NCBI GenBank assembly: GCA_964585295.1
Contig: CAZPCY010000003.1
Location: 66,990 to 130,989, forward strand
Direction: 5' to 3'
Length of the DNA stretch: 64,000 nt
DNA from: an uncultured Candidatus Poseidoniales archaeon
Lineage (GTDB): Archaea > Thermoplasmatota > Poseidoniia > Poseidoniales > Thalassarchaeaceae
Shown here: piece by piece, positions 1-64,000 of the stretch
Layout of the letters: each line of letters opens with the position of its first letter
Position numbering within the stretch: position 1 is the first letter of the stretch
The notes under the pieces: model-generated
What the model saw: the letters and a program-made list of their open reading frames with translations, nothing else
Databases searched by the model: none
What the model was told of the DNA's origin: nothing
Translations under genes and position numbers: made by a program

Positions 1-1
1 C

Positions 2-133
2 CATGAACATCGATGCAAGATTCTCCAACTCAAGATCACGGCCGACCAGTTCATCCGGCAGCCAATCGAACGAGAACGGGGTCGCATCCACGAGCACCCT
101 GCCCGCACCGATTCTGTCGAGATATCTCGCCAT
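2..133 (-). CDS. orc1: Orc1/Cdc6 replication initiator, N-terminal 44 codons only; gene runs off the left edge of the window
   Basis: Minus-strand frame opens after an in-frame TAA (plus 161-163) with ATG at 133. It reads MARYLDRIGAGRVLVDATPFSFDWLPDELVGRDLELENLASMFM. The 'LPDELVGRDxExExLA' motif is the conserved N-terminal stretch that precedes the Walker A in archaeal Orc1/Cdc6. Not in the ORF track because it is open-ended. Confidence 0.5.
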   Translation of the reverse strand, partial: MARYLDRIGAGRVLVDATPFSFDWLPDELVGRDLELENLASMFM

Positions 134-292
134 CCAATCTGCATCGCCCTCCCGCCGTTCTTAGAGATGCCGAGCAACGTCCCCCTAACCATGTGCTTCG
201 GGTGGCTTCCGAACGATGACGATGCGGACATGGAGGCGAAGCGGAATCCGCTGGAGGAGAGGGGGATGAAGGATTTGTGTAATGAAGTTCGA

Positions 293-586
293 TCATGGCA
301 GGGTGAATAGCCGATCGTCACCGTGTCCGTCGAGCCAACCGATTCGGACCGCTGCATCGATCCACGCATGGGCGTAGTTGATGGCTCCAAACGCGCGGAC
401 GCTATCACCGGCATCAAGGAAGTGGCGAGCGTCGGCACGATAATCATCGCACATCCGCAACATGTCAGCGAGGTGCTCGCCCTCGGAGGTGTCGGCAGCG
501 ACGGTCGGCGTCGCTTTGGCGCGCGCCTCATCCGTGAGTTCTAGATAGCGCTCGACCCTTTCCACGGTCACCTCTCGATCGCTCAA
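293..586 (-). CDS. small conserved hypothetical protein (97 aa); possibly DUF357-like archaeal family
   Basis: ORF overlaps the upstream gene by 4 nt (ATGA), suggesting translational coupling. It has a C-terminal 'YAHAWIDAAVRIGWLDG' motif. The family assignment is from memory only. Confidence 0.35.
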   Translation of the reverse strand: MSDREVTVERVERYLELTDEARAKATPTVAADTSEGEHLADMLRMCDDYRADARHFLDAGDSVRAFGAINYAHAWIDAAVRIGWLDGHGDDRLFTLP

Positions 587-1623
587 TCGGTCGCCTCCCG
601 AGCAGCTAGCAGGCGACGAACATCATCATCCCTGCCGAGTGACCTGTACAGTTCGATGGCCCGTGTCCACATGCCCTGGTTCTCCGCCTGTCTAGCGGCC
701 TCGAAGACCGATTCTCTCTGAAGCCAGTCGAGACGCCTCCTTTCATCCGCTACGAAACCGCGGATGGCGGCGGCTCTGCGTCCGCCTAGACTGGGCGATT
801 CGATCCATCGGACCAAGCCATCTCGACTAGCGGTGGCGAGTATGTCGTAGCCGTTGCCGGAGAGCCATTCATCGCTGCCGACAACCAAACCTTCGATCAA
901 TCCGGAGGATATCCCAACCGTTCGCCCATCCATTCCGAGCAGCCACCATCCATCGGCCGATAGGATCGCTGCGATTGGATCCTCTCCGAGATCGGAGACG
1001 CGATCGATTGAATCCCAGCCGAATGGATTCGGAGCCCCGTCATGGAGGCTGCCATCGAGCGCTTGCAGGAGCAGTCGACCACGATGCAGACTGCTCGCCC
1101 ATGTCCATCGTCGATCCTCGATGATACGTTGAGCGTCCTCACCGTGCAGCCTGATGCATCGCAGCCTACCGTCGTGATCAAGCGCAATCAGATGCTCGCG
1201 ATCAAGCCAACCAAGCAGTTTCCTAGTCGGTCCGCTCCTCACCCTCCTGATTCCCCTACCGTCCCTGTGAAACAGATGGAGGTGGTCGCCACGGTCAGCT
1301 AGGACCCACCCCCCACCAGGCCGTGCGGTGGCGCGCCGGAATCCCCCGGCGGTGGCGCGCCCTTCGCTGAGTGGCTCCCCTGTGGTCCGATCGAGGACAT
1401 GGAATCCGGTGCCGCAGAGCACTGCCAGCGAACCGTCATCGATGCGAAGATCGAACACATCGAAGACGAACGACCGTCGCCAACGGAAGTCGCCGGATGA
1501 ATCGATGGATCGGACCTCAGGTCCAGTGGCGATGACGATGCCGTCCCCGTCTGCGACCATCGCGGTCGTCCGACCATCGATCTGATGGCTCCAAGCGATG
1601 CGCCAATCGTTACTCTCGCTCAC
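583..1623 (-). CDS. PQQ-like/WD40-like beta-propeller repeat protein with C-terminal helical (TPR-like) tail
   Basis: Repeated 'DG...W...' blade-like segments throughout. The C-terminus reads '...AENQGMWTRAIELYRSLGRDDDVRRLL'. The gene overlaps both neighbours by 4 nt (ATGA). Confidence 0.4.
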   Translation of the reverse strand: MSESNDWRIAWSHQIDGRTTAMVADGDGIVIATGPEVRSIDSSGDFRWRRSFVFDVFDLRIDDGSLAVLCGTGFHVLDRTTGEPLSEGRATAGGFRRATARPGGGWVLADRGDHLHLFHRDGRGIRRVRSGPTRKLLGWLDREHLIALDHDGRLRCIRLHGEDAQRIIEDRRWTWASSLHRGRLLLQALDGSLHDGAPNPFGWDSIDRVSDLGEDPIAAILSADGWWLLGMDGRTVGISSGLIEGLVVGSDEWLSGNGYDILATASRDGLVRWIESPSLGGRRAAAIRGFVADERRRLDWLQRESVFEAARQAENQGMWTRAIELYRSLGRDDDVRRLLAAREATD

Positions 1624-4106
1624 GATTCTCCCTCCAGATGGTCTATCGCTTGCGGACTCAAGCGGAAGTATCGGGTACGACCATCCTTTCTGGCCGACAG
1701 GATTCCAGCCCGGTTCAGGCCGTTGTATATCTGCGAGAGACGGGAGCGGCCAACCTGCAGTCGCGCCTGCAGTCGGGAGTCAGATGGTGATATCTCTCGT
1801 ATCGATGCTGCTTCAAGAACGATAATCTCGGTCGCGGATAGGGCGCGGAGACGCAGTAGGTCAAGGGTCCTATCATCCTCCCAGCGGGACTCACGCATCC
1901 CTTGCAGCCTCTCTCTGATAGCGGTGAAGCCGGCTGCTTGCCGTTCGGTAGGCGATGAAGGCGGTTGGGTCGTGGATGGTGTCGAGGCAAAGTGCTCCGC
2001 ATCGGAATCGTCCTGATCCCAATCGCCGTCAAGATTCTCCTCGATACCGAAGGAGGAGTCTTCGTTATCCTGATCGCCTGCGAAGACGGGAGAGTCATAT
2101 TGGCCTGAGTTGGGAGACAGCGATTCGGATTCTTGGGAATCAGATTCGAATCCGTTAGGCGGTTCGCATCCATCCTCGATTTCTAGGAAGGTAGTCCCAT
2201 CCTGGCTCCTGTATACCTTGGTCGAATGTGATCCACTGGCCCCCTTTCCTACATCATCTCTAGTCATGGATTCCATCGACTCATCATAGGCAGGTGATGT
2301 TGGCATCTGGAATGGTGTGCGGGCGACCGAATCCTCGGTCTCGACTTGGTCATCTAGGCCGTATCGATCGTCTATTCTAGGGTCGACCCATAGGGCGCCG
2401 CCATCGAAGACGTGCACCGGCTTCGCATCGACATCGGCGCCCATGTCTTCGGATGGCTTCGCCTCAATGGGGCCCTGTGGACGAATCCTAGTTCGAGTGC
2501 GGCGCTGGACATTGGAACCTGCAGGTTCCACGGCGGTGGGAGCCGATTTGTATCTTCGACTCCTGTCGGTCAAGCCAGAGAATGCCCCGGCTCGCATGGT
2601 TTGCTGATTCAGAATCGAATCTCTTGTTGCCCCATGCTGATTTGGAGATTCCTGAGATGTTCCAGAAGCCGGCTCCGAATCTGCTGGTGGAAGATCCTCG
2701 CTATCCACCTCTCCATCCGATGGCTCAGCTGCTGAATCCATAGCGCCTCCCACGGACTCTTCCTCTGGCCATTCAGCGAAGGGAGAGAAGGCACCATTGG
2801 GATCGATTCTATTCTCATCCTCCAGATAGATTGGAGTAGAATCGTCGTCCGGGAAGGCATCCGCCCCCCAGGTACCCTCTCCGCGATCGATGACGATCGA
2901 ACCATCCGTTGCAATCGTACTCCCATCTCTATCCGGAGCGACGAACGAATCTCCCGACGGTGTAGGATGTCCTGCGAAGGCCTCGGCCCGGTGGCCAAAA
3001 TCGCCTATCTGTGTCCTTGATTCGGGTCTGAAGGATTCTCGTCCGATAGATGTGGATCCATGCGATATCGAACTCGATTCGGGCCCATTGCCACCCATGA
3101 CCGGAGGGCGTCTTCGTTGCAACGAACTGGCCGGAACATCCACCGGAGCCCAAGGATCCTCCACTAGATCATCCGCCATCCGGTCGATGTCTTCCATTCC
3201 CGCAGCCAACGCCTCTGGTGAGATCATTGCCGCCGGATGCGATCGCGGTAGCGTAGGTAGAGTGGTCGCTCCAGCTGTCTCAAAAGCGGCGCTGACAGGG
3301 TCGTGAGGGCGTTCTAGGTCTAGCAGCATCTCGACGGGAGAGTCACGGACGCCGCGAGCCGCATCGACCAGATCTCTTAGCAGCCTAATCAGCGGACCCG
3401 GTTGGCCTCCTGTCAATCGAATCAGATGATCCAAGAAGGAGCGTTCCGGCTGCCATCCATTCGTCGAAACCAAACGGAACCCATTCTCAATTAATCTCCT
3501 CAGCTCAGCCGGCGTGAACGGTGGTAGTGGTGGTGTAGCATCGAATGCCATCTTCGCTTCGGCCGGCCAAGCACTGAATTGGGCGGGAGTCACGGTCACG
3601 ATGGTGAGCGCTCGAAGCCGGTGCAGGATGGGTAGCAGAGTAAGGAAAAGGGCGCCGTGATCGGCACCAGGTGCAGATGGATGATCGAAGCCTAGAAGCG
3701 GGAGCGGCCCCTCCTTCGCGGCCAAGGTCTGCACCAATCGATCTCCTAGCAGCTGCGTGGATCGAGGTGCATCGAAATCGGCGAAGGTGACGTACATCTC
3801 TGTGAGTACGGTAGCAGCACGATCAGATTCAGGCCAAATGTGGGCGTGATGGCTGGCATTGGTCCATGAGGCAGCGGCTTGCAGCAGAGATGTCCTACCG
3901 GAGCCACGCTCGCCGATTAAGGCAATTAGTCGAGGACTCCCAGAACGGATGTGCTCGCTCCACTCCCTCAAGATGTTGCGCCGGCCGACCAAACTCTCAG
4001 CGTCGGACGCCTCAATCGGGCGCAGCGAGAACGGATTGGCGCGCATGATTGGCATGCCCAATCGCTGCACGGCGTCCTCGACCATCTGCCGCCGCAACGC
4101 GGTCAA
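1620..4106 (-). CDS. Orc1/archaeal-ATPase (PF01637-like) protein: N-terminal P-loop ATPase, ~480-aa acidic low-complexity insert, C-terminal winged-helix
   Basis: N-terminus 'NPFSLRPIEASDAESLVGRRNILREW...LIALIGERGSGRTSLLQ' carries the Walker A as GSGRTS, with Arg in place of the Lys. 'LIRLTGGQPGPLIRLLRDL' is typical of archaeal ATPase_2 proteins. The middle ~480 residues are D/E/S/P-rich. The C-terminus 'LSATEIIVLEAASIREISPSDS...RTRYFRLSPQAIDHL' is wHTH-like. Confidence 0.5.
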   Translation of the reverse strand: MTALRRQMVEDAVQRLGMPIMRANPFSLRPIEASDAESLVGRRNILREWSEHIRSGSPRLIALIGERGSGRTSLLQAAASWTNASHHAHIWPESDRAATVLTEMYVTFADFDAPRSTQLLGDRLVQTLAAKEGPLPLLGFDHPSAPGADHGALFLTLLPILHRLRALTIVTVTPAQFSAWPAEAKMAFDATPPLPPFTPAELRRLIENGFRLVSTNGWQPERSFLDHLIRLTGGQPGPLIRLLRDLVDAARGVRDSPVEMLLDLERPHDPVSAAFETAGATTLPTLPRSHPAAMISPEALAAGMEDIDRMADDLVEDPWAPVDVPASSLQRRRPPVMGGNGPESSSISHGSTSIGRESFRPESRTQIGDFGHRAEAFAGHPTPSGDSFVAPDRDGSTIATDGSIVIDRGEGTWGADAFPDDDSTPIYLEDENRIDPNGAFSPFAEWPEEESVGGAMDSAAEPSDGEVDSEDLPPADSEPASGTSQESPNQHGATRDSILNQQTMRAGAFSGLTDRSRRYKSAPTAVEPAGSNVQRRTRTRIRPQGPIEAKPSEDMGADVDAKPVHVFDGGALWVDPRIDDRYGLDDQVETEDSVARTPFQMPTSPAYDESMESMTRDDVGKGASGSHSTKVYRSQDGTTFLEIEDGCEPPNGFESDSQESESLSPNSGQYDSPVFAGDQDNEDSSFGIEENLDGDWDQDDSDAEHFASTPSTTQPPSSPTERQAAGFTAIRERLQGMRESRWEDDRTLDLLRLRALSATEIIVLEAASIREISPSDSRLQARLQVGRSRLSQIYNGLNRAGILSARKDGRTRYFRLSPQAIDHLEGES

Positions 4107-4130
4107 GGTATAACCGATTCGCGCGATTAG

Positions 4131-4270
4131 ACGCTTCCCTCACGCTTCTTCTCACGCTTTCTCGCTCACGCCGTCGGTGGAATCGGTTGATTGCAGACCA
4201 CCATTCGTCATTTCGCTCAACGCTTCCTAACGCTTTTCGCCGGGGCGTGAGGATGCGTTAGATGCGTTAA
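4131..4270. repeat. cluster of short direct and inverted repeats (core ACGCTT / AAGCGT) in the divergent intergenic region
   Basis: TCACGCTT-type units at 4131, 4142, 4154 and 4166 (11-12 bp spacing), and at 4219 and 4230. Inverted copies GCGTGA (4245) and tandem GATGCGTTA x2 (4252-4269). Seen directly in the sequence. Confidence 0.6.
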
Positions 4271-4379
4271 TCGGCGAGTTTTTCCCCGTGAAACGGACAT
4301 CATCACTGAAAGAAGTGTGGTGAACTGATTGGATAGAACTTGAGCGAATCCATGAAGAGGTCGTGACACTCCCATCGGC

Positions 4380-5675
4380 GTGCAGGTTGATCAGATGGAG
4401 GACAGTCGCATCGCAGGGCTGTATCGCCTCTCCCTAGATGAACGGCGTGTGGCAGTCGCTGCTGTGCGGGGGATGTCAGAGGAGAGTGAGAGAGCCTGGG
4501 CTAGCGATGGTCTCGACGAGAGCACTGCGGATCGCATGATCGAGAACGTGGTGGGTAGGCTCGCCCTCCCAGTAGGCGTCGCTACCAACTTCATCATCGA
4601 TGGAAGGCCGAGATTAATCCCATTCTGTGTCGAGGAGGCAAGCATAGTCGCAGCTGCGAGCAACGTCGCAAAGCGCGCGCGCGCGTCCGGTGGATTCCGC
4701 ACTGATGTTGATCCACCGCTGATGATTGGCCAGATACAAGTTGTCGAAGTGGACGATGTAGAGGCGGCCGGGAAGCGTATACTGTCGGCTTCGAGCGAAC
4801 TCATCTATGCGTGCAACGATGTTCGCTCGACGATGATCGAATTGGGGGGCGGCTGCAAGCGAATCGAAGTCCGAACAGTCGAGGCGGCTTCCGGTCCGAT
4901 GCTCGTAATCCACCTGATAGTGGACACTAGAGATGCGATGGGCGCCAATGCGGTCAACACGATGGCTGAGAGGATTGCTCCGAGGATTGAAGCCCTGACT
5001 GAAGGGAGAGTGCTGCTAAGGATACTATCCAATCTAGCCTCACACAGACTCGCCCGCGCATCGGTGCGATTCTCCCCCTCAGACCTCGAATCCGGAGGCG
5101 AGAACGAAGGTGCGCTAATCGCGCGCGACATCGCCCTTGCCGCGGAATTCGCGGATGCTGACCCATGGCGTGCGACGACTCACAACAAAGGCATCATGAA
5201 CGCGATCTCTGCCATCGGACTAGCATGCGGACAAGATACGCGCGCAATCGAGTCGGGAGCCCACGCTTGGGCCTCTATGAGCGGCCGCTACACTTCCCTC
5301 ACGAAGTGGGAGGTCGGTGACGAGGGTGATTTGCACGGATCAATCGAGCTGCCACTGGCCGTCGGAATAGTGGGAGGGGCATCACGAGTACACCCTGTCG
5401 CGAGAGCTAATCTAGAACTGCTCGATGTATCCAACTCCTCCGAACTCGCAGGGATCATGGCTGCAGCCGGCTTGGCACAGAACCTCGGAGCAATGCGGGC
5501 ACTGGTCACCGCAGGCATTCAGAAAGGGCACATGGGGCTACATCTCCGCAACCTAGCTCTCGCTGCAGGCGCTGATGGTGAGGAAGTCGACCGTCTGATC
5601 GAGATGGTCCGAGGGCAGGGCGTTCCGATCACGCAGACGGTCGTAGACGACGCCCTCTCTGCGATGAGGTCGTGA
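4380..5675 (+). CDS. hmgA: hydroxymethylglutaryl-CoA reductase, class II (NAD(P)H)
   Basis: Motifs ENVVG, DAMGAN, and the 'GIVGG' and 'NKG' regions are typical of class II HMGR. The ORF-track start is GTG at 4380; the first ATG is at 4395 (MEDSRIAGLYRLSLDERR). Confidence 0.85.
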   Translation: MQVDQMEDSRIAGLYRLSLDERRVAVAAVRGMSEESERAWASDGLDESTADRMIENVVGRLALPVGVATNFIIDGRPRLIPFCVEEASIVAAASNVAKRARASGGFRTDVDPPLMIGQIQVVEVDDVEAAGKRILSASSELIYACNDVRSTMIELGGGCKRIEVRTVEAASGPMLVIHLIVDTRDAMGANAVNTMAERIAPRIEALTEGRVLLRILSNLASHRLARASVRFSPSDLESGGENEGALIARDIALAAEFADADPWRATTHNKGIMNAISAIGLACGQDTRAIESGAHAWASMSGRYTSLTKWEVGDEGDLHGSIELPLAVGIVGGASRVHPVARANLELLDVSNSSELAGIMAAAGLAQNLGAMRALVTAGIQKGHMGLHLRNLALAAGADGEEVDRLIEMVRGQGVPITQTVVDDALSAMRS

Positions 5676-5680
5676 CTTGG

Positions 5681-6325
5681 TCACGCCTCGATGTCCTCGA
5701 CCGTCTCCTCGCTCTGTCCGTCGACGGCGCCTTCCAAGGCATCAACGACCGAATCATCGCCTACATTAGGGTCGAGGATTCTGATGCTCTCGATTAGGTC
5801 CGTGGAAGTAAGTCCAGCAGCCTCTGCCTGCTCTCGGAACCAAGCCCTGACTTTCTTTGGCTCGACAGCGGGGCATTGGAACCTCTCGGAGAATCGACGA
5901 GTCGTCACAAGACGTCTTGAATTCCCCTTGCGCCTGCGGTCGATGAGTCCGAGTCGGGCCAATTCCCTGACGTATTCGTAAGCGATCTGGCCCATCATCC
6001 CCACAAGATCGCTCTGCATCATCGGCTGATGATAGGCAATCAGAGCCGCTGCTCTCTGAAGTCGCTCGGGGATGTCGCCACGAATCGCATCAGGCAGGTG
6101 AGATGAGAGGAGGGGCTTCACCTCCATCGACCAACGATCTCCGACAGCGACGATCTGTAGAGCACCTCCACGGCGACGCTTCATGGTCGAGGAAAGTGAT
6201 GCGAGCCCCTCCCGCACCTCCTTTAGGGGTCGGTCGGCGGAGATCGCGAGCTCCTCGACTGTCATCGCCCGGCCAGAACAGAATAGGAGCGCTTCAAGCA
6301 AGGTCTCGATCGACGGGTTACTCAT
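5681..6325 (-). CDS. scpB: segregation and condensation protein B
   Basis: N-terminal 'LLEALLFCSGRAMTVEELA' and a second wHTH ('GQIAYEYVRELARLGLI') match ScpB. It lies immediately downstream of scpA. Confidence 0.85.
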   Translation of the reverse strand: MSNPSIETLLEALLFCSGRAMTVEELAISADRPLKEVREGLASLSSTMKRRRGGALQIVAVGDRWSMEVKPLLSSHLPDAIRGDIPERLQRAAALIAYHQPMMQSDLVGMMGQIAYEYVRELARLGLIDRRRKGNSRRLVTTRRFSERFQCPAVEPKKVRAWFREQAEAAGLTSTDLIESIRILDPNVGDDSVVDALEGAVDGQSEETVEDIEA

Positions 6326-7339
6326 TCAGGCACCACCTATCTTCTCCGCCTCTATTTGCGCACGAACCGCGACATAGGAAGCGAGTGAAGGCCACTTGTC
6401 CTGAACGAAGACGCTGCCTTCTGGGGGGTCCATCTGCCAGATGTCAGCAAATCCTCGATGGGTGAGGAAAAGCGAAGAGACGAATCCGGCGACCTCCCCC
6501 TCGGCCTTCGCATCGGCCTCCAATACCCCCTCCTCCAAGGCGAGCAAACGGAGTCTCTCCTTCAGAGCATCCAATTCCACTGGATCACCCTTGGGAGATA
6601 TTGATCGCATCGCCGCCCAAGCGCGTTGGATGTCCTCCTCTAGATCCTCTCGATGCATACGTGATGAGACGTTCTTCATCGCATCAGCCAACTGCTCTCG
6701 ATGTCTGATTCTCGATTCCTCTCTAAGACGGCGCTCGTGTGCTTGGGCGTGGGCGTCCTTGAGGGATAGCAGCATCTCAGACAACGTCACGGGTCGTCCT
6801 TCCTCCCTCTTGATGCGGCCCTCGAATATTCCAGGCAGCACATCGGAAGCCGCACCGGACAAGACGCTGATGCTGAAGTTGTAATCATCGTCCTCCAACT
6901 CGGCCTCCCAACCGATGTCGAAGTCGAACTCGTCCTCCTGCTCGTCCCAGTTCTCGTGCCGTTCGATTAGGCTGAAGGTCTGCGCATGCAGGATGCGCCA
7001 AGCCATCCGGATAAGCCTACCACAAGTTGGGAGGTCGATGTCCTCCGCCTCATCGATCCTCTGACGGAACAACTCGATGAACGTCTCCAGATCTATGTCC
7101 CACGGGTCTAGGGAAGCATCCTGAAACAACTGCAGCACTAGAGCTATGCTCCTATCTATCGGATCATGGAGCATCTGGTGCTCGGCGTTCTCCATCTCGC
7201 ATATCTCGGCCAATCTGTCCAGATACCGGGATGTCTCGATGTCCTCTTCGCCGCCGAGCAATCTCGCCACTATGTCGCTGCGCATCGCATGGATGTCGAG
7301 TACCCCGACGGCGGCCGACTCGCTCGTCACTAATATCAC
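6326..7339 (-). CDS. scpA: segregation and condensation protein A (kleisin)
   Basis: Size, acidic composition and position between smc and scpB. The start overlaps the smc stop by 4 nt. Confidence 0.75.
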   Translation of the reverse strand: MILVTSESAAVGVLDIHAMRSDIVARLLGGEEDIETSRYLDRLAEICEMENAEHQMLHDPIDRSIALVLQLFQDASLDPWDIDLETFIELFRQRIDEAEDIDLPTCGRLIRMAWRILHAQTFSLIERHENWDEQEDEFDFDIGWEAELEDDDYNFSISVLSGAASDVLPGIFEGRIKREEGRPVTLSEMLLSLKDAHAQAHERRLREESRIRHREQLADAMKNVSSRMHREDLEEDIQRAWAAMRSISPKGDPVELDALKERLRLLALEEGVLEADAKAEGEVAGFVSSLFLTHRGFADIWQMDPPEGSVFVQDKWPSLASYVAVRAQIEAEKIGGA

Positions 7340-10300
7340 TCCGAACTCGCCTCATCCGGCCCGGCTTCGCTGGCCGATTCGAGAATCGGCGACTCTTCGC
7401 CATCTACTTCGGAAGGAGATTCCTCGGCTGCCTTGACCGATTCCTCCCATTCAATCCGCTCGTCGATGTCCTCACGCCACTCCTGAGCTCGACTTCCGAG
7501 GTTCTGAAGGGTCTCGCTCTCCGCCTCTGCTATCTCGATGTCGGGATTAACAGATTCCTCATCGAAATGTTCCTCTGCAGCCGCGGCCTTCGCCGCCTCT
7601 AGAGCCTCCTCATCAAGCCCTCCGAGACTCTTCGGGGTCGGCATCGCCTCGGGGACGCGTGGGCGGTCCTCTGCCTTCGGCAGTTCCGGCATTCCCTCGC
7701 GAGCCTTGGCCGCGAGTTTCTGAGCCTCCAACTCCCGCTCGGCTGCCTCTCCCATCTCGATTGCTGCCTCGCGATCGAAGTCGTGAATCAGACGGCTGCA
7801 ACCGTCACCTGGATGCGTGACCCCAATGTGATGGTCAGCGAGTTGGAGGCTCACCTTTCTCAGGGTGACCATGATGAATTGTGCTCGCTGGCTACGTAAC
7901 CGGCAGAGCGTGGCGATGCTCTCGGCATTGTAGGCGTCGAGGTTCTGGTCCACCTCGTCGAAGTAGTAGAACGGACTGGGCTCGTAATCCTGAATGGCGA
8001 AGATTAGAGCCAAGGCCGCCATCGACTTCTCCCCTCCTGAAAGCAGGTTGAGACGGGTCTTGCTGCTCTTCCCCGGGGGCTGGGCCCACATGTCCAAGCC
8101 ACCCGAGAAGGGGTCCTTCGGGTTCTCAAGCCGCAACTCACCCCTGCCACCGGGTTGCAGAATCTCGTAGGCTCGACTGAAGTTTTCCGACACCGCAGAG
8201 AGAACCGTCGTCAATCTCAGTCGCCGCTCGCTCTCCAATTGCTCCGCGATGCCGACGAGGTCATCGCGGCGGGCGCGCAGGCGCTTCGAATCGGCTCGCA
8301 GCTCTGCCACCCTCTCCTCGGCGGCATCGTATTGGTCGATGGCTAGCATGTTGACATCGCCGAGCTGCCCGACTCGGCGATCCAAGTGACGGACCGACTG
8401 TTCGGCCTCTGCCACGGTGGGAACCTCGGAACCCTGGGGTAGCGGCTCAATAGAGAGAGCACGCATCTCCTCGCAGAGTTCCTCCAAGGCTCGATGCTTC
8501 TGATCTATCTGACCATTCAATTCGGTGATTCGGACAAGAATGTTCTGCCGCGTCTGCGCCTTCGCATCTAGACTCGACCTTAGAGTGGCTCGTTCCTCGA
8601 TCCTCTCCAACCTCCTCTCATCGAGCGCCCTGTGCTCCTCACTGACTTGAGCATGGACTTCGCGTGCTTCGGTCAAATCGCTCTCGAGGGCCTCGATCTC
8701 GGCTGCCAACTCAGCAATCCTCGTTTCACTGCCACTGACAATCTCCTCCTGCACCGCTAGGCGGCGAGATAGATCCTCGACTTGCCCCTCGAGAATCCTA
8801 ACATGCTCGGACGCGGTAGCGATTGTTGATTCCGACTCCAAACGAAGGCGCTCCGCCCCAGTCCTCGTCTCCTCGGCATTGCGCAATCTCTTCGATAGAT
8901 GATCTGGAGTCTGGGCTGTAAGAGCGTCGGCTATCCTCTGCCGCTCGCTCTTCGCCGCCTCGTGTGCGGCAGCAGTGGCAGCGGCCGCATCCTTCGCCTT
9001 GTCATGCGCCGACTTCGCTTCTGCCAGAGCCTCGCGCTGCTTGGCGAGGCGCGTCTCGCACGCCACAAGTGCGTCCCGCGCACGACGAAGCTCTTCCTGA
9101 AGTCCGCGCGCCCTGATTGAAGAATCGTCGTTGGCCGCTGCATCGATTCGAGCCCGCAGGTCCATCTGACTTTCTCGGTTGGTCTGCAACGCCCCTCTCA
9201 CTGTCTCGTTGAGCAATGAGGCATCCCCGACCGCCGAAGCCGCACTATCGACCTCAGACATCCCGGGCATCCGACCTCCAAACTGCGGCCTCCTTCCACC
9301 CGAAGAGCCGCCAATCATCGCACCGCTGCTCTCGACCAGTGAACCGTCGAGTGTGACCATTCGAACGCCGCCCATCAAACGTCTAGCGACGTCCATCGAC
9401 TGAACCACGATGGTGTCTCTGACCGCTGTCTTGACCGCGGCTTCAATCGAGGGATCGTAATCGAGCAGGTCATGGGCGAAGCCAAGAGCACCTGGCTGGC
9501 GTGCGGCCATGATGGCTCTACCACCTGCCCTTCTGGTGGACATCTTAGTCAAAGGTAGGAAAGTGGCGCGTCCGGCGTTGCTCGACTTCAGGTGGGAGAT
9601 ACAACTCGCGGCCACCTCGTCATCGCGGACGACGATTGAATTCATCGCACCTCCAAGAGCGTAAGCGAGAGCCGTTTCGTGAGAGTCGTCCTTGGGAGCG
9701 GTCAACTGACCAAGCGAGCCTAGGATGCCAGGGGTCTCACCACTATCTCGCAGCGCCATGACCGCTGCTACGGCGCGAGCCATGTTCCCTTTGGAACCGC
9801 TCTTCCCCTCGAGTCGCTCTCTCGCCTGCATGAGGCGTCGCTCCGCATCTCGCAGACGTTCCTCAGAGGTCCGCTCCTCATCGACGAGAGTCCGTTCCTC
9901 GCGTTGTAAACGATGGAGTTCCTCAGCGAGTTTTGTCCGATCTACCGACTCCCCACTATCGCCCAATTCCTGAGCCTCGATCTCAAGATCGTCGGCCTGC
10001 AGTTTCGCCTGGCCATGCTCCTCCTCGATATCAGCCAGTCGGGTTTCCGCCATCTCTGCCTCTTGGCGGTGACGGTCGGCAGTCAGGACCGCTTCCTGAT
10101 GTGCATCGCTCGTCTCGGCAATCACATCGACGGAGCGGCCGAATGCGCGATTTAGGTCGTGTACGGCTCGGTCACCCGAAGCAATCGCATCGCGAGCGCT
10201 CTTCTCCGATTCCTCCGCCTCGGCCAGCGAGGAGAGCGCGTCCGCCAACGACGATTCAGCATTCTCTAGACGACCTCGGTGGCCGACGAGGGCGTTCTCC

Positions 10301-11337
10301 GCTTCCTCTCTTTCTCCCCGGATTCTCTCTGCTTCGACCGTCGCATCCTCGATTGACTCCTTTGCATCACCGATTCTGTCCCGCCGAGTCTCTATGTCGA
10401 CCTCGTACCGGCGAATCCGCTCGATTAGTTTCTTGTCGTCGTCTCCGAGAACCCTGTCCATCTCCCGCTCGACCTCGGCGATCTCATCCTCGATCTCCTG
10501 TAGTCGCGATTCGTTCTGGGTGCATTCCGCCGAGAGAACTTCACCGCGCTCGATGTAGTTGGTCCTCTCCTCGGATAGCAATTCAATCTCTTCGAACCGA
10601 TTCTGGTGGTTGGCGTGCATCAAGGTAATTCGGGCCGCATCGAGTGCGACCTTCACCTCACGCAATTCCAGCGCCTTCTTCCGCTCCTTCTCAAGCGACT
10701 TCAACCTCTTCTGCTGGTCCTTCTCAAAGACGCCAATCATCTCAAGTTGCTCCTCGACCTGCTTCCGCTGCCGATCGGCTCGCTTGAGTTCCTCATCGTA
10801 TTGGGTCACACCGGCCACGTCTTCCAAAACACGCCTGCGCTCGCGAGGAGTCATCGTCGCGAGGTTAGTAACATCACCCTGCAGGACGATGTTGTATCCG
10901 TCGCCGCGAGCTCCGGCCTCAATCAGAAGGCGCCTGAACTCAGTTGATGAGGAGGCGCGATCATTGAGGTAGTAGGCCGAGGTGGCGTCGTTCTTCCGAT
11001 TGAGTTTCACCCGCCTGGTGAACACCACCTCGTCGCTTTCCACCTTCAGGCGCCTTGAGCCATCCTTGGCAGCTGGGTTATCGAAGACGAGTGAGACCTT
11101 GCAGTAGCGCGCCGCCTTGGCACGCTTGCCTCCATTGAATATCAATTCGCGAATGTTCTGGGCCCGCAGGGACTTCGATGACTTGGTCCCGAGCACGAAC
11201 TGAATCGCATCTCCGGAATTCGACTTTCCCGAGCCATTGGGGCCGGTGATGGCGGTGAATCCACCCTCGAGAGGAATCGTTAATTCTCCCATAAACGACT
11301 TGAAGTTCTCAAGTTCCAAACGCTTCAGCCGCATCAT
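7336..11337 (-). CDS. smc: chromosome segregation protein SMC, with a ~125-aa acidic C-terminal extension
   Basis: N-terminus 'MMRLKRLELENFKSFMGELTIPLEGGFTAITGPNGSGKSN' (Walker A), long coiled coils, hinge, and C-terminal 'LSGGEKSMAALALIFAIQDYEPSPFYYFDEVDQNLD' (signature plus Walker B). The ORF track extends to 11472 via an upstream start. ATG-ATG at 11337-11332 is preceded by GGGGAT (SD-like). Confidence 0.9.
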   Translation of the reverse strand: MMRLKRLELENFKSFMGELTIPLEGGFTAITGPNGSGKSNSGDAIQFVLGTKSSKSLRAQNIRELIFNGGKRAKAARYCKVSLVFDNPAAKDGSRRLKVESDEVVFTRRVKLNRKNDATSAYYLNDRASSSTEFRRLLIEAGARGDGYNIVLQGDVTNLATMTPRERRRVLEDVAGVTQYDEELKRADRQRKQVEEQLEMIGVFEKDQQKRLKSLEKERKKALELREVKVALDAARITLMHANHQNRFEEIELLSEERTNYIERGEVLSAECTQNESRLQEIEDEIAEVEREMDRVLGDDDKKLIERIRRYEVDIETRRDRIGDAKESIEDATVEAERIRGEREEAENALVGHRGRLENAESSLADALSSLAEAEESEKSARDAIASGDRAVHDLNRAFGRSVDVIAETSDAHQEAVLTADRHRQEAEMAETRLADIEEEHGQAKLQADDLEIEAQELGDSGESVDRTKLAEELHRLQREERTLVDEERTSEERLRDAERRLMQARERLEGKSGSKGNMARAVAAVMALRDSGETPGILGSLGQLTAPKDDSHETALAYALGGAMNSIVVRDDEVAASCISHLKSSNAGRATFLPLTKMSTRRAGGRAIMAARQPGALGFAHDLLDYDPSIEAAVKTAVRDTIVVQSMDVARRLMGGVRMVTLDGSLVESSGAMIGGSSGGRRPQFGGRMPGMSEVDSAASAVGDASLLNETVRGALQTNRESQMDLRARIDAAANDDSSIRARGLQEELRRARDALVACETRLAKQREALAEAKSAHDKAKDAAAATAAAHEAAKSERQRIADALTAQTPDHLSKRLRNAEETRTGAERLRLESESTIATASEHVRILEGQVEDLSRRLAVQEEIVSGSETRIAELAAEIEALESDLTEAREVHAQVSEEHRALDERRLERIEERATLRSSLDAKAQTRQNILVRITELNGQIDQKHRALEELCEEMRALSIEPLPQGSEVPTVAEAEQSVRHLDRRVGQLGDVNMLAIDQYDAAEERVAELRADSKRLRARRDDLVGIAEQLESERRLRLTTVLSAVSENFSRAYEILQPGGRGELRLENPKDPFSGGLDMWAQPPGKSSKTRLNLLSGGEKSMAALALIFAIQDYEPSPFYYFDEVDQNLDAYNAESIATLCRLRSQRAQFIMVTLRKVSLQLADHHIGVTHPGDGCSRLIHDFDREAAIEMGEAAERELEAQKLAAKAREGMPELPKAEDRPRVPEAMPTPKSLGGLDEEALEAAKAAAAEEHFDEESVNPDIEIAEAESETLQNLGSRAQEWREDIDERIEWEESVKAAEESPSEVDGEESPILESASEAGPDEASSE

Positions 11338-11579
11338 CCCATCCCCTGACTCTGGAGTTTCCTCGCTGAGTGCACCCGAACCTTCAGCCGCCTTCCGACA
11401 GGCTATAAACGCTGTCGCAGAGCCGAAGGAGAGGCCTCGGAAACCGAATGCCGTCTCGGACGCCGAACGCACTCTAGGAACGAGGCTTCGAGATCTTTTC
11501 CAACCCGAAGAGCACGACCTTACATTCGAATGGCAAGCACCTACCAGGCTGAACGTTGGCGCGTCAGATAGTCAGTGCT

Positions 11580-12356
11580 TCAGACGCCCTCGTATTCGCA
11601 CTCCTCACACCCTTCGCCGGAGCAGAAGAGACAGACCTTCATTGCCTCCTCGACCTCATCTGGATTGTAGGCGAAGAACGGATCGTCATCGAATCCCAGC
11701 ATGTCCTTCATGTCACCGACCGTGAAGTCGTCCCCCTCGGCGACTCGGTTCTCCAGAGAGCCTCGGAAATGAGAAGACTGGCGGGGGAGGGGCGCCGACT
11801 CCTCGCGTTCGTTCACCTCTCGGTTCTCAAGGGAACCCTTGCGGAACAGGAAGGCACCACCGCCGATGCACGCGGCATCTACGAGGGGGGCAGGGAGTGG
11901 TAGGCCAATCACCTCTGCCCAGTCCAACGGCGATGACCCAGGGGAGAGCAAGCCACCGAAATCGAGCAAGCCGAACGCAGCCAATGCGCCACCACCTGCC
12001 ATCAGCTCCCAGGAGCGACGCTTTGAGTGGCCCGCTAGACGGTCCTGCGGGCCGGCGAGGAAGCGGTAGACGCCACCGAGGAATAGGGCGAGGCCCGCCA
12101 ATGCCAAGATGATGTCAGTCAAATCAAACGAACCCTTGGTGGTTAGGCAGGTCGAGGCTCCGCTGCCCATCATGTCGGCGACTATCGCGGCTTGCGTGCA
12201 TCCGCCGGTGAGCAACTCGGAGAGCACCAACTTGTGCCTGACCCCCGATCCAGGCTCTATCCAAAGCCCCTCCTGAGCGTTGTAGAGGGTGAACAGCAGA
12301 GCGACGAAGCCAGCGACCGTCAGCGCGATGGAGCGCGGCTTGTCCATGCACCTCAC
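11580..12356 (-). CDS. integral membrane protein with C-terminal CxxC-x5-CxxC zinc-ribbon
   Basis: Several hydrophobic segments in the N-terminal half. Internal near-repeat 'FRKGSLENREV / FRGSLENRVAE'. C-terminus 'KVCLFCSGEGCEECEYEGV'. No recognisable family. Confidence 0.35.
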   Translation of the reverse strand: MRCMDKPRSIALTVAGFVALLFTLYNAQEGLWIEPGSGVRHKLVLSELLTGGCTQAAIVADMMGSGASTCLTTKGSFDLTDIILALAGLALFLGGVYRFLAGPQDRLAGHSKRRSWELMAGGGALAAFGLLDFGGLLSPGSSPLDWAEVIGLPLPAPLVDAACIGGGAFLFRKGSLENREVNEREESAPLPRQSSHFRGSLENRVAEGDDFTVGDMKDMLGFDDDPFFAYNPDEVEEAMKVCLFCSGEGCEECEYEGV

Positions 12357-12437
12357 ATCGCTTTGCGGCTGATAGCCGTATCCCCGCCCGGCTCGATTGC
12401 TGCGGGCAGAGTGGCAACGGGAGAACGTTCATCGCTC

Positions 12438-14141
12438 ATGCACGGACATCGCGCCCTCCCGATGGACTCCGGGGCGCTAGCCGCGCAGCGAGACCGGATC
12501 GTAGTAATCGGGTCAGGTATCGCTGGCCTAACTGTCGCCTTGCAATGCGCACGCGCAGGCAGAGCGGTTGCATTGGTCACGAAGAAGCGGCTTGAAGACT
12601 CCTCAACGAACTGGGCGCAAGGAGGGATAGCAGGAGTCCTCAATCCAGATGATAACGCGGCAATCGAGAGGCACATCGAGGACACGATTGAATCCGGTTG
12701 TGGAATGGCTGACGAGGACACGGTCCGTTGGGTAGTACGAGAGGCGGCGGAGCGGATTAGGGAACTGGTGGGAGAGGGCGTCAAGTTCGATCGAGGATCG
12801 GATGGAGACTACGATCTTACGAGGGAAGGTGGACATTCCAGCCGCAGGATACTGCATGCGAGGGATAGGACTGGCGCCGTCATCGAAGGAACCCTAATCG
12901 ATCGCTTGGCCGAGCAGGATGTCCTCGTCCTTCAGGACACGATGGTGATAGATCTCGTCCTGCGAGATAGAGGAGTTCCAGGGGACGGCATCACCGGCGT
13001 CTGGTGTCTCGATTCGAACGGTGATGTTAGGACCATAGAAGCATCATCGGTGGTCATCGCCACAGGTGGTGCAGGACAACTCTGGCGAGAGACGACGAAT
13101 CCCAGCGTCGCCACCGGTGATGGAATCGCGATAGCGCATCGGGCCGGCGCAGCCGTCCGGAATCTGGAATTCGTCCAGTTTCATCCGACGGCGCTTGCGG
13201 TTCCCGATGATCGGCCGTTCCTGATCACCGAGGCGATGCGAGGAGCAGGAGCGGTGCTGATGAGCATCGAATCCCACGCCGCGTGGATCGCTCGCACTTC
13301 GGAGTCGAAAGGTGGGGATTCATTTGATGACGGAGAGGGAGAACATGCCTATGCCAAATCATTGGCGGAAACCGCCGCTGCGGCTTCTTTCATGGCTGCG
13401 GTTGACCCTAGAGGCAGCCTCGCAACTAGAGACATCGTCGCCAGAGCGACCGACATTGAGATGAAGCGCAGCGGAGCATCGCATGTTCTGCTCGCAACCG
13501 AGCACCTCGATGCCGAGGAACTGAAGGATAGATTCCCAACGATATCGGCCCGCTTAGACCGGCATGGGATATCGATCGGAGCCGATCCAATTCCGGTCAC
13601 ACCTGCTGCTCACTATTTGGTAGGAGGGCTGGCTGTGGACCGAGAGGGAAGGGTGCTGGCCGCAGATTCCCTCGACCCTCTTCCCGGCCTGTACGCTGTA
13701 GGTGAAGTGGCATGCACCGGATTGCACGGCGCCAACAGACTCGCCTCCAACAGCCTGCTCGAAGCGGTGGTGTTCGCACATCGAACGGTACAGAATCTCA
13801 TCGATTCGTCTGACAGGGTTGTAACCTCGAAAGTTCCAGCTTGGCGTGCCGAGGGTCTCGCGGACCTAGTTGAACATGCACCGCTGAAGAGCGATCGAGA
13901 AGCCCTCCGAGCGACGATGAGCGACGATGTGGGATTGGTCAGGAGTGATGCGAGGCTGCATCGGGCGGCCCGTCGGATAGCCTTCCTCACAGACGAGATT
14001 GAGAGGCTATGGAGGACCTCGAAGCCGACCTTCGAATTGGTCGAACTGCGGAACATGGCCATCGTGGCAGGACTAGTGACCGATGCGGCTCAGAGACAGA
14101 CCGAGAACATCGGTCTGCATCACAACATCGACCTCGAATGA
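12438..14141 (+). CDS. nadB: L-aspartate oxidase
   Basis: FAD-binding 'IVVIGSGIAGLTVAL', plus 'GEVACTGLHGANRLASNSLLEAVVFA', the hallmark of NadB/fumarate-reductase flavoproteins. The ORF-track start (12192) overlaps the upstream gene, so the start was re-set to the ATG at 12438. Confidence 0.75.
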   Translation: MHGHRALPMDSGALAAQRDRIVVIGSGIAGLTVALQCARAGRAVALVTKKRLEDSSTNWAQGGIAGVLNPDDNAAIERHIEDTIESGCGMADEDTVRWVVREAAERIRELVGEGVKFDRGSDGDYDLTREGGHSSRRILHARDRTGAVIEGTLIDRLAEQDVLVLQDTMVIDLVLRDRGVPGDGITGVWCLDSNGDVRTIEASSVVIATGGAGQLWRETTNPSVATGDGIAIAHRAGAAVRNLEFVQFHPTALAVPDDRPFLITEAMRGAGAVLMSIESHAAWIARTSESKGGDSFDDGEGEHAYAKSLAETAAAASFMAAVDPRGSLATRDIVARATDIEMKRSGASHVLLATEHLDAEELKDRFPTISARLDRHGISIGADPIPVTPAAHYLVGGLAVDREGRVLAADSLDPLPGLYAVGEVACTGLHGANRLASNSLLEAVVFAHRTVQNLIDSSDRVVTSKVPAWRAEGLADLVEHAPLKSDREALRATMSDDVGLVRSDARLHRAARRIAFLTDEIERLWRTSKPTFELVELRNMAIVAGLVTDAAQRQTENIGLHHNIDLE

Positions 14142-14164
14142 TTTGAGTGAATTGGGATTCAGGG

Positions 14165-15160
14165 TCATTCGGCGTTTCCCGATAGGCTGCGAACGAGAAT
14201 CAGAAGCAACTGGTTCCTAGGCGTCGGTATGCCGTGCGATTCCCCGCGTCGCACGATCTCTCCACAAAGAGCGTCAATCTCCGTCCGCCTTCCAGCCATC
14301 ACGTCCTGCAGCATGCTGCACCTGTTCCCTGCCGTCGATGCGATGACTTCATCCAGTTTGGACAGCATCTCATCGGCATCCAACTCGACACCCTCCGAAC
14401 GAGCGACCAAGAGAGCCTCAATCAGAACGCCATGGGCCTGCTCATGTAATTCTCTTGAGGCTAGCAGGGCGCCGTTCTCGACCCCACAGATCGCCGCGAT
14501 TGGGTTGATTGCGACATTCAGTAGCAACTTCCGCCAAAGAACCTGGCGCATGTCGCCATGCCATATCGGATCAAGTCCGGCCTGTTCAAATGCCGATAGA
14601 AGACGTCCCTCTGGTGACGATGCGGATGGAGTGCCATCATCGGATCTATGATTGGGGTGAGGGCCAATGTCTACTACCCCCCTTCCAGCCCACCTAACCT
14701 CGTTTGGGCCAAGCCGGGTCGCACCATGCAGCGTCGAACCCGAGAGGACTCTGGCGGAACCAAGCATCTCTCCCAGGCGCTCCGCATGGCCGAGTCCATT
14801 CTGGAGGCTAATGGCCATACCTGTGGACTCTAGATGGAGATCGGCGAGGAGCGCTAGGGAGGAGGTGTCCGGCGCCTTGCCGCAGACGATCGCGTACGAG
14901 ATCGGATCGATACCTTCGCTGGTCGCGGGTGAATCCGAATCAACGACTTCGAATCGACTCGCCGGAAAATGGTTCACCTCTGCTTCAAGGCCGGTGATTC
15001 TGACGCCATCTATCGCCATTGCCGCTGCCGAATCACCTCGAGAGAATAGAATCAATTCAGCATCGGTGGAGGCGAGTCTCCCTGCCACCAACCCACCGAT
15101 AGCACCGACGCCGAAGATGCCAATCCTGAGGCGGGCGCTCATGTCGCCCCGACTCCGCAA
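14165..15160 (-). CDS. panE: 2-dehydropantoate 2-reductase (ketopantoate reductase family)
   Basis: N-terminal Rossmann 'IGIFGVGAIGGLVAGRLA', 'LWRKLLLNVAINPIAAICG' and 'NRCSMLQD' motifs of the ApbA/PanE family. Confidence 0.7.
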   Translation of the reverse strand: MRSRGDMSARLRIGIFGVGAIGGLVAGRLASTDAELILFSRGDSAAAMAIDGVRITGLEAEVNHFPASRFEVVDSDSPATSEGIDPISYAIVCGKAPDTSSLALLADLHLESTGMAISLQNGLGHAERLGEMLGSARVLSGSTLHGATRLGPNEVRWAGRGVVDIGPHPNHRSDDGTPSASSPEGRLLSAFEQAGLDPIWHGDMRQVLWRKLLLNVAINPIAAICGVENGALLASRELHEQAHGVLIEALLVARSEGVELDADEMLSKLDEVIASTAGNRCSMLQDVMAGRRTEIDALCGEIVRRGESHGIPTPRNQLLLILVRSLSGNAE

Positions 15161-17685
15161 TCCGCATCAACGCATAGCGCAACTAGATTCAGCGTCAATC
15201 CCTCAGAACCCGCTTCGCTCCACAACAGGACGGTGGTACCGATTCGCCAACCGAGGCTGACATCCAGTTCCACCGTCGAATTCGCTGGAACGGTGACTGG
15301 AAGATCTCCCGAGGTCAGATTGAGGGCGCTCGGGTCTCCCGAGATCCTGCCGTACACCACGATCGGGTCAGAGCCACCGTTACGGACCGCAAACCTGCCA
15401 TCGGTCGGAGTATCCTTGGCCGCTAACCAAGGACCACCGTGTCCGACGATATCGCCGTCGACCAATAGTGCGATGGAGGGCCCGGGTGCCAAATCGTGCA
15501 GAGCGAGCAGATGGCCGTATAGGTTGCAAGTCGCCAGTCTACCACTCGTCGGTAAGGTCAGGTTCACCTCACTCCCATCCAATCTCACCAAGGGGTCGAT
15601 TCTGAGATCCCAAGACGCATTCGCGCCGGACGGTACGCTCGGCGCGTTAGCGGCCGGTGGACATCGAACCTCTCCATCTGCCAGCCATAGCAGGAGACGC
15701 TCCTCGCCAGACATCGGGAGAACTCCATCGACCCCCTCCCTCATCGTTCCATCGGAGGTGATTGTGCCATTCAATCGACCACCCATCGCACGCATCTCGA
15801 CCTCGCTGCCATTATCTCTTACGAGAGATACAACCGGAGGGGGCAGTCGACTAGTGGCGATGGATTCAACGCATACCTCGATCAAACCTGGACCCACGAC
15901 CGAGGGCGTGTGTATCAAATCCCAACCGGGATCAAGCAGCGACAGATTTCCGATGTCACCGACTCCCAGTGTGAGGTTGCTGCACAGTCTAGATCCATCA
16001 TATTCAACCACTGCCCAAGCATTGTCGAAGCGAGGCAACACCATTGGGACGACTGTGATGGTTCGATTCACTGCATCACCTTCTGATTGCAGCCAGACAT
16101 TGAGACGAACGGGTGAGTGGATGGGGGCATCGCCATCGGTCGAGACATCGATAGATATCGGAAGTGGGTCCTGAGGTGAGACGCCATCAAAGATGCATGT
16201 CCCTTGATCACCCATCCGATCATCGCCGCAGGTCCATTCCAAGGACCAACCATCGGAATCGTCGAGGAAGGCGAGTCTGATCCAGCCTTCACGCGGCAGC
16301 ACTCCCGTCGGTGAGAGCAGTGCATCGTAGGTGGCATGGCCTCCTTCGGACACCTCGATTCGGTCCGGAAGCGAATCTTCCAACGAGAAAGAGGCATCCC
16401 AATCATCAACCGCTGACGCAGGAGCCCAGCCAGGAAATCCTGCTAGGAGTGCAAGCACAAAGAGTACGCTCAAAGTCGATTTCTCACTTTCTTCCAATGG
16501 CTTCCACTCATCGACCACAAGAGGTAGTGGAATCGCTTCAGGCTGGAATCTGCGCACTGCACCGATGACCACGAGGAGTAGCCAAGGCCAGAACCCGCTC
16601 CGCATGAACACCCAGACTGCTGTGAGCAGCATCACCGCAAACAGTAGCGACTGCTGACCCATCTCCAACGATCTGGAAGGTCCGAACAGAGCGGAAATCA
16701 GATGATCACCTGGGAAGTTTGGAATCGGCAGCAAGAGGATCCAGGCCAGCATCGAGAGGCCGTGACCTGCGAGAGCCAGAGGTGAAACCCATTGCAATCG
16801 ATGGGATGCGACGTCGCCGATACCGAGGTCGACGAGGATGGCGACAATCGGATTCAGGTGCATTTGAAAGGGAACCGCATCAATCGTCTTCGGGTGATTG
16901 GGGGTCGAAAGCAAGCCTATCACTTCGAAGAGAGCGCCAATCAGGAACAGGACCAGAGGAGTCGAGACGGCGGTCCATGCGAGGGAAGAGCGATCCGGGA
17001 ACGGGGTCTTATCCACCGGACGTGGATCCAGCAGGGCGAACACGCCGAATGGCCAGATCGGTGCTGCGCCTTGAATGCCGAAGGGAAGCAGCCCCGCTCC
17101 GCTCGTGATAGGCATCGGAAGAGCGAGTGGAAGCAGAGGGTCCAACCGAACTCCACGCCTCAATCCAACCCATCTACGGACCTCGCTGGCAATCCAAATC
17201 CCGATCATCATGGGCAGTGCGAATCCGATTGCCGACTGAGCAATCACATTGGGATCCAGCATCGATTTCGCATCGTCGAGACGCTCGACCCAAACCGCGC
17301 CGACCGAAGTCAGACAGAGAGCGAGTACACCCCATGCCGCCAACACCCATTCCCGAGAGAGAATGAGCATGCGGCTGGGAGTCTCGGTGAGAGATATCAT
17401 GAGAGGTTCTCTCTCCTCTAGCCGCGGCAACCAACCGAGCGGAGATAGAGCGGTCCTCAAGGAGACCGTGGCGGAACTGGGATCGCCATCCATCGGATCG
17501 ACTACCCATGAGAATCCTCCAACACCCTCCTCAACGATGCGGAAATGTCGTCCTACGATTCGCTCAAGGAGCAGGCGCTGCCCCCACAATTCGCGAGTCA
17601 CCGGTAGCGGACGAAGGGTTTCTCGTCCTTCAGACGCTTCCCCTTCGATTCCAGATTCGCCCTTGGGGGCTTCCGTCTGCTCCAT
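15139..17685 (-). CDS. polytopic membrane protein with large extracytoplasmic C-terminal domain rich in N-glycosylation sequons; membrane domain has a site-2-protease-like '...LLPIPNFPGDHLISALFG' motif but no HExxH
   Basis: More than 8 predicted TM helices in the N-terminal half. The C-terminal ~450 aa carry many NxS/T sites (NRT, NLT, NLS, NGS, NGT, NAS, NST). Confidence 0.35.
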   Translation of the reverse strand: MEQTEAPKGESGIEGEASEGRETLRPLPVTRELWGQRLLLERIVGRHFRIVEEGVGGFSWVVDPMDGDPSSATVSLRTALSPLGWLPRLEEREPLMISLTETPSRMLILSREWVLAAWGVLALCLTSVGAVWVERLDDAKSMLDPNVIAQSAIGFALPMMIGIWIASEVRRWVGLRRGVRLDPLLPLALPMPITSGAGLLPFGIQGAAPIWPFGVFALLDPRPVDKTPFPDRSSLAWTAVSTPLVLFLIGALFEVIGLLSTPNHPKTIDAVPFQMHLNPIVAILVDLGIGDVASHRLQWVSPLALAGHGLSMLAWILLLPIPNFPGDHLISALFGPSRSLEMGQQSLLFAVMLLTAVWVFMRSGFWPWLLLVVIGAVRRFQPEAIPLPLVVDEWKPLEESEKSTLSVLFVLALLAGFPGWAPASAVDDWDASFSLEDSLPDRIEVSEGGHATYDALLSPTGVLPREGWIRLAFLDDSDGWSLEWTCGDDRMGDQGTCIFDGVSPQDPLPISIDVSTDGDAPIHSPVRLNVWLQSEGDAVNRTITVVPMVLPRFDNAWAVVEYDGSRLCSNLTLGVGDIGNLSLLDPGWDLIHTPSVVGPGLIEVCVESIATSRLPPPVVSLVRDNGSEVEMRAMGGRLNGTITSDGTMREGVDGVLPMSGEERLLLWLADGEVRCPPAANAPSVPSGANASWDLRIDPLVRLDGSEVNLTLPTSGRLATCNLYGHLLALHDLAPGPSIALLVDGDIVGHGGPWLAAKDTPTDGRFAVRNGGSDPIVVYGRISGDPSALNLTSGDLPVTVPANSTVELDVSLGWRIGTTVLLWSEAGSEGLTLNLVALCVDADCGVGAT

Positions 17686-17788
17686 CGCGACGTCACCCCT
17701 TCGGGTTCTCCCGGACTCGGCGGTGCGGCCGTTCCTGATGAGGGTTCACTCGTGATGTGGCAGGAGGAGGGAGGCGAATACCCTACTC

Positions 17789-18406
17789 TCACTTGTTCTT
17801 GAAGCGCTTGAGACGGAAGGTCTCCTCCCGCTCCATCTCCTCCAGCCGTAGCTGGATGAAGGCCTGTGCCTCCTGCATCTGCGGTATGACGACAAACTCG
17901 AGTGCGTTGACGCGCCTCTTCGTCGCCTCGATCTCCTCCAGGAGTTTCTTCAGAGTCGCCTCCATCTCCGACGCCTTGACTATCCTCTCAATCAGTTTCG
18001 AGTATCCGTCTGACGCCTCGTCGATGTAGGACGAACCACCAACTAGACCCATTCCTCGCTGCTCTATGGTGTTGGATAGATTCTCGCCGGAGACGCTTGG
18101 CACCACGACTCCCATGATGTTTCGGCGCTCGACCTGAACCTCGGGATGGCTGGCGATGGCAATCGCAGCGCTCTGCACGGCCAATCCTCCCTCTAGAGCA
18201 CTGGCGAGATCGATGCCCTGCTTAGCCTCTCGATATGTGGCGACGAGTTCTTGACGGGCTGAAATCATCTCCGAAAGAAGCATCCGGAATTCATGGAACA
18301 ATCCGTCACGCTTCATCTTCAGGAGTTTGTACCCATTCTGGGTTTGCTTGATGCGCCGCTTTAGGTTGATCAGTTCAGATCGGGTCGGCTTGATATCCAA
18401 CGCCAT
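17789..18406 (-). CDS. atpD: A-type ATP synthase subunit D
   Basis: The 'MALDIKPTRSELINLKRRIKQTQNGYKLLK' N-terminus is diagnostic of A/V-type subunit D. Confidence 0.9.
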   Translation of the reverse strand: MALDIKPTRSELINLKRRIKQTQNGYKLLKMKRDGLFHEFRMLLSEMISARQELVATYREAKQGIDLASALEGGLAVQSAAIAIASHPEVQVERRNIMGVVVPSVSGENLSNTIEQRGMGLVGGSSYIDEASDGYSKLIERIVKASEMEATLKKLLEEIEATKRRVNALEFVVIPQMQEAQAFIQLRLEEMEREETFRLKRFKNK

Positions 18407-18441
18407 TCCTTCACCCCCCTGAGATCAAATCGTTCGGTCGC

Positions 18442-19845
18442 TCACTCCTCGTCGACGGCGCCCTTCTTCTCAACTGGATGGTACTTGTCAATCAGTTCCT
18501 GATCGAGACGAACCAGATACTTGGTCGAGACATTGGTCAGCAACTCCCAGCAGAGGTCGAGGGTGTCGTCGATGGTGCGATCTTCGTCCCTGCTCTGGCG
18601 CAGGAATCGGTCCTCAAAGATGTCTGAGAACTTGAGCAACTGCAAGTCTCGCTCGTTGAGTGCGTCCTCGCCGACGATAGCAACTAGACCTCGAAGTTCG
18701 CGACCTTGCGCGTAAGCGGCGTACATCTGGTCGGAGACGGACTTGTGGTCTTCTCTGGTCGTCTCAGCACCGATCGTGCCTCCCATCAATCGCGATAGTG
18801 ACGGCAGGACGTTGATTGGCGGGTAGATTCCCGACTGATGCAACTCACGGCTGATGACGATCTGCCCCTCGGTGATGTAGCCCGACAAGTCGGGAATCGG
18901 GTGGGTGATGTCGTCGCCGGGCATGGTCAGAATCGGGAACTGGGTGATGCTGCCATTCTTGCCCTTCACGATACCCGCTCGCTCGTATAGCATCGCTAGA
19001 TCGGTGTACATGTAACCGGGGTATCCACGTCGTCCTGGGACCTCCTCACGGGCTGCTCCAATCTGGCGAAGTGCGTCGCAGTAGTTCGTCATGTCAGTGT
19101 AGATGACCAGCACGTGGTAGTCGTGCTCGAACGCAAGGTACTCCGCCGCAGTCAGGGCGAGACGCGGCGTGATTAGGCGCTCGACCGCCGGGTCATCGGC
19201 TAGATTGACGAACAGCACGGCATTCTCAAGCGCACCCGTCCTCTCCAGATCGGCACGGAAGAAGTTGTACTCCTCGGCGGTGATTCCCATTGCGCAGAAG
19301 ACGACGATGAACTCCTCGTCGCTGTCCTTCAGCTTCGCCTGTCGTGCGATCTGCAGAGCGATGTCGTTGTGCGGCAGGCCAGAGGCGCTGAAGATCGGCA
19401 ACTTCTGACCGCGGATGAGAGTGGTGCAGCAGTCGATGGCACTGACTCCTGTCTGTATGAAATCCTCCGGCTTCTCTCGGCTGTAGGGGTTGATCGCAGC
19501 TCCGATGATGTCAGCTCGTTCCTCGGCGATGATGTCCGGTCCACCGTCTCGCGGTCGGCCTGCACCATCGAGGATGCGGCCGATCATGTCCTTGCTCACG
19601 GGCAGCTTGAACACATCACCGAGGAACGTCACCCCAGCCTTGCGGTCAATCGCCTCAGTTCCTTCGAAGACCTGGACGACGACGGTGTCATCGCTGGTGT
19701 CAAGGACCTGGCCGTTCTTCATCGAGCCGTTTGATAGGCGAATCGAGACAATCTCGCCAAAGGCGACTGGTTCTGTCTTCTCCAAGAAGACCAGTGGCCC
19801 CTTGATGTTGGTTATTGTGCGGTACTCCTTTTGGCTCATTCTCAA
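18442..19845 (-). CDS. atpB: A-type ATP synthase subunit B (regulatory)
   Basis: Strong similarity across its length to A/V-type B subunits (e.g. '[15 protein letters not shown]', '[15 protein letters not shown]'). Confidence 0.95.
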
Positions 19846-21611
19846 ACCCCCTCCCCTTCATCCATGGTGGCAGCGATCTGGCTCTTCATCTCCGAGATCA
19901 AATCGTCGATTCTATCGAGGTAGCCGTCGGCGAATCGTGCCCGCATCAGATCGGTTCGACCTTGGACATTGACGACGCTCTCCAGAGGCGCGCCGCCGGC
20001 GATTGCTGCCTTCGCCGAATCCTGGAACTCTAGAATCGCCTTCGCCATCTTGTACTGCTGTTCGACAGCGGAGTAGGCGTCGACGGCGTGGAACGCGTTC
20101 TGGGACAGGAAGTACTCGCGAATCATACGAGCCACCTCCAGCGTCAGTTGCTGGTCGATGGGCAGCGCGTCACTGCCGACCAGCTGGACGATCTCCTGCA
20201 ACTCAGCCTCGGTCTGTAGCAGACTGCTGACCTCGGTTCGGACCTCTGGGTAGTCGCTGCCAATGTTCTCTCTGAACCAACCATCGAGACTCTGCGGATA
20301 GAGCGAGTACGAACTCAGCCAGTTGATCGCAGGGAAGTGGCGCTGTCTGGCGAGGCTCGCATCTAGACCCCAGAACACCTTGACGATTCGGAGAGTCCCT
20401 TGGCTGACCGGCTCGCTGATGTCACCACCGGGCGGTGACACTGCGCCGATGACGCTGACCGAGCCGTCGTCGCCTGCGAGGGTTTCCACGCGCCCTGCAC
20501 GCTCGTAGAACTCCGCCAAGCGGCTCGACAGATAGGCTGGATATCCCTCTTCTCCAGGCATCTCTTCAAGGCGGCTGCTAATCTCACGCATCGCCTCTGC
20601 CCAACGACTGGTGGAGTCGGCCATCAGAGCGACATCATAGCCCATGTCGCGGAAGTATTCGGCGATCGTGACCCCTGTGTAGACCGACGCCTCACGGGCT
20701 GCGACGGGCATGTTCGATGTGTTGGCGATCATCACCGTCCGCTCCATCAGCGGCTTGCCAGTGTTCGGGTCCTCCAACTCGGGGAACTCCTCCAGCACCT
20801 CGGTCATCTCGTTGCCACGCTCTCCGCATCCAATGTAGACGACGAGTTGGGCGTCGGAGAACTTGGCGAGAGACTGCTGTGTTACCGTCTTCCCGGAACC
20901 GAAAGGTCCTGGAATTCCGGCCGTCCCACCCTTGGCCAAGGGAAACAGGAAGTCAAGGATTCTGGTGCCCGTGACCAAAGGCGTGTCGGGCGCGTACTTC
21001 TGCTTGAAAGGACGGGGGGCTCTGACAGGCCACTCCTGCATCATTTGCAATTCTGTCCCATCCGCCAAAGTACAGACTGTCTGCTTGACGTTGAACGAGC
21101 CAGATTCAATGCTCTTCACGGTGCCCCCCTTCCCAGGCGGGACCATGATTCGGTGGGTGATGGTCGAGGTCTCCTCGACCTCGCCGATGATGTCGCCACC
21201 CGATACCTCGGCGCCGACTTCTACGGTCGGTGTGAAATCCCACTCCTTCTCTAAATCGAGTCCGTCCGCGTCGACTCCTCTAGTGATGAAGACACCCATG
21301 ACCTCCTCAAGAGAGGGCAACGGACGCTGAATTCCGTCGTAAATCTGCTTCAGCAGACCAGGGCCCAATTGGACCGACAGAGTTTGTCCGGTTCTCTCCA
21401 CCGGCTCTCCGGGGCGTATTCCAGAAGTGTCCTCGTATACTTGGATAATCGACTTCTCACCCTCAATCTCAATCACTTCTCCCATTAATCGCTCGTCGCC
21501 GACTCGAACCACCTCGTACATGCGGGACTCGATGCCCACCGCGGTTACGACTGGTCCTGAGATTCGGTAGATCTGGCCTGTCTCATTGCTCATGTTCTCA
21601 CTTCCGTTCAA
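19842..21611 (-). CDS. atpA: A-type ATP synthase subunit A (catalytic)
   Basis: P-loop 'GPFGSGKTV', '[11 protein letters not shown]' and '[22 protein letters not shown]'. Confidence 0.95.
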
Positions 21612-21612
21612 T

Positions 21613-21912
21613 TTACTTCCATAGGTCGACGCCGAGCGCCTTCCTTATCGACTCCCTTAGGGTGTCATCTTCCTCGGTCCCAATGCCTAGGAACGTTGGA
21701 GATATGCTGAGGCTGACCCTCTCTCTAAGACGCTCCGGTAGTCTCCGGAAATCACGGGAATCGAGCACCACTATGCCGACCTCGTCCGAGGCCATCAGTT
21801 CGCGGCAGGTGGCGGCGAGGGATACCTCGTCGCTGGGATTATGCAGATGGGTGATGCCTGCGAGCTGGAAACCGAGGGTGAATTCCGGCGTTCCAACAAT
21901 CGCTATCTCCAT
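21613..21912 (-). CDS. atpF: A-type ATP synthase subunit F
   Basis: 99-aa protein '[20 protein letters not shown]' in the canonical operon position between C and A. Confidence 0.8.
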
Positions 21913-21921
21913 CCTCTCACC

Positions 21922-22983
21922 TCACAGTGTTAAGTGCGCTTCGAGGACCTCGTCCCCGAGACCTGCTGCCTTGCCGCGCACGAGCAAGCGTAGGTTCTGC
22001 ACCTCGAGCAATTTGCGCTCGACATAGTAGACAATCGGCATCGCCGACAGCGGTTGCAGGTGAGCAAATCTGAGCAGCATGTCGCTGCGCTTCTTCGCGA
22101 ACAGGGTGACGACAGGATCGAGGGAGGAGCGTTCGCGGGAGGATGCGATCGCCTCCTCGAGCCCGTCGTCATTGAAACCGGGGGTTCGGCGGGCTGCGTC
22201 AAGCAGTCCCGCCTCATCATCGGCCTGCGCTGCGGCTCGCAGCGAGGCTTGGGTCAGCGATCCACCGGGAATCGCGAGAGACTGGGCGACCTCCTTGGAG
22301 AGGCCCTGTCTCTGGATGCGAAGTAGATTGACTAGATTCCGGTGGTCTATCTCCATCATCAGGTAGCGTCTCAGAAGGGCATTCGGACCAGTTCGCGGGA
22401 TGGCGCTGAGAGCCAGTGCGAAGTAGTGCCTGTCGAGAGCGTCCTCGAGAGTGGCGAGATCGTTCTCGCCCTCAATGGAGATGAAGGCGCCGCCGACCAC
22501 CGTATTACGAATCATGTTCGCAGCCTCGGAGAGGCTGCCCGCCTGCTCAACGATTCGGAGCCATGGACCGTTCTGTGGGTTCTCGGACGGTAAAGCACCG
22601 GTTGCCACATCATTGTACGACGCTCCGGAATGAATCGCTCGGAGCACGGTCTTGGCACGCTCGAAGTCGATTCGGAGTGCGTAGGCCTTCACGATGTCTT
22701 TCAGTGGCCCGGAACAGAAGCCAAGCACCTGATGGACATCGCGGTCGAGGTTGTGGCTGAGCGCCGCCTCCAAGAGCTGCGCGCCGTCCAATCGATGGCC
22801 GTAAGCATCCATCTCAGGTCGGTAACCGGCATCTGCGATGGTTGCCGAAATCGCATCGACCTCCTGTTTGACGAGTTGGCGGAGTTTGGTGCGATCGAAC
22901 AGCGAGGCACGCCTAGCGCGCGCACGCGCCGATGCGTTGGCCAAGTTGGATCGCCCCGCAGACTTCACTCGCTCACCCTCCAA
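21922..22983 (-). CDS. atpC: A-type ATP synthase subunit C (V-type d homolog)
   Basis: Size, helical composition and operon position. Confidence 0.8.
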   Translation of the reverse strand: MEGERVKSAGRSNLANASARARARRASLFDRTKLRQLVKQEVDAISATIADAGYRPEMDAYGHRLDGAQLLEAALSHNLDRDVHQVLGFCSGPLKDIVKAYALRIDFERAKTVLRAIHSGASYNDVATGALPSENPQNGPWLRIVEQAGSLSEAANMIRNTVVGGAFISIEGENDLATLEDALDRHYFALALSAIPRTGPNALLRRYLMMEIDHRNLVNLLRIQRQGLSKEVAQSLAIPGGSLTQASLRAAAQADDEAGLLDAARRTPGFNDDGLEEAIASSRERSSLDPVVTLFAKKRSDMLLRFAHLQPLSAMPIVYYVERKLLEVQNLRLLVRGKAAGLGDEVLEAHLTL

Positions 22984-23551
22984 ACAGAATCCCGTCTACA
23001 TCACCTAGTGATGCCTGCCATGCGGCGTCCAATCGGCTGTCGAATGTGTGGTCAAGACTGACTGCACCGTCAGCAGATTCGAGCATGAATCCACCGATGG
23101 CATCTATATCCTCACCGATGGTGAAGGCGCTACCGGCCTTTTCCAGTACGGCGCGATCGATAGAAGCAGGCCTTAGCAACATCTTGGCGCCACCAGCCGC
23201 TTTCGCCGCTGCCGATGCCTCTTTCACTAGAGCGTTGAGCAGGTCCTTACGACCTGCCATCCCGGGCTTTGCAACCTCGCTCTTGAGGGTCTCCCAAGTC
23301 GCATCTAGTTCCTCGCGGCGGGCAATCAGAACCTCCTTCTGGTTCGCCTGACGGGCGCTCGCAACTGTTTCGGTTCGCACCTGATCCGCCTCTCGTTCCG
23401 CCTTCGCGACCGCTTTCGCACGATATTCATCGACGGCGCTTTGCGCCTCTGCAGCAATCCGATCAGCCTCGGCCGACGCATCCGAGGCGATCGCTTTCGC
23501 CTCGGCCTTGGCGGCCTCGCCTATGTCCTTCGCGAGCGCGTCCAACGACAT
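22973..23551 (-). CDS. atpE: A-type ATP synthase subunit E
   Basis: Ala/Glu-rich helical N-terminus 'MSLDALAKDIGEAAKAEAKAI'. Start set to the ATG at 23551, preceded by GGAG; the ORF-track start at 23602 is an extension. Confidence 0.8.
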   Translation of the reverse strand: MSLDALAKDIGEAAKAEAKAIASDASAEADRIAAEAQSAVDEYRAKAVAKAEREADQVRTETVASARQANQKEVLIARREELDATWETLKSEVAKPGMAGRKDLLNALVKEASAAAKAAGGAKMLLRPASIDRAVLEKAGSAFTIGEDIDAIGGFMLESADGAVSLDHTFDSRLDAAWQASLGDVDGILFGG

Positions 23552-23598
23552 GGTTACTCCTCGCTGTCTCCTCGTGGTGGCCTCTTCCATCCCCATGT

Positions 23599-23916
23599 TC
23601 ACAACAGGAACATGGCGAGGAAGCCGAACAGCACGATTGTCTCTGGCAAAGCGGTGAAGATCAGTGCGGTGACGAACTTTGAACTGTCCTCGGCAACCAT
23701 TCCGACGGCAGCAGCTCCTATCTGTCCCTGCGACAAGCCAGTGCCGACACCAGCCAGTCCGAGCGCGATTCCGGCACCCAGGGGCATGCCCCAGCTATAT
23801 CCAGTCGCGCTATTTACTGCCAGCGCCTTTTCCGCGGACACGACGTCCACAATCAGTCCAAGGACAATCAACACGATCATCCAGCGCATTCCAATTCTCA
23901 CATTCTTCGGGTTCAT
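23599..23916 (-). CDS. atpK: A-type ATP synthase subunit K (proteolipid c)
   Basis: Two-helix hairpin proteolipid with Gly-rich 'GAGIALGLAGVGTGLSQGQIGAAAVG'. Confidence 0.85.
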   Translation of the reverse strand: MNPKNVRIGMRWMIVLIVLGLIVDVVSAEKALAVNSATGYSWGMPLGAGIALGLAGVGTGLSQGQIGAAAVGMVAEDSSKFVTALIFTALPETIVLFGFLAMFLL

Positions 23917-23970
23917 TCTCTATTCCTCCCATTCATCCATGGCTCAAGAGCCAGGAAACTGATTCCGCTT

Positions 23971-26172
23971 CTAGTCCACCTCCACGTGTCTTGACCTGAC
24001 GCCAAACGGGTCGAAGCGCTCTCCGTTGGCTTGGTAGAATTGACGCATCCACTCGACAAAGTGGAGCCTGGCCGCATGGATGTTTGGGCTGAACATCCCG
24101 AGAACCCAAGCGAACGCCTGCACGGCGAGCCAAGCGACGAACATGCCGAGACCAACTAGAATGTTAAGGCCGCCAGATGAGAACGCCTCGACCATCGGCT
24201 GGTAGATCATCGAATTGCCCGCCTCAGCAATCTTGACCCCCACGACTCCGACAGCGAACAGCCGGACGTAGGAAAGCGTTGTCGGTAGCATGCCAATTGC
24301 CTCCATCGGTCCAAGGAAAGCAGCTACCAAAATCGGCACGCCCTCATGCACTAAGTGGAGGATGAGCAGTAGAACTCCGCCTGCGACGGCGACGGCGCTA
24401 GCCATCTGCATGTTCGAGAGCAGATTGAGATACACGGGGTCGGTATGCTTTGAGGAAAGGAGGAATGCGTATGCGAAGAAGAAACCTCCACCAAGCACAA
24501 GCATCCACGAGAACTTGCCGTACAGTGCCCCCTTCCATCCATGGCCACGGCGAACTTCGTCAATTGCACCAAGGAGAAGTGCAAGCATGATGTGCACGAC
24601 TCCTATGTATATCGTCAACAGAATAAGGTCCGCAATGTTCCCGCCAACTCGGTGGAACGGGAAGGAAATGTGGGCTCCTAACGGCAGGCTGGCACTCCAG
24701 AAGTAGTGGTGCTCGTACTGGCCAGCTTGCGGATAGAGATTGGAGAGTGCGAACGCCCAAGATGGGACGCCTTCGTACGCTTCCCAGTGGCACGAGCCGC
24801 TCCCTCCCCCGGCTGCGAGGGCGTGGCCAGCCGTCGCTGTTACAGCGTCACCCGAGCAGACGAGGTGTGGCAGAATCTCAAAACCGGCGAATTCGCCGTA
24901 AATGTAGCCGAATAGAACGGTGGCGCCTCCAATCCACAATAGGAACTTCACTCCGAGCGCAGCCATCTCATTGCCACTGTCTTTCGTCTTCGCGTGCACG
25001 AATGCGGCAAGCGAGAGTGTGATGATTCCGTACAGCATGTCCCCGAGCATCATACCAAAGAACAGAGGATATGTGATTAGCATGAAGATGGTCGGATCTA
25101 TCCGGCCGTAATCCGATCGACCCACAGCATCGGTGAGCAAGCGCATCGGCTTGGCGGCGCCGTGATCGCCGAAGTCGACCGGGGGTCGCGGTTCGGCGTG
25201 GGCTTGTCCCTCCTCGTCATGTGAGTGGTGATGCTCGGCTAGGGCGCCCCCAACATCGTGGTCTACCTCGACATAGGAGCATAGCGAGGAGAGGGCGTCG
25301 CGGACCTCGCTCTCTCGGTCCGCCGTTATCCATCCATCCAAGACGAAGGCGTGCTCGCTGACGGCGATTCGGACCGGAGCGGTAGCCTCGGCGAAATCCG
25401 CCTCAAGGACCTCGACACCGCAGACGAGCATTCCTCCATTGGCCGCAGACCATGCGGCAATCTCATCGGAAATCGATTTGCGCCGAGCCTGCAAACGCCG
25501 CATGGCGTCACGCTCGGCCCCCACGGCACGGATGGCGCTTCCTTCTCCCTCGGGTGGTTGGAAAGCGGAAAACTGTGCATCCTCTAGACGCTTCTGTACC
25601 GGGCCGGCTGAAGAGGTGGGGCAGAAGGTGGCGGTCACCGGACCGATGTCCGCCTTGGCCTCAAAGACGAGTGCCCCGGAACCCTTCAAGGCATCCTTGG
25701 CATCTCCCATCTTGCGGATTTGACCGATGAACACGGCTAGGTTCTCGTATCCAGAAAGGAGATCGATATCAATATCAAGGGACGCGATTGTATCTAGGGC
25801 GGCGATTCTATCCCGGTGTTCGGCAATATCAGCATCGAGTGCCTCCATCTCGGAGATTAGTTCACTCACCTCCTCCACTCTATCGGAGATCTCACCCCCC
25901 AGCCAGCCGCGGGCTGTTTCCTCTCGGACGGGATTGCGGCCACCGACCGCACCGACATGATCGGAGATGCTGCGCAGGGTCGACAGTTCGCGTCCTAGAT
26001 TGTCGTGAGAGGAATCTGGTTCTCCCATCGCGAATCCTGCATCCTCACCGTCATACTCCAAGAGATGGATGGCGTTCAGTCGAGCGATCCGATGGGTTAC
26101 CTCAGCCATTCGGTCTCGCATTCCGGTGGCGATCAGGCGCGCGATGGGCCTGTTCGTCATCGCTCCGACCAT
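23971..26172 (-). CDS. atpI: A-type ATP synthase subunit I (a-subunit)
   Basis: 733 aa. Soluble N-terminal domain plus a polytopic C-terminal domain, in operon position after H. Confidence 0.9.
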   Translation of the reverse strand: MVGAMTNRPIARLIATGMRDRMAEVTHRIARLNAIHLLEYDGEDAGFAMGEPDSSHDNLGRELSTLRSISDHVGAVGGRNPVREETARGWLGGEISDRVEEVSELISEMEALDADIAEHRDRIAALDTIASLDIDIDLLSGYENLAVFIGQIRKMGDAKDALKGSGALVFEAKADIGPVTATFCPTSSAGPVQKRLEDAQFSAFQPPEGEGSAIRAVGAERDAMRRLQARRKSISDEIAAWSAANGGMLVCGVEVLEADFAEATAPVRIAVSEHAFVLDGWITADRESEVRDALSSLCSYVEVDHDVGGALAEHHHSHDEEGQAHAEPRPPVDFGDHGAAKPMRLLTDAVGRSDYGRIDPTIFMLITYPLFFGMMLGDMLYGIITLSLAAFVHAKTKDSGNEMAALGVKFLLWIGGATVLFGYIYGEFAGFEILPHLVCSGDAVTATAGHALAAGGGSGSCHWEAYEGVPSWAFALSNLYPQAGQYEHHYFWSASLPLGAHISFPFHRVGGNIADLILLTIYIGVVHIMLALLLGAIDEVRRGHGWKGALYGKFSWMLVLGGGFFFAYAFLLSSKHTDPVYLNLLSNMQMASAVAVAGGVLLLILHLVHEGVPILVAAFLGPMEAIGMLPTTLSYVRLFAVGVVGVKIAEAGNSMIYQPMVEAFSSGGLNILVGLGMFVAWLAVQAFAWVLGMFSPNIHAARLHFVEWMRQFYQANGERFDPFGVRSRHVEVD

Positions 26173-26201
26173 GCTCTGCTCCCCCTAACACTGGTTGCCT
26201 C

Positions 26202-26516
26202 TCAAGCCAAGAAGCGTCTTAGCACGGACTGGACTGCATCATGCCGCGACTTGTCGCCTTGGTCGTGGATGGCGGCTATCCGCTTCGCACCCTCAACTGC
26301 CACGGCTTCCGCTTCGACGCCAGCCTCGTTCCGTGCTGCTTGTACTATTCCGATTGAGTCGCCGTCTGCCGAACGCTTTCCCTCGGCTTCGGATTCAGAC
26401 GCTTCAACTCGGGCGTTGCTAATCGCCTGAGCGGCCTCCTCCTTCGCCTTCTCTACGGCTTCCGAGGCTTCTTGCTCGGCTTGCTTGATGGTCCTCAAAA
26501 TCTCGGCGCGACCCAT
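26202..26516 (-). CDS. atpH: A-type ATP synthase subunit H
   Basis: 'MGRAEILRTIKQAEQEASEAVEKAKEEA', charged helical, ~105 aa. Start set to the ATG at 26516; the ORF-track GTG at 26567 is an extension. Confidence 0.7.
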   Translation of the reverse strand: MGRAEILRTIKQAEQEASEAVEKAKEEAAQAISNARVEASESEAEGKRSADGDSIGIVQAARNEAGVEAEAVAVEGAKRIAAIHDQGDKSRHDAVQSVLRRFLA

Positions 26517-26778
26517 TCGCTCCACTCCAATGAGACAGGCGAATGTTGTCCGCCTTATCATGTTCACCGTGGGCCCTCTTCACACCCTCCTGCGACCTCT
26601 CTGCGAACTCGCTCATCCCACACCCCATCCTAGGTCGCATCGAGCATTCACAGCACCCCCCATAGATTGCATCGGGAAAGGCAACTCGCACCCCCCAATG
26701 AGGCATCATCAGAACCTCGACCCGGGCCATCCTCGATTCCGCGAAGGCTGAAGTGGCGCCGCCTGCCGCAGCCGCCAT

Positions 26779-27495
26779 GTGGACCCGTCCTCGATTGAGG
26801 CCGAAGATTGGCAGGAACTGCAGCGCAACCTGCAGGCTACGATCCCGGTCTATGACCGCATCAACCGATTCGCAACTCTCGGTCAGGACCGGAGGTGGCG
26901 GCGAATGGTCAGAGACCGGCTGCCAGAGAGAGGGAGGATTCTGGAGATCGGATGTGGACCAGGGACCTTCGCCGAGACGGTCGTGCACGATGACCTGACC
27001 TGTCTCGATCCAATCGAAGCGATGCTCACCGTGGCAGAGCCGAGAGTGAATGCAGCTCGAGAGGCGAATGGCCTCCCACCTGCTTCCTTCGTGGAGGCGG
27101 CCGCGGAGGCGATGCCGTTTGAGGATGCGGCTTTCGATGGCGTCTGCGCTCTCTTCTCCTTCCGCGATTGGTACGACAAGCGAGCCGGTCTCTCCGAGGC
27201 ACTCCGAGTGCTGAGGCCCGGAGGCACCCTAGTTATCGTCGACCCTGCGAAGATGAACCGTTTGCACGGCTGGCTCGGCTACCTCTACATGCGCATCTGG
27301 GTAGGCTCCTACGCCCGCTTCATCTGCCGACAGAAGGACCACCCATGGAAGTGGTTGACCAAGACCTACGTTGGCTTCGGCACCACTAGGACCTATGTCC
27401 GAATGATTGAGGAGATCGGATTCACGGATGTGGCAGCTAAGGTCGTGTTCCCTGGGATGGCAACAATCTGGACGGCCCGCGCGCCCACTGGATGA
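26779..27495 (+). CDS. menG: demethylmenaquinone/ubiquinone C-methyltransferase family (class I SAM MTase)
   Basis: 'TIPVYDRINRFATLGQDRRWRR' matches the UbiE/MenG N-terminal motif. SAM motif 'ILEIGCGPG'. GTG start. Confidence 0.65.
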   Translation: MDPSSIEAEDWQELQRNLQATIPVYDRINRFATLGQDRRWRRMVRDRLPERGRILEIGCGPGTFAETVVHDDLTCLDPIEAMLTVAEPRVNAAREANGLPPASFVEAAAEAMPFEDAAFDGVCALFSFRDWYDKRAGLSEALRVLRPGGTLVIVDPAKMNRLHGWLGYLYMRIWVGSYARFICRQKDHPWKWLTKTYVGFGTTRTYVRMIEEIGFTDVAAKVVFPGMATIWTARAPTG

Positions 27496-27498
27496 TGG

Positions 27499-28182
27499 TC
27501 ACTCCTCCCCGTCTGGGGAGGATCCTATCCGCTCCATAATCCCCTCAAGCATCCTCTGCTCACGCTCATCGATGACGCCATCCTCCAGCGCCTCTATGAT
27601 CCTCTCCTGGTCACGCTCGTTCATGCTGGCACGCTCGCATGCGCCGATAATCAGCGCCCTCTCCGCATCGGTCACTACACCATCGGCCAAGGCCCCCTCG
27701 ATTGCTGCACGAAGCGCCATCCTCGCCTTCTCGCTCCAAGGTATTCCCATTGCGTCGGCAAGTCGGTTCAACTCGTCGAACTCCTCGGCTGTTAGTATCC
27801 CATCGGCGTAGGCAGCGCGGTACGAATCCATCAGGAATTCCTTGTATTCACCCGGATTCAGTATGACATCCCTAATCAGACCGTAGTCGGGAGAATCCTC
27901 TTCCTCATCCGCCAAGGTCAGCATCACGATGCTCCGTCGAATCTCCTTGATGTTCATGTCCATCATGCCGTGCACCAGCATGCCAGCACCGAAGGCAACC
28001 ATGATGGCCGAGCCAATCTTGATGCTAAGACCTGGCAGATAGGGGATTACCCAAGGGTGGTGCATCTGGTAGAAACCCAAGGCGATAAGCACACCCCCCC
28101 AGACAACCTCCGCCCAGTCATTCATGTCCGCCTCACCGGCAAACAAGGAAAGTTTCTCTTCGACTGGAGAGTCAGAACTCAT
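27499..28182 (-). CDS. membrane-anchored protein with three tandem TerB-like repeats
   Basis: Two N-terminal TM helices, then three ~22-aa repeats of 'DG(I/V)(L/V)TxxExxxL...G(I/M)' (ADGILTAEEFDELNRLADAMGI, ADGVVTDAERALIIGACERASM, EDGVIDEREQRMLEGIMERIG). Confidence 0.35.
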   Translation of the reverse strand: MSSDSPVEEKLSLFAGEADMNDWAEVVWGGVLIALGFYQMHHPWVIPYLPGLSIKIGSAIMVAFGAGMLVHGMMDMNIKEIRRSIVMLTLADEEEDSPDYGLIRDVILNPGEYKEFLMDSYRAAYADGILTAEEFDELNRLADAMGIPWSEKARMALRAAIEGALADGVVTDAERALIIGACERASMNERDQERIIEALEDGVIDEREQRMLEGIMERIGSSPDGEE

Positions 28183-28186
28183 ACTA

Positions 28187-31100
28187 TCACCTCATCCCTC
28201 CGCCGCGGCTCTTGCCGACCGGAGCCATACTCTGCGCTCCGGAGCCGCGTGGTGGAGCCGGCATCATAGGTGCGCCACGGCCCTTACCATGAGGTTGTGC
28301 GCGTGCTTCCGGTGGAGGTGAAGCTGGACCCGACCGTTGCCTCTGCGGCGTCATCATCCCCTCATACGAGGTCCGTGTGTTCTGCTTCATCTTCCGTTGC
28401 AGGCGGAGTTCGGATTCCTCCTTCGCGGCGCCGCGGCGCATCATCCCGACCACTAACAATCCCATGGTGATCAAGGAGACCAATCCGATGGCGGCGGGCA
28501 ATCCATACTCCAGCAAGACATCCGCCTCGATCGCGTCGGGATCGATTAACAGCATGGTCGATGACTCCACCGCCGCCGGCTCGTCTGAGCCTGCATCCCT
28601 AGCCGAGATGGTCGTGTCTAACTCACCGGGTTCCGCCGAGGTGACGCGTCCGGTGAAAATCACAGTCGAGGTAGCGCCTTCGGTGCCGGCAGCCCCGAGT
28701 TCCACAGTCTGCACGGAGATGGGTGCTATCACTCCCTTTGGCACGGTCCATTCCACGGTTATGGTGAGTGGCACATCACCCGGATTAGTAAGCGTGCAGG
28801 TGACCTCGAACTCGCCACTGTCCGAGATGTTCTCTGCTATCGAATCGGGGGAGCAAGTCATGGTAATCTCCGCTTGGTTCCGCTCAGAATCGTCAGGCCA
28901 CCGGTCTGGGTCGACTGCACCAGGGGCGGTATTGTCGCCGTAGCCATCGCCGTCAGCATCCGTCCACTGTGTGGGCTCGTTCGGGAAGGAGTCCTGCGAA
29001 TCGGCGTAACCATCGGAGTCAGAATCAGCGCAGCCGAGGACTTCCCCCTCCGTGCTACTTCCATGCTCATCCGGGCAATCATCTCCCATCGTTCCCAGCG
29101 GGTCGTCACCGAATCCATCGAAGTCGGAGTCGGAATGCTGTGTGGCGTCCATCGGGAGGAAGTCGCCGGCATCCGACCAGCCGTCAGCATCCGTGTCTAG
29201 ACAGCCAAGAACATCGGCACTGGAATTGCCCGCAGTACTCGGGCAGTAATCCGGTGAGAAGCCGTTCGGATTGTCTCCATAGCCGTCTCCATCGCTGTCG
29301 TTCCACTGCGAGGCGTCATCGTCGAACGCATCCGCATCGTTCGACCAACCATCACCATCACCATCGGCGCATCCGCGTTTGTCGTGGAAGCTCGTGCCGG
29401 GCGTAGATAGGCAGTCATCAGCGCTGTTGCCGGTCGTGTTATCCCCATACCCATCGGCGTCGCTGTCCATCCACTGGGTCTCATCACCAGGGAATGCATC
29501 AGCGCCATCGGCGACCGTCCAAGAGGCGGACGGGTCGCTCCTGCCATCGCCATCAGTGTCGGGACAGCCAATCCGATCGGCTGTCGAAGTTCCTGAATGA
29601 GCCGGACAGGCATCGGCTGAATCCCCAACACCATCGCCGTCTACATCACTAGAGTGACCAGGGTCATTCGGCAGCGCGTCATCCGAATCTCGCACACCGT
29701 CTCCATCCGAGTCCGGACAACCGAATGCACCGATGGTGGAATTGCCCGCTTCGGTCGGGCAGGAATCGGGTTGCGTGCCGGTCGGCGAGTCACCGTAGCC
29801 GTCGCCGTCCGTGTCGGCGCTCTGCGAGGCGTCGTTCGGGAAGTCATCGGAACCATCTCCCACCCCGTCCCCATCACCGTCCGTCGTCTCATTGGCGTCA
29901 TTCGGGAAGTCGTCGTTTGGATCTGTCACGCCATCGCCGTCCGAATCGTCAATGCATCCGTCGGCGTCCTGATCCCATCCGCTGGAGTTCTCCGTTGGAC
30001 AGGAGTCGATGTCGTTGCCGATGCCATCTCCGTCGCCATCGTCGATGCAGCCATCCTGATTCGCATCCCATCCGGTCGAGGAGATGGTAGGACAGGCATC
30101 CGAGTTGTCGCCTATCGAGTCGCCATCCGTGTCGGCCCATTCGGAGGAATCTGAGATGAAGGCGTCGTTGGCATCGCTCTGTCCATCGCCGTCGGAATCA
30201 ACGCACCCGAATCGGTCCAGGGTCGAATTCCCCACCGTCGTTGGGCAGGCGTCTCCTTGGGCACCGGCGGCATTGTCGCCGAATCCATCACCGTCCGCAT
30301 CCGCCCACTGTGTGGGCTCGTTCGGCAGTGCATCGGCGCCGTCGGAAGTAGTCCAGTTCGTGTCGGAATTCGATCGTCCGTCGCCATCTGAGTCGACGCA
30401 ACCTGAGCGGTCGACGCTTGAGTTACCCACTACCGATGGACAGTCATCTCCGTCCACACCGGTATCGTTGTCCCCAAATCCGTCGCCATCGCTGTCGGCG
30501 TGCTGGGTGCCTTCGTTCGGGAAGTGGTCCTGATCGTCGGCCCACCCATCACCATCTCCGTCGAGGCAGCCCAAGGTGCCGTTCTGGGTCGAAGTCCCAG
30601 ATATGGTCGGGCAGTCATCAGCATCGGTGCCGCTCGAATTATCTCCGTATCCGTCACCGTCGGTATCGTTCCATTGGCTGTCGTCGTTGGGCAGCACATC
30701 GTGGTCGTCAGCCCAGCCATCGGAGTCCGAGTCGGCGCATCCTAGGATGGGATGGGTGGAATCGCCTGTCACCGTCGGACATCCGTCGGGCGAATTGCCG
30801 GAAGAGTTGTCTCCAAATCCATCGCCATCCGAATCGATGTACTGGGAGGAATCGGTCGGGAATGCATCAGCGCCATCAGACACGGTCCAGCCGCCGTCGG
30901 CGTCGGACCAACCGTCATCGTCGCTGTCGATACAGCCGTTGCGATCCTCCGACGAGTTCCCCGCGGTGGAGCCGCATGAGTCGGCGCCGTCGGAGGTGCT
31001 CCAGACAGCATCCACATCCGACCAGCCATCGGAATCCGAGTCCGGACATCCTTGTCTGTCGATGGTCGATGTGCCGACCGTTGCGGTGCAATCGTCGGAA

Positions 31101-33577
31101 TCGCTGCCGGTCGGATTGTCGCCGAAGCCATCGAAGTCAGCGTCCGCCCATTGGGTCGCATCGTTAGCGAACGCGTCGGCGCCGTCGTTTACCGTCCATC
31201 CCGAGTCTGGATTTGAGCGACCATCGCCATCCGAGTCCGTGCAGCCGGCGCGATCGATGGTCGAGGTACCGGAGATGCTTGGACAATCATCCGCTCCATC
31301 GATGAATCCGTCGCCATCGGCATCGGCGCTAATGTTCGTCATCGCGAGGCTGCGCGACAAGGCGAGCGCGAAGTGCTGAGGGCCAACCGCCACAGAGGTG
31401 CCAACGACGTGTACCTCCCAAGTGCCGCTGGATGGATTGGAGAGGATCTCTCCCACGAGGTTGTCTCGGTCGTTTGAGACATTTGTCCAAGTGCCATCAG
31501 GTGCCTTCAGGTGGAGGTCGAGATCGTTGACTAGATGGTTGCTGACGGAAGGGGTCGATTCAGGATCGGTCCACGATAGCACCACACGGAGATCGGAAGT
31601 CCCGGAAGGAACAGTGAAGCGGAACGCTCGCTCCTCGTTCGTAGAGACGGTCTCACCTTCGATCCAACTGCCATTCATCATGGTCGACATGTTCACCCGA
31701 CCCCATCCCTCGTGGTCGTTGGGAGCGTCCTCTCCTGCGCCGTTGGTACTCGACGAATACTGTCCAGCCATGTCGCTCGCACCTGCGGTGAAAATCGCCT
31801 TTACTAGGGCCGATGAAGGGTCGGTGTGATTCTCGTTCTCGATCAGATGCTCCAGCAGTAGTGCGGTGGCCCCGGCTGTGAGTGGAGTGGCCATCGAGGT
31901 CCCTCCCATGTAGGTGTACGAGGAGTTGTAAGCGAGCCATCCGGTGTCGCTGGTCGATCGCGATTTGGTGGAGAGGATGAAGGTCCCAGGAGCTGAGACT
32001 TCAGGCTTCAGGCGCTGGTCATCGGTCGGGCCTCGGCTTGAGAAAGCCGCCATCCCTTCCGGATGGCCTGTGTTGTCATCGCTCCTGATTGGCTCAGCAT
32101 ATTCGGAACCCCACGACCCTGGGTAGTAGCAGCTGCCATCACCTTGGCAGAGGACCGTTCTGCCGTTCTCCGATGCACCTACCGTAAGCACGTTCTTGGC
32201 GGTCGCAGGAGCGCCCAAGGAATCCAGATCTATCTCGCCATCCTGATTCCCGTCAGCGCCTTCGTTGGCGGCGGCGAAGAGGACGGTCAGATTGCGGTGC
32301 ACCCTAGCGCCAATGTCAGCCTGCATCGAAGTCGATGTGTACTGGCCGGCGACATCACTGCCCCACGAATTCGTGTGGACGCGGCTGCCATTCGCCACCG
32401 CGTCGTCGTACATGTGGGAAAGATTGGATGGAAAGCCGATTAGGTAGGATTTACCATCCCGGTTGCAATAGATGTCGACGGCTTGGAAGACGAGGTGTGC
32501 TTCGGTCGCGGAGCCGATGATGCTGCCACCGGAATCAGTGCCGTCACCGAGGACCGAACCGGCGACGTGGGTTCCATGTCCATCGATATCGGATGCACCA
32601 TCGTTGGCGTTGCCTCCACAGTAGTTGTGGTTGCCTTGACTCATCGAATAGGAGACGATGCCTGTGATATGGTCGCGCAAGTCGGGGTGCATGTTGCTGT
32701 TGTTGACGCCGTTGTCCAGACCGGTGTCTGCCACGGTTACCGTGATGCCGCTTCCGTCCAATCCATTCCAAGACGAGTCGAGACCCTGCATGTTGCTGGT
32801 TGACTCTACCCAATCGACCTCCATCACCTCGCGGCCGACGTCGTTGAAAGTGCGCCGTTCGAACGACGGCTCGATGAACTCGACCTCATCGAGGGTCGAG
32901 AGGTGAGCGATTCCACGAGTCGTCGCATCTACGCTGATGAAGCGGTCATCGTGTGACAGGATACTGACCGAACCTAGTGGGGCACCGTACAAGTCTGGCG
33001 CTTCCTCGCCGGACAGAACCAAGGTGAAGACACCGCGGCCGCGCTCGTGCAGCCTCGCTTCGTACTCGCCAAGCAGAGCGGCGGCGGTCCACTCGTGCAT
33101 GCGATCGATCGGATCGAAGCGCGCCATCGCGATGACTCCGGAATCAGCGAGTTCAGTCGAGCGATGGCCCGAAAGCAAGCAGTGGAATGACTGCGGTGGA
33201 ATGAACGAACGACACTCGATGCCGACGGATTGGAGTTCTCCTTTCCACTCGGTGGGAACAGGGGCCTCATGCGCTAGGATCATCCAACCGTCGAGAGCGC
33301 CGTTCCCGAACGAGGAGCGCCAATCCCGCTGCTGCACGAGAATTGAATCGCGGTGTCGAAGATGAGCGACGACTGACCCCTCCTCCTTCTCACCCCAACC
33401 GTGCTCGGCATCGCCGATTGGCTCCACGCCGATGGCGCGCAGTGAATCAAGATCGATGTTCGGTTCAATCGTCGACCCAGAGCCATCTGAACCAGCAGCC
33501 AGCGCTGGCGCGAGAGGTTGGATCAGCATCAGGAGAGTGAGCGTCAGGCATCTGGCGGTCGTTGCGCGGGTGAACAT
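28187..33577 (-). CDS. secreted subtilisin-like serine peptidase (S8) with long array of thrombospondin type-3 Ca-binding repeats, C-terminal TM anchor and P/G/R-rich tail
   Basis: Signal peptide 'MFTRATTARCLTLTLLMLIQPLAPALAAG'. S8 catalytic-triad motifs 'VTVADTGLD', 'HGTHVAGSV' and 'GGTSMATPLTAGATALL'. More than 25 repeats of the form 'DSDGDGxxDxxDxFPND'. A hydrophobic helix near the C-terminus is followed by 'RRGAAKEE...' and a Pro/Gly/Arg-rich tail. Confidence 0.8.
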   Translation of the reverse strand: MFTRATTARCLTLTLLMLIQPLAPALAAGSDGSGSTIEPNIDLDSLRAIGVEPIGDAEHGWGEKEEGSVVAHLRHRDSILVQQRDWRSSFGNGALDGWMILAHEAPVPTEWKGELQSVGIECRSFIPPQSFHCLLSGHRSTELADSGVIAMARFDPIDRMHEWTAAALLGEYEARLHERGRGVFTLVLSGEEAPDLYGAPLGSVSILSHDDRFISVDATTRGIAHLSTLDEVEFIEPSFERRTFNDVGREVMEVDWVESTSNMQGLDSSWNGLDGSGITVTVADTGLDNGVNNSNMHPDLRDHITGIVSYSMSQGNHNYCGGNANDGASDIDGHGTHVAGSVLGDGTDSGGSIIGSATEAHLVFQAVDIYCNRDGKSYLIGFPSNLSHMYDDAVANGSRVHTNSWGSDVAGQYTSTSMQADIGARVHRNLTVLFAAANEGADGNQDGEIDLDSLGAPATAKNVLTVGASENGRTVLCQGDGSCYYPGSWGSEYAEPIRSDDNTGHPEGMAAFSSRGPTDDQRLKPEVSAPGTFILSTKSRSTSDTGWLAYNSSYTYMGGTSMATPLTAGATALLLEHLIENENHTDPSSALVKAIFTAGASDMAGQYSSSTNGAGEDAPNDHEGWGRVNMSTMMNGSWIEGETVSTNEERAFRFTVPSGTSDLRVVLSWTDPESTPSVSNHLVNDLDLHLKAPDGTWTNVSNDRDNLVGEILSNPSSGTWEVHVVGTSVAVGPQHFALALSRSLAMTNISADADGDGFIDGADDCPSISGTSTIDRAGCTDSDGDGRSNPDSGWTVNDGADAFANDATQWADADFDGFGDNPTGSDSDDCTATVGTSTIDRQGCPDSDSDGWSDVDAVWSTSDGADSCGSTAGNSSEDRNGCIDSDDDGWSDADGGWTVSDGADAFPTDSSQYIDSDGDGFGDNSSGNSPDGCPTVTGDSTHPILGCADSDSDGWADDHDVLPNDDSQWNDTDGDGYGDNSSGTDADDCPTISGTSTQNGTLGCLDGDGDGWADDQDHFPNEGTQHADSDGDGFGDNDTGVDGDDCPSVVGNSSVDRSGCVDSDGDGRSNSDTNWTTSDGADALPNEPTQWADADGDGFGDNAAGAQGDACPTTVGNSTLDRFGCVDSDGDGQSDANDAFISDSSEWADTDGDSIGDNSDACPTISSTGWDANQDGCIDDGDGDGIGNDIDSCPTENSSGWDQDADGCIDDSDGDGVTDPNDDFPNDANETTDGDGDGVGDGSDDFPNDASQSADTDGDGYGDSPTGTQPDSCPTEAGNSTIGAFGCPDSDGDGVRDSDDALPNDPGHSSDVDGDGVGDSADACPAHSGTSTADRIGCPDTDGDGRSDPSASWTVADGADAFPGDETQWMDSDADGYGDNTTGNSADDCLSTPGTSFHDKRGCADGDGDGWSNDADAFDDDASQWNDSDGDGYGDNPNGFSPDYCPSTAGNSSADVLGCLDTDADGWSDAGDFLPMDATQHSDSDFDGFGDDPLGTMGDDCPDEHGSSTEGEVLGCADSDSDGYADSQDSFPNEPTQWTDADGDGYGDNTAPGAVDPDRWPDDSERNQAEITMTCSPDSIAENISDSGEFEVTCTLTNPGDVPLTITVEWTVPKGVIAPISVQTVELGAAGTEGATSTVIFTGRVTSAEPGELDTTISARDAGSDEPAAVESSTMLLIDPDAIEADVLLEYGLPAAIGLVSLITMGLLVVGMMRRGAAKEESELRLQRKMKQNTRTSYEGMMTPQRQRSGPASPPPEARAQPHGKGRGAPMMPAPPRGSGAQSMAPVGKSRGGGMR

Positions 33578-33719
33578 CGTACCGGCAGGACGGAGGAGCG
33601 ATATGAAGGTGCACTCGGACGGCTGTTGTCCTCAGATCTAGGCCTGGCCATCTAAAACCGGTATGCAAAGCACCTCATCACCTTCTAGTGCATCGTCCCA
33701 AGAGGTGATTCCGGAGGCC

Positions 33720-35021
33720 CTAGAATAGAAGGAAAGGACGGCGGCAATCGAGCGCCCTCCTGATGCCAGAGGTTCCGAGCATTCGGAGACCTGCCTCGAC
33801 CAGCGCATCCGTCCGACCGAATGTCCAGAAGAGCCGCTTGGTTCGCAGGCTATTGCGCAAGGATTGCCCGAAGGTCGTACGCAGTCGCTCGCTGTAGGAG
33901 ATGAGGGGCGTACCGGATTGTCGAGCCGAGATCACCGCCTCGGCGGCCATCATCCCAGATGCCATCGCTTGACCAATTCCCCCGCCGTTTGAAGGCATCA
34001 CCAGTCCGGCCGCATCTCCTACGGAGAGGACGTTTCTATGGACGGGGTCACTAATCGGGCCACCCATCGGTATGTACCCCCCACCGTAGGAGAGGATGGT
34101 GACCCCCAGAGTGTTGCAGAACGCTTCGAGCAGTTCCTTCAGAGGCCTCTGAACGGCGCCCATCCTGATTCCGAGTCCGACGTTGGCCATCCCATCCTTC
34201 GGAATGATCCAAGCGTACCCACCCGGTGCGAATCCACCGATGAACACATCGAACGAGGGTGGGAGATCGCCGGACACCTGAGCATAGATCGAGGGGAGTA
34301 GATTTGGTGGTCGATCCTCGACTCCAAGTAGTCGACGGACATGGCCGAGAGATCCTGAGGCATCGATGATGTGGTCAGCGGTGTAGCGAGAGCAATTCGT
34401 CACGTAGACATCCGGCGAGCGCTCCCGCCGGTTCAGGACATTCTGCAACGGCTCCCCTAGCCGAATCTCGGCCCCGGCTCGCCGCGCCAATTCGGTCAGA
34501 TGCCCATCGAATTGGAGGCGGTGTGCACTGTAACAGTCGAGTTCGAATGCGTAGGCCTTCATCCTAGGAGTGAAAACCCGCATCCAATCCAGTCTTCTGC
34601 TCAGGATGTGCGAAGGGTATCGGAAGCGCTCGGCGAGCCAATCTTCCCGCTCCAGCATGGGGAAGGTCTCCGTCATCTCCCCCCAACCAGGGATACACTC
34701 CCCGCATTGAGCGGGGTTGCCTGAGATGGCGCGCTTCTCCAGAACGAGGACATCGACTCCCTCTTCGGCGAGGCGCTCCGCTGCGATTGAACCTCCAGGT
34801 CCAGCACCGATGATCAGAACCTCACGATGTTCGATGGACCGACGCTTGGCACCGGTTCGACCATCACTCTGAGGTTGACCTGGCTCGGAGTCAGACGGAT
34901 CTGGGCCATTGGCAACCCCACCTGCAAGAACCATCGCTTCCGGAATTTCGGCAGGACCGATTTCCTCGTTGGACTCATGGAGGGCGGTGGCACCCTCCAT
35001 CGAATCACGACCTTCGCCCAA
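33720..35021 (-). CDS. geranylgeranyl reductase family (digeranylgeranylglycerophospholipid reductase-like), FAD-dependent
   Basis: 'VLIIGAGPGGSIAAERLA' dinucleotide fold, 'NPAQCGECIPGW' (the CGE motif of archaeal GGRs) and 'GDAAGLVMPSNGGGIGQAMASG'. The true start is probably internal to the ORF-track call. Confidence 0.75.
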   Translation of the reverse strand: MGEGRDSMEGATALHESNEEIGPAEIPEAMVLAGGVANGPDPSDSEPGQPQSDGRTGAKRRSIEHREVLIIGAGPGGSIAAERLAEEGVDVLVLEKRAISGNPAQCGECIPGWGEMTETFPMLEREDWLAERFRYPSHILSRRLDWMRVFTPRMKAYAFELDCYSAHRLQFDGHLTELARRAGAEIRLGEPLQNVLNRRERSPDVYVTNCSRYTADHIIDASGSLGHVRRLLGVEDRPPNLLPSIYAQVSGDLPPSFDVFIGGFAPGGYAWIIPKDGMANVGLGIRMGAVQRPLKELLEAFCNTLGVTILSYGGGYIPMGGPISDPVHRNVLSVGDAAGLVMPSNGGGIGQAMASGMMAAEAVISARQSGTPLISYSERLRTTFGQSLRNSLRTKRLFWTFGRTDALVEAGLRMLGTSGIRRALDCRRPFLLF

Positions 35022-35985
35022 TCGACCGCTCGGAGAGACCCCTCATCATATCGCGCGCCTCGCTTTCAGGAAGTCGCGATAGATGGTCTAGGGCCCTACC
35101 GAGATGGTTCTCGACGAGTTGTCTGGTGTAGATGAACGATCCCGCCTCCTCCAATGCCGAAGTAAATTCTTCCCAATCGTCGTCGTGGAACGATTCCAAC
35201 AGCGCTGAGAGACGACGACGCCTCTCGCCATGTGACATGGTCAGAGCGTGGATGATTGGTAAGGTCATCTTGCCCTCATGCACATCCGTCCCCCTCGGCT
35301 TACCCATCTCCTCTTCACCGGTGAGATCGAGCAGATCATCCACAATCTGGAACGCCAAACCAACTTCTAGGCCGAATCCTCCGAGGGTCTCGGCGACATC
35401 CTCTCCGGCGCCAGCGACCAGAGCCGCGGCTTGGCAGGCGGTCCGAAACGGACCGGCGGTCTTACCCTCGATGATGTCATAGTAATCATCTGGGGTGGTT
35501 GCGAGATCACCAATGTGGCGAAGTTGCTTCAATTCGGAAGCGGCTATTCGAGAGCAGGTCTCAGCGACCGCATCGACCACTCGGCGATTGTATCTCCCTC
35601 CCAGCCCGAAACCGAGTACGAACAGGTGATCTCCGGCGATAATCGCCTTCGCATCACCCACGGTTGAGTGGAGAGTCTGCACCCCTCTCCTTAGCCGTGC
35701 ACCATCGTTCAGATCATCATGCACCAAGGTGGCGGTGTGAATCAGCTCGAATGCGAGGGCGAGATCCATCACTGGAGCGTGGTCGCCGCCACCTGCTGCC
35801 TCGTGCGCCAGCAACGTTAGGACTGGGCGCCATCGCTTCCCTCCGGCGAGGAGAATCGAGCGGGAGAGCGCCATCGCCTCCGAGGAAGGGCCTGCCATCT
35901 CGTCCTCGACGAGAGAGACGAGGGCCCGCTCGACTTCGTCACGCAGCGCGGCGAGATGATTGTGGATGGCTTCCGGTCCGACCAT
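35005..35985 (-). CDS. idsA: geranylgeranyl diphosphate synthase (trans-polyprenyl synthetase)
   Basis: First and second aspartate-rich motifs 'LVHDDLND' and 'FQIVDDLLD'. Adjacent to GGR. Confidence 0.85.
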   Translation of the reverse strand: MVGPEAIHNHLAALRDEVERALVSLVEDEMAGPSSEAMALSRSILLAGGKRWRPVLTLLAHEAAGGGDHAPVMDLALAFELIHTATLVHDDLNDGARLRRGVQTLHSTVGDAKAIIAGDHLFVLGFGLGGRYNRRVVDAVAETCSRIAASELKQLRHIGDLATTPDDYYDIIEGKTAGPFRTACQAAALVAGAGEDVAETLGGFGLEVGLAFQIVDDLLDLTGEEEMGKPRGTDVHEGKMTLPIIHALTMSHGERRRRLSALLESFHDDDWEEFTSALEEAGSFIYTRQLVENHLGRALDHLSRLPESEARDMMRGLSERSIGRRS

Positions 35986-36014
35986 GGATGGCTCGTAGGG
36001 AGCGTGGCGTTCGC

Positions 36015-36020
36015 TATAAA
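36015..36020 (+). promoter_or_regulatory. TATA-box candidate (TATAAA) about 29 bp upstream of ATG 36049
   Basis: 'tcgcTATAAAcagg' in the 63-bp divergent gap between idsA and the HemC-like gene. The spacing fits an archaeal leaderless or short-leader promoter. Confidence 0.35.
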
Positions 36021-36048
36021 CAGGAGTCCGCCGCCGTGCGATACGGAG

Positions 36049-37104
36049 ATGCGAGTGGAGGAGACGCTATCGATAGTCTGTGCTTCAAGTGCGACCCATC
36101 CGGCGGAGGAACGGCTCCGACAATCGATTGGCGACAGCGATGGGTTCGTAGTCGTACGATCCGATTCCTGTGGAGAGGCACTCGCGTCGCTTTCGGAAGG
36201 TGCAGCAGACCTCGCGGCCGTGCCAGCCGACGAAGTCCACTCAGACCTCGAATCGCTGCGCCATCTCGACCTCGAGGTGGTCGGTGCGCTGCGGAGGAAG
36301 CATCCGTTCCATGTCCTCGTGTCCGACGATCGGATCGACTATCTCCCAAAGGGCGCGATAGTCCTCGCCGACGAGGCCATTGTCAGGCGACAGATGCGAA
36401 GGCGGAGGGCTGGCTTAGTTCTCCGTTCGCATCGCGCCTTCGCCACTTCCGAGGATCTCGATCTTCCGGACGATGATCTCGAGCGATTCAGATGGGCAGA
36501 AGCGCTACGATCATCTGGCGCCATCGACGGCCACATCGCTCCGAGGCCGCTGTTTGAGAGCGCAGGGGCGCGAGCGAGAAGGCACGCCCTGCAGATCGAT
36601 CCGGAGGATCGAGGAATCCCTCGATTTACCCCCGTCCCATTCACCGACCTATGCGTTATCGTGGCGCGCCGCGGCTTCCCTCGCCGGATGCTGCGAGGAA
36701 TCTCCGACCCTGAGTCAGAGAGCGCTTGGATGGTCCACGAGAGAGTGCTCGCGGAGACGCCCGACAACCTCCACAATCGCTTGGGACTGTTGATCAGACA
36801 CCGGCAGATCTCGACCTTGCTAAACGAGGCGGAGCGGCTCGGTGATCTGTTCATCATCGACTCGGAAATCAACCCGGAAGGGGAGGTCGTCGCCGATGAC
36901 ACTCGCGTAGAAATCGTGGTGGAGATTCTGTCGAGAAATGGTCGCAGGACTGTCTGCGTCGAGAGGGTTGTGCCAGTCGGCGACCTACATTCCATCCTCC
37001 CTTTCCTCTGCATCGACTGGAATACGTACCTAGAGAGAAGTCAGGAGCCGCACGACGAGAGCATCCGAGATGGACCTGCGCGCCCCCCCTTCCTCGACCC
37101 CTGA
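36049..37104 (+). CDS. hypothetical protein; possible highly diverged porphobilinogen-deaminase (HemC)-like fold
   Basis: Collinear weak matches to HemC motifs: 'DLAAV..VHSDLESL' vs DIAVHSxKDxP; 'GAIVLADEAIVRRQMRRRR' vs GAxVGTSSLRRQaQL..RpDL; 'DGHIAPRPLFESAGA' vs DAIILAxAGLKRLG; 'FTDLCVIVARRG' vs GQGAxxIECR; a C-terminal Cys in 'RRTVCVERVVP'. Several catalytic positions are substituted. The ORF-track start (35956) is replaced by ATG 36049 on the basis of the TATA box. Confidence 0.3.
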   Translation: MRVEETLSIVCASSATHPAEERLRQSIGDSDGFVVVRSDSCGEALASLSEGAADLAAVPADEVHSDLESLRHLDLEVVGALRRKHPFHVLVSDDRIDYLPKGAIVLADEAIVRRQMRRRRAGLVLRSHRAFATSEDLDLPDDDLERFRWAEALRSSGAIDGHIAPRPLFESAGARARRHALQIDPEDRGIPRFTPVPFTDLCVIVARRGFPRRMLRGISDPESESAWMVHERVLAETPDNLHNRLGLLIRHRQISTLLNEAERLGDLFIIDSEINPEGEVVADDTRVEIVVEILSRNGRRTVCVERVVPVGDLHSILPFLCIDWNTYLERSQEPHDESIRDGPARPPFLDP

Positions 37105-37272
37105 TAGTGAGGGAGCCTCTTGGGGCGGCCGAATCCACATCACCAATCCATCTGCAGGATTGCTCGGTTCGAACGTCTTCTGCCGCCCTTGGCGACTTCC
37201 GTACGCTAGGGCATCGGCATTCGAGGAGGGGTTGCTAGAACGGGATGAAGCGGAGCGCGACGGTCGCAACCT

Positions 37273-37280
37273 ATACATTT
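37273..37280 (+). promoter_or_regulatory. TATA-like element (TATACATT) ~38 bp upstream of ATG 37315, followed by GGAGGG
   Basis: Seen in sequence. The spacing is compatible with a short 5' UTR carrying an SD-like element. Confidence 0.3.
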
Positions 37281-37314
37281 GCAGCGAAGGCGACCGAGCG
37301 AGGAGGGATCGACC

Positions 37315-38997
37315 ATGATGATCGACTCAGTGCTACTCCACCACCTGCACACGGCGAAATTGCAGGACCTTCGGGACTTGGCGACCAAGCACGAAATCAG
37401 CCGTCAGGGGAATCTAGAGATTCTGCGCGCACGACTAATCTCCAACCTCGTGCTGACTGGGGTGGATCTCTCTTGGGAGGGAATCCAAGAGATGTCGAAC
37501 GCAGACCTTGGAGAGGTGCTCAAGGTCCTCGGAGTGAAGAGCAGCGGGGCCCAGAAGATGAGGCGGAGAAGACTGTGGCTGCACCTGAACCACGATCCGA
37601 AGAAGCTCACCGTCGATTCACTAGGAGAAATGACTCGTGACGATCTGCACGAGATGTGCATCCGTTTGGAACTCGCCCGCTCTGGGAACAAGAATCAACT
37701 CCTAGTCAGGGTGGCAGGTGTGCTCACCGCACAAGAGGGTGGTTGGGGCCGAATCAAGAAGAGTCTGAAGCGGGCGGCAGCGCCGGTGGTCGAAGCGAAC
37801 ATCGAAGCAGCAGCAGTGACCCATGATGATGTAGAAGCCGCTGAAGCCTACGTAGAGGCAGTCGAAGAACACGTGGCATCCAATGAACCGGAAGCAATTG
37901 CCGAGGAAGAACGCGTGGTGGAATCGATTGAGATTCCCGAGGAGGAACCTGAAGAGGCAGACTCGTCTCCGACTCCTACCACTCTCGACGAGGGAGCTGG
38001 TACCGCATTGTTGACATTGGAGTCTCGGAGAGCAGAGTTACACGCTCTGATTAGGGATTTCCTGCTGCTCTCCGATATCCCTTCTCCGGGAGATATTACA
38101 GCATTCGTAGAGGACCTAGGATCGCACGGCTTCGGAGTCCAGCACGAGAGTGTCCGGGAAGCTGTTCTAGCAGATATCGAGCGGATGGCGGCCCGCAAGG
38201 CGGATGAGAGGGACGCTCAGGCCGTAATTCCCGGAACATGGCGCGAACGGCGAGCGTTGCGCCGGCTGGAGGAGGTGCGAGCCGGCCTGCTCGATTCATT
38301 GGAGGCGATTCTCGCCGATACGGAGGGAGACCTAGCACTCGCCCGCACCCGATTTGAACAGGCGGCCGCGAAAGCTGGCCTTGATCTAGACCTACCAGCA
38401 ATCAGCGGCCGCATCCACGGCTTGTTCGATCTTCAGGTCTCGCTCCGTGAGGTCGAAGCGGATGCCGACCCGGTAGCGCATCGCCGCGAGAGAGCCATCC
38501 GGGTGCTCTTCAGGCAGGTCGACGCACTGGATGCGTCGGCACGACGGACCCTAGAGCGTATCGAGCAGCAGATCGAATCGATTGAACGGGTAATCGAGAC
38601 CGTGATTCGCCGTAACGAAGGGCGTTTCGATTCTCTCGAGCAGGCGCTCTTCATCCGCTTCCTTGAACGGAGGGGATGGGATGCAAACCATCCAGAGGTG
38701 CGACCTCGACTCATCGCTGCCGCTGGAATTCTGGCGACCCACATGGGTTACCTTGAACCCGATGAGGCCCCGACCCTTCCGAGCCAATTGGCCCTCGATC
38801 CCGACCGAGTTGGCGATGTGGTCGAGAACCTGCGAGACGTCCTCAGCGAATTCGGTCGCGCGCCTACCGAGGAAGAGGCGCTGAAGACGCCGGAAGAGCG
38901 CGCGGCGGATGCTGAGCAGCCTAGCGTTGATAGAGCGAGGCGCGGGCTCGACGCGGCCGACTCCGTGCTGTCCCGCTTGCAGAGGATGACAGAGTAA
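37315..38997 (+). CDS. protein with three N-terminal SAP-like (helix-extended-helix) DNA-binding motifs followed by an acidic coiled-coil region
   Basis: 'LQDLRDLATKHEISRQGNLEILRARLISNL', 'LGEVLKVLGVKSSGAQKMRRRRLWLHL' and 'LHEMCIRLELARSGNKNQLLVRVAGVL' each fit the SAP pattern (L..L.V.ELR..L...GL...G.K..LI.RL). The remaining ~400 aa are E/A/R-rich helical. ATG-ATG at 37315 is preferred over the ORF-track TTG start at 37279. Confidence 0.45.
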   Translation: MMIDSVLLHHLHTAKLQDLRDLATKHEISRQGNLEILRARLISNLVLTGVDLSWEGIQEMSNADLGEVLKVLGVKSSGAQKMRRRRLWLHLNHDPKKLTVDSLGEMTRDDLHEMCIRLELARSGNKNQLLVRVAGVLTAQEGGWGRIKKSLKRAAAPVVEANIEAAAVTHDDVEAAEAYVEAVEEHVASNEPEAIAEEERVVESIEIPEEEPEEADSSPTPTTLDEGAGTALLTLESRRAELHALIRDFLLLSDIPSPGDITAFVEDLGSHGFGVQHESVREAVLADIERMAARKADERDAQAVIPGTWRERRALRRLEEVRAGLLDSLEAILADTEGDLALARTRFEQAAAKAGLDLDLPAISGRIHGLFDLQVSLREVEADADPVAHRRERAIRVLFRQVDALDASARRTLERIEQQIESIERVIETVIRRNEGRFDSLEQALFIRFLERRGWDANHPEVRPRLIAAAGILATHMGYLEPDEAPTLPSQLALDPDRVGDVVENLRDVLSEFGRAPTEEEALKTPEERAADAEQPSVDRARRGLDAADSVLSRLQRMTE

Positions 38998-39001
38998 CCG
39001 G

Positions 39002-40249
39002 TCATTCCATGGTGGCGAAGTATCCTTGGATGACCTTCGTGACCTGCTCGATCTCACGGACGTCTCTGCGAGCTAAATCCGTGAGGATTTGTTCCCTCTG
39101 TCGGACATACGCCTCAAAGTCGGCCGGCCTGCATCCCTTCGCTTCACAGATAATCTCTCGGAGCTTGCTCGGCACGCCAGTCTCGACAATCTTGCCCTCC
39201 GAGGCGTCGAATCTCCAAATTGGGTTGAGCCTTGGGGTATCCCCCTCCATTCCTGCTATCTCGGCCACTTCGGTGATGCGGCGGATGTTCTTGCCGCCAA
39301 CATTCAGCCTCGCCTGCATGATAATCAGGTCAAGGGCGCTCAGCATGATCGAAGGCACGCTCATCGGAGGGTTCACCAGTCGCTTCACAGTCTCCGACGC
39401 CGTGTTGGCGTGAAGGCTTCCGAAGGAGCCGTCGTGACCGGTGTTCATCGCCATCAGCAGAGTCCCAGCCTCAGGGCCACGCACCTCACCGACGATGACG
39501 CGGTCCGGGCGCATGCGAAGGCTCGACTTGAGGCAGTTGTCCATCCCAATCTCGGTGGTTCCGTCAGGCCTCTCCGCCCTAGTCTCCATCCGCAGCCAGT
39601 GATCATGGTAGATCTGCAACTCAGCGGTATCCTCCACCGACAGAACTCTGTCGGACCATGGGACGAACATGCCAAGACAGTTCAGGGTGGTAGTCTTACC
39701 GGAACCGGTTCCGCCGGCGATGACGAAGTTCGCCGGCTTGGCACCGAGGCCGTCCACCCAACACCAGAACATCGCGGCGAGTCTAGGTGAGACCGTTCCC
39801 CATTTGATGAGGTCTACCATCGTAATCGGGTCTTCCTTGAACTTCCTGATGGTCAGGGTGGGTCCGTCCGGGGATACCGGAGGGATGGTGCCATTCACAC
39901 GCGAACCATCGGGGAGACGGCCGTCGAATATTGGGACCATGCCAGGACCATCGCCTAGTGGGACAGCGGTGAAGGATGCAATGTTCTTGGAGATCTGCAT
40001 CCCCTCATCGTCCTCGATCCAAATGTTGGTCCTGCACATGCCATGTTTGCGGTGGGCAATCTTCACGCACTGAGTCCCACCATTGTACATCACCTCTTCA
40101 AGAGAGTCGTCCTCAAGCAATGCTGAGAGTGCTCCATACTCGTTGGGAGGGATATCATCCCCAAACTCGTAGAAGGGGGTGGGGTGTCCTGGCTCTCTGT
40201 AGATTGTGACTGCTCCGTATTGATCGATTATCTCTGCCATTCCATTCAC
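39002..40249 (-). CDS. type II/IV secretion-system ATPase (TadA/CpaF/FlaI/VirB11 family)
   Basis: Walker A 'IAGGTGSGKTTTLNCL', Asp box, Walker B 'RVIVGEVRGPEA' and His box 'MAMNTGHDGSFGSLHANTASE'. 415 aa. GTG start, with an in-frame ATG 9 nt downstream. Confidence 0.85.
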   Translation of the reverse strand: MNGMAEIIDQYGAVTIYREPGHPTPFYEFGDDIPPNEYGALSALLEDDSLEEVMYNGGTQCVKIAHRKHGMCRTNIWIEDDEGMQISKNIASFTAVPLGDGPGMVPIFDGRLPDGSRVNGTIPPVSPDGPTLTIRKFKEDPITMVDLIKWGTVSPRLAAMFWCWVDGLGAKPANFVIAGGTGSGKTTTLNCLGMFVPWSDRVLSVEDTAELQIYHDHWLRMETRAERPDGTTEIGMDNCLKSSLRMRPDRVIVGEVRGPEAGTLLMAMNTGHDGSFGSLHANTASETVKRLVNPPMSVPSIMLSALDLIIMQARLNVGGKNIRRITEVAEIAGMEGDTPRLNPIWRFDASEGKIVETGVPSKLREIICEAKGCRPADFEAYVRQREQILTDLARRDVREIEQVTKVIQGYFATME

Positions 40250-40250
40250 C

Positions 40251-40988
40251 TCATCCCAGACTCGAACCGAGCCCCATGTAGACGCCGAGGAAGATTGCGG
40301 TCGAAGCTGCCATCCATGCCGGCATAATCCACAGGTAGGCGCGCATGCGGCCGAGCATTCGGCCGCAAATCGCGACGGTTATCCCGGATGCGGCCGCGCA
40401 AAACAACTCGACCGAATCGAGAACCGCATCGACTGGGAAGCCCTTCTTAGGACCAGCGAAGACGCCGACGATGAAGCCAGCGATCGCCGGCAGCATCAGC
40501 CCCATCAACACGAGCATCGTGAAAGCCTGACCGAACACCTTACTCTCACGTTCGTTCATCAACTGGTTGAGACGTTCGTATTCCATGCTCATTCGGAAGG
40601 ATACATCCTTCATAGGCGCGTTCTGCTCCATCGAAGTCGATAGGAGATTGACGATCCTCTGAGCCATCATCGATCTGGTTTCCAGAGCGAACTTGGCGAG
40701 CGCTGCATCGAAGGAGGCGGCCTCGCTCCTCTCAATCGCGGCGCTGAGCAATTTGCCGGTGATGTCGGTGCGCGACTTCGCGACTTCGGATAGCGCCTGT
40801 TCGACACCTAGTCCGGCACCGATAGCGCCGGAGATCGACTCCAGAACCTCGGGCATTGCGGTCTCAATCGCACGGCGGCGGCGGCGCTCAAAGAATTGCG
40901 GGACGGCGCCACCGGAACAGGCAATCGCGAGCGGCATCAACAGCAGCAGAGTGCCGTTGTCATTCAGTGTCTCTAGATATCCCCACAT
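40251..40988 (-). CDS. T2SSF-domain membrane protein (TadC/FlaJ-like, C-terminal half)
   Basis: N-terminal TM helix, a cytoplasmic T2SSF-like segment ('MPEVLESISGAIGAGLGVEQALSEVAK') and C-terminal TM helices. Confidence 0.55.
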   Translation of the reverse strand: MWGYLETLNDNGTLLLLMPLAIACSGGAVPQFFERRRRRAIETAMPEVLESISGAIGAGLGVEQALSEVAKSRTDITGKLLSAAIERSEAASFDAALAKFALETRSMMAQRIVNLLSTSMEQNAPMKDVSFRMSMEYERLNQLMNERESKVFGQAFTMLVLMGLMLPAIAGFIVGVFAGPKKGFPVDAVLDSVELFCAAASGITVAICGRMLGRMRAYLWIMPAWMAASTAIFLGVYMGLGSSLG

Positions 40989-40997
40989 GCCAACACC

Positions 40998-41582
40998 TCA
41001 GATGCCAGGATCCTGCGTATGCGCCTTCATCCCCACTAGACACATCAGAAGCAGTGAGAAGAACAATCCCCCGGCGCTTACAAGGTTCATCGTGCCAGCA
41101 TCCGGCACTGAGACCCCAATCGCTGACATCGCCGTCGGATCGAAGAGATAGGGTAGAACTCCCATGAGTGGTAGAACGATAGGTGCGAGCATGCCAACCG
41201 TCAGCAAAGTCTCCGGCATCCCCGAGAGGGTCTCGATGTACTTCTCCAAGCGCTGATTCCGCTCCTCCTCCTCACGCTCCGCTTGTCGGCGCAGCGCTTC
41301 GATCAAATCGGTGTTAGATGTGACATTGGAGCGCATGGTCTGCACGAGTCGCTTGTATCCGTTCGACTTCGTCTTCGTGGCGGCCATCTGCAATTGGTCC
41401 TCCAGCTTCTTGCCCGCTCGAACCTCGTCGATAATCATCGAGAAGTCTTCACTGATCGCTCCGTAACCGCCGCGAGCAATGTTGATGATGACCGATTCCA
41501 ATCCTATTCCTGCGCCGAGCAGCACGTCCATCGCGCGCAATGCATAGAGGAGATCCTTGTCCTCCTTTGCGATCGCCCCCAT
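40998..41582 (-). CDS. T2SSF-domain membrane protein (TadB/FlaJ-like, N-terminal half)
   Basis: 'LLYALRAMDVLLGAGIGLESVIINIA...' T2SSF domain followed by TM helices. It ends at a TGA that is in frame with, and 9 nt upstream of, the next ORF's ATG. Confidence 0.55.
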   Translation of the reverse strand: MGAIAKEDKDLLYALRAMDVLLGAGIGLESVIINIARGGYGAISEDFSMIIDEVRAGKKLEDQLQMAATKTKSNGYKRLVQTMRSNVTSNTDLIEALRRQAEREEEERNQRLEKYIETLSGMPETLLTVGMLAPIVLPLMGVLPYLFDPTAMSAIGVSVPDAGTMNLVSAGGLFFSLLLMCLVGMKAHTQDPGI

Positions 41583-41598
41583 GCCACTCGCCTCCCGT

Positions 41599-41943
41599 TC
41601 AGATTATGTCCTCGATGAGCACCATCTTGAACTCCCCGGTGCCCGCGTCGTACTCGATCTCGGAAATCGCGGCCTTCATCTCACGGTCGAGGAACGGATC
41701 GATGAAATGAGGCTGGCCCGCGCGGAAGATGGATTCCAACTTCTTGTAGCCAATCTCGTCGACGTTCAGGCGAATCGTGTAGACGGCGGACTCGGAGCCT
41801 TCGTCCTCGAGATCGTCGCCTTCGCCGCCGCGCTCGACGGTCCTCTGTAGACGTCGCTTGATCGATATGTGGACATGGCAGCCATCCAACTGCACCCATT
41901 CGCCGTCGCCTGACCGGATGTAGCAGGTCAGTTCGCGGACCAT
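41599..41943 (-). CDS. hypothetical soluble protein (114 aa), first gene of the Tad-like cluster
   Basis: No TM helix, signal peptide or recognisable motif; it is not pilin-like. Confidence 0.3.
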   Translation of the reverse strand: MVRELTCYIRSGDGEWVQLDGCHVHISIKRRLQRTVERGGEGDDLEDEGSESAVYTIRLNVDEIGYKKLESIFRAGQPHFIDPFLDREMKAAISEIEYDAGTGEFKMVLIEDII

Positions 41944-42004
41944 GGGAGACCGGCCACGAGGGTGGTCGCGACGTGCTTCAACGTATCGACGTACGGGGAA
42001 GCCC

Positions 42005-42997
42005 TCAAGGTGTCAATTGGAACCAGCCGAAGCTCGGTTCCATAATCTCTGCCCGTTCGTCCCGAAGATCGTCTATCGCATCCTCGAAGACCTGCAACGG
42101 GATGCCTTGCGAGGTGCAAGCGTGTCGCAGGGCGTCGTAGTGCACTCCTTCACCTTGGTCACCGGCCCGAATCGCCCCTAGTATGATGTCATCTATATCG
42201 GCTGAGGCGGGCGGTTCAGAGAGTTCTGGTTCGCTCTCTGATGGTGCAGAATCGTAGCCTGCGAGACCGCTCTCTTGGTCATTGCCTTCATCCTCATCGA
42301 CGCTCGGAGCGCTGACGTCTTCCGCTCGGCCGGATGCCATCGCCAAGGCGTGCAAGACGCCGACTCGGTACGACTCGGCGTCGAAGGGCCCGTAGTGGCC
42401 ACGAGCCGAGATCAAGCCGTCGAGGAGATCTTCGGGAACTCCCGCCGCCCGCATCGAATCCCTGTCTGAATCGGCATCGGATGCACGCTCCTGAGCGTCG
42501 ATCCTGCGGAGGGTTGCATCGGCTGCGTCTGCCAACCAGCATGCATATCGCGACCTGTCGATGACTCTCATTGACTCGGTACGGACGCTGGTGTATACCG
42601 AGCCCTCGTCATTGGTCCAGTGTCTGGCACGCCCCATCATTAGCATCAGGAAGCGATCGCCTCGCTCGAATCTGGCGAGCAGTTCCTCGGCATCGCCGTG
42701 GAGTTCCGGCTGGAAGTGGCCGATGTCGAACATGTGCACTCCGGTCGGATCTCGGAGTTGGCCTCGATAGGTAGGACCGCTTTCGCCGTCTCGCCTCTCC
42801 ATCCGATCGATTACGCCGGCGACCATCATCCGAGACACCCTCGCTCCGAGTTTCGTGACGATGAAAGTAGGGTCGTACTGCCCCTCCCCCCCCTCCGGCA
42901 GGGTCGCCTGCGCGTACTCAAGTGCGAAGAGGTGGATGGAAGGCTGCCGGCGACGGCTTTGAGCCTCGCTGACGGTCACAGAACCACCTCCCAGCAC
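42005..42997 (-). CDS. RPA-associated protein / RPA32-like (OB fold plus C-terminal winged helix)
   Basis: N-terminal OB-fold-like 'YDPTFIVTKLGARVSRMMVAGVIDRMERRDGESGPTYRGQLRDPTGVHMFDIGHF'. C-terminal 'GVHYDALRHACTSQGIPLQVFEDAIDDLRDERAEIMEP' resembles the RPA32 wH domain. It lies immediately downstream of rpa, overlapping by 22 nt, as in euryarchaeal rpa-rpap operons. Confidence 0.5.
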   Translation of the reverse strand: MLGGGSVTVSEAQSRRRQPSIHLFALEYAQATLPEGGEGQYDPTFIVTKLGARVSRMMVAGVIDRMERRDGESGPTYRGQLRDPTGVHMFDIGHFQPELHGDAEELLARFERGDRFLMLMMGRARHWTNDEGSVYTSVRTESMRVIDRSRYACWLADAADATLRRIDAQERASDADSDRDSMRAAGVPEDLLDGLISARGHYGPFDAESYRVGVLHALAMASGRAEDVSAPSVDEDEGNDQESGLAGYDSAPSESEPELSEPPASADIDDIILGAIRAGDQGEGVHYDALRHACTSQGIPLQVFEDAIDDLRDERAEIMEPSFGWFQLTP

Positions 42998-44652
42998 TCC
43001 ATCACTGCAGCCGCTCTCGCTTCGCCGTCCATCTCCTTCCGCTCGATTCTATCAGCCAGCAGCATCACACCTCGATCATCGACTATGGCGCGCCCCCTAA
43101 TATCGACCGATGTTCCGAACAAATCAGCTACTAGAGCCTCGTGGAAGGCGATGGGGCCACCATCATCGATGCGCGCCTTCACCTCGTCGAAACTCTCACC
43201 GAGATGACGCTCAGACGGCTCTCTTCCGAGCACCACGGATGCGGTGGACAAGCCGTCGTCGATGACCATACGCAATCGCAGATCCTCGTTGCCCTCGACG
43301 TGCCCGTGCTCGTGACAGGAGCCATCACGGAGGACCCGACGGCATTCCACACAACGGCGAACGATTCCACTGTCGTCCCGGACCAAAACGATGGTACCGC
43401 TGGTTCGGATGCCGCTGCGACTGCCACCAGACTCCAAATCGGATAGAGAGAGGTCGAACACGTGAGTCTCCGGGTCTATCTCATCCCACGGAGCGTCGGA
43501 GAGCACCTCAATTTGATCCTCTCGATCGACCGTAAGATCGGGAGTTCCCTGCCAAGCCCGCACGCGGACTCCGGAGAGACTCAAGAACGAGCCTGAATCG
43601 ATTCCCGCATCGCACCATACCGTCATCCGGCAGCGGCCGGTGGGGTCGATCACCTCGCCGCTCCAGAGCGAACGATCGTTGCCCTCGTCATCTTGGAAGG
43701 TCCGTTGTGTCAGTGATTCCACTTGGACGGTGACATGCACTTCCCTCATGCCGTCGCGGAGACCCGAGATCGTAGCCTGGGAGACCGACTCCAGAGATTC
43801 GGCGTCCGGGAACGCATTGTCGATGTAGACCTCGACCTTCGTGCGGTCGCCGATGTTAATCTCCGGTGTTTCCCTGAATCGCCGGATGCTGGCACCCTCT
43901 ATCCGTACCAGTTGCCCTTCTCCGTGCTCAAATGGACCCCAACAGGTGAAGCCGATCGAACCGGACTGGTCGGCGAGGCGTCCTCGAACGATGTCAATCG
44001 AGCCAGTGCCATCTCGCCGATGGATCACATCGGGCTTCGCGGAGAGGACGCGAGCGACGACCGAGACCATTCCCTGCATGTCGTGCACCGCTTCGATGCT
44101 GACCGGCTCTTCGGGGGCGATGACGGGCGCCGATCCCTCACGCAGGGTGGTGACGCGGCTGCCGCGATTCACATTGATTGAACGCTTGCCCTGCCACTCG
44201 TTGACCGAGACGCCTTCTAGGCGGACAATCGAGCCGGGCGTGAGTCGCGATGAGTGGTCGCCCCAATCTTTGAAGTCCCATCTCGTCCTCTCGCCGCCCT
44301 CGGTCCAAGGGCGATCCTCGATCCAACCGAAGGATATCTGACGCTCTTCGCCTCGCACCATCTGGACCCTCGGATTGCAGGTTATCACCTCCACCTCGAT
44401 GGTGACGTTGCGGTCGTCGGCTCCGAGGTCATCGAATCGTTCCACCTTCCTCTCTGTGGGAGCGCTCTGGCTAGGCATCTCCGGCTCGCTCGCTCCGGCG
44501 CTGAACTTCTTGGTGACGGAACGAATGGCGTCCTCAGGTGGAATGAGGAACTCCTCTCGATATCGGATGAACTCCGCCCTAATCTCCTCCTTTGAGGCAT
44601 CTGGGCACGCCTCGGCCACAATCTCAACTTGGTGCTCCAATCCATCTTCCAT
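42976..44652 (-). CDS. rpa: replication protein A (multi-OB-fold ssDNA-binding protein with Cys3His zinc finger)
   Basis: Several OB-fold-sized blocks, plus 'RRCVECRRVLRDGSCHEHGH' (C-x2-C-x9-C-x2-H) as in archaeal/eukaryotic RPA70. The ORF track starts at 44838. The ATG at 44652 (MEDGLEHQ...) is preceded by GGAGGGA and removes a Pro-rich leader; which start is used is uncertain. Confidence 0.7.
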   Translation of the reverse strand: MEDGLEHQVEIVAEACPDASKEEIRAEFIRYREEFLIPPEDAIRSVTKKFSAGASEPEMPSQSAPTERKVERFDDLGADDRNVTIEVEVITCNPRVQMVRGEERQISFGWIEDRPWTEGGERTRWDFKDWGDHSSRLTPGSIVRLEGVSVNEWQGKRSINVNRGSRVTTLREGSAPVIAPEEPVSIEAVHDMQGMVSVVARVLSAKPDVIHRRDGTGSIDIVRGRLADQSGSIGFTCWGPFEHGEGQLVRIEGASIRRFRETPEINIGDRTKVEVYIDNAFPDAESLESVSQATISGLRDGMREVHVTVQVESLTQRTFQDDEGNDRSLWSGEVIDPTGRCRMTVWCDAGIDSGSFLSLSGVRVRAWQGTPDLTVDREDQIEVLSDAPWDEIDPETHVFDLSLSDLESGGSRSGIRTSGTIVLVRDDSGIVRRCVECRRVLRDGSCHEHGHVEGNEDLRLRMVIDDGLSTASVVLGREPSERHLGESFDEVKARIDDGGPIAFHEALVADLFGTSVDIRGRAIVDDRGVMLLADRIERKEMDGEARAAAVMECWEVVL

Positions 44653-44905
44653 CCGCGTTCTCCCTCCGGGTATTGAGGAGGCGTCAAGAGTGGTAGTCAT
44701 CCCGACATGCGCGGGCCGAGCGATCGCCTCTGTGAGGCGTTCCGGGGGACGGCTCGGCGTGCGGCTGGGGAAGACTTGGCACTCCATCACCTCCGGCTTT
44801 GGAGCAGCCTGTATCGACGGTTCTTGAACAATCGGCATCGATTCCCCTCAATGTGGCAATCCCCGGCGGCGGAGAGGTCATCATCCCGTAGCGAGTCGCC
44901 GCACC

Positions 44906-46024
44906 ATGGCGGCGGCTCCATTCAAGTTCGAGGGAACCTCCATCCAGCCAGGTGGTCGAGGGCTGGTCTCGATCGATCTGGGAGTGGGACCACTCGGCAC
45001 TGGCAGGAGTCTCGATGTCCACATCTTACACGGCATAGAGGAGGGGCCGGTGCTCTGCTTAACCGCAGCCGTCCACGGTGACGAGCTCAACGGCGTCACC
45101 ATCCTCAGGCACCTCGTCTATGGCGATGACCACCTCGCAGGCACCGACGACGATCATCTGGATGCTCGGTCGATGCGAGGGACACTGCTCATCGTCCCGG
45201 TGGTCAACGCGGACGCAGTGCTGCTCGGAAGCCGACGATCACCGGATGGCCGAGATCTCAACAGGCTCTTCCCCGGACGTGCATCCGGCAACCAGTCGCA
45301 GCGGCTCGCCCAAGCTCTGTTCGACAGGGTCGCCCGCCGCGCTGACATGCTCATCGACCTGCACGCCGCACCGCTCACTCGCACCAACGTGCCACATGTT
45401 CGAGCCGACTGTGACGATGCTGTAGCGCTGCGGATGGCCCGCGCCTTCGGCACCCCAATCATCCTCCACTCCGTTGGACCATCCGGATCGCTTCGGCGGG
45501 AGGTAACGGACATGGGAGTAGATTCGATTCTCCTCGAGGCGGGGACATCGCATCGATTCGAGGCGGCGCCGATCAGATCAGGAGTCCGCGGGATACTCAA
45601 TGTGATGGCCGAATTCGGAATGATTGATCAATCGGTGCGGCCGCCGATTTGGCGATTGCTCGTCCGCCGATCCCGATGGGTGAGGGCGCCTGATGGCGGC
45701 ATGCTGCACTCGTTCGCAAAAGCTGGCGATGTCATCCGCGAAGGAGACCTCATCTGCCAGATCACTGATCCACTCGCACCCCGAGCCGAGGAGGTTCGAT
45801 CTCCGGTCGATGGTGTGGTCGTCGGGCTCGCCATGACCCCGCTCCTGCGCGCAGGGGATCCAATCGCCAACATCGTCGTCGTCGGCGACAAGGCGATGCT
45901 CGATCGAATCGAGGAGGCGCCACTCCACGATGAGTCCAGATTGAGCGAGGGGGGCGCCGTCGTCGAAGCGGAGATCGCGGATCACGATGGCATCGAACTC
46001 GACGAGACGCACGCTGTCGAGTGA
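44906..46024 (+). CDS. succinylglutamate desuccinylase / aspartoacylase family zinc hydrolase
   Basis: 'CLTAAVHGDELNG' zinc-binding motif, 'DLNRLFPG' and the ~330-aa core of the AstE/AspA family, plus an acidic C-terminal tail. Confidence 0.65.
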   Translation: MAAAPFKFEGTSIQPGGRGLVSIDLGVGPLGTGRSLDVHILHGIEEGPVLCLTAAVHGDELNGVTILRHLVYGDDHLAGTDDDHLDARSMRGTLLIVPVVNADAVLLGSRRSPDGRDLNRLFPGRASGNQSQRLAQALFDRVARRADMLIDLHAAPLTRTNVPHVRADCDDAVALRMARAFGTPIILHSVGPSGSLRREVTDMGVDSILLEAGTSHRFEAAPIRSGVRGILNVMAEFGMIDQSVRPPIWRLLVRRSRWVRAPDGGMLHSFAKAGDVIREGDLICQITDPLAPRAEEVRSPVDGVVVGLAMTPLLRAGDPIANIVVVGDKAMLDRIEEAPLHDESRLSEGGAVVEAEIADHDGIELDETHAVE

Positions 46025-46039
46025 GCGGCAGTCATCCAA

Positions 46040-46792
46040 TTGATCACTTGGATGAATTCGCCTGAAAACATCAGTCTTCACGCCTCAGAAGCACTTCAGA
46101 AGGTGGAAAATCCGATATTACCCCACCCTTCACCAGATGCTATGAGATCTGCCACAGAAGTCTTCTCGGAGTGGGCCGATCTCGGCAAGGATTCCGGAAT
46201 GGAGAGTGGTCATTCCCCCGCTGTGAGGGAGATTCTAGAGGCGGCGATCGATGAGATGGGAGAAGAAGTGTTTCGGGCCATCGATGCGGGCTGCGGCAAC
46301 GGCTGGGTCGTTCGGATTCTCGCCTCGATGGAGAAATGCGAATCGGCGATTGGCATCGATGGTGCTGAATCGATGATAGGCAAGGCGAATATGATTGACT
46401 CGGAAGGCACCTACATACATGCCGACCTGCAATCATGGATTCCCTCAGAACCTGTGAATCTGGTTCATTCGATGGAAGTCTTGTACTACCTAGAGGACAT
46501 CCCTGCCTTCCTACGTTCCGTTGCGGATTACTGGTTGTGCGAGGATGGGATATTCGCTTTCGGAGTGGATCACTATGAAGAGAACGAAGATTGTCATGAA
46601 TGGTCGGAGAAGGTCGGGGTCAGCATGGCCATGTTCGGTGAGGGCGAATGGCGAGGTATGGTCGAAGAGGCGGGTTTTGAGATTCTGCGGATGTTCAGGG
46701 CGGCCTCTTGTGATGGTTGGGCTGGCACCTTGGCGATCGTTGCCAGCAAAGGTTCACGCGGTGGCCGATCAGAAGTTCAACCGAGAGGATGA
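46040..46792 (+). CDS. class I SAM-dependent methyltransferase
   Basis: Motif I 'AIDAGCGNGWVV' and acidic motif II 'AIGIDGAE'. The start may be internal (M at 'MRSATEVF'). Confidence 0.55.
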   Translation: MITWMNSPENISLHASEALQKVENPILPHPSPDAMRSATEVFSEWADLGKDSGMESGHSPAVREILEAAIDEMGEEVFRAIDAGCGNGWVVRILASMEKCESAIGIDGAESMIGKANMIDSEGTYIHADLQSWIPSEPVNLVHSMEVLYYLEDIPAFLRSVADYWLCEDGIFAFGVDHYEENEDCHEWSEKVGVSMAMFGEGEWRGMVEEAGFEILRMFRAASCDGWAGTLAIVASKGSRGGRSEVQPRG

Positions 46793-46884
46793 ACGGTTGC
46801 TGCGGAACAATTGTGAAAGTGGCTCGTCGATGCTCTTGGCAGGGGGAACGCTCAATTGGGGGAGCAAGACGATGGAGGTATGGG

Positions 46885-47883
46885 ATGGGCACCCCAGCGG
46901 CAGCCGAAGAGACGCCTTGGTGGGCGGAACGCATCGCGACGGCAGTCCTGAATCTGATTTCCGTCCTACTAGTGGTCTATGTCCTCGAAGAGGACCTTCT
47001 CAATTCATCGAGAATACTGTGGTGGATGATCTGTGTCATCGACCTGTTAATTGTCGGTACGTTCGTCGCTGAGCACGCTTGGTCGCACGCCAATTCCTCC
47101 GAGAAGAGGAAGTGGTGGCTGCGACACGGCTGGGAGTTCTCCGGCGCCCTCCCACTGGTCCTCTCCGTTCTAATCCCGGGCTTGCTGTTACTGCGGTTTA
47201 TCCGCCTCGGAAGGGTGCTCGGCGTCATCTCTGAACTGATGGGCCTTGGAGCAGGAGAGGAGAGACCCGTTTTCAAGCACCTGCAGCATCTGATGTTCGT
47301 CGTCGCATCGTTCGTCGTGACCAGCGGATTTCTAGTCTACATCTTCGAACGAGATTACTACGCCACCTGTTCGGCAGACCCATCCTGCTCTACGGATGGG
47401 CTGATACACACGCTGCCAGACGCGATGTGGTGGGCCATCGTCTCCACGACCACCACAGGCTACGGTGACTACGCTCCAGCCACCCTGATGGGCAGAACCA
47501 TCGCTCTGTTGCTTCTGATCATCGGCGTCGGCATGGTCGGGACCTTCTGTGCCACTATCTCGCAGATAATCCTCCGCTCGATGATGCGAGATTTCCCACG
47601 TCTGTCTGCGCCGACGTCCCAGAGTCTCAGCGGACAGTTGCACGAATTGTCGGCGCTACACGCGCGCGGCGCTCTCAGCGATCGCGAGTTCGCCGACGCG
47701 AAGGCACTCTGCCTCACCGATCTTGCCAGCGCGATGCAACGAGATGATGCGCCGCTGTCAGTGCCTCTTAGCATAGGCCCGCAGATGCGCGAGGCTACCG
47801 GCGAGGCTGCGCGAGGTCGGCGTGAGGAGGCTCGCGAAGCATTCCTGAAGGCTGGCGACCCGTCGCCGGGCGAGGCAGCATGA
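46885..47883 (+). CDS. voltage-gated-type potassium channel (6TM, TTTGYGD filter) with C-terminal SHOCT-like domain
   Basis: S4-like 'LLLLRFIRLGRVLGVI', pore 'WWAIVSTTTTGYGDYAP', and a C-terminal 'LSGQLHELSALHARGALSDREFADAKA' (SHOCT-like). The ORF-track start at 46717 overlaps the upstream gene; the ATG at 46885 (MGTPAAAEE) is adopted. Confidence 0.7.
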   Translation: MGTPAAAEETPWWAERIATAVLNLISVLLVVYVLEEDLLNSSRILWWMICVIDLLIVGTFVAEHAWSHANSSEKRKWWLRHGWEFSGALPLVLSVLIPGLLLLRFIRLGRVLGVISELMGLGAGEERPVFKHLQHLMFVVASFVVTSGFLVYIFERDYYATCSADPSCSTDGLIHTLPDAMWWAIVSTTTTGYGDYAPATLMGRTIALLLLIIGVGMVGTFCATISQIILRSMMRDFPRLSAPTSQSLSGQLHELSALHARGALSDREFADAKALCLTDLASAMQRDDAPLSVPLSIGPQMREATGEAARGRREEAREAFLKAGDPSPGEAA

Positions 47884-48413
47884 GCGACACTTGCCGTTTC
47901 GGCATCCTGACGGCATCTGATCGAGCCTCCTCCGGCGTCTACGAAGACCTCAGCGGACCCGCTATTGTTGGATTCCTTGAGGAAGCGTTGACGACGCCGT
48001 TTGAGATCGAACGCGTACTCGTCCCAGACGATCGCGGCGCGATCGAAGCCGCTCTAATCAGCCTCGCCGATGACGGCGGTTGCAGCGTTATAGTCACCAC
48101 TGGCGGCACTGGCCCAGCACCGAGAGATGTGACCCCCGAGGCAACCGAAGCGGTTTGCGAACACCTGCTGCCGGGCTTCGGCGAGAGGATGCGGCAGATA
48201 TCCCTACAACATGTCCCGACCGCGGTTCTGTCGCGACAGACCGCAGGCATCCGAGGGGCTTGCCTCATCCTCAATCTGCCAGGTGCGCCTCGATCGATCC
48301 GAGAGATCCTCGATGAGATCTTCGCCGCCGTACCGAAATGCGTCGACCTCATCGGCGGCCCTCGTATCGAGACCAATCCAGAGGTATGCGCCGCCTTCCG
48401 GCCAGGTGAGTGA
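47880..48413 (+). CDS. moaB: molybdenum cofactor biosynthesis protein MoaB/MogA family
   Basis: 'GILTASDRAS.G...D.SGP', 'CSVIVTTGGTGPAPRDVTPEAT' and 'PGAP'. The ATG overlaps the channel gene's stop (ATGA). Confidence 0.75.
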   Translation: MSDTCRFGILTASDRASSGVYEDLSGPAIVGFLEEALTTPFEIERVLVPDDRGAIEAALISLADDGGCSVIVTTGGTGPAPRDVTPEATEAVCEHLLPGFGERMRQISLQHVPTAVLSRQTAGIRGACLILNLPGAPRSIREILDEIFAAVPKCVDLIGGPRIETNPEVCAAFRPGE

Positions 48414-48689
48414 GGGGCCACGCGGACCGCTCTGGCTCGGATTACTGTGGGGAGCCGCACTCGGGACAGAAGTTCGAGCCGAGCGGAATCTCTTCTTCGC
48501 AGGATGTGCAGTTCATTCAGACACCGGACTTGACCCTAGAGAACTCGTGGAAAAGGGTTCTGCCGAATGTGGTGGCGAGGCGGCCATGATCAAGGCCATA
48601 GCATCTGCTCGATTGGGAGCCAGCCGGCGCAGCCAGACGGAGTGCATCACCGGGAGCACGTTCATCATCGGGAGGCGGTACGGCGGGGC

Positions 48690-49490
48690 ATGGCGAAGAT
48701 GAAGCAAGGCTTCGAGACCGACCGCGAGAAGGACAGGATGCGCAATGTGAGCATCGAATTGGACTTCACCCCCAACGCCCTTGCAAGCGTGCTCTATCAG
48801 CAGGGAGACACAGTCGTGCTCGCCTGCGCGACCAAGGCTGCGAGTCTGCCTCGCTGGTTCCCACGCGACGCTGATCGCGGATGGGTGCACTCCGAGTACT
48901 GTCTGCTCCCGGGTTCGACGAACAGTCGCTTCCGTCGCGAGCGCAACGGTGCCAAGGGTCGGACCCAAGAGATCGAGAGGCTGGTTGCCAGATCGCTGCG
49001 AGCTTCGATTGACCTTGAGCAACTCGGACCTCTCTCCCTGACCGTCGACTGCGATGTGCTGAACGCCGATGGCGGTACGCGCTGCGCTTCGATAACCGCC
49101 GCCTGCATCGCCCTGAGGCTCGCGGTTCGACGGCTGATTGAGTCGGGAGAGTGTCAACCCGCCGAACGCCGGATGAAGGATGGTAGCCGGATGCCAGCGC
49201 TCACTGGAGATGCCGCTGTTGCTCACGAAGACGCGGTGATGCCGAACGATGTAGCGGCGATCAGCGTCGGGCAGATCGGAGACGACCAATGGCTGGATCT
49301 CGACTACGACCTCGACAGCAATGCCGATGTCGACATGAATGTCGTGATGACCAGTGATGGACGCTTGGTCGAGGTACAGGGGACCGGCGAGGAGGCGACC
49401 TTCTCCAGATCCGACATGGAAGCGATGATCGATCTAGCTGAGATAGGGTGCAAGCAGTTGTTCGCAATCCAGTCATCGACGCTCTCCTGA
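48690..49490 (+). CDS. rph: ribonuclease PH (bacterial type)
   Basis: 'WVHSEYCLLPGSTNSRFRRE', 'GRTQEIERLVARSLRA', 'LTVDCDVLNADGGTRCASITAACIAL' and 'DMNVVMTSDGRLVEVQGTGEEATFS' are near-identical to the conserved blocks of bacterial Rph rather than archaeal Rrp41. It carries a ~35-aa insertion ('ESGECQPAERRMKDGSRMPALTGDAAVAHEDAVMP'). Start re-set to the ATG at 48690. Confidence 0.85.
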   Translation: MAKMKQGFETDREKDRMRNVSIELDFTPNALASVLYQQGDTVVLACATKAASLPRWFPRDADRGWVHSEYCLLPGSTNSRFRRERNGAKGRTQEIERLVARSLRASIDLEQLGPLSLTVDCDVLNADGGTRCASITAACIALRLAVRRLIESGECQPAERRMKDGSRMPALTGDAAVAHEDAVMPNDVAAISVGQIGDDQWLDLDYDLDSNADVDMNVVMTSDGRLVEVQGTGEEATFSRSDMEAMIDLAEIGCKQLFAIQSSTLS

Positions 49491-49596
49491 GCGCCCATCC
49501 ACTCCTCCGTCATTGGACCTTGGCCATCCACCAACTCCTCTGAGCAGACCTAGCGAAAGGGTTGAAGCGACGGTGCGGCTGGAGCGGTCGCGAACG

Positions 49597-49669
49597 CGGC
49601 ATTAACTCAGTTGGGAGAGTGCCAGACTGAAGATCTGGAAGTCGGTGGTTCAAGCCCGCCATGCCGCAT
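49597..49669 (+). tRNA. tRNA-Phe (anticodon GAA), CCA not encoded
   Basis: Manual cloverleaf. Acceptor GCGGCAT/ATGCCGC (7 bp). D-arm ACTC-AGTTGGGA-GAGT. Anticodon arm CCAGA-CTGAAGA-TCTGG (GAA at 49630-49632). Variable loop AAGTC. T-arm GGTGG-TTCAAGC-CCGCC. Discriminator A at 49669. 73 nt. Confidence 0.75.
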
Positions 49670-49760
49670 CCCCACCCCCTTTCGGCGTGGGTGGAACGGC
49701 AGGTTGATTCCAAGATGGCGGAATCGTTTCGATTGCTGAAGAGAAGGGGAATTGGGCCAA

Positions 49761-50912
49761 TCAGAAGACGTCGTCCTCGTCCTCTTCCTCCGAGAAATCG
49801 AACTTCTTGTCCTTCTTCGGTTTCTTCGCTGCTGCTTTCTTCGGCTTCTTCGCTGCTGCCTTCTGCTGCCCGACGTCCGCGTCCTTCTTTTCGGCAGAGG
49901 CCTTCTCGGCCGCCTCACGCTTGCGACGTTCCTCCTTCTCGCGTTCCGCCAGTTCCTCGGGATCGAGACCCGCCTCGATCGCGAGTTTCATGCGCCGATC
50001 CTCGAGAGCCTTGCGCTCCAGCAGTTTGTGCTTCGACTTCTCGTACTGCTGGAGCATGTACATCGCATCGTGCTCCAACAAAGGTGAATCGGAGATAATG
50101 GTGATATCGAGCCAGTCGCCATCCTCGGATAAGAACTCAGCCAGCGGCTCAAACTTCAGGTCGGACTTCTTCAGTTGCGTATAGTGTAGGGCATTCCCAA
50201 GACGGTGCTCGATGCCGCTGAAGTGGCAGTAGAATTCCTTGCCCCCGAGCGTCTCGCGCACCTGATCAAACAACTCACCGAAGTCCTCGCTGGTTCGCAA
50301 GGAGCCGTGCCCGCGGGCATGGATGTGGGCCATGTTGAGGACCGGAATGGTCCCCTCGACATGATTGCAGACCTCCAAAACTTCGTCGAGCGTCCCCCAC
50401 AATTCCTGCCGACCACTAGTCTCGATGCCAATCAGCGAGGGCTTCTCCTCTACGACCCATGGAAATGCAGCATAGTCTTCAGCTTCCTCCTCGTTACCCC
50501 AAAGCATCTCGCATCGCTCGACGACGCCAGCGAATACGTTAGCGACGTGCGCGTTGGCCTCGGGACCCGGACTGAATTCTCCGTACGGCCCGACATGATA
50601 GGTGATGTGCCTAGCATTGATCACCTTCGCCGCCTGCATTGATGCCTCCATCTTGGCTAGGGTACGCTGCAGACCGCGACGATCGCCGAGAATCTCGGCG
50701 TAGTACGGGCCATGCAGGTTCATCTCAAACTCCGCCTTGTGCGACAGGATACCTGCCTGCCAATACTCGTTGTAATGATGCGGCTGCACCGTGCGCACCG
50801 TCTGAATCTCCATCGTCTCCAGTCCGAGCGAGGTGATGTCGTCCATTCCTTCGACTATCGTCCTACCTTTGCACGATAGTGGAACACCCGCAGGTCCGAG
50901 TCTCAATGGCAC
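49761..50912 (-). CDS. nfo: endonuclease IV (AP endonuclease family 2, TIM barrel) with lysine-rich C-terminal tail
   Basis: Nfo-like blocks ('GIETMEIQ', 'HITYHVGPYG', 'HIHARGHGSL', 'CHFSGIEHRLGN'). The C-terminal ~55 aa read 'KKDADVGQQKAAAKKPKKAAAKKPKKDKKFDFSEEEDEDDVF'. GTG start. Confidence 0.8.
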   Translation of the reverse strand: MPLRLGPAGVPLSCKGRTIVEGMDDITSLGLETMEIQTVRTVQPHHYNEYWQAGILSHKAEFEMNLHGPYYAEILGDRRGLQRTLAKMEASMQAAKVINARHITYHVGPYGEFSPGPEANAHVANVFAGVVERCEMLWGNEEEAEDYAAFPWVVEEKPSLIGIETSGRQELWGTLDEVLEVCNHVEGTIPVLNMAHIHARGHGSLRTSEDFGELFDQVRETLGGKEFYCHFSGIEHRLGNALHYTQLKKSDLKFEPLAEFLSEDGDWLDITIISDSPLLEHDAMYMLQQYEKSKHKLLERKALEDRRMKLAIEAGLDPEELAEREKEERRKREAAEKASAEKKDADVGQQKAAAKKPKKAAAKKPKKDKKFDFSEEEDEDDVF

Positions 50913-51129
50913 GCCCGGGACCCCCGACCTTCCGCCCGAAAGGATGACCCTTCAAAAGGAGTGTTCTCAAACCGTGTCGGTTCCGGTGGCAACTAATAGT
51001 GTTCCAACCAAACGAATTGGCCGAATCTAGGCCAACCGAGAGCATGGAAGGGTCGCGATTCATGAGCCATCCGGAAACTAGCGGGGAATGTTCCCGAGGC
51101 CGTCCGACACCAATGTGTTCGAGACAGCG

Positions 51130-51137
51130 TTAAAATC
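51130..51137 (+). promoter_or_regulatory. TATA box candidate (TTAAAATC) centred ~26 bp upstream of the GTG start at 51159
   Basis: Only AT-rich octamer in the 246-bp gap. The spacing is classic for a leaderless archaeal transcript. Confidence 0.4.
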
Positions 51138-51158
51138 GCACTCCCCAGCGACAGTAGC

Positions 51159-54100
51159 GTGCCGAAAGGACAGCACGCGACTGCGCTCGTCGCCCTATTG
51201 GTTCTCGCCCCCCTACTTGCTGCAACTGGCAGCACGCTGGCGAGCCCTGTCGACAAGAGCGGCGATGAGAGCTATCCTGGGACGAGCGGCGAACCGATAC
51301 CAACGAGCTACTACCCTATCGACGGACACGGAGTCAACGCAGCCAATCCAGAGTGGAACGCACAGAACTCCGATCTCGGGCGTAAGGTGCCATCGATGGC
51401 GGAGAACGGGTCGGGCCTAGCCTTCCCCGACCTTCCTTCGCCGAGAACAATCTCAAATGCCGTCTGCAGCCAACAGCAAGGACTGGTTCCCGACGAAACG
51501 GGCCTCTCCGACTACAACTGGCTCTGGGGACAGTTCATCACCCACGAAGTCGATTTCACATTGACGCAGAACGGCAGGGTGAGCGGCATCCCGGAGACCG
51601 CGAACATTCCGGTCGAGGCGCATGACCCGCACTTCGGAGCGCCGGCGGGGGGCGCCGCCTTGATCCCATTCTTCCGATCGCTGTACAACTCCTCGACCGG
51701 AGAGGACAGCAGTGATCCGCGGCAGCATCCAAACTCGGTCACCGGGTGGATAGACGGCTCGGTAATCTATGGTTCCAAGGACTCCGTCGCAAGTTGGCTT
51801 CGGACCGGCGAGAGTGGACGACTGAAGGTGAGCGAGGATGCCTACGGTCATCTGCTCCCAATCGCGGCGGATGATGACGACACTGCGCCTGGGATGAGTT
51901 TCGTCGGCTTCAGTGCCGATGTTCGTTACATCGCCGGTGATTCGCGCGCCAACGAGCACGCCTCCTTGATGGCTATCCATGTCCTGTTCGTGCGCGAGCA
52001 CAATAGACTGGCCGAGGAGATTCAAGAGCGCAATCCGGATTGGAACGACGAGCAGGTGTTCCAGCGTACTAGGAAGATCGTCACGGCGCTGATTCAGGTG
52101 GTTAACTACGAGGAGTTCCTTCCCTCTCTCGGCATCACCCTTCCGAACTACACCGGTTACGACGAAGCCATAGATCCGACGGTGACGAACTCGTTCGCCA
52201 CGGTAGCCTTCCGGATGGGACACAGCCAGATCGGCCCGATGGTCATGCGGTTGGAGGAGAACAGGACTCCGATCCCACAGGGCCATGTCCTGATGAAGGA
52301 CGCCTTCTGGAAGACCTCGGTCGTCACCGAGGGGGGTGGAATCGGTCCGCTGCTGCGCGGCTTGGCGTTCACCACCCAGGAAGCGAACGACATCTACTTC
52401 CACGACGATCTGCGAAACACCCTGTTTGGGATGCCGGGGGCTGGCGGTGCGGACCTATGCGCAATCGACATTCAGCGAGGACGCGACCACGGAGTCGCCG
52501 ACTACAACAGCCTGAGGGAGGTGATTGGCCTGCCAAAGGTCGGCAACTGGAGCGATGTGACCAGCGATGCCGAAGTAGAGTCCCGCCTCTCCTCTGTCTA
52601 CTCGGACTTGGATCGCGTGGACGGGCTCATGGGTATGCTGGCTGAGGATCATCTGAACGGCTCCGTCCTAGGACCGACCATGCACGCTCTGATCAAAGAT
52701 CAGTTCCTCAGACTCCGTGATGGAGACCCACTCTTCTACCTGAACGATCCGGAACTCACAGACATCGCCACGAACCTGACCGGCACCACGCTCGCCGAGA
52801 TCATTCTGCGAAACACTGAGATCGAGGCAATCCAGTGCAATGTCTTCTTCGCCGAGACGAACGGCTCCCGATTCGATTGCAACAACGCGAATCTTGAGAC
52901 GCCCCCATCCTATGCCGTCGATGGATCGACTGATTCGAATCCGGTCGTGGCGGAGTTTGGATTCACGGACGTCACCGCTTCTAGCGGGCTCTATGAGGTT
53001 GACTCTGGCCCGCTTACGGACTGGGCTGCGTATGGACCAAGCATCGCTTGGGGCGATTGCGACGGAGATCGTGATCAGGACGTCTTCATCGGCGCTCGCT
53101 TCGACCATCTGGGATGGGAGAGCGGAGAGACGACCACCGGCCTCAACCACCTGATGATCAATGACGGTGATTCCACCTTCAGCGACGGCACCACTGCCAG
53201 CGGCATCGCGGCGGATAACTCGACGACTCTGGGGGCTACCTGGGCCGACTACGACGATGACGGCGACCTTGACCTCTATCTGTCGAACTACGGAGTCGCT
53301 GACTTCGGTGACGATTACGCGACGAGCGGCGCTGCGAACCAACTCTACGAGAATGCCGGAGATTGCACTTTCACCGATGTGACAGAGTCGACCGGGGTTG
53401 GAAACCACGGCCATTCATCGGGCTCCGTCTGGGTAGACTTCGACCACGATGGCGACCTCGACCTCTACTCGTTGAACATCGGCATGATCGATGAGAACAA
53501 CACCGTGATTCGCTCCGCGACCAACATCCTCTATCGCAACCAACTGACTGAATCAGGGAGCCCGACCTTCATCGACTGGACGGATGAGGCTGGTGGACTC
53601 TACGGTCAACCGGAGCGAGCGAACAGCGACAACGACATCAAATATGGAGAACTGGAATCGATTGCACCGACCGCACCCCCCTCCCCTTCCGCGACTGCGG
53701 TCGTGAAGGAGTACCTAGGTCAGGAGGGGAAGGGAACCGGGGTCTCGTGGGCGGCTATTTGGTTCGACTACGACGGAGATGGTTGGGAGGACCTCTATGT
53801 CGCAAGCGACTTTGGCATCTCCCCCCTCTACAGGAATGATCGCGATGGCACCTTCACGTTGGTGACGTTTGAGGCTGACATGAAGGAGCCGGGGACGGGA
53901 ATGGGGGTGCATGCGGCAGATGTCGACGGGGATGGAGATCTCGATTTATGCCAATCCAACTTCGGTCCGAACTTCCTTTGGCGCAATGACGGAGATGGTA
54001 CATTCACTCAGGATGGAGTAAACTCCGGAATCCACGAGAATGTGCTAGTGAACTGGGACTGTCACTTCTACGACATCGACCTCGATCGCGATGCCGATCT

Positions 54101-54728
54101 ATGGTTCGGAGTCGGCAGAATCAATCCCTTCACGAGTTTCAACAATAATTCCCTCTACCTCAACGATGGGAATGGCCAATTCACCGACGTCATAGAGCAG
54201 GTTGGACTCGCGGGACAGCATAAGACGATGGGGGCCGCTTGGGCGGACTTCGATGGGGATGGAGATCTCGACCTTCTGATGGGCAATTCCAATGGCCCCC
54301 TGAATCTGTTCCGCAATGACGCGGTCGAGAGCGGCTCCGGCGACTGGCTGAAGGTCGATCTTGAAGGACTCGGAATCGCCGGCGGCGGCTCGAATAGGAA
54401 TGGTGTCGGTGCGATGGTGACCGTCCGGATGGCGGATGGTGACACGATGAAACAGATGGCATACGCCGGCTCCGGCTTCCTCGGCACATCCGAACCTCAC
54501 GTCCACTTCGGATTGGGCAACGACTCTCGAATCGATTACGTCGCCGTCCTATGGTCGACCGGTCATCTGCAGATAATCGAGGATGTGAGCGCCAACACGG
54601 TGCTGACCGTGAACGAGGAGTTGCCCCCCCAACGAAACAATGCTGTGACGGGGTTCCTTCTCGGCATCCTGCTGCTGTCACTGGTGGCTCTCCTCTGGCC
54701 TGCCATCAAGGCGGCTAGAGCCTCCTAA
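51159..54728 (+). CDS. secreted, C-terminally membrane-anchored animal-heme-peroxidase (peroxidase-cyclooxygenase superfamily) domain fused to FG-GAP/VCBS-type Ca-binding beta-propeller repeats
   Basis: Signal peptide 'ATALVALLVLAPLLAATGS'. Distal-side 'WLWGQFITHEVDF', 'IAGDSRANEHASL', proximal His in 'MAIHVLFVREHNRLAEEI', and 'CAIDIQRGRDHGVADYNSLRE', which is near-identical to the peroxidasin/LPO motif. Residues ~600-1150 carry more than 7 repeats such as 'WADYDDDGDLDLYLSNYG', 'WVDFDHDGDLDLYSLN', 'WFDYDGDGWEDLYVASDFG', 'ADVDGDGDLDLCQSNFG' and 'WADFDGDGDLDLLMGNSNG'. The C-terminal TM is 'VTGFLLGILLLSLVALLWPAI'. Confidence 0.8.
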   Translation: MPKGQHATALVALLVLAPLLAATGSTLASPVDKSGDESYPGTSGEPIPTSYYPIDGHGVNAANPEWNAQNSDLGRKVPSMAENGSGLAFPDLPSPRTISNAVCSQQQGLVPDETGLSDYNWLWGQFITHEVDFTLTQNGRVSGIPETANIPVEAHDPHFGAPAGGAALIPFFRSLYNSSTGEDSSDPRQHPNSVTGWIDGSVIYGSKDSVASWLRTGESGRLKVSEDAYGHLLPIAADDDDTAPGMSFVGFSADVRYIAGDSRANEHASLMAIHVLFVREHNRLAEEIQERNPDWNDEQVFQRTRKIVTALIQVVNYEEFLPSLGITLPNYTGYDEAIDPTVTNSFATVAFRMGHSQIGPMVMRLEENRTPIPQGHVLMKDAFWKTSVVTEGGGIGPLLRGLAFTTQEANDIYFHDDLRNTLFGMPGAGGADLCAIDIQRGRDHGVADYNSLREVIGLPKVGNWSDVTSDAEVESRLSSVYSDLDRVDGLMGMLAEDHLNGSVLGPTMHALIKDQFLRLRDGDPLFYLNDPELTDIATNLTGTTLAEIILRNTEIEAIQCNVFFAETNGSRFDCNNANLETPPSYAVDGSTDSNPVVAEFGFTDVTASSGLYEVDSGPLTDWAAYGPSIAWGDCDGDRDQDVFIGARFDHLGWESGETTTGLNHLMINDGDSTFSDGTTASGIAADNSTTLGATWADYDDDGDLDLYLSNYGVADFGDDYATSGAANQLYENAGDCTFTDVTESTGVGNHGHSSGSVWVDFDHDGDLDLYSLNIGMIDENNTVIRSATNILYRNQLTESGSPTFIDWTDEAGGLYGQPERANSDNDIKYGELESIAPTAPPSPSATAVVKEYLGQEGKGTGVSWAAIWFDYDGDGWEDLYVASDFGISPLYRNDRDGTFTLVTFEADMKEPGTGMGVHAADVDGDGDLDLCQSNFGPNFLWRNDGDGTFTQDGVNSGIHENVLVNWDCHFYDIDLDRDADLWFGVGRINPFTSFNNNSLYLNDGNGQFTDVIEQVGLAGQHKTMGAAWADFDGDGDLDLLMGNSNGPLNLFRNDAVESGSGDWLKVDLEGLGIAGGGSNRNGVGAMVTVRMADGDTMKQMAYAGSGFLGTSEPHVHFGLGNDSRIDYVAVLWSTGHLQIIEDVSANTVLTVNEELPPQRNNAVTGFLLGILLLSLVALLWPAIKAARAS

Positions 54729-54850
54729 TACTCGACCAAATTCAACGATTCCCTCGACGCTCGCTACTAGATGGTAGAGACAGTAGGCGAGGTTGGCCAT
54801 GAGCGGCTGGCGTTGCGGGGGGTTGAAAGCGGCGGCGCACGGGGCGAAAG

Positions 54851-55618
54851 GTGGGCGACATGGTTAGCGAGGCCGCCAACGCTGCGTACGTGGACTCGGT
54901 CGAGAGGGTGGTCGAGGCGTTCGCCTCAGGACACCCGGTGCTGTTGTTCGACAGCGCCTTCCGAGAGTGCGAGACCGACCTGCTGTTCCCGGGCAGCGCT
55001 GCCACCCCTGAGGCGATTCGACGCCTACGTAGCGATTGCGGAGGCCTGCTCTTTCTTGCCATCGGAGATGAGGTCGGGGCCGCCTTCGGCCTCCCATGGC
55101 TTCAGGACATCCACACCCACGCAGCGCTGGTCGATCAACACCCCGTGCTCGGTCGTCTGATCACCGACGATCTGCAGTACGACTCCCGCTCCGCCTTCAC
55201 CCTCTCCCTCAACCACCGCGACACCTTCACCGGCATCACCGACCGCGATCGATCGCTCACGACGCGACGATTCGCGGATCTCTGGTCAGAGTTGCAGACT
55301 GCGGCCGATGATAGCGGAATCTCAGGCATCAGCAAGGAAAACGCCATCGAGGCACTCGGCGCCGAGTTCCGAACCCCTGGCCACATCCCGGTATGTCGCG
55401 AAGCGCCGGGTGGACTCGCCACGAGACAGGGGCATACCGAACTCGCGGTCGCGATAGCGCGGCTCGCGGGGATCGCGCCCGTCGTGATAGGTGCTGAGAT
55501 GCTGGAGCGGGATGGAGATTCGGCGCTATCGGTCGAAGATGCACGCGCCTACGGCGAAGCGCACGGTATCCCGTTCGCTTCCGGCGAGGACGTGCTCCGA
55601 GCGAGTGGGCTCGGTTGA
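54851..55618 (+). CDS. ribB: 3,4-dihydroxy-2-butanone 4-phosphate synthase
   Basis: 'FDSAFRECETDLLF' corresponds to the DENRENEGDL region, with a Cys variant. 'FRTPGHIPVC' (FRxPGHIFPL). Stand-alone ~255 aa. Confidence 0.7.
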   Translation: MGDMVSEAANAAYVDSVERVVEAFASGHPVLLFDSAFRECETDLLFPGSAATPEAIRRLRSDCGGLLFLAIGDEVGAAFGLPWLQDIHTHAALVDQHPVLGRLITDDLQYDSRSAFTLSLNHRDTFTGITDRDRSLTTRRFADLWSELQTAADDSGISGISKENAIEALGAEFRTPGHIPVCREAPGGLATRQGHTELAVAIARLAGIAPVVIGAEMLERDGDSALSVEDARAYGEAHGIPFASGEDVLRASGLG

Positions 55619-55669
55619 GCAAGGGTCATCATCGCCGGCCGACAAGGGGGAGCGGGGAGGCAGGTCGGG

Positions 55670-56134
55670 ATGTTACGTGTGATGGCGGTCGGGGTGTTCG
55701 ACCTGCTGCATGCAGGTCACCTACACTATCTGGAGCAGGCGAAGGAGCTCGGCGACCATCTCACAGTCGTCGTCGCACACGACGACACGGTCCGCAAACG
55801 GAAGCACGAGCCTGTGACCGGGATGGAACTGCGAAGGCGGATGGTCTCGGGACTGAAGCCGGTCGATGAAGCACTGATTGGGAAGCCGCCATCCGATTCG
55901 ATGTTCGACGTCGTGGCAGTCGTCGAGCCTGACATCATCGCCTTGGGATACGATCAGGACCACGCCGAGAAGTGGATCCGCGACGAATTGGAGAGACGAG
56001 GGCTTGGCCACATCGGGGTGACGCGCGTCGAGGGACTCTCGGATGATCTCGACGGGACACGCCGGATTATCGAACGGATCCTAGACCTGTGGTCGGCGAG
56101 AGCGCGACTCGAAGAGGTGGAGGGTGGCGACTGA
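55670..56134 (+). CDS. ribL: FAD synthetase / FMN adenylyltransferase, archaeal RibL type (cytidylyltransferase fold)
   Basis: 'MAVGVFDLLHAGHLHYLEQAKELGDHLTVVVAHDDTV' nucleotidyltransferase H-x-G-H motif. 154 aa. Sits inside the riboflavin cluster. Confidence 0.65.
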   Translation: MLRVMAVGVFDLLHAGHLHYLEQAKELGDHLTVVVAHDDTVRKRKHEPVTGMELRRRMVSGLKPVDEALIGKPPSDSMFDVVAVVEPDIIALGYDQDHAEKWIRDELERRGLGHIGVTRVEGLSDDLDGTRRIIERILDLWSARARLEEVEGGD

Positions 56135-56751
56135 TGTTCAGTGGCATCGTGCAAGGGGTTGGAACCGTCGCCACCGTCGAGGAGCATGCGGATTTCACCA
56201 CCGTCGCCATAGACCTGCCTTCCGGCCGTGGCGGTCTGGCCGTCGGCGCCAGCGTCGCCATCGACGGGGTTTGCCTGACGGCAACGGAGGTGGCCGGGGA
56301 TCGGGCGACCTTCGATCTGATTCCTGAGACCCTCGCGAGAACCACCTTGGATACGCTCGGTGAGAGCGACCGGGTCAATGTCGAACGATCGCTCCGGTTC
56401 GGCGACGAGATTGGCGGCCACATCCTCTCCGGTCATGTGATGACGACCGGGGCGATTGAATCGGTCGAGAAAGGTGAAGGGACCATGGACCTCACGGTTC
56501 GGGTGGAGCAGGACCTCTCACGCTTCATCCTAGAGAAGGGCTTCATCGCCATTGATGGGATCAGTTTGACCGTTGGGGGTGTCGATGGCGAAGGTTGCTT
56601 CGACCTTCACATCATTCCGGAGACCATACGAATGACGACGCTGGCGGAGAAGAGCGAAGGGGAGAGGGTAAATGTCGAAATCGACGCCACGACGCAGGCC
56701 GTCGTCGAGGCGATGGAGAGATATGGACGACTCTCGGAGGGCGCAACATGA
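56134..56751 (+). CDS. ribE: riboflavin synthase (alpha subunit, two lumazine-binding repeats)
   Basis: 'MFSGIVQGVGTV' start and a second repeat 'VMTTGAIESVEKGEG...'. The ATG overlaps the ribL stop. The ORF-track start at 56089 is an extension. Confidence 0.8.
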   Translation: MFSGIVQGVGTVATVEEHADFTTVAIDLPSGRGGLAVGASVAIDGVCLTATEVAGDRATFDLIPETLARTTLDTLGESDRVNVERSLRFGDEIGGHILSGHVMTTGAIESVEKGEGTMDLTVRVEQDLSRFILEKGFIAIDGISLTVGGVDGEGCFDLHIIPETIRMTTLAEKSEGERVNVEIDATTQAVVEAMERYGRLSEGAT

Positions 56752-57236
56752 GCAGTGATGGGCCACCATCCCCACCACCTCGTCCAGAGGGATTCGATGC
56801 TACGGTAATCCCGAGCGATGCGCAGCCGTTGAGCGGCGTCAGACCGCGCATCGTACTGGTCTGCGGCGCGTTCCATCGCACCGAGGTGTCGATAATGATT
56901 GGTCATGCGCGCGCCGAGGCAGACTCGTGCGGCATCGAGGTGGCCGAGATAGTCTGGGTGAATGGCGCTATGGAGATGCCGCTGGCGTTGCAGCGGCAAC
57001 TGTCCCGGGAGGACGTCGACTGCGCGGCCACCCTAGGGATCATCGAGGCTGGACAGACACAACACGGCTTGGCAATGGGGCAAGCGGTGATTCGTTCGAT
57101 CATCGACCTGCAACTCGCCTTCGACAAGCCGATTGGCCTAGGAATAATCGGTCCGGGCGCTCGGCCAGAGCACATCGACCCAAGGCTGGAGCCGCACGCG
57201 CGCGCCGCGGTGCGCGCCGCCGCCAACCCCCTCTGA
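56748..57236 (+). CDS. ribH: 6,7-dimethyl-8-ribityllumazine synthase
   Basis: 'RIVLVCGAFHRTEVSIMIGHA', 'VNGAMEMPLALQ' and 'GIIGPGARPEHID' resemble the lumazine synthase fold. Start re-set to the ATG at 56748, which overlaps the ribE stop. Confidence 0.6.
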   Translation: MSSDGPPSPPPRPEGFDATVIPSDAQPLSGVRPRIVLVCGAFHRTEVSIMIGHARAEADSCGIEVAEIVWVNGAMEMPLALQRQLSREDVDCAATLGIIEAGQTQHGLAMGQAVIRSIIDLQLAFDKPIGLGIIGPGARPEHIDPRLEPHARAAVRAAANPL

Positions 57237-57294
57237 TGGTCAACTGAAGGGCTGGGAGCAGGGTTGAAGGACGGGCTTCGGCTCGCGCCGGCTC

Positions 57295-58275
57295 ATGACC
57301 GACGAATCGGCTGTCGAGTACGGCGGCGACGGTGATGTGGCTGTTGATACGATTCGGAATGTGATCATCATCGGCAGCGGTCCGGCCGGCTACACAGCTG
57401 GTCTCTACACCGCGAGAGCACTGCTTGAACCGCTGATGTTCGCCGGCTACATGTCGGGAGGGCAACTGATGCTCACCAGCGATGTGGAGAACTTCCCCGG
57501 CTACCCGGAAGGAGTGGGTGGGCCTGAGATGATGGTGCACATGCGCGCTCAGGCGGAGCGGTTCGGTCTTGAGGTTCGCGATGTCAATGTGGAGAGGGTC
57601 GATCTCGTGGAGAGGCCATACACAGTCTGGGTCGAGGGGGAAGCGCATCGAGCCCACGCTCTGATTGTATGCACGGGAGCCGAGGCAATCTGGCTGGACG
57701 CCGAAGGAGAGGCGGAACAGCGTGGCAAGGGTATCAGCACCTGTGCGACCTGTGATGGTGCCTTCTTCCGCGACGAGGAGATTGTGGTCATCGGTGGCGG
57801 TGATTCGGCGATGGAGGAAGCGACCTTCCTGACGAGATTCGCGTCGAAGGTGACGATACTGCATCGACGCGACTACTTCCGGGCATCCAAGGTGATGCTG
57901 GACCGGGCGAGGGAGAACCCGAAGATTGAGATTCGCACTTGGCGGACCGTCAAGGGGTGGCTAGCGGATGAGAAAGGCCTCTCGGGAGCTCTTCTGGAGG
58001 ACCCACGCGATGGAAGCACAGAGGAAATCGCCTGCACCGGCGCGTTCATCGCGATTGGTCACACTCCAATCACCTCTTTCCTCGATGGCCAAATCGAGAC
58101 GGACGACTCCGGTTACATCCTGCATCGAGAGAACACCATGACCAGCGTGCCGGGCGTTTTCGCGGCCGGCGATGTCGTGGACACCCGTTACCGGCAGGCG
58201 ATTACCGCCGCCGGCATGGGGTGCCAAGCGGCGATCGATGCTGAACGATGGCTAGAGGACGAGATCCACTCCTGA
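57295..58275 (+). CDS. trxB: thioredoxin-disulfide reductase
   Basis: 'VIIIGSGPAGYTAGLYTARA', redox-active 'CATCDG', and NADPH site 'VVIGGGDSAMEEATFL'. Confidence 0.85.
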   Translation: MTDESAVEYGGDGDVAVDTIRNVIIIGSGPAGYTAGLYTARALLEPLMFAGYMSGGQLMLTSDVENFPGYPEGVGGPEMMVHMRAQAERFGLEVRDVNVERVDLVERPYTVWVEGEAHRAHALIVCTGAEAIWLDAEGEAEQRGKGISTCATCDGAFFRDEEIVVIGGGDSAMEEATFLTRFASKVTILHRRDYFRASKVMLDRARENPKIEIRTWRTVKGWLADEKGLSGALLEDPRDGSTEEIACTGAFIAIGHTPITSFLDGQIETDDSGYILHRENTMTSVPGVFAAGDVVDTRYRQAITAAGMGCQAAIDAERWLEDEIHS

Positions 58276-58322
58276 CCGGTATCGGATGGAATGGCGCAGT
58301 TTCATCCGCTGGGGACCCGCCC

Positions 58323-59501
58323 ATGGGAACGATGGAGGGGTTGTCGGATGCGGAGCGGGTGCGGTACGCGCGTCATCTCACCCTGCCCCAAGTTGGGGCC
58401 GAAGGGCAGCGGCGGCTGAAGTCGGCGACTATCGTCTGCGTTGGTGCCGGTGGCTTGGGATCGCCAGCGCTGCTCTACCTCGCCGCAGCGGGCATCGGAA
58501 CCCTGCGAATCATCGATGACGACCGTGTGGACATCACCAACCTGCAGCGGCAAATCGTCCATCCGACCGCTGCCATCGGGACGGCGAAGGTGGAGAGCGC
58601 TCGGGCGTCCTTGACGGCGATCAACCCAGAGGTCGCCATCGAGATGTTTGACGAGCGTCTGAACGCTGACAACGCTCTCGACCTGTTGCGCGGCTCTGAT
58701 TGCGTAATCGACGGCACGGACAACCTCGCGAGTCGGTTCCTTCTGAACGACGCCTGTGAGGTGCTCGACCTGCCTTGGGTCCATGCGAGCGTGTTCAGGT
58801 TTGAGGGGCAAGTGACTACGTTCAATCTACAAGAAGGCCCGAACTACCGCGATCTGTTGCCTTCACCCCCCCCCCCGGGTTCCACACCATCTTGTGCCGA
58901 AGCAGGGGTGCTCGGGGTGCTCCCTGGGACCATGGGGATGCTGCAGGCATGCGAGGCGATCAAAGTCGTACTCGGACTGGGTGAGCCGCTGCGTGGCCGT
59001 CTGCTGCTATTCGATGCGTTGGCGATGGAATTCCGTGAAATGCGCTTCTCGCCACTGGAAGGAAGGGTGCGAGCCAGCGCACTCGACCGAACAGCCGACT
59101 ACGCAGATCATTCTTGCACCTCCGAAGCCGGAGTCGCAGCCTCTGAACAGGATTCTCCCAAACTCGTGATGGGTGTGTCACAGATGCGAGCCAGCGACTT
59201 CGTCGCCAGGCGAGACGACGGTTGGAAACCCTATCTCCTAGACGTGAGAAGAGCGGCCGAAGAGATGATCGTCACCCTGCCGGGGACCGATGCGAGGATC
59301 GAACACGTGCATGTTCTAGGTTCGCTCGATGGGATACCGAGAGACCGTGATGTCGTCGTCTACTGCCGAACCGGGGTGCGATCGAACGCCGTCGCAGCTG
59401 CGCTGATCGAATGCGGTTGGAAGCGAGCCGCGGTCTGGAATCTCGCCGGCGGGATACACTCCTGGTCCGATGAGATCGACGCGGGGGTTCCGAAGTACTG
59501 A
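58323..59501 (+). CDS. MoeB/ThiF-type E1-like adenylyltransferase fused to C-terminal rhodanese domain (MoeZ/UbaA-like)
   Basis: 'IVCVGAGGLGSPALLYLAAAGIG', 'PCYRDLLPSPPPPGSTPSCAEAGVLGVL' and a rhodanese active-site 'VVYCRTGVRS'. The ORF-track start at 58248 overlaps trxB; the ATG at 58323 (MGTMEGLSD) is adopted. Confidence 0.8.
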   Translation: MGTMEGLSDAERVRYARHLTLPQVGAEGQRRLKSATIVCVGAGGLGSPALLYLAAAGIGTLRIIDDDRVDITNLQRQIVHPTAAIGTAKVESARASLTAINPEVAIEMFDERLNADNALDLLRGSDCVIDGTDNLASRFLLNDACEVLDLPWVHASVFRFEGQVTTFNLQEGPNYRDLLPSPPPPGSTPSCAEAGVLGVLPGTMGMLQACEAIKVVLGLGEPLRGRLLLFDALAMEFREMRFSPLEGRVRASALDRTADYADHSCTSEAGVAASEQDSPKLVMGVSQMRASDFVARRDDGWKPYLLDVRRAAEEMIVTLPGTDARIEHVHVLGSLDGIPRDRDVVVYCRTGVRSNAVAAALIECGWKRAAVWNLAGGIHSWSDEIDAGVPKY

Positions 59502-59698
59502 CGTGAGTCGGGCCGTCCGTGAACCCTAGTCATCTGGAATCGGGCTTGACCTTGCTACGCAATGGTAGATGAGCGGTTTGAAGACCCTTGTCCTTTGAGA
59601 TCGGATGGCCCCCCGCCGCCTAGATATTATGCGATGGGAGGGGGCCAGCACATCGGCAGCGCGAGGGTTCAAGGCGTGGCTCACGCCGTCGTCGCGCG

Positions 59699-60775
59699 AT
59701 GCCGCTGGTCATCATCGCCGACGAGAACGATGGTCGGCGCAATCTACTCGCCTCGTCAATCGAGCGCGCCGGCTTCGAGGTAACGAGGGCGTCAACGCTG
59801 CGGCAATGCGAGGGAACCGCTCTGGCGACTATGGCCGACGTGGTCCTGATCGAAGGCGACTGGTCGACCGGCGACGCGCTCAGCGCAGCCGGTCGCCTGA
59901 CCGGTGATGCCGAATTCGAACTGAAGAGCCGCGTCGTAATCCTCTCCGGTGACAACAGTCAGGACTACCTGATATCGGCAGGTCAGGCGGGTGTCTCCGA
60001 GGTCATCTCAAAGCCGGTTGACATGGGCAAGCTGCTCGAACAAATCACCAAACATGCGAACAAGATGTTCGTACCTCCCCCCGGAGGAGTCGAGAAGGGC
60101 AAATCCGGAACCGGGATGTTCGAGGTAAATCTGGTCGCCGACGAGCCATCATGGGCGCTTCCCATCTTGCAGGATCTGCTAGGCGAGGATGCAATCAACG
60201 AGGAATTCGTCAATCAGTTACTCACAGACATGGAACTTGGCATTGACGGACTCGATGTTGAGACCACTGAGAACCTGCTTAGGACGGCGTTCGATCGACT
60301 CATTCACGGCGCTGAGGAACATGTATCCGAGATGGAGGCAAAGCGCGATGGCCTTGATGCGGATGACGAAGATGGAGATAGCGACGGCGACGGTGGGGCT
60401 CCCGCCTTCGGCAGCAGTCGCATGCTCAAGGCTATGGAGAGGAGAGCGAAGAGGATTGAGGAAGAGATCGCAGCATCGTTGGAGAATCTCATGGACATGC
60501 CAGACGAGATTGCAATTCTGACAGAGGACACCGGCCTAAAAACGATCGACCCGGACTCTCTGAAATTCACTCGCACGACCTTGGAGACGGTTCACGAATT
60601 GCTCTTCGATTTGGCGATACCCGGGCGACTGGTGGATGTCACCCGTTCGACGCAGGTCATGGATGCCGCCGAGATGACAAAGGACGCCTTGGACTCTCTT
60701 CCTCCGGAGGAGTTGGATGACGAGGAGGACGACGAAGACGCCGATGATCCAGAACTCAAGACTGCGGCCGACTGA
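59699..60775 (+). CDS. CheY-like receiver-domain protein with Glu at the phospho-acceptor position and long acidic C-terminal region
   Basis: 'MPLVIIADENDGRRNLLASSIERAGFEVTRA...ADVVLIEGDWSTGD': the acidic pocket (DEND) is present, but the position normally holding the phosphorylatable Asp reads E in 'VVLIEGDW'. The C-terminal ~230 aa are D/E-rich. Confidence 0.5.
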   Translation: MPLVIIADENDGRRNLLASSIERAGFEVTRASTLRQCEGTALATMADVVLIEGDWSTGDALSAAGRLTGDAEFELKSRVVILSGDNSQDYLISAGQAGVSEVISKPVDMGKLLEQITKHANKMFVPPPGGVEKGKSGTGMFEVNLVADEPSWALPILQDLLGEDAINEEFVNQLLTDMELGIDGLDVETTENLLRTAFDRLIHGAEEHVSEMEAKRDGLDADDEDGDSDGDGGAPAFGSSRMLKAMERRAKRIEEEIAASLENLMDMPDEIAILTEDTGLKTIDPDSLKFTRTTLETVHELLFDLAIPGRLVDVTRSTQVMDAAEMTKDALDSLPPEELDDEEDDEDADDPELKTAAD

Positions 60776-60787
60776 TGGGTTGGCGCA

Positions 60788-63520
60788 ATGAACCAGCAGG
60801 TTGACCCTAGTGCGTCGGAATCACTGAATTCTCCTAATCGTCATTATACGATGTATAGGGGAGCAAGCGAATCGTTTGAGAGCCGCAGTGAGAGGGAAGG
60901 GTTCGGAGCGGGAGCGATGCAGGGCGATCTGGTCGAGATCAGGGGCGCCGAATGGCGCCCAGGCCGTCATCTCGACCTCTTGCGGCCAATCGATCCAGAG
61001 GAGGTACGGGCGGAGTTACTGCGCTTCGTTGCCGAGCGCAACGACGGGCATCTCCGGCTGGTCGCTTGGTTGTGGAACGAGGTGTTCGATGACGAGGACG
61101 ATTGGGATGGCGCCGCTCTGCATCTGGCCAGCGATCGGTTCTGCCAAGCCCTGGAGCAGAATCTCAGCGAGCGTGGGCGCGAGGAGGAACTGGATGCAGT
61201 GGCGAACGCCGAGGTACTGCCTCGACGTAGTGGCAGACTCCATCTCGGGAGACGGGCGACGAGGTTTCTAATCGACATCCGACTCTGCCTGCGAAGAATC
61301 GCGTACGCAGCCGCGGCGACACTAGACCAGAGGATCGAATGGCAACGATGGATGCACCGGACCCGGGCCCTCGATGAAAACCTCAAATCGATTTTCGCGG
61401 AAGGCGTCGAGACCCCGGATGGAGATCGATTTGGAGGCAAGGGGTTCAGATCAACCTGGCAGGAGGCGGTCGTTGCGTGCGCAACATCGATGCGGAGAGC
61501 GATCGACCTACCGCCGAACGAGCGACATCGCGCCGACGTGGTCGCTCCGATGATCCGAGATGTCGGTCTTGCGCTGGCGATGGGCCAGACTCCGTTGGAG
61601 GTGTTCGCAGCTCAGGTCGGCAAGGCGGAATCGAACATGGACGGAGGGCATTTCGGCGCTGGTGGCAGGGACCTTCACATTGGAGATTGGCAGAAGCGTA
61701 TCCTACCGCCAACAGCGCCACTGCCGATAGCCGCCGCCACGACCACGGGAGTCGCTCTCGCCGCTGATACCCTCGGCATAGATCGTTTCCATCTCGCTCC
61801 GGTCGGCGAGGGGTGCAGTTCCAGCGGCGAATTCTGGGAGGCGATGAATCTCGCTGGAGCGCGAGGCCTGCCAATGGCGTTCATGATTCAGAACAACCAG
61901 ATTGCCCTTGACACCTTCGTCACCGGACAATCCGGTGTCGAGACGTTCGGCGACAAGGCGGCTGCGATGGGATTCCCTGCCTGGACGATCGATGGCAGCG
62001 ACCCCGCGCTCTTCCACGCCTCAACCGCCGTGGCGCGAGAGTTCGCGCTCGCCGGCGGAGGACCGACCTTGATCCACGTCGAGACCATGCGAGGATGCGG
62101 ACACGCTCACCACCACGACGACCTCTACCTAGGCAGCGATTCCGGCACACCGCCGGGCTATGTGGACCGAAAACTGCTGGCGTACTGGGCGGCCAAGGAA
62201 CCACTGTCGACTCATCGGGCGAGACTGATCGAATTGGGGGCCGATCCAGCCGCCTTGGCGATCATAGAAGCGGAAGAGGAGCAGGCGGTCCAGAATGCGC
62301 GCGCTGCGATGGAGAAGATGCCTTGGCCGAATCCGGACAGCGTGACCCGCGGGGTCACCTCCCTGCATGACGCCGACGCACACCTCGACCAACTGGCTCG
62401 CATCGGCACCGGTCTAGGATTGGATGCCACCGCCCTCTCAGAACGGACTGTGGCCATCGGAGAGACATCAATCGAGTTCAGTGACGAGAGAAGCGCGTGG
62501 ACGCTGGCGCGAGCCATCCAGAGCGGTATGGTCTCGATCGCCGAGCGCTACGGACGCGCGACCGTGTTCATGGGCGAGGACATGGAAGTCGCGGGAGCGT
62601 TTGGGATGAACATCCCGCTTCGAACCGCCGGTCACGGAGACCTGCTTCTCGACATGCCGCTGTCCGAGGCGTGCATCATCCACAGCGCCACCGGCGCCGC
62701 CCTCGGAGGCCTGCGGCCGATGGCGGAGATCCAATTCGGAGGATTCGCCGCCCTCGCGATGAACGCACTGCTGAACAACGCCGCGCAACTACGATGGCGG
62801 TGGGGCGCAGAGGTGCCATTGACCATCCGCATCCCCCTAGGAGCGAAGACCCGCTCCGGACCATTCCACGCCAACATGATCGAGTCGTGGTTCGCCAATG
62901 ATCCCGGTCTAGTAATCTGCTTCCCATCCACCCCTCAGGACGCCTACGACATGCTGGTCGAGGCGGCCGCACTTCCCGATCCGGTGGTCTTCCTCGAACA
63001 CATCGGAATGTACGGATTACGCGGTGGCCTAACCGGCTGGGGAGACTCGATTAGTCAGATTGTCGACACCGCGAGCGTGGAGGCGCGCATCGACGCAAGA
63101 GTTCAACCTGATACCATAGGTAAAGCGAAGGTGATCCGAGGTGGAGATGCTGCAACCATCATCACTTGGGGTGCGATGGTGCATGTCGCACTGGAAGCGG
63201 CTGGTAGGATGTCCGTCGAGGGCCATGAGGTAGAGGTCGTGGACCTGCGGACTCTTCTCCCATTCGATGCTGCGACATGTGTGGATAGCGTCCGACGGAC
63301 GGGGAGACTCATGATCCTACACGAGGCGCAGTGGACCGGCGGGCTGGGCCACACCGTGCAGAGCCGCGTACTGGAGGAGGTGTTCTGGAATCTGGAAGCG
63401 CCGCCTGTGGTCATTGGTGCTCTCGACACTCCCGTGCCGTTTGCACCGCCGCTAGAGGATCACACGATTCCTGACGTCGACCTCGTCGTCTCTCACTTGA
63501 GGGCGATGCTGGCAATCTGA
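60788..63520 (+). CDS. thiamine-diphosphate-dependent 2-oxoacid dehydrogenase E1 component, fused alpha-beta, with ~160-aa N-terminal extension
   Basis: Alpha part: 'APVGEGCSSSGEFWEAMNLAGARGLPMAFMIQNNQIALDT' (TPP motif) and 'VETMRGCGHAHHHDDLYLG'. Beta part: 'LSEACIIHSATGAALGGLRPMAEIQFGGFAALAMNALLNNAA' and 'IRIPLGAKTRSGPFHANMIESWFANDPGLVICFPSTPQDAYDML'. No E2 or E3 gene is adjacent. Confidence 0.7.
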   Translation: MNQQVDPSASESLNSPNRHYTMYRGASESFESRSEREGFGAGAMQGDLVEIRGAEWRPGRHLDLLRPIDPEEVRAELLRFVAERNDGHLRLVAWLWNEVFDDEDDWDGAALHLASDRFCQALEQNLSERGREEELDAVANAEVLPRRSGRLHLGRRATRFLIDIRLCLRRIAYAAAATLDQRIEWQRWMHRTRALDENLKSIFAEGVETPDGDRFGGKGFRSTWQEAVVACATSMRRAIDLPPNERHRADVVAPMIRDVGLALAMGQTPLEVFAAQVGKAESNMDGGHFGAGGRDLHIGDWQKRILPPTAPLPIAAATTTGVALAADTLGIDRFHLAPVGEGCSSSGEFWEAMNLAGARGLPMAFMIQNNQIALDTFVTGQSGVETFGDKAAAMGFPAWTIDGSDPALFHASTAVAREFALAGGGPTLIHVETMRGCGHAHHHDDLYLGSDSGTPPGYVDRKLLAYWAAKEPLSTHRARLIELGADPAALAIIEAEEEQAVQNARAAMEKMPWPNPDSVTRGVTSLHDADAHLDQLARIGTGLGLDATALSERTVAIGETSIEFSDERSAWTLARAIQSGMVSIAERYGRATVFMGEDMEVAGAFGMNIPLRTAGHGDLLLDMPLSEACIIHSATGAALGGLRPMAEIQFGGFAALAMNALLNNAAQLRWRWGAEVPLTIRIPLGAKTRSGPFHANMIESWFANDPGLVICFPSTPQDAYDMLVEAAALPDPVVFLEHIGMYGLRGGLTGWGDSISQIVDTASVEARIDARVQPDTIGKAKVIRGGDAATIITWGAMVHVALEAAGRMSVEGHEVEVVDLRTLLPFDAATCVDSVRRTGRLMILHEAQWTGGLGHTVQSRVLEEVFWNLEAPPVVIGALDTPVPFAPPLEDHTIPDVDLVVSHLRAMLAI

Positions 63521-63787
63521 ACAATGCATGCCAGTCTCCAAATCGACGAGTCGTGTGCTGCGGCCGCTGAGAGGCGGCGGCAGCGTCTTGAACGGACGCG
63601 CACGTGCGGCAGCATGGCGAGCGGTCGCTCCGAGACCGCAGACGCTGGCAAGGGGCCGAGGATGGGCTCGGAATCAGCACCTGAAGAGAGTGATTCCGAA
63701 ACGAAGGTTCGCTATCGGGAAAGGGACCCGAGAGAGGTCGAACTCGATCGCTGGGGTGGCGAGGAACCATTCTCGGCAAGACGGGTG

Positions 63788-64000
63788 ATGAGAATCGTCG
63801 CGTTCACCGTCCTCATAATCGCCATCGTCTCGATATACGGCTCCCAAGAGGGCAATATGCTGTTCATCATCGGTGTCATGATCTGTGCCATAGCGCTACT
63901 GTTGATGTCGGCTGACCGCTTCGTTGCCGGTGCGCGAACAGTCGCTGGCCAGATGGGGATTTCGGAACTCGTCATCGGATTGACCATAGTGAGCGTCGGG
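63788..64000 (+). CDS. Ca2+/cation antiporter (CaCA family), N-terminal fragment continuing beyond the window
   Basis: 'MRIVAFTVLIIAIVSIYG...GISELVIGLTIVSVG' contains the alpha-1 repeat signature GxSxLVIGLTxVAxGTS. The frame is open to the window end. In-frame ATGs also occur further upstream (63614, 63524), so the true start is uncertain. Confidence 0.5.
   Translation, partial: MRIVAFTVLIIAIVSIYGSQEGNMLFIIGVMICAIALLLMSADRFVAGARTVAGQMGISELVIGLTIVSVG

Follow-up and report, generated by a model that had tools for sequence, protein, structure and literature searches.

In the 64-kb stretch of DNA analysed here (hereafter the window), which comes from a Poseidoniales (MGII, Marine Group II) archaeon, six neighbouring minus-strand genes probably form two adjacent units on the same strand, an rpa-rpap pair and a four-gene operon (s114, two platform genes, and an ATPase) that encodes a minimal Epd-like/Tad filament motor. 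The adjacency of RPA and motor genes probably spans two separate transcription units. The motor is of a known type, and the features that were first thought odd are normal for Epd-like/Tad motors.

Open reading frames and domain matches agree with the gene order proposed in an earlier note on this DNA, which is comprised of rpa, rpap, a gene for a 114-aa protein (s114), two T2SSF genes (F1 and F2), and a T2SSE ATPase. All six reading frames lie where they had been placed, profile and domain matches bear out the proposed identities (including rpap as RPA32-like), and the packing is as tight as claimed, all junctions being at most 61 nt. In the window, rpa and rpap overlap by 22 nt, rpap and s114 are separated by 61 nt, s114 and F1 by 16 nt, F1 and F2 by 9 nt, and F2 and the ATPase by 1 or 10 nt, depending on the ATPase start. 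Within s114-F1-F2-ATPase, the junctions range from -1 to 16 nt across loci with one exception (41 nt), and a GAGG-type ribosome-binding site occurs at each of them.

The first unit looks like an ordinary archaeal rpa-rpap/RPA32 pair in its encoded domains. The rpa reading frame (first taken as 42976-44838) stays open up to 44838, and its true start is most likely the ATG at 44652 (M63, 558 aa; 42976-44652, minus strand), which matches orthologue lengths of 556-568 aa; TTGACG at about -36 and a ribosome-binding site (GGAGGGAG) are located upstream of M63. The product is a large RPA subunit with OB folds, matching NCBIfam PRK07218 (1e-79, 268 bits, below the curated cut-off of 447 for this model) and other RPA models, with E-values from 1e-79 to 1e-22 and every score under the curated equivalog cut-off. 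Downstream, rpap (42005-42997, minus strand) encodes an RPA32/Rpa2-like subunit, in which an N-terminal OB fold is combined with a C-terminal winged helix; a profile of its orthologues matches P. abyssi RPA32 in the PDB (9f26_C and 8oej_B, E = 2e-6) over the start of the OB fold and the winged helix. The rpa/rpap junction varies over 12 loci, most of which overlap; the extremes are 22 nt of overlap and a gap of 2 nt. This coupling of a multi-OB-fold RPA gene to an OB-fold plus winged-helix partner gene is that of archaeal RPA-RPAP pairs.

The last gene of the second unit encodes a secretion/pilus-assembly ATPase of the Epd-like/Tad (CpaF-like) type (39002-40240, minus strand; PF00437, 6e-39), which probably starts at the ATG at 40240 (412 aa), with a GTG at 40249 as the alternative. 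It belongs to the PilB/T2SSE assembly family and keeps its catalytic motifs: in all 10 sequences compared, Walker A (GSGKTT), the Walker B region (RPDR-VGEVRG), and the His box (TGH...H) are invariant. The best PDB match is CpaF (8rkd, 9e-67), followed by afGspE (2e-65) and FlaI (5e-46). In core identity, the ATPase is closest to its counterparts in Methanobacterium, Thermococcus, and Hydrothermarchaeota (52-55%), followed by bacterial CpaF (42-46%), afGspE (39.5%), and FlaI (33.8%). The phylogeny suggested by the earlier note points the same way: in a neighbour-joining tree (316 columns, without support values, from a sample picked by motif scan that holds no EpdL, Halo, Aap, or Ups references), the ATPase groups with Epd-like archaeal ATPases and bacterial TadA/CpaF rather than with FlaI. 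An archaellum was also considered and rejected, as the FlaI model scored 240 bits (cut-off, 550) and the ArlJ model 23 bits (cut-off, 400), and no archaellin or FlaF/G/H genes were found in the 64-kb window. Across Poseidoniales, ATPase identity is 72-86%, versus 35-62% for the five adjoining genes, which suggests purifying selection on the ATPase. The ATPase does lie at the end of the cluster, as had been pointed out earlier, a position shared only by the closest sister loci (L007-L009); it comes first in relatives whose core identity is 48-55% (Hydrothermarchaeota, Methanobacterium, and an unclassified archaeon).

The platform is encoded by two contiguous genes with a single T2SSF domain apiece, i.e., in the gene-fission state of the Epd-like/Tad clade (PF00482, 7e-16 for F1 and 1e-5 for F2). 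F1 (40998-41582, minus strand; 194 aa) has its T2SSF domain in the cytoplasm, with two predicted TM helices after it; it weakly matches the first (N-terminal) repeat of GspF and is of the TadC-like, N-terminal-repeat type. In F2 (40251-40988, minus strand; 245 aa), the T2SSF domain is preceded by one TM helix and followed by others; the protein aligns with the second repeat of ArlJ (266-378 of 465) and UpsF (283-381 of 484) and is of the TadB-like, C-terminal-repeat type. The two halves are 22% identical over the T2SSF domain. The earlier note regarded the split platform as an anomaly, on the view that canonical archaeal loci have one unsplit platform gene. That view does not hold for all lineages: platforms encoded by two single-domain genes, derived by gene fission, are the rule in the Epd-like/Tad clade, and the split is a hallmark of this lineage, as in epdJ/K/L of M. 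maripaludis and bacterial tadB/C (PMC6668835).

The reported absence of pilin and prepilin peptidase genes holds for the window. Two regex screens of ORFs of at least 30 aa detected no class III signal peptides in the 64 kb, tblastn with a Poseidoniaceae pilin revealed no pilin there, and Pfam scans covering almost every window ORF of appreciable size gave no Peptidase_A24 or Pilin_N. A PilA-type Pilin_N gene is located 6-7 kb downstream in all nine Poseidoniaceae-like loci, and such a nearby downstream gene is missing from Thalassarchaeaceae-like loci. The lack of local pilins is not the anomaly it was taken for, as pilins at other loci are normal for the Epd-like/Tad lineage (PMC6668835, PMC4858521, PMC4371748): clade 1 major pilins are "typically encoded by stand alone genes" (PMC4858521), and the epdL and epdJ/K locus of M. 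maripaludis lies apart from pilins (PMC4371748). On the other hand, no secondary ATPase (TadZ, MinD/FleN, or FlaH-like) was found in the cluster or its flanks in 13 loci, including the window. Such an ATPase (TadZ, FlaH, or MinD-like) is usual in the Epd-like/Tad clade.

The first gene of the motor operon, s114 (41599-41943, minus strand), encodes a soluble 114-aa protein that lacks both signal peptide and TM segments and carries an invariant acidic loop (RGGEGDDLxDEGxESAVY). Its model has a beta-sandwich, a flanking helix, and a long hairpin and superposes on tube/Hcp proteins, placing it in the tail-tube/Hcp superfamily, and the tail-tube fold was recovered in two independent models. It is vertically inherited, chromosomal, and found in Thermoplasmatota, its family amounting to 68 clusters among 1.84 billion representatives. 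In 12/12 Poseidoniales loci that reach it, s114 is first in the operon, and the gap to F1 is 2-16 nt in 12/13 loci, the window included. Distant homologues are stand-alone genes that are never seen adjoining T2SSE or T2SSF genes and do not lie beside RPA genes. In three loci (L091-L093), such homologues lie directly downstream of genes for large secreted proteins.

The position of s114 after rpa and an RPA32-like gene, its size near that of RPA14, and the rpap matches to the P. abyssi trimer might suggest a third RPA subunit, the counterpart of RPA14 in the Pyrococcus RPA41/32/14 trimer. This reading is scarcely credible, being largely refuted by the fold, which is tail-tube/Hcp rather than OB; moreover, s114 abuts F1 whereas a 54-75-nt spacer parts it from rpap, and its distant homologues have no RPA neighbours. 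It is also conceivable, if quite improbable, that the motor does not polymerise pilins and that its ATPase and platform work together with s114, which would be a ring/tube element or a chaperone of a secreted substrate. The constant place of s114 at the head of the operon, its reproducible fold, the absence of pilin from the window and Thalassarchaeaceae-like loci, an ATPase unusually conserved for a pilus motor, and the secreted-protein neighbours of distant homologues are consistent with this idea. It is opposed by the cytoplasmic character of s114 (neither signal peptide nor TM segment), by the stand-alone state of its distant homologues, and by the sister motor loci L007-L009, which lack s114. 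To our knowledge, no T4P-type motor handles a soluble tube protein.

The boundary between the two units is marked by the rpap-s114 spacer (41944-42004, minus strand; 61 nt in the window), the sole long junction (54-75 nt) in 13/13 loci, the window counted. A TATA-like element (aACAYnTTSAAR) occurs 31-41 nt upstream of the s114 start in all 13; in the window it is represented by TTGAAG (41976-41981), 32 nt upstream of the s114 ATG. The pattern TT[CG]A[AT][AGT] was found at -50 to -21 in 6/21 window genes with non-coding upstream sequence versus 1/25 with coding upstream sequence (background rate, 3.9%). An internal promoter for the s114 operon is likely, because the element is conserved and keeps a constant spacing from this start codon. 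The window's spacer contains no oligo-T terminator, and therefore read-through from rpa-rpap is possible. The earlier note had held that pilin genes together with a separate promoter would make this a conventional pilus locus that merely abuts rpa; half of this was found, namely the promoter-like element in 13/13 loci, while the pilin part applies to the nine Poseidoniaceae-like loci and not to the 64-kb window.

The coupling of rpa to the motor, described as unusual in the earlier note, is not a one-off: the same six-gene order is present in 12/12 other Poseidoniales loci with enough flank, among which both Poseidoniales families appear to be represented. In the nearest sister loci (L007-L009), T2SSF-T2SSF-ATPase is retained but RPA and s114 are missing. 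The conserved Poseidoniales block also holds a convergent SAP-like gene, a polyprenyl synthetase, and a geranylgeranyl reductase, and the flank upstream of rpa differs between two locus groups (AstE-like versus PmbA/TldD). The convergent neighbour has weak SAP-like DNA-binding motifs. Judged from gene order, the motor beside rpa-rpap is a Poseidoniales-specific arrangement within a larger conserved housekeeping block.

As the adjacency is kept while the upstream flank differs, a functional link would also explain it. Competence-like DNA uptake or transfer, with ssDNA handed to RPA-RPAP and the six genes co-transcribed or co-regulated, is an unlikely explanation that nevertheless has several points in its favour: the shared strand, the conserved adjacency, a spacer with no obvious terminator in the window, and the SAP-like motifs of the neighbour. 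Epd-type pili are required for natural transformation of M. maripaludis, where a transposon screen recovered epdJ/K/L (PMC10133366), and in Sulfolobales, DNA-processing genes with links to DNA exchange border the ups pilus locus (10.64898/2026.04.22.720090). Since archaeal transformation depends on Epd pili, the motor may conceivably serve in DNA uptake. However, in the sister loci the same motor occurs without RPA, a conserved promoter-like element parts the two units, and the RPA pair looks ordinary. The block includes clearly unrelated housekeeping genes, and therefore synteny alone says little. Neither a DNA channel nor a nuclease or DprA-like gene was seen, and general scans of window proteins gave no ComEC, CedA/CedB, or DNA-processing partner domains; the archaeal DNA-uptake channel is unknown (PMC10133366). 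A very improbable combination is that s114-F1-F2-ATPase is a pilin-independent Poseidoniales machine in which s114, with its tail-tube/Hcp fold and invariant acidic loop, would form a ring or conduit and work with the Epd/Tad-type motor to take up or export DNA; if so, the order-wide linkage to rpa-rpap would reflect ssDNA hand-over to RPA.

Under the preferred reading of two adjacent units, translationally coupled rpa-rpap would provide the cell's ssDNA-binding complex, while s114, F1, F2, and the ATPase would be expressed as a four-gene operon from their own promoter in the 54-75-nt spacer. By analogy with EpdL/EpdJ/EpdK and TadA/TadB/TadC, the hexameric ATPase would drive a heteromeric platform of two one-domain T2SSF proteins, which may extract class III signal-peptide proteins from the membrane and polymerise them. 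Pilins and prepilin peptidase would be encoded elsewhere, as is usual for the lineage. Points that weigh against this reading are the absence of pilin and A24 peptidase genes from the 64-kb window, the missing nearby pilin gene in Thalassarchaeaceae-like loci, and the missing secondary ATPase. The cytoplasmic s114 protein may serve as a ring-forming accessory of the hexameric motor, which is the weakest step of this explanation.

Compared with known systems, the first unit resembles archaeal rpa-rpap operons, in which an OB-fold RPA gene overlaps a downstream OB-fold plus winged-helix partner gene, such as rpa1-rpap1-rpe and rpa3-rpap3 of Haloferax volcanii (PMC3376784). However, the third position is neither a phosphoesterase (rpe), as in H. 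volcanii, nor an OB-fold RPA14, as in the Pyrococcus RPA41/RPA32/RPA14 trimer; the pair is followed by a spacer and then by a tail-tube-fold gene and a pilus motor. Phage tail tubes and T6SS Hcp share the fold of s114 but no detectable sequence similarity, and no sheath, baseplate, or other tail genes lie near it. The ups locus shows that a type IV pilus locus can be conserved beside DNA-metabolism genes with which it shares a role in DNA exchange. It differs in belonging to T4P clade 4, in its UV-inducibility and internal pilins, and in its helicase and nuclease neighbours instead of RPA, and for the motor described here DNA exchange is at most a candidate role.

With the bacterial Tad/Flp core (TadA/CpaF, TadB, and TadC), the motor shares its best PDB match and a platform of two one-domain T2SSF proteins that arose by gene fission (PMC6668835), and its orthologues are annotated by NCBI as "CpaF family protein". 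In contrast to Tad/Flp loci, there are no Flp pilin, TadV, TadZ, secretin, or TadD-G genes, the order is platform-platform-ATPase rather than tadA-tadB-tadC, and core identity (42-46%) is below that to archaeal relatives. Epd-type loci differ in having the ATPase first (at least in L021 and L023-L025), a longer ATPase (543 aa in Methanobacterium versus 412 aa), a MinD/FlaH-like second ATPase, and no tail-tube-fold protein gene at the head of the operon; the Poseidoniales host also falls outside the coverage of the T4P surveys compared. Nevertheless, outside Thermoplasmatota the most similar ATPases are those of Methanobacterium, Thermococcus, and Hydrothermarchaeota, the former two being clade 1 taxa (PMC4371748, PMC4858521). 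As in the Epd core of M. maripaludis (EpdL with EpdJ and EpdK), a T2SSE ATPase gene is contiguous with two platform genes, and the core locus is apparently separate from the genes for pilins and peptidase.

All six minus-strand open reading frames (ORFs) placed by the earlier note were confirmed in the window, in the order rpa (42976-44652, with the ORF open to 44838), rpap (42005-42997), s114 (41599-41943), F1 (40998-41582), F2 (40251-40988), and the ATPase gene (39002-40240). The 620-aa rpa ORF matches archaeal RPA models (PRK07218, 1e-79, under the curated cut-off); its start is most likely the ATG at 44652, which yields a 558-aa protein matching the orthologue lengths and is preceded by TTGACG at about -36 and then a ribosome-binding site, GGAGGGAG. 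Pfam and NCBIfam searches with the 330-aa rpap ORF gave no match. A profile of 11 orthologues searched against the PDB matched Pyrococcus abyssi RPA32 (E 2e-6) at both ends, over the start of the N-terminal OB and the C-terminal winged helix, and the label "RPA32-like" is therefore correct. F1 (194-aa ORF, 7e-16) and F2 (245-aa ORF, 1e-5) each carry a single T2SSF domain, and the last ORF (415 aa; most likely start ATG 40240, 412 aa) encodes a T2SSE ATPase (6e-39). The spacing is as tight as had been noted: rpa and rpap overlap by 22 nt and the following gaps are 61, 16, 9, and 1 (or 10) nt, the longest being that between rpap and s114.

The window is an unremarkable stretch of chromosome. The ATPase has its homologues of 86-92% identity in Poseidoniales/Thalassarchaeaceae MAGs, and the window also carries SMC-ScpB, HMG-CoA reductase, an A/V-ATPase operon, polyprenyl synthetase, geranylgeranyl reductase, riboflavin genes, and one tRNA. 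A viral origin was rejected, since the locus is syntenic, chromosomal, and located beside SMC, V-ATPase, and lipid genes; a PHROGs search left s114 and the platform genes unmatched and linked the ATPase to generic P-loop entries only. Elsewhere in the window (51159-54728, plus strand), a 1189-aa secreted protein (N-terminus MPKGQHATALVALLVL) contains an animal-type haem peroxidase domain (PF03098, 7e-135), FG-GAP repeats, and an ASPIC/UnbV domain; it was also found in three other loci (L001-L003).

The joining of RPA and motor genes, which the earlier note had regarded as unusual, is conserved. The same six-gene order, with a convergent gene of ~570 aa after it, was found in 12 of the 12 other Poseidoniales loci with enough flank among the matches listed (L001, L004, L010-L013, L015-L017, L019, and L020, plus L014 from rpap onward); in a thirteenth, L018, the sequence stops at F1. 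The contig scan sampled at least 10 further Poseidoniales species. The family is named for three loci (Poseidoniaceae for two, Thalassarchaeaceae for one), and the rest were grouped by similarity and by presence or absence of the pilin. Upstream of RPA the flank differs by group, with an AstE-like gene in one and PmbA/TldD in the other, while the downstream flank (convergent gene, polyprenyl synthetase, geranylgeranyl reductase) is common to both, so the RPA-motor pair belongs to a wider conserved block, some of whose genes are clearly unrelated. In Poseidoniaceae-like loci (L004, L010, L012, L013, L015, and L016), a conserved non-coding AGTCTCAACCAAWCCGCACGAAARCCCGC and then a hairpin are placed between the PmbA/TldD genes and rpa, some 50-90 nt ahead of the RPA start; this element may act as a terminator or regulatory site, or may encode a small RNA. 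The convergent gene (37279-38997, plus strand, ending 4 nt from the ATPase stop) is kept in every Poseidoniales locus recovered among the matches listed, at 37-54% identity, and its product shows weak SAP-like motifs at the N-terminus (PF18953, E 0.0025), beyond which lies an acidic region that is probably a coiled coil.

Across Poseidoniales, identity to the window is 72-86% for the ATPase, 43-53% for RPA, 35-49% for rpap, 41-62% for s114, 40-62% for F1, and 39-58% for F2. The motor ATPase is under by far the strongest constraint of the six, and its catalytic motifs are invariant. A decayed remnant was rejected in view of the intact motifs and the level of ATPase identity.

With regard to transcription, the rpap-to-s114 spacer (41944-42004 in the window) is the only long junction, at 54-75 nt in 13 of 13 loci including the window, among the matches listed. 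Junctions from s114 through F1 and F2 to the ATPase measure -1 to 16 nt (41 nt in a single case) and have GAGG-type ribosome-binding sites. The spacers are unalignable except for an element, aACAYnTTSAAR, which in all 13 of these listed loci stops 31-41 nt short of the s114 start (GATACGTTGAAGC in the window, with TTGAAG at 41976-41981). Its hexamer class occurs at -50 to -21 before 6 of 21 window genes with non-coding sequence upstream, versus 1 of 25 with coding sequence upstream and a background of 3.9% of random 30-nt windows. The element is probably a TATA-like box and, read as such, would mark an internal promoter upstream of s114. No oligo-T terminator was seen in the window's spacer, and read-through from rpa-rpap into s114 is therefore possible.

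At the sequence level, the 114-aa product of s114 matches nothing in Pfam, NCBIfam, PHROGs, or the PDB. It belongs to a narrow family, numbering 68 clusters out of 1.84 billion representatives, in which the acidic loop RGGEGDDLxDEGxESAVY is invariant. The same fold came out of both structure models and is predicted to be that of phage tail-tube/Hcp proteins. Equivalence to RPA14 was rejected, as there is no PDB sequence match and the modelled fold is not an OB fold, which makes an RPA14-like role unlikely. In Thermoplasmatota, the family comprises small, stand-alone proteins of 100-130 aa, the distant homologues having 102-106 aa. These distant homologues (at 8001-8321 in loci L091-L094) are never beside T2SSE, T2SSF, or RPA genes, and no other tail or injection-system genes are found nearby; they directly follow a gene for a ~1260-aa S8 peptidase in L092 and L093 and for an 863-aa Big_13-like protein in L091, these large proteins being secreted. 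In Poseidoniales, s114 is at the head of the operon in every locus recovered among the matches listed. Since the distant homologues stand alone, s114 is not an obligate motor partner across the phylum; our guess is that it serves as a ring-forming accessory of the hexameric ATPase.

The view that the window lacks both a pilin and an A24 prepilin peptidase was borne out. In two regex searches of window ORFs down to 30 aa, the only class III signal peptides returned were internal or antisense artefacts, tblastn of the window with the pilin found near related loci gave no match, and Pfam scans of almost all the larger ORFs detected neither Pilin_N nor Peptidase_A24. That pilin is encoded by a PilA-type gene (Pilin_N, PF07790; 163-172 aa; N-terminus EAVSPVIATVLLLAITV) present in nine of nine Poseidoniaceae-like loci (L004 and L010-L017; e.g., L004 17204-17722). 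It shares the strand of the motor genes and lies past the lipid genes, 6-7 kb downstream of the ATPase. It is a candidate, and only a candidate, for the motor substrate in these loci. The gene is absent at that place from Thalassarchaeaceae-like loci and from the window, in which the geranylgeranyl reductase gene (33720-35021) is followed by one for a 1796-aa S8 subtilase (28187-33577).

Outside Poseidoniales, the nearest sister loci are metagenomic (L007-L009), with ATPases ~54% identical and the order T2SSF-T2SSF-ATPase retained. The ATPase-last order is thus real and common to these loci and the window; neither RPA nor s114 lies beside their motor genes. L009 also has a third, partial T2SSF-like ORF (2-415) upstream of the F1-F2-ATPase trio. 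The next ATPase relatives, at 48-55% core identity, are from Hydrothermarchaeota, Thermococcus, Methanobacterium, and an unclassified archaeon, and those in which a platform gene could be located have the ATPase in front. In two of these loci (L021 and L025), the platform genes are closely followed by short Flp/Epd-type pilin genes. The clade's canonical layout is seen in the hydrothermarchaeotal L021, where two tandem ATPase copies (767-1894 and 2405-3532) precede the platform genes, after which come two genes for 69-aa Flp/Epd-type pilins. In a neighbour-joining tree (316 columns; without support values, from sequences sampled by motif search), the Poseidoniales/L007/L009 clade groups with the 48-55% archaeal ATPases and bacterial CpaF, and Archaeoglobus fulgidus GspE (39.5%) and Sulfolobus acidocaldarius FlaI (33.8%) fall outside.

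The locus probably consists of two units, an rpa-rpap pair and, behind it, an operon with its own promoter that encodes a minimal Epd-like/Tad-type motor, with pilins and peptidase elsewhere. To our knowledge, the mechanism of archaeal DNA uptake is known no further than the need for Epd-type pili. A motor functionally linked to RPA via DNA uptake would accord with the requirement for Epd pili in transformation of Methanococcus maripaludis (PMC10133366) and with the Sulfolobales ups locus, a precedent for a pilus locus kept beside DNA-processing genes; such a link is nevertheless rather improbable, given that the sister loci have no RPA, that a conserved element lies in the spacer between rpap and s114, and that the block as a whole is generally syntenic. 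Poseidoniales are reportedly the most abundant planktonic archaea of surface oceans and are uncultured (PMC6461757), and the available parts of two genome surveys take up only their archaellum operon (PMC6461757, PMC6864105). The module occurs in every Poseidoniales locus recovered among the matches listed, with an ATPase far more conserved than its neighbours, which points to a predicted core motor, for the surface or for secretion, in a group of global importance. Its weight comes mainly from the ecology of its hosts and from the gene of predicted tail-tube fold that heads the operon. The analysis also identifies a small family of stand-alone proteins of this predicted fold in Thermoplasmatota.

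Most apparent oddities of the locus dissolve on comparison with known systems. In alignments with two-domain platforms, F2 corresponds to the C-terminal repeat of ArlJ/UpsF and F1, weakly, to the N-terminal repeat of GspF. At 22% identity to each other, they are what fission should yield, in ancestral order. Denise et al. (PMC6668835) describe a pair of adjacent single-T2SSF platform genes, arising by fission of a two-domain gene, as the state that defines Epd-like archaeal and bacterial Tad pili, and a 2026 preprint (10.64898/2026.04.22.720090) gives two platform genes as characteristic of "system 1". In M. maripaludis, the epdL, epdJ, and epdK locus is apart from the pilin cluster (PMC4371748), and major pilins of clade 1 usually have stand-alone genes (PMC4858521). 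Taken with the fission pattern, these published traits make the split platform and the missing pilin family traits; the gene identities of the earlier note stand, its two anomalies do not, and its interpretation holds in part. The available portions of Makarova 2016, Denise 2019, and the 2026 TFF preprint make no mention of this module in Poseidoniales or of an RPA link, nor do those of the MGII genome surveys (Rinke 2019 and Orellana 2019; PMC6461757, PMC6864105). The Epd-like/Tad lineage is hereby extended to Poseidoniales, whose variant differs from it in dispensing with a TadZ/MinD/FlaH-like partner, in having a short ATPase, and in placing that ATPase last, as in L007-L009.

Follow-up and report, generated by a model that had tools for sequence, protein, structure and literature searches.

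Genes and features of the locus

Within the window, by which we mean the whole 64-kb stretch of DNA that was analysed, the genes of interest lie on the minus strand in a candidate operon. The first gene of this operon (41599..41943) encodes a 114-aa soluble protein. It is followed by two genes for single-T2SSF-domain platform proteins, here called gene 1 (194 aa; 40998..41582, including its TGA) and gene 2 (245 aa; 40251..40988), and then by a gene for a putative secretion/assembly ATPase (412 aa; 39002..40240). Gene 1 was assigned to the N-domain type on the basis of its PF00482 match, its TM helices and its homologues, and gene 2 was placed in the C-domain type by PF00482, by matches to protein models and by its homologues. 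The PF00482 match of gene 1 reached 58.8 bits (E 6.8e-16; cut-off 25.2), and Kyte-Doolittle hydropathy revealed C-terminal TM segments at residues 124-147 and 164-187. For gene 2, the match was marginal relative to the same cut-off of 25.2 (25.7 bits, E 1.2e-5). When gene 2 was aligned with the gene-1 family by using hhalign, a probability of 87% (E 3.7e-6) was obtained, and precomputed PF00482 matches were present on most gene 2 homologues. Moreover, gene 2 matched the C-terminal half of the ArlJ/FlaJ model (266-378 of 465) and the C-terminal half of the UpsF model (283-381 of 484), both below cut-off; the ArlJ equivalog model gave 22.8 bits against a cut-off of 400. Its TM segments were located N-terminally at residues 12-33, and then at 151-180 and 189-213 (Kyte-Doolittle hydropathy). 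The domain matches and the hydropathy profiles agree with the original prediction that each half carries one T2SSF domain plus TM helices. Profile searches of both platform families against PDB sequences yielded nothing useful.

The ATPase gene was assigned to the T2SSE/VirB11 superfamily through PF00437 (E 5.6e-39), and its product is FlaI/TadA-like. The NCBIfam FlaI and TadA family models scored 239.9 and 200.9 bits, respectively, both below their cut-offs and without discriminating between the two types. Gene callers, as applied to identical contigs, started this gene at the ATG located 10 nt past the gene 2 stop, giving 412 aa, whereas the mechanical ORF list started it at GTG 40249. The order of the platform genes and the adjoining ATPase gene was kept wherever a locus was long enough to reveal it, and the pairing of two one-domain platform genes extends to loci more distant than the 41 species-level genomes described below. 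Downstream of the ATPase gene, a 572-aa protein without a secondary-ATPase domain is encoded on the opposite strand.

The junction between the platform genes was read directly from the sequence. The 194-aa T2SSF ORF (minus strand, 41582..40998) closes with ...HTQDPGI followed by TGA (41000..40998), and, after a 9-nt intergenic spacer (ggtgttggc; 40989..40997), the 245-aa T2SSF ORF (minus strand, 40988..40251) starts with ATG-TGG-GGA (MWGY...). The distance from stop to ATG is a multiple of three, such that both ORFs share a frame and 194+1+3+245 codons add up to 443. The sequence and the ORFs thereby bear out what had been reported of this site, namely a TGA, 9 nt, an in-frame ATG, and ORFs of 194 and 245 aa making 443. 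It had also been proposed that 443 aa is the size of a single FlaJ; the codon sum is right, but the two-domain relatives found here measure 490-706 aa. Frame sharing between gene 1 and gene 2 is itself unremarkable, as it is expected by chance in 1 of 3 cases.

One detail that had been missed is that the TGA of gene 1 constitutes the first three bases of the heptamer TGAGGTG (41000..40994). Within this heptamer, the Shine-Dalgarno (SD)-like hexamer GAGGTG (40994..40999) overlaps the gene 1 stop, with 5 nt left between its end and the ATG of gene 2. A second TGAGGTG (minus strand, 40247..40253) is found where the stop of gene 2 overlaps the SD-like site of the ATPase gene, and this stop/SD-overlap heptamer is therefore common to both successive junctions, gene 1/gene 2 and gene 2/ATPase. 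The gene 2/ATPase junctions of orthologues are similarly short, for example TGAGGGATACAAATG, TAAGGTGAAAAAATG and TGAGTCATG.

Homologues and junctions across Poseidoniales

The locus was found to be conserved in 41 recovered species-level genomes of Marine Group II (MGII), and these 41 loci, all MGII-type, served as the comparison set. Most of them were named Poseidoniales, Thalassarchaeaceae or Poseidoniaceae; the rest were generic archaeal MAGs, and L042 was labelled Salinimicrobium. A stop was present between the platform genes at every locus whose contig includes the junction. When the 33 informative distinct orthologous junctions were compared, 17 consisted of TGA and a 9-nt in-frame spacer, a state that occurred in both Poseidoniales families, and the remaining 16 were out of frame, with a distance of 4 nt in eight, an overlap or 2 nt in two, and 8, 10, 11, 14, 16 and 16 nt in the others. 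The stop of gene 1 was TGA in most cases, TAG in L019, and TAA in L061 and L062; these last two are distant relatives, with a 2-nt spacer and a 1-nt overlap. A second in-frame stop was carried by L011 and L012. The comparison with orthologues that the original prediction had called for thus revealed two separate genes throughout, with many spacers out of frame, and this corresponds to what it had described as an ordinary split. In addition, a metagenome scan that employed a narrower family alignment led to four loci. The 70-nt junction was identical in five independent assemblies (ENA ERZ23498581, ERZ23498633 and ERZ23498946; JGI 3300007515; Logan SRR8062319), which come from different samples and pipelines.

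GGTG was located 5-6 nt before the gene 2 ATG in 22 of the 23 distinct junctions with a spacer of at least 8 nt, and in the longer spacers its position follows the start codon and not the stop. Within the 9-nt spacers, positions 1-4 were invariant and positions 5-9 were free. If translated in the orthologues, these spacers would read GDS, GGR, GEI, GET, GVG, GVQ, GEG, GES, GDQ, GDL, GVK or GFK, in which amino-acid conservation is confined to the G that GGTG forces. As judged by this comparison, the conserved element of the junction is GGTG, an SD-like site. SD sequences are complementary to the 3' end of 16S rRNA. Across the 64-kb window, TGAGGTG occurred 12 times compared with 8.8 expected, and thus was not enriched, and the window-wide offsets of GGTG, GAGG and AGGT before ATGs reflected just coding-periodicity noise. 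Given that these window-wide statistics gave no usable signal, the SD reading rests on comparative conservation together with the textbook complementarity. One clade has 4-nt or overlapping junctions in which no SD lies in the spacer, suggesting that the SD is not obligatory. In-frame junctions were always separated by exactly 9 nt, and never by 6, 12 or 15 nt, which fits a constraint on SD spacing rather than a constraint on frame.

Homologues of gene 1 ranged from 183 to 197 aa (188-194 aa in the first homologue set) and those of gene 2 from 243 to 253 aa, and no fused forms were found among the sequence homologues. Of the matches obtained by scanning 1.84 billion representatives, the 12 at E<=1e-30 were all single-domain proteins or fragments. 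For gene 1, the same scan showed that nearly all matches to E~1e-17 were single-domain proteins (183-197 aa when full-length) or fragments, and that the nearest two-domain proteins appeared only at E~1e-13. An apparently longer gene-1 variant, P0008 (261 aa), was discounted because every gene on its long-read contig is fragmented. Two other longer gene-1 relatives, P0030 and P0032, were considered as fusions with the 114-aa protein and rejected; their N-terminal extensions are composed of TM segments and Gly-rich linkers.

Both ends that face the junction are conserved. The C-terminus of gene 1 is fixed, with 17 family members, at identities down to 26%, ending in K..[DE]PG[VIL], and gene 2 starts with a conserved ATG and the N-terminus M.W..E..ND. 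There are 50-53 invariant residues per family alignment (gene 1, gene 2). The dN/dS ratio was 0.077 for gene 1 and 0.123 for gene 2, at a dS of >1 (saturated), and strong purifying selection acts on both platform genes. When the family profiles were placed on two-domain relatives, the gene-1 profile scored highest on the N-terminal domain in 5 of 5, and the gene-2 profile favoured the N-domain in 2 of 5. From these matches, gene 1 and gene 2 appear to be colinear with the N- and C-terminal domains of single-chain FlaJ/PilC-type proteins, and the assignment of gene 2 as the probable C-domain counterpart is moderately supported.

Interpretations of the in-frame TGA

We consider it very probable that the TGA at 41000..40998 truly terminates the first member of a translationally coupled gene pair, in which each gene encodes one T2SSF platform half. 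The halves would belong to the inner membrane of a putative type IV filament-like machine of this Marine Group II (Poseidoniales) archaeon. On comparative grounds, the junction is a normal conserved gene boundary; it reflects neither gene breakage nor a mistake in sequencing, and it does not serve for recoding. Among the four alternatives raised by the original prediction, a genuine Tad-like two-gene arrangement with a very short spacer is the one that stands, as all homologues are split and 33 of 33 junctions contain a stop; a nonsense mutation or phase-off state, an error, and readthrough were not borne out. The accompanying statement that the TGA "splits" a gene gives the wrong impression of the genome as it stands today, in which there are two old genes.

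With regard to mechanism, we infer that one transcript would carry all four genes, from that of the 114-aa protein through those of platform halves 1 and 2 to that of the ATPase, as a single operon. A ribosome ending at the UGA would sit on the overlapping GAGGUG and could re-initiate at the AUG 9 nt downstream. Such re-initiation at the gene 2 AUG is proposed to yield near-equal amounts of both halves, which may then pair as a heterodimer (1:1 assembly), stand in for a two-domain platform and provide the docking site of the hexameric ATPase; any filament or other substrate of the machine is likewise putative. The common reading frame would have no function of its own. Its occurrence among orthologues is explained as a side effect of the favoured distance (GGTG plus 5 nt), 9 nt being the commonest spacer length.

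If leaky or programmed UGA readthrough took place in the lineages with 9-nt spacers, some fused 443-aa two-domain FlaJ-like platform would be made beside the separate halves, and its sequence would span the junction as AHTQDPGI-X-GVGMWGYLETLNDNGTLLLLMPLAIACSGGAVPQFFER. TGA is generally the leakiest stop codon, and every in-frame case uses it; gene 1 and gene 2 are in frame with each other here, as are their counterparts at 17 of the 33 distinct orthologous junctions, and the 9-nt state is present in both Poseidoniales families. However, the other 16 junctions are out of frame, L011 and L012 would meet their second stop, and the first stop is not fixed as TGA, being TAG or TAA in some relatives. 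The three spacer codons lack amino-acid conservation beyond the GGTG-forced residue, in-frame spacers of 6, 12 or 15 nt do not occur alongside those of 9 nt, and the gene 1 C-terminus has been kept as a terminus down to 26% identity. RNA structure around the stop was also no better than chance, with a 100-nt fold giving a z of +0.91 and 160 of 200 shuffled sequences reaching an equal or better fold. In the window, Rfam at gathering thresholds detected tRNA alone and no recoding element, and ARAGORN identified tRNA-Phe as the sole tRNA. Rfam and the folding of the site agree with the earlier remark that no SECIS-like element is visible, and the suggestion of readthrough or Sec recoding is not supported, given the out-of-frame junctions, the second stops, the TAG and TAA stops, and the lack of structure beyond chance. 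Readthrough is thus judged to be very unlikely. A recent nonsense mutation or a phase-variable off state in a single FlaJ/PilC gene would leave a pseudogene with an in-frame arrangement, which is the only point in favour of this reading. Against it, the stop is universal in orthologues and in relatives as distant as 26% identity, the halves have dN/dS values of 0.08 and 0.12, gene 2 has an ATG and an N-terminus (M.W..E..ND) of its own that are conserved, and no repeat tract was visible by eye at the stop. The comparative data already refute it, and we assign it next to no probability. A stop created by sequencing or assembly error, for which no evidence speaks, likewise has practically no chance of being correct when the 70-nt junction is the same in five contigs assembled independently and orthologues share the stop.

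A further possibility is compatible with the coupled two-gene reading: the 9-nt in-frame junction could be the nearly pristine scar of an ancient fission, caused by a stop arising inside a two-domain gene. Denise et al. (2019, PMC6668835) traced the two-gene platform back to an ancient fission, the order of gene 1 and gene 2 matches that of the N- and C-domains, and in-frame junctions are the most frequent kind and occur in both families. Yet the fission is older than the transfer of Tad to Bacteria (PMC6668835), and synonymous sites are already saturated between close relatives (dS >1). Moreover, spacer length varies freely within Poseidoniales, a 2-nt spacer or an overlap is seen in the distant L061 and L062, and nothing but GGTG is conserved in the spacer, a conservation that is explained by SD function. 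A preserved scar therefore seems highly improbable, and genuine termination at the end of the first of two coupled genes is retained as the preferred reading.

Relation to known systems and the wider module

The two-gene design has been described previously. In Tad and Epd-like systems, two contiguous one-T2SSF-domain platform genes are followed by the ATPase gene, with TadC being N-domain-like and TadB C-domain-like (Denise et al. 2019, PMC6668835). Likened by gene organisation, the present pair would be a Tad/Epd-type two-gene platform, with gene 1 resembling TadC and gene 2 resembling TadB. The JGI annotation of orthologues is "pilus assembly protein TadC". "Two TadC components" have been noted in euryarchaeal clades 1 and 2, as have archaeal ATPase/TadC modules with pilins encoded in trans (Makarova et al. 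2016, PMC4858521). The likeness to bacterial TadB/TadC of type IVc pili lies in adjacent homologous one-T2SSF-domain TM genes beside a TadA-type ATPase gene. By contrast, the host here is archaeal, the platform genes come before the ATPase gene, and gene 1 lacks an N-terminal TM segment and is unusually short (194 aa, compared with 270-400 aa in most distant single-domain matches). No secretin, TadZ, Flp pilin or TadV peptidase was found in the 64-kb window. Epd-like (EppA-dependent) pili of methanogens share with this locus an archaeal host and two contiguous one-domain platform genes followed by the main ATPase. Unlike in those systems, the ATPase gene is not followed by a FlaH-like secondary ATPase, pilin and EppA-like peptidase genes are not nearby, the platform genes are preceded by the gene for the 114-aa protein, whose predicted fold is tail-tube-like, and there is synteny with RPA-type genes. 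Single-chain ArlJ/FlaJ, UpsF and PilC/GspF resemble the pair in T2SSF fold family and in domain colinearity, but theirs is one polypeptide, whereas here there are two with a conserved stop between them. With respect to coupled operon junctions whose stop lies on or abuts an SD, the resemblance is the conserved order of stop, GGTG, 5-6 nt and ATG at two junctions; the differences are that in some orthologues no SD is visible and the junction is 4 nt long or overlapping, and that coupling at this locus is only a probable feature.

Searches of the window for the missing partners were negative. No match to a KaiC, CbiA or ParA-type secondary ATPase was obtained among the scanned ORFs of the 64-kb window (such a gene may lie elsewhere in the genome), no Peptidase_A24 (prepilin peptidase) match was found in it, and a crude class-III signal-peptide regex retrieved no convincing pilin ORF there. 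The module thus comprises the 114-aa protein, two platform halves and a short FlaI/TadA-like ATPase, with pilin, peptidase and secondary ATPase not nearby, and it is fixed beside RPA/RPA-associated genes throughout Poseidoniales. It is conceivable, although in our view unlikely, that this is an undescribed derivative of type IV filament machinery and not a conventional adhesive pilus. If so, its cargo could, for example, be DNA or a substrate other than a pilin, and the small beta-sandwich protein might assemble on the platform as a ring or tube; the in-frame junction would still be an ordinary coupling site.

The main value of the analysis is a negative result: a TGA between half-size domains mimics a pseudogene or a recoding site and yet is a normal gene boundary, and annotation pipelines should neither merge nor flag such ORF pairs. 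The junctions also provide a natural series for the Tad/Epd "fission" design, running from overlaps through 2, 4, 8-11, 14 and 16 nt with the SD motif tracking the start, and this series may be taken as an indication of tight co-expression of the platform halves. MGII rank among the most abundant archaea in surface seawater, and, to our knowledge, none has been cultured. The output of the ATPase/platform module and its conserved 114-aa partner may be of interest to students of archaeal surface structures. A PHROGs search gave no match for the 114-aa protein or the platform genes. The 114-aa protein encoded by the first gene is itself conserved, and a phage tail-tube/Hcp-like fold is predicted for it.

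Two reading frames and the stop between them

Gene 1 (41582..40998, minus strand; 194 aa) ends in ...KAHTQDPGI and a TGA codon, followed by the 9-nt spacer ggtgttggc and by gene 2 (40988..40251, minus strand; 245 aa), which opens with ATG TGG GGA in the same reading frame. Each ORF carries one T2SSF domain (PF00482; 58.8 bits for gene 1 and 25.7 bits for gene 2, against a cut-off of 25.2 bits), and hydropathy analysis placed TM helices downstream of the cytoplasmic domain in both. The original prediction had thus accurately described two in-frame T2SSF ORFs with TM helices and an intervening TGA. It had left unremarked that this TGA forms the first bases of TGAGGTG, in which the Shine-Dalgarno (SD)-like hexamer GAGGTG has its 3′ end 5 nt upstream of the gene-2 ATG, and that the same heptamer recurs at 40253..40247, where gene 2 meets the gene encoding a 412-aa ATPase. 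This second junction has the design of the first, both in the window and in the orthologues.

The exact 194-aa protein and an identical 70-nt junction were found in five contigs assembled independently from different samples and by different pipelines; an assembly error, initially considered as the source of the TGA, is therefore excluded. In a 5.8-billion-protein index, the homologues were all split, with gene-1 relatives of 188-194 aa and gene-2 relatives of 243-253 aa. The sole length outlier (P0008, 261 aa) came from a long-read contig in which every gene is broken; in this contig (L013, ERZ28548066 chinaman_3 contig_9371_pilon), the entire orthologous region lies in short ORFs, a fragmentation that looks like frameshift noise. 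An exhaustive profile search of 1.84 billion cluster representatives yielded 514 relatives, the close ones being single-domain proteins (183-197 aa when full-length) or fragments; two-domain relatives (490-706 aa) first appeared at E~1e-13. Moreover, 17 gene-1 family members, down to 26% identity, have the C-terminus K..[DE]PG[VIL] in common just past the last TM helix, and the two family alignments contain 50 and 53 invariant residues. Against the closest orthologue, gene 1 had a dN/dS of 0.077 and gene 2 one of 0.123, with dS >1. These combined data indicate that both ORFs are functional genes and that the boundary between them is ancient. The in-frame stop had also raised the possibility of a pseudogene or recent nonsense mutation, which is contradicted by the universal split, the common C-terminus and the low dN/dS values.

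Variation of the junction among orthologues

Junctions were taken from all fetched loci, giving 33 informative distinct sequences. Seventeen were in frame, all of them TGA + 9 nt + ATG with no other spacer length. The 16 out-of-frame junctions comprised eight with a 4-nt spacer (TGAnnnnATG), two in which gene 2 starts at an overlapping GTG or at a TTG 2 nt past the stop, and others with spacers of 8, 10, 11 or 14 nt (one each) or 16 nt (two). The gene-1 stop is TAG in locus L019, and TAA in two more distant loci that retain synteny, L061 (2-nt spacer) and L062 (TAATG overlap); L011 and L012 each have two stops in the frame of gene 1. Readthrough or recoding at the TGA, a further suggestion of the original prediction, would fit the in-frame class but fails on the 16 of 33 junctions that are out of frame, on the TAG and TAA stops and on the second stops; furthermore, the 100 nt around the TGA folded no better than shuffles (z +0.91). 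Rfam gave no match at the junction, and tRNA-Phe is the sole tRNA in the window.

In 16 of the 17 junctions of the 9-nt class the spacer opens with GGTG (bases 1-4), and bases 5-9 are free to vary; read as codons, these spacers give GDS, GGR, GEI, GET, GVG, GVQ, GEG, GES, GDQ, GDL, GVK or GFK. In longer spacers, GGTG lies at a distance of 5-6 nt from the ATG, not beside the stop (e.g. TGAggagataGGTGaaaatATG, TGAgaGGTGaggatATG and TAGGTGattctATG), and this position is kept in 22/23 junctions with spacers of at least 8 nt. Given that GGTG tracks the ATG while the other spacer bases vary, the pattern is that of a ribosome-binding site and not of a translated linker. Two sub-lineages have given up the SD-bearing 9-nt spacer, one (L031-L034, L050-L053) for the 4-nt TGAnnnnATG junction and the other (L011, L048, L049) for a GTG start that overlaps or a TTG start 2 nt further on. 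No SD is visible in the junctions of either, which suggests that both switched to pure termination-reinitiation coupling.

The two-gene state, the conservation of the motif and the selection on both genes are matters of observation. As to transcription, coupling, assembly and substrate, we infer that the 114-aa gene, gene 1, gene 2 and the ATPase gene would form one operon, that termination at UGA would set the ribosome on GAGGUG, and that re-initiation 9 nt further on, at the AUG, would couple synthesis of the two platform halves, which may pair as a pseudo-symmetric heterodimer serving the ATPase.

Relation to split platforms

Gene 2 aligned with the gene-1 family (hhalign probability 87%, E 3.7e-6), and the two proteins are paralogous single-T2SSF-domain halves. 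Five two-domain relatives were examined, and in each of them the gene-1 profile scored highest on the N-terminal domain; this profile also weakly matched the GspF N-domain. Gene 2 matched the C-terminal domains of ArlJ/FlaJ and UpsF models and, in three of these five relatives, the C-domain. These matches suggest that the pair is colinear with a single-chain platform protein, with moderate support on the gene-2 side. A single-chain FlaJ/PilC itself was rejected; the stop parts the two T2SSF domains, and the homologues are split likewise.

Tad and Epd-like platforms consist of two contiguous genes with one T2SSF domain each, followed by an ATPase, and ancient gene fission is the stated origin of this arrangement (Denise, Abby and Rocha, PLoS Biol 2019; PMC6668835). 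Many euryarchaeal loci have two TadC-like genes, and modules of ATPase and TadC with pilins encoded elsewhere are on record (Makarova et al. 2016; PMC4858521). The features of the T2SSF family are present here, as are both defining organisational features of Tad/Epd-like systems. The ATPase matched T2SSE (E 5.6e-39), and its best NCBIfam models were of the FlaI and TadA families, both under cut-off. A secondary ATPase, as in Tad/Epd-like systems, was not found among the scanned ORFs of the window, and no pilins or prepilin peptidase were found in the 64 kb; these may be encoded in trans. Because two contiguous single-domain genes adjoin an ATPase gene, the locus probably works like a Tad/Epd-type split platform, a likeness that is organisational and implies no membership of the Epd-like clade. 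The Tad-like two-gene arrangement with a short spacer, also among the original suggestions, was borne out by the universal split, the common C-terminus, purifying dN/dS and GGTG conservation. Very probably, then, the TGA is an ordinary feature, the boundary of a Tad/Epd-type two-gene platform whose translation would be coupled. Such platforms are of a known kind, to which the Poseidoniales locus adds a further example; a limited search of the literature turned up no account of it.

The first gene and the genomic setting

The 114-aa gene, first of the putative operon, is a conserved companion of the module at every locus. Family searches gave no match for its product, whose invariant motif (RRLQRTVxRGGEGDDLxDEGxESAVY) sits in a low-confidence loop of the predicted structure; in tube proteins, the lumen hairpin occupies the position of this loop in the model. 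The likeness to tail-tube proteins is at fold level, in a model of moderate confidence. Directly upstream of the module (42005-44838, minus strand) lie two overlapping genes, whose products are a 620-aa RPA-like OB-fold/Zn-finger protein and a 330-aa protein; after a 61-nt gap come the 114-aa gene, gene 1, gene 2 and the ATPase gene. The 330-aa protein, possibly RPA-associated, had no Pfam match. This linkage was seen in L001-L012, L061 and L062, and persists even where gene 1 is just 44-47% identical. Because of the predicted tube-like fold, the lack of pilin genes in 64 kb and the fixed RPA linkage, the module might be an undescribed type IV filament derivative instead of a conventional adhesive pilus, a model-based reading that we consider improbable.

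The split platform is embedded in an ordinary Marine Group II chromosome (A-type ATP synthase operon, SMC/ScpB, HMG-CoA reductase and riboflavin genes, among others; GC ~59%), and the gene order from the RPA-like gene to the ATPase gene is kept in every orthologous contig of sufficient length. When a single genome was scanned for each species, 41 loci were recovered, most named Poseidoniales, Thalassarchaeaceae or Poseidoniaceae and the others bearing generic MAG names (Euryarchaeota, Methanobacteriota or Thermoplasmatota archaeon), with one Salinimicrobium; the nearest is from Thalassarchaeaceae (81% identity). The Salinimicrobium sp. (flavobacterium) MAG contains a 166-kb contig (L042, CAXRAI010000016.1) with a Poseidoniaceae-type locus and the same TGA-ggtgttcag-ATG junction; this contig is probably mis-binned archaeal sequence. 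Convergent with the ATPase gene is that of a 572-aa acidic protein (37279-38997, plus strand) with weak SAP-domain matches; most orthologous loci have a counterpart (558-638 aa), absent from L006 and L007. Elsewhere, a very large subtilase-family protein (28187-33577, minus strand; 1796 aa) is followed by a TerB-like gene, and in a 1189-aa protein (51159-54728, plus strand) an animal haem peroxidase domain (E 6.8e-135) occurs together with FG-GAP repeats and ASPIC/UnbV, an architecture that is unusual in an archaeon.

Follow-up and report, generated by a model that had tools for sequence, protein, structure and literature searches.

The window analysed here, 64,000 nucleotides of DNA from a Thalassarchaeaceae (Marine Group II) archaeon, encodes a protein of 1189 aa in which an animal-type heme peroxidase domain is joined to a CRTAC1/ASPIC-type module. 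The protein is best explained as a cell-surface-anchored type-I ectoenzyme with a heme peroxidase on a Ca-binding CRTAC1 stalk, which would consume H2O2 with oxidation of iodide or thiocyanate, an explanation that we regard as probable. Its catalytic core was conserved, including distal Gln125-His129-Arg263, Glu266, proximal His355, Arg352/Arg440, and the distal Ca site, and the gene was typical of Marine Group II, having long resided in that lineage. The features of the gene are listed in Table 1.

Table 1. Features of the peroxidase-CRTAC1 gene and its product (positions in the window).
Feature	Position	Strand	Basis or remark
TATA-like box TTAAAA	51130..51135	+	24-29 nt 5' of the GTG start; read from sequence
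CDS	51159..54728	+	signal peptide, An_peroxidase, linker, CRTAC1-type propeller, UnbV_ASPIC sandwich, TM anchor
Signal-peptide-like N-terminus, residues 1-29 (MPKGQH-ATALVALLVLAPLLAA-TGSTLA/SP)	51159..51245	+	hydropathy, model helix 2-24, homologues' N-termini
Heme peroxidase domain PF03098, residues 52-563	51312..52847	+	Pfam E 6.8e-135, whole profile covered
Distal motif Q125-F-I-T128-H129-E130	51531..51548	+	alignments to MPO, DdPoxA, CyanoPOX
R263-A-N-E266-H267	51945..51959	+	distal Arg, heme-ester Glu of homologues, clade-specific His
R352-M-G-H355	52212..52223	+	H355 = proximal heme ligand (MPO His336, DdPoxA His325)
D437-I-Q-R440	52467..52478	+	Asp437 = position of proximal-His H-bond partner (MPO Asn421, DdPoxA Asn403)
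Inter-domain linker, residues 564-600	52848..52958	+	low-confidence model, pLDDT <50 at 581-593
FG-GAP/VCBS beta-propeller, residues ~601-1075	52959..54383	+	Pfam FG-GAP_3 (PF13517) x5, E 2.4e-37, plus FG-GAP
UnbV_ASPIC beta-sandwich, residues 1082-1150	54402..54608	+	Pfam PF07593 E 2.3e-17; model strands 1086-1152
C-terminal TM helix 1161-1184, short basic tail KAARAS, stop codon	54639..54728	+	hydropathy; model helix 1161-1188

The open reading frame was real and complete, starting with GTG, and an identical 1189-aa protein was already present in public collections (P0001/P0121/P0122) on contigs of at most 211 kb. No in-frame ATG, GTG, or TTG occurred between the stop codon at 51063-51065 and position 51159, so that no earlier start is possible. 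The TATA-like box suggests that the gene may be transcribed from a promoter of its own into a leaderless mRNA. Hydropathy placed the hydrophobic part of the signal-like N-terminus at residues 7-29. This N-terminus contained no twin-arginine motif, and similar motifs were confined to a minority, 12/41 fused and 4/24 short homologues. Sec-type export would require heme b to be acquired outside the archaeal cell, a point that was counted against the best explanation. The single C-terminal TM helix reported in an earlier note on this DNA was recovered by both hydropathy and the structure model, and it was kept in 46/46 fused and 120/120 stand-alone CRTAC1 homologues; no PGF-CTERM match was found in the window protein. 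Since it combines a signal peptide with a single C-terminal anchor, the protein is probably tethered at the cell surface, as had been supposed. The signal peptide would export the protein and the one C-terminal helix would hold it in the membrane, with the ASPIC beta-sandwich, the Ca2+-loaded CRTAC1-type propeller, and the heme peroxidase following one another outward.

The assignment to the peroxidase-cyclooxygenase superfamily was borne out by the profile search. Sequence matches of the peroxidase domain in the PDB included CyanoPOX (8s6c; 1e-112) and DdPoxA (6erc; 1.5e-91), and Foldseek aligned the AlphaFold model to both at TM 0.90. The model had a pLDDT of 81.9 and a pTM of 0.62, at which the mutual orientation of peroxidase and propeller is only moderately supported. 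All four motifs quoted previously (GQFITHE, GDSRANE, IHVLFVREHNRLA, and AIDIQRGRDHGVADYN) were present. However, the proximal His had been placed in IHVLFVREHNRLA, whose His aligned with MPO His250; with residue numbering calibrated on MPO R239/E242/M243 and the published DdPoxA triads, the proximal ligand is H355 in AFRMGH. H355 was invariant in the family alignment (A1) and present in 70/70 archaeal clusters, as were Gln125 and the distal His129 (70/70 each) and R263 with E266 (70/70). Arg440 matches MPO Arg424, and both propionate-binding residues, Arg352 and Arg440, were invariant in all 70 archaeal clusters of the window-protein type. This invariance, from the distal triad to the propionate-binding pair, makes it very improbable that the protein is an inert adhesion or scaffold protein keeping only the peroxidase fold, like the peroxidase-homology domain of DUOX, although degenerate copies do occur in the lineage: an upstream tandem paralogue in related loci (L013-L017) retained neither the distal nor the proximal His.

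Three positions formed a distinctive signature shared by all archaeal clusters examined. Where MPO has the heme-ester residue Asp94, the window protein has Thr128; this position was T or S in 70/70 archaeal clusters, whereas D was found in 46/50 non-archaeal ones. At the position of MPO Met243, His267 was conserved as His in 70/70 archaeal clusters, compared with N or Q in non-archaeal sequences. Asp437 was likewise Asp in 70/70 archaeal clusters versus Asn in 46/50 non-archaeal ones. In addition, Glu130 occupies a Ca-ligand position at which most homologues have Asp. The description of the domain as carrying essentially every hallmark of the superfamily was therefore overstated: it holds for the catalytic core, but not for the ester Asp and the proximal Asn.

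A close known parallel was Dictyostelium discoideum secreted peroxidase A (DdPoxA), which shares the superfamily, fold, distal Gln-His-Arg, and Glu ester residue, and in which the ester Asp is also missing (Ile in DdPoxA, Thr in the archaeal enzyme). With that Asp missing, neither enzyme can have more than one covalent bond to its heme. DdPoxA, lacking the ester Asp, has a single Glu ester and a lowered reduction potential, and reacts with iodide and thiocyanate at >1e8 M-1 s-1, with bromide at 15 M-1 s-1, and not with chloride (PMC5787809). For the predicted iodide and thiocyanate preference of the archaeal enzyme it offers the best model, but it is a eukaryotic glycoprotein, soluble and of one domain, that has the canonical His-Asn-Arg on the proximal side (His-Asp-Arg in the archaeal enzyme) and Asn at the MPO-Met243 position, whereas the archaeal protein is membrane-anchored and has an extra 590-aa CRTAC1 module. 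CyanoPOX, which is also prokaryotic, was the closest solved sequence (39% identity), and LspPOX is a related cyanobacterial peroxidase. The cyanobacterial enzymes differ in keeping the ester Asp and the proximal Asn, and are single-domain or carry dockerin/hemolysin-type repeats, without a CRTAC1 module or a C-terminal anchor. Iodide is the best substrate of CyanoPOX (PMC11776367). By analogy, we infer heme binding, an ester link through Glu266, and this halide preference for the archaeal clade. The enzyme would convert ambient H2O2 into compound I, which may be reduced by two-electron donors (iodide, thiocyanate) or by organic one-electron donors. As in DdPoxA, at most one heme-protein ester bond would form, and the His-Asp proximal pair should be more anionic, the redox effects of the Asn-to-Asp exchange and of His at the Met243 position being predictions. 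One ester bond at most, together with the more anionic pair, would make the enzyme a poor bromide oxidizer and a non-oxidizer of chloride.

The C-terminal half had been described as an FG-GAP/VCBS propeller with at least seven repeats, which agreed with the Pfam matches and with seven DxDxDGxxD Ca loops (first residues 633, 697, 760, 870, 921, 972, and 1030), six of which were marked by a DNA repeat family (D1); its CRTAC1/ASPIC identity and UnbV_ASPIC domain had been missed. PF13517 (FG-GAP_3) is the former 'VCBS' model. Residues ~600-1150 are a CRTAC1/ASPIC-type module, composed of the propeller and the membrane-proximal UnbV_ASPIC sandwich. The propeller was matched by Foldseek to murine CRTAC1 (9etn; E 6.9e-27, TM 0.73), in which an FG-GAP/VCBS Ca-binding propeller is likewise followed by an UnbV_ASPIC sandwich. 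Unlike CRTAC1, the archaeal module follows a peroxidase domain and has a TM helix at its C-terminal end; it was 19% identical to the animal protein, and no EGF-like domain was detected by Pfam in the archaeal protein.

Stand-alone proteins of 620-670 aa, annotated by NCBI as 'CRTAC1 family proteins', were abundant in Thalassarchaeaceae and were 47-57% identical to the C-terminal half of the window protein. In some relatives, two adjacent genes encoded the peroxidase and the CRTAC1 protein, both of which had a signal peptide and an anchor; the linker of the window protein lies where, in these split homologues, the peroxidase has a stalk and TM and the CRTAC1 protein has its signal peptide. Fused, convergent-adjacent, rearranged, and divergent arrangements were found among relatives, and the fused forms were monophyletic in 0/60 and 0/100 bootstraps. 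The two modules were joined or separated at least twice within the order, and were joined independently, in reverse order, in corals. The stony coral fusions (Montipora XP_068681507 and relatives; P0096, P0099) likewise contain both modules in a single chain, which has a hydrophobic segment at its C-terminus, but they are eukaryotic, place CRTAC1 before the peroxidase, and have both heme-ester residues replaced (Ser, Val) while keeping the proximal Asn. They are clearly independent of the archaeal fusion. No peroxidase was found near any of 25 bacterial CRTAC1 loci inspected, indicating that the partnership is not general. In split genomes, the pair would probably work as a two-protein complex.

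The archaeal neighbourhood was confirmed by an exosome-type RNase PH, A-type ATPase subunit I, and a riboflavin cluster with a cytidylyltransferase-type gene (candidate RibL); the nearest genomic relatives were almost all Ca. Poseidoniales/Thalassarchaeaceae MAGs. The tRNA-Phe gene was located at 49596-49668, 1.5 kb 5' of the peroxidase gene. This proximity, together with a mostly bacterial and eukaryotic superfamily and an archaeal clade nested among bacterial sequences in the NJ tree (cyanobacterial sequences forming the nearest non-archaeal branch), would fit a recently acquired foreign gene, or genomic islet, inserted beside the tRNA; the earlier note had taken the proximity as consistent with horizontal acquisition. 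Nevertheless, many MAGs had the gene in the same slot, between a TIM-barrel gene and the riboflavin operon, a position conserved in Thalassarchaeaceae MAGs, and the tRNA-Phe adjoined RNase PH in 10/11 related loci regardless of the peroxidase arrangement, as part of a conserved block. As before, neither an integrase near the gene nor an att-like repeat at the locus was detected. Composition was host-like: GC3 was 0.717 (window mean 0.675 +/- 0.044), RSCU distance was the lowest among the large genes, tetranucleotide correlation stood at the 31st percentile, and gene GC tracked flank GC over 17 loci from 38% to 62% (r = 0.995). Moreover, the archaeal clade was monophyletic in 60/60 bootstraps, and the fused architecture was common to about 46 clusters (90% identity), so that vertical inheritance in the host lineage accounts for it. 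Synteny, host-like codon use, and GC tracking effectively rule out a recent foreign gene. The nesting among bacterial sequences makes an ancient inter-domain transfer into the order's ancestor plausible.

As regards physiological role, the surface-anchored enzyme most likely removes or uses extracellular peroxide at the cell surface, and the CRTAC1 module would act both as a stalk and as a binding partner, dependent on Ca, by which the peroxidase is positioned. A thioredoxin reductase gene lay 2.6 kb downstream in the window. In low-GC relatives (L050-L052), the fused gene was two genes away from an AhpC/TSA peroxiredoxin gene, followed in L050/L051 by a KatG gene; this clustering belongs to another subclade and not to the window. 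A published survey (PMC10783094) located the 'PXDN' gene chiefly in MGIIb, and katG/gpx chiefly in MGIIa. An offensive role, in which the enzyme would produce hypoiodous acid, hypothiocyanous acid, or radicals at the surface against competing bacteria, grazers, or viruses or to attack phytoplankton-derived polymers, with the propeller binding the target surface, appears unlikely. The nearest characterized relatives, DdPoxA and LPO, are antimicrobial halide or thiocyanate oxidizers, and CRTAC1-type and integrin-type propellers are ligand-binding modules; however, the neighbourhood contained no H2O2-generating oxidase, immunity gene, or polymer-degradation genes, the conserved partners in other loci were peroxide-detoxifying enzymes, and a tethered oxidant source would expose the producer cell to harm.

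In Marine Group II genomes, members of this gene family have been counted as KEGG 'PXDN' (PMC10783094), a name carried over by annotation transfer. The archaeal protein shares with animal peroxidasin the superfamily and a heme peroxidase domain joined to extracellular interaction domains, but the two are not orthologues. A peroxidasin-like cross-linking of envelope or S-layer proteins (dityrosine or sulfilimine-type), with CRTAC1 binding the substrate protein, is less likely still. It draws on the similar pairing of peroxidase and protein-interaction domains in peroxidasin (PMC3533774), on CRTAC1 being an extracellular-matrix protein, and on the independent archaeal and coral fusions, which suggest that the propeller presents something to the heme site. 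In contrast, peroxidasin has two ester links and its chemistry requires HOBr, a product that an enzyme with one ester is predicted to form poorly; the LRR, Ig, and vWC domains were all absent (Pfam), and no conserved envelope-protein gene adjoined the locus. For the preferred surface peroxidase, the main interest lies in its unusual active site and in the repeatedly evolved pairing of peroxidase and CRTAC1 modules.

An uninterrupted open reading frame encoding a peroxidase-CRTAC1 fusion protein was identified by ORF analysis of the window (see the table). Inspection of the sequence showed no possible in-frame start upstream of position 51159. A TATA-like element (TTAAAA) lies 24-29 nt upstream of the start codon, which suggests that the gene may have its own promoter and yield a leaderless transcript. 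The An_peroxidase match (gathering cut-off, 25 bits) covers profile positions 2-530 of 530, and is followed by FG-GAP repeats and a UnbV_ASPIC domain. The protein is strongly acidic (D+E 176 vs K+R 62), and its signal-peptide-like N-terminus and single C-terminal helix give it a secretory and anchoring topology. The AlphaFold2 model, built with 54 homologues (mean pLDDT 81.9, pTM 0.62; peroxidase core mostly at pLDDT 85-95), begins with a helical N-domain, which is followed by a beta-propeller and a beta-sandwich, and ends in a helix. Foldseek searches against PDB matched the N-domain to CyanoPOX (8s6c) and DdPoxA (6erc) with a TM score of 0.90 and to myeloperoxidase (MPO) with 0.82, whereas the C-terminal half matched murine CRTAC1 (9etn; E 6.9e-27, TM 0.73). 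Thus, the N-domain has the mainly alpha-helical peroxidase fold of peroxidase-cyclooxygenase superfamily members, and the C-terminal half is a calcium-binding CRTAC1-type propeller.

The earlier note had described a heme peroxidase fused to an FG-GAP/VCBS propeller and a membrane anchor, and the agreement of Pfam, sequence analysis, AlphaFold2 model, and Foldseek establishes that this observation is real. The propeller it named was found, but the C-terminal module is more specific than stated, being of CRTAC1/ASPIC type (PF07593, 9etn). As in the CRTAC1/ASPIC family, the propeller precedes the UnbV_ASPIC domain, and archaeal stand-alone homologues are annotated as 'CRTAC1 family protein'. Animal CRTAC1 carries a C-terminal EGF-like calcium-binding domain; Pfam found none in the window protein, in which a transmembrane helix follows the ASPIC domain instead. 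No NCBIfam match was obtained for the whole protein or its C-terminal half, and the window contained no paralogues of either the peroxidase or the CRTAC1 half.

Coordinates of the peroxidase-CRTAC1 gene, its domains and heme-pocket residues, neighboring genes, and homologous loci (residue numbers refer to the window protein; L, homologous loci in related genomes; P, homologous proteins or clusters)
Feature	Position	Detail
Peroxidase-CRTAC1 gene	window 51159..54728 (+)	GTG start; 1189 aa
Signal-peptide-like N-terminus	residues 1-29	simple sequence analysis
An_peroxidase PF03098	residues 52-563	Pfam; E 6.8e-135, 451 bits
FG-GAP_3 PF13517 (former 'VCBS' model) x5 and FG-GAP PF01839 x1	C-terminal half	Pfam
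Seven DxDxDGxxD calcium loops	C-terminal half	simple sequence analysis
UnbV_ASPIC PF07593	residues 1082-1150	Pfam
Single C-terminal TM helix	residues 1161-1184	short basic tail after; simple sequence analysis
Distal triad	Q125, H129, R263	invariant in 70/70 archaeal clusters
Ester-forming Glu (candidate)	E266, motif R263-A-N-E266 (R-x-x-E)	invariant in archaeal clusters
Proximal His	H355 in AFRMGH	aligns with MPO His336 and DdPoxA His325
Propionate-binding Arg	R352, R440	
Distal Ca2+ site	E130, T195, W197, D199, S201	MPO D96, T168, F170, D172, S174
TIM-barrel gene	window 49761-50912 (-)	divergent neighbor
Subtilase gene	window 28187-33577 (-)	Peptidase_S8 at residues 275-626
Low-GC ORF	window 46040-46792 (+)	overlaps ion-channel gene start
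ORFs of 848 and 620 aa	window 15139-17685 (-), 42976-44838 (-)	no Pfam match at E <= 0.001
Fused, TIM-barrel/RibB site	window, L001-L003, probably L004	
Split, convergent and abutting, same site	L006, L007, L009, L011, L012	
3' overlap of split convergent frames	L006:11805-11845, L007:11867-11923, L009:11805-11845	
Split, intervening ~3 kb rearrangement	L008, L021	L010, L020 consistent, with one of the two genes in each locus sequence
Divergent, two tandem peroxidase genes	L013-L017	L019, tandem peroxidase pair only
Upstream tandem peroxidase copy	L013:9866-11803, L014:9860-11812, L015:9890-11800, L016:9932-11860, L017:9932-11875	
Low-GC gene cluster	L050:8001-15226, L051:8001-15399, L052:8001-13022	
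Coral fusions	P0096, P0099, cluster members P0156-P0159	Montipora foliosa / M. capricornis; XP_068681507 etc.

To number the pocket residues, the alignment was calibrated on MPO R239-S-S-E242-M243 and on the published triads of DdPoxA, namely distal Gln97-His101-Arg233 and proximal His325-Asn403-Arg406 (PMC5787809). With the HMM match, the fold, the distal triad, the proximal His, the Glu ester residue, and the calcium site all found, the N-domain belongs to the peroxidase-cyclooxygenase superfamily. Glu266 is the candidate heme-ester residue by its position in the R-x-x-E motif. At the distal Ca2+ site, E130 is replaced by Asp in most homologues. The proximal His proposed in the earlier note, in IHVLFVREHNRLA (IHVLFV), corresponds in the alignment to MPO His250 rather than to the heme ligand. 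Across the 70 archaeal clusters (46 fused and 24 short peroxidases), the catalytic residues and the distal calcium site were invariant or nearly so, which indicates at the sequence level that the catalytic core is intact and contradicts a reading of the protein as an inert adhesion protein.

Comparison of these 70 clusters with 50 non-archaeal homologues revealed a clade signature at three positions. The position of MPO Asp94 is Thr128 in the window protein (Thr/Ser in 70/70 archaeal clusters vs Asp in 46/50 non-archaeal homologues), that of MPO Met243 is His in all 70 archaeal clusters vs Asn or Gln in non-archaeal homologues, and that of MPO Asn421 is Asp437 (Asp in 70/70 vs Asn in 46/50). 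Unlike the halogenating families 1-3 and 6, the window protein therefore has neither their heme-ester Asp nor the Asn hydrogen-bonded to the proximal His in the His-Asn-Arg triad, the role of which has been described (PMC4420034, PMC3533774). The ester Asp is likewise missing in DdPoxA (PMC5787809). In the 2015 superfamily classification, the proximal His-Asn pair is typical, and its text on the superfamily mentions no archaeal members (PMC4420034).

Several known families were considered and rejected as assignments. Pfam found none of the LRR, Ig, and vWC domains that flank the peroxidase domain in peroxidasin (PXDN), and no KGD or RGD integrin-binding motif of peroxinectin was present in the window protein. 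Dockerin or hemolysin-type/PERCAL repeats, characteristic of peroxidockerin and peroxicin (families 6 and 5), were not detected by Pfam in the window protein, whereas bacterial homologues such as P0016, P0104, P0109, and P0112 carry such features.

DdPoxA has just one ester bond, through Glu, and its Fe(III)/Fe(II) potential is lower; it oxidizes iodide and thiocyanate at >1e8 M-1 s-1 and bromide at 15 M-1 s-1, and does not oxidize chloride (PMC5787809). CyanoPOX, the nearest solved relative, prefers iodide (PMC11776367). On general peroxidase chemistry, the Asn-to-Asp change would give the proximal His more anionic character and bring the potential down further. Given this change and the chemistry of the two relatives, we expect by analogy that the window enzyme would be an iodide/thiocyanate or general peroxidase, and not a chloride or bromide oxidizer. 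It would work most like DdPoxA, yet it is not a close member of the same family. As an ectoenzyme, it would react with ambient H2O2 to form compound I, which would then be reduced by easily oxidized donors. The CRTAC1 module is probably a stalk holding the enzyme off the membrane and a calcium-dependent binding partner.

The fused architecture was found in about 46 clusters (90% identity) of 1176-1299 aa, some from ~2 Mb contigs and Tara Oceans catalogues. Other Poseidoniales encode the two as separate proteins, a peroxidase of 620-720 aa and a 'CRTAC1 family protein' of 620-670 aa, each with its own signal peptide and C-terminal anchor. Fused, convergent, rearranged, and divergent arrangements were all identified, and the genetic partnership of the peroxidase and the CRTAC1 module is conserved. 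The fused proteins never formed a single clade (0/60 bootstraps in the peroxidase tree and 0/100 in the CRTAC1-module tree), and the L001 group, one of the fused forms at the TIM-barrel/RibB site, stood apart from a large, well-supported fused clade; thus, at least two joining or splitting events have occurred. The window protein grouped with the main fused clade in 47/60 bootstraps of the peroxidase tree, and in the CRTAC1 tree with that clade in 34/100 and with the L001 group in 26/100. In a search with the C-terminal half, only stand-alone CRTAC1 proteins were among the matches listed, a list treated as incomplete. A general peroxidase-CRTAC1 gene neighborhood in bacteria was rejected, since no peroxidase was found near bacterial CRTAC1 genes at any of 25 loci with flanks of up to 10 kb on each side.

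In the split convergent loci, the stop-to-stop frames of the two genes overlap by ~40-56 nt at their 3' ends, and this tail-to-tail junction is the exact place of the fusion junction in the window. Where the peroxidase genes are in tandem, the signal peptide and TM anchor of the upstream copy are kept, but four residues are gone: the distal Gln, the distal His (replaced by Asn), the proximal His (replaced by Gly or Glu), and Arg333. With both the distal and proximal His lost, this copy looks like a heme-less pseudo-peroxidase. Its gene lies beside the catalytic copy and is divergent from a larger CRTAC1 gene (765-835 aa).

The same two modules were also found in stony corals (Montipora), in proteins of 1276-1404 aa in which the order is reversed, with the CRTAC1 module first and the peroxidase second. 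Both heme-ester residues are replaced in the coral proteins (Ser, Val), and this fusion arose independently.

The genes around the peroxidase in the window are ordinary archaeal housekeeping genes, encoding SMC, A-type ATPase subunit I, a 1796-aa subtilase, RNase PH, thioredoxin reductase, and a ThiF-family protein. Four adjoining genes form a riboflavin cluster: RibB (DHBP synthase), a cytidylyltransferase-like protein (candidate RibL), a lumazine-binding-domain riboflavin synthase, and lumazine synthase. Close relatives of the gene were detected at 24 loci in a scan of one genome per species (closest, 74% identical), nearly all in Ca. Poseidoniales / Thalassarchaeaceae (Marine Group IIb) MAGs. 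Their conserved order is a TIM-barrel gene (-), the peroxidase, the four riboflavin-cluster genes, thioredoxin reductase, and the ThiF-family gene. tRNA-Phe adjoins RNase PH in 10/11 such loci, and is therefore part of the conserved block.

The earlier note proposed horizontal acquisition beside tRNA-Phe. The composition of the gene is host-like: its GC3 is 0.717 vs 0.675 +/- 0.044 for the window genes, its codon-usage distance is the smallest among the large window genes, and its tetranucleotide correlation with the window lies at the 31st percentile. Across 17 homologous loci with GC from 38% to 62%, gene GC tracks flank GC (r = 0.995, mean difference 0.010). There is no att-like repeat on either side of the gene, and none of the hallmarks of a tRNA-associated island (integrase, tRNA 3'-end repeat, atypical composition, or patchy presence among relatives) was found. 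Archaeal peroxidases were monophyletic against bacterial homologues in 60/60 neighbor-joining bootstraps. GC tracking, codon use, conserved order, and archaeal monophyly all run contrary to recent horizontal acquisition, which is refuted; from its conserved site, host-like composition, and monophyly, the gene has long been part of the order's genomes. A bacterial origin by ancient transfer into the order's ancestor, which differs from the earlier proposal, is plausible. The earlier interpretation is borne out as to the enzyme family, its fusion to the propeller, and its tethering at the surface, but not as to horizontal acquisition, nor as to the implied rarity of the architecture, given the number of clusters that share the fused form.

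Several observations were made on other genes of the window. The divergent neighbor encodes a xylose-isomerase-like/AP_endonuc_2 TIM-barrel protein, 75-81% identical in relatives and without an NCBIfam match, with a Lys/Ala/Pro-rich and then acidic tail derived partly from a 24-nt tandem repeat (49813-49860). In rearranged genomes, its gene stays beside the CRTAC1 gene on the same strand. The 1796-aa subtilase has a single Peptidase_S8 domain and >1100 residues without a family match. The low-GC ORF has the lowest GC (0.533) and GC3 (0.574) of 41 ORFs compared, and may be either not a real gene or the most atypical one in the window. Two further ORFs without a Pfam match are listed in the table.

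Members of the fused clade on ~40% GC contigs (P0020, P0035) occur in another conserved gene context, comprising an M24 peptidase, the fusion, a 271-281-aa protein (271 aa in L050, with no NCBIfam match), and an AhpC/TSA peroxiredoxin, followed by KatG in L050 and L051 but not in L052. This cluster looks like a small peroxide-stress neighborhood. In addition, a published survey, in which the gene goes under 'PXDN', recorded it chiefly in MGIIb, with katG/gpx chiefly in MGIIa (PMC10783094). Because the gene is linked to those for peroxiredoxin, KatG, and thioredoxin reductase, and because its distribution is reported to complement that of katG, we favor a role in handling extracellular peroxide over two rival roles, those of an offensive oxidant generator and of a peroxidasin-like cross-linker of envelope proteins.

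Export of an already folded heme protein by the Tat route was considered. Among N-termini of homologues (including P0003, P0005, P0010, P0013, P0092, P0094, and proteins of L006 and L007), twin-arginine-like motifs before the hydrophobic core were found in a minority, namely 12/41 fused and 4/24 short peroxidases, and in only 3/118 stand-alone CRTAC1 proteins; they were absent from the window protein. PGF-CTERM/archaeosortase processing was rejected, with no NCBIfam match and no PGF motif in the window protein; the C-termini of homologues have hydrophobicity in common, and no common motif.

An animal-type peroxidase in an archaeon is by itself not new, since its presence in Marine Group IIb had already been tabulated as 'PXDN' (PMC10783094). 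In the literature searched, nothing relevant was found on a peroxidase-ASPIC/FG-GAP fusion or on a CRTAC1 structure. Likewise undescribed there are the archaeal clade with its invariant altered pocket (lacking the Asp ester, with His following the ester Glu and a proximal His-Asp pair), its tight and repeatedly re-engineered CRTAC1 partnership, and the independent occurrence of the same pairing in corals. Nothing here overturns current understanding; the case is one of an uncharacterized archaeal clade whose heme pocket is distinctive and in which the peroxidase-CRTAC1 partnership recurs, and its main value lies in the active-site signature and the convergent fusions.

A further-reaching proposal, which we consider rather unlikely, is that the peroxidase and the CRTAC1 propeller work outside the cell as a dedicated oxidative module of two components, one that evolution has put together more than once (at least two joining or splitting events in Marine Group II and one reverse fusion in corals). 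In this module, a specific ligand or surface would be brought to the heme site by the propeller. If true, the archaeal system would be the first biochemical handle on CRTAC1 family function, and the active site, with its His-Asp pair and single ester, would mark out a new functional family in the superfamily. Marine Group II is among the most abundant archaea of the surface ocean, and the enzyme could in that case be an unrecognized H2O2 sink and a source of oxidized iodine in seawater. The findings open hypotheses on the tuning of halide specificity by covalent heme links and by the proximal hydrogen bond, on what CRTAC1-type propellers do, and on extracellular peroxide handling and possible iodide oxidation by abundant planktonic archaea that often lack KatG.
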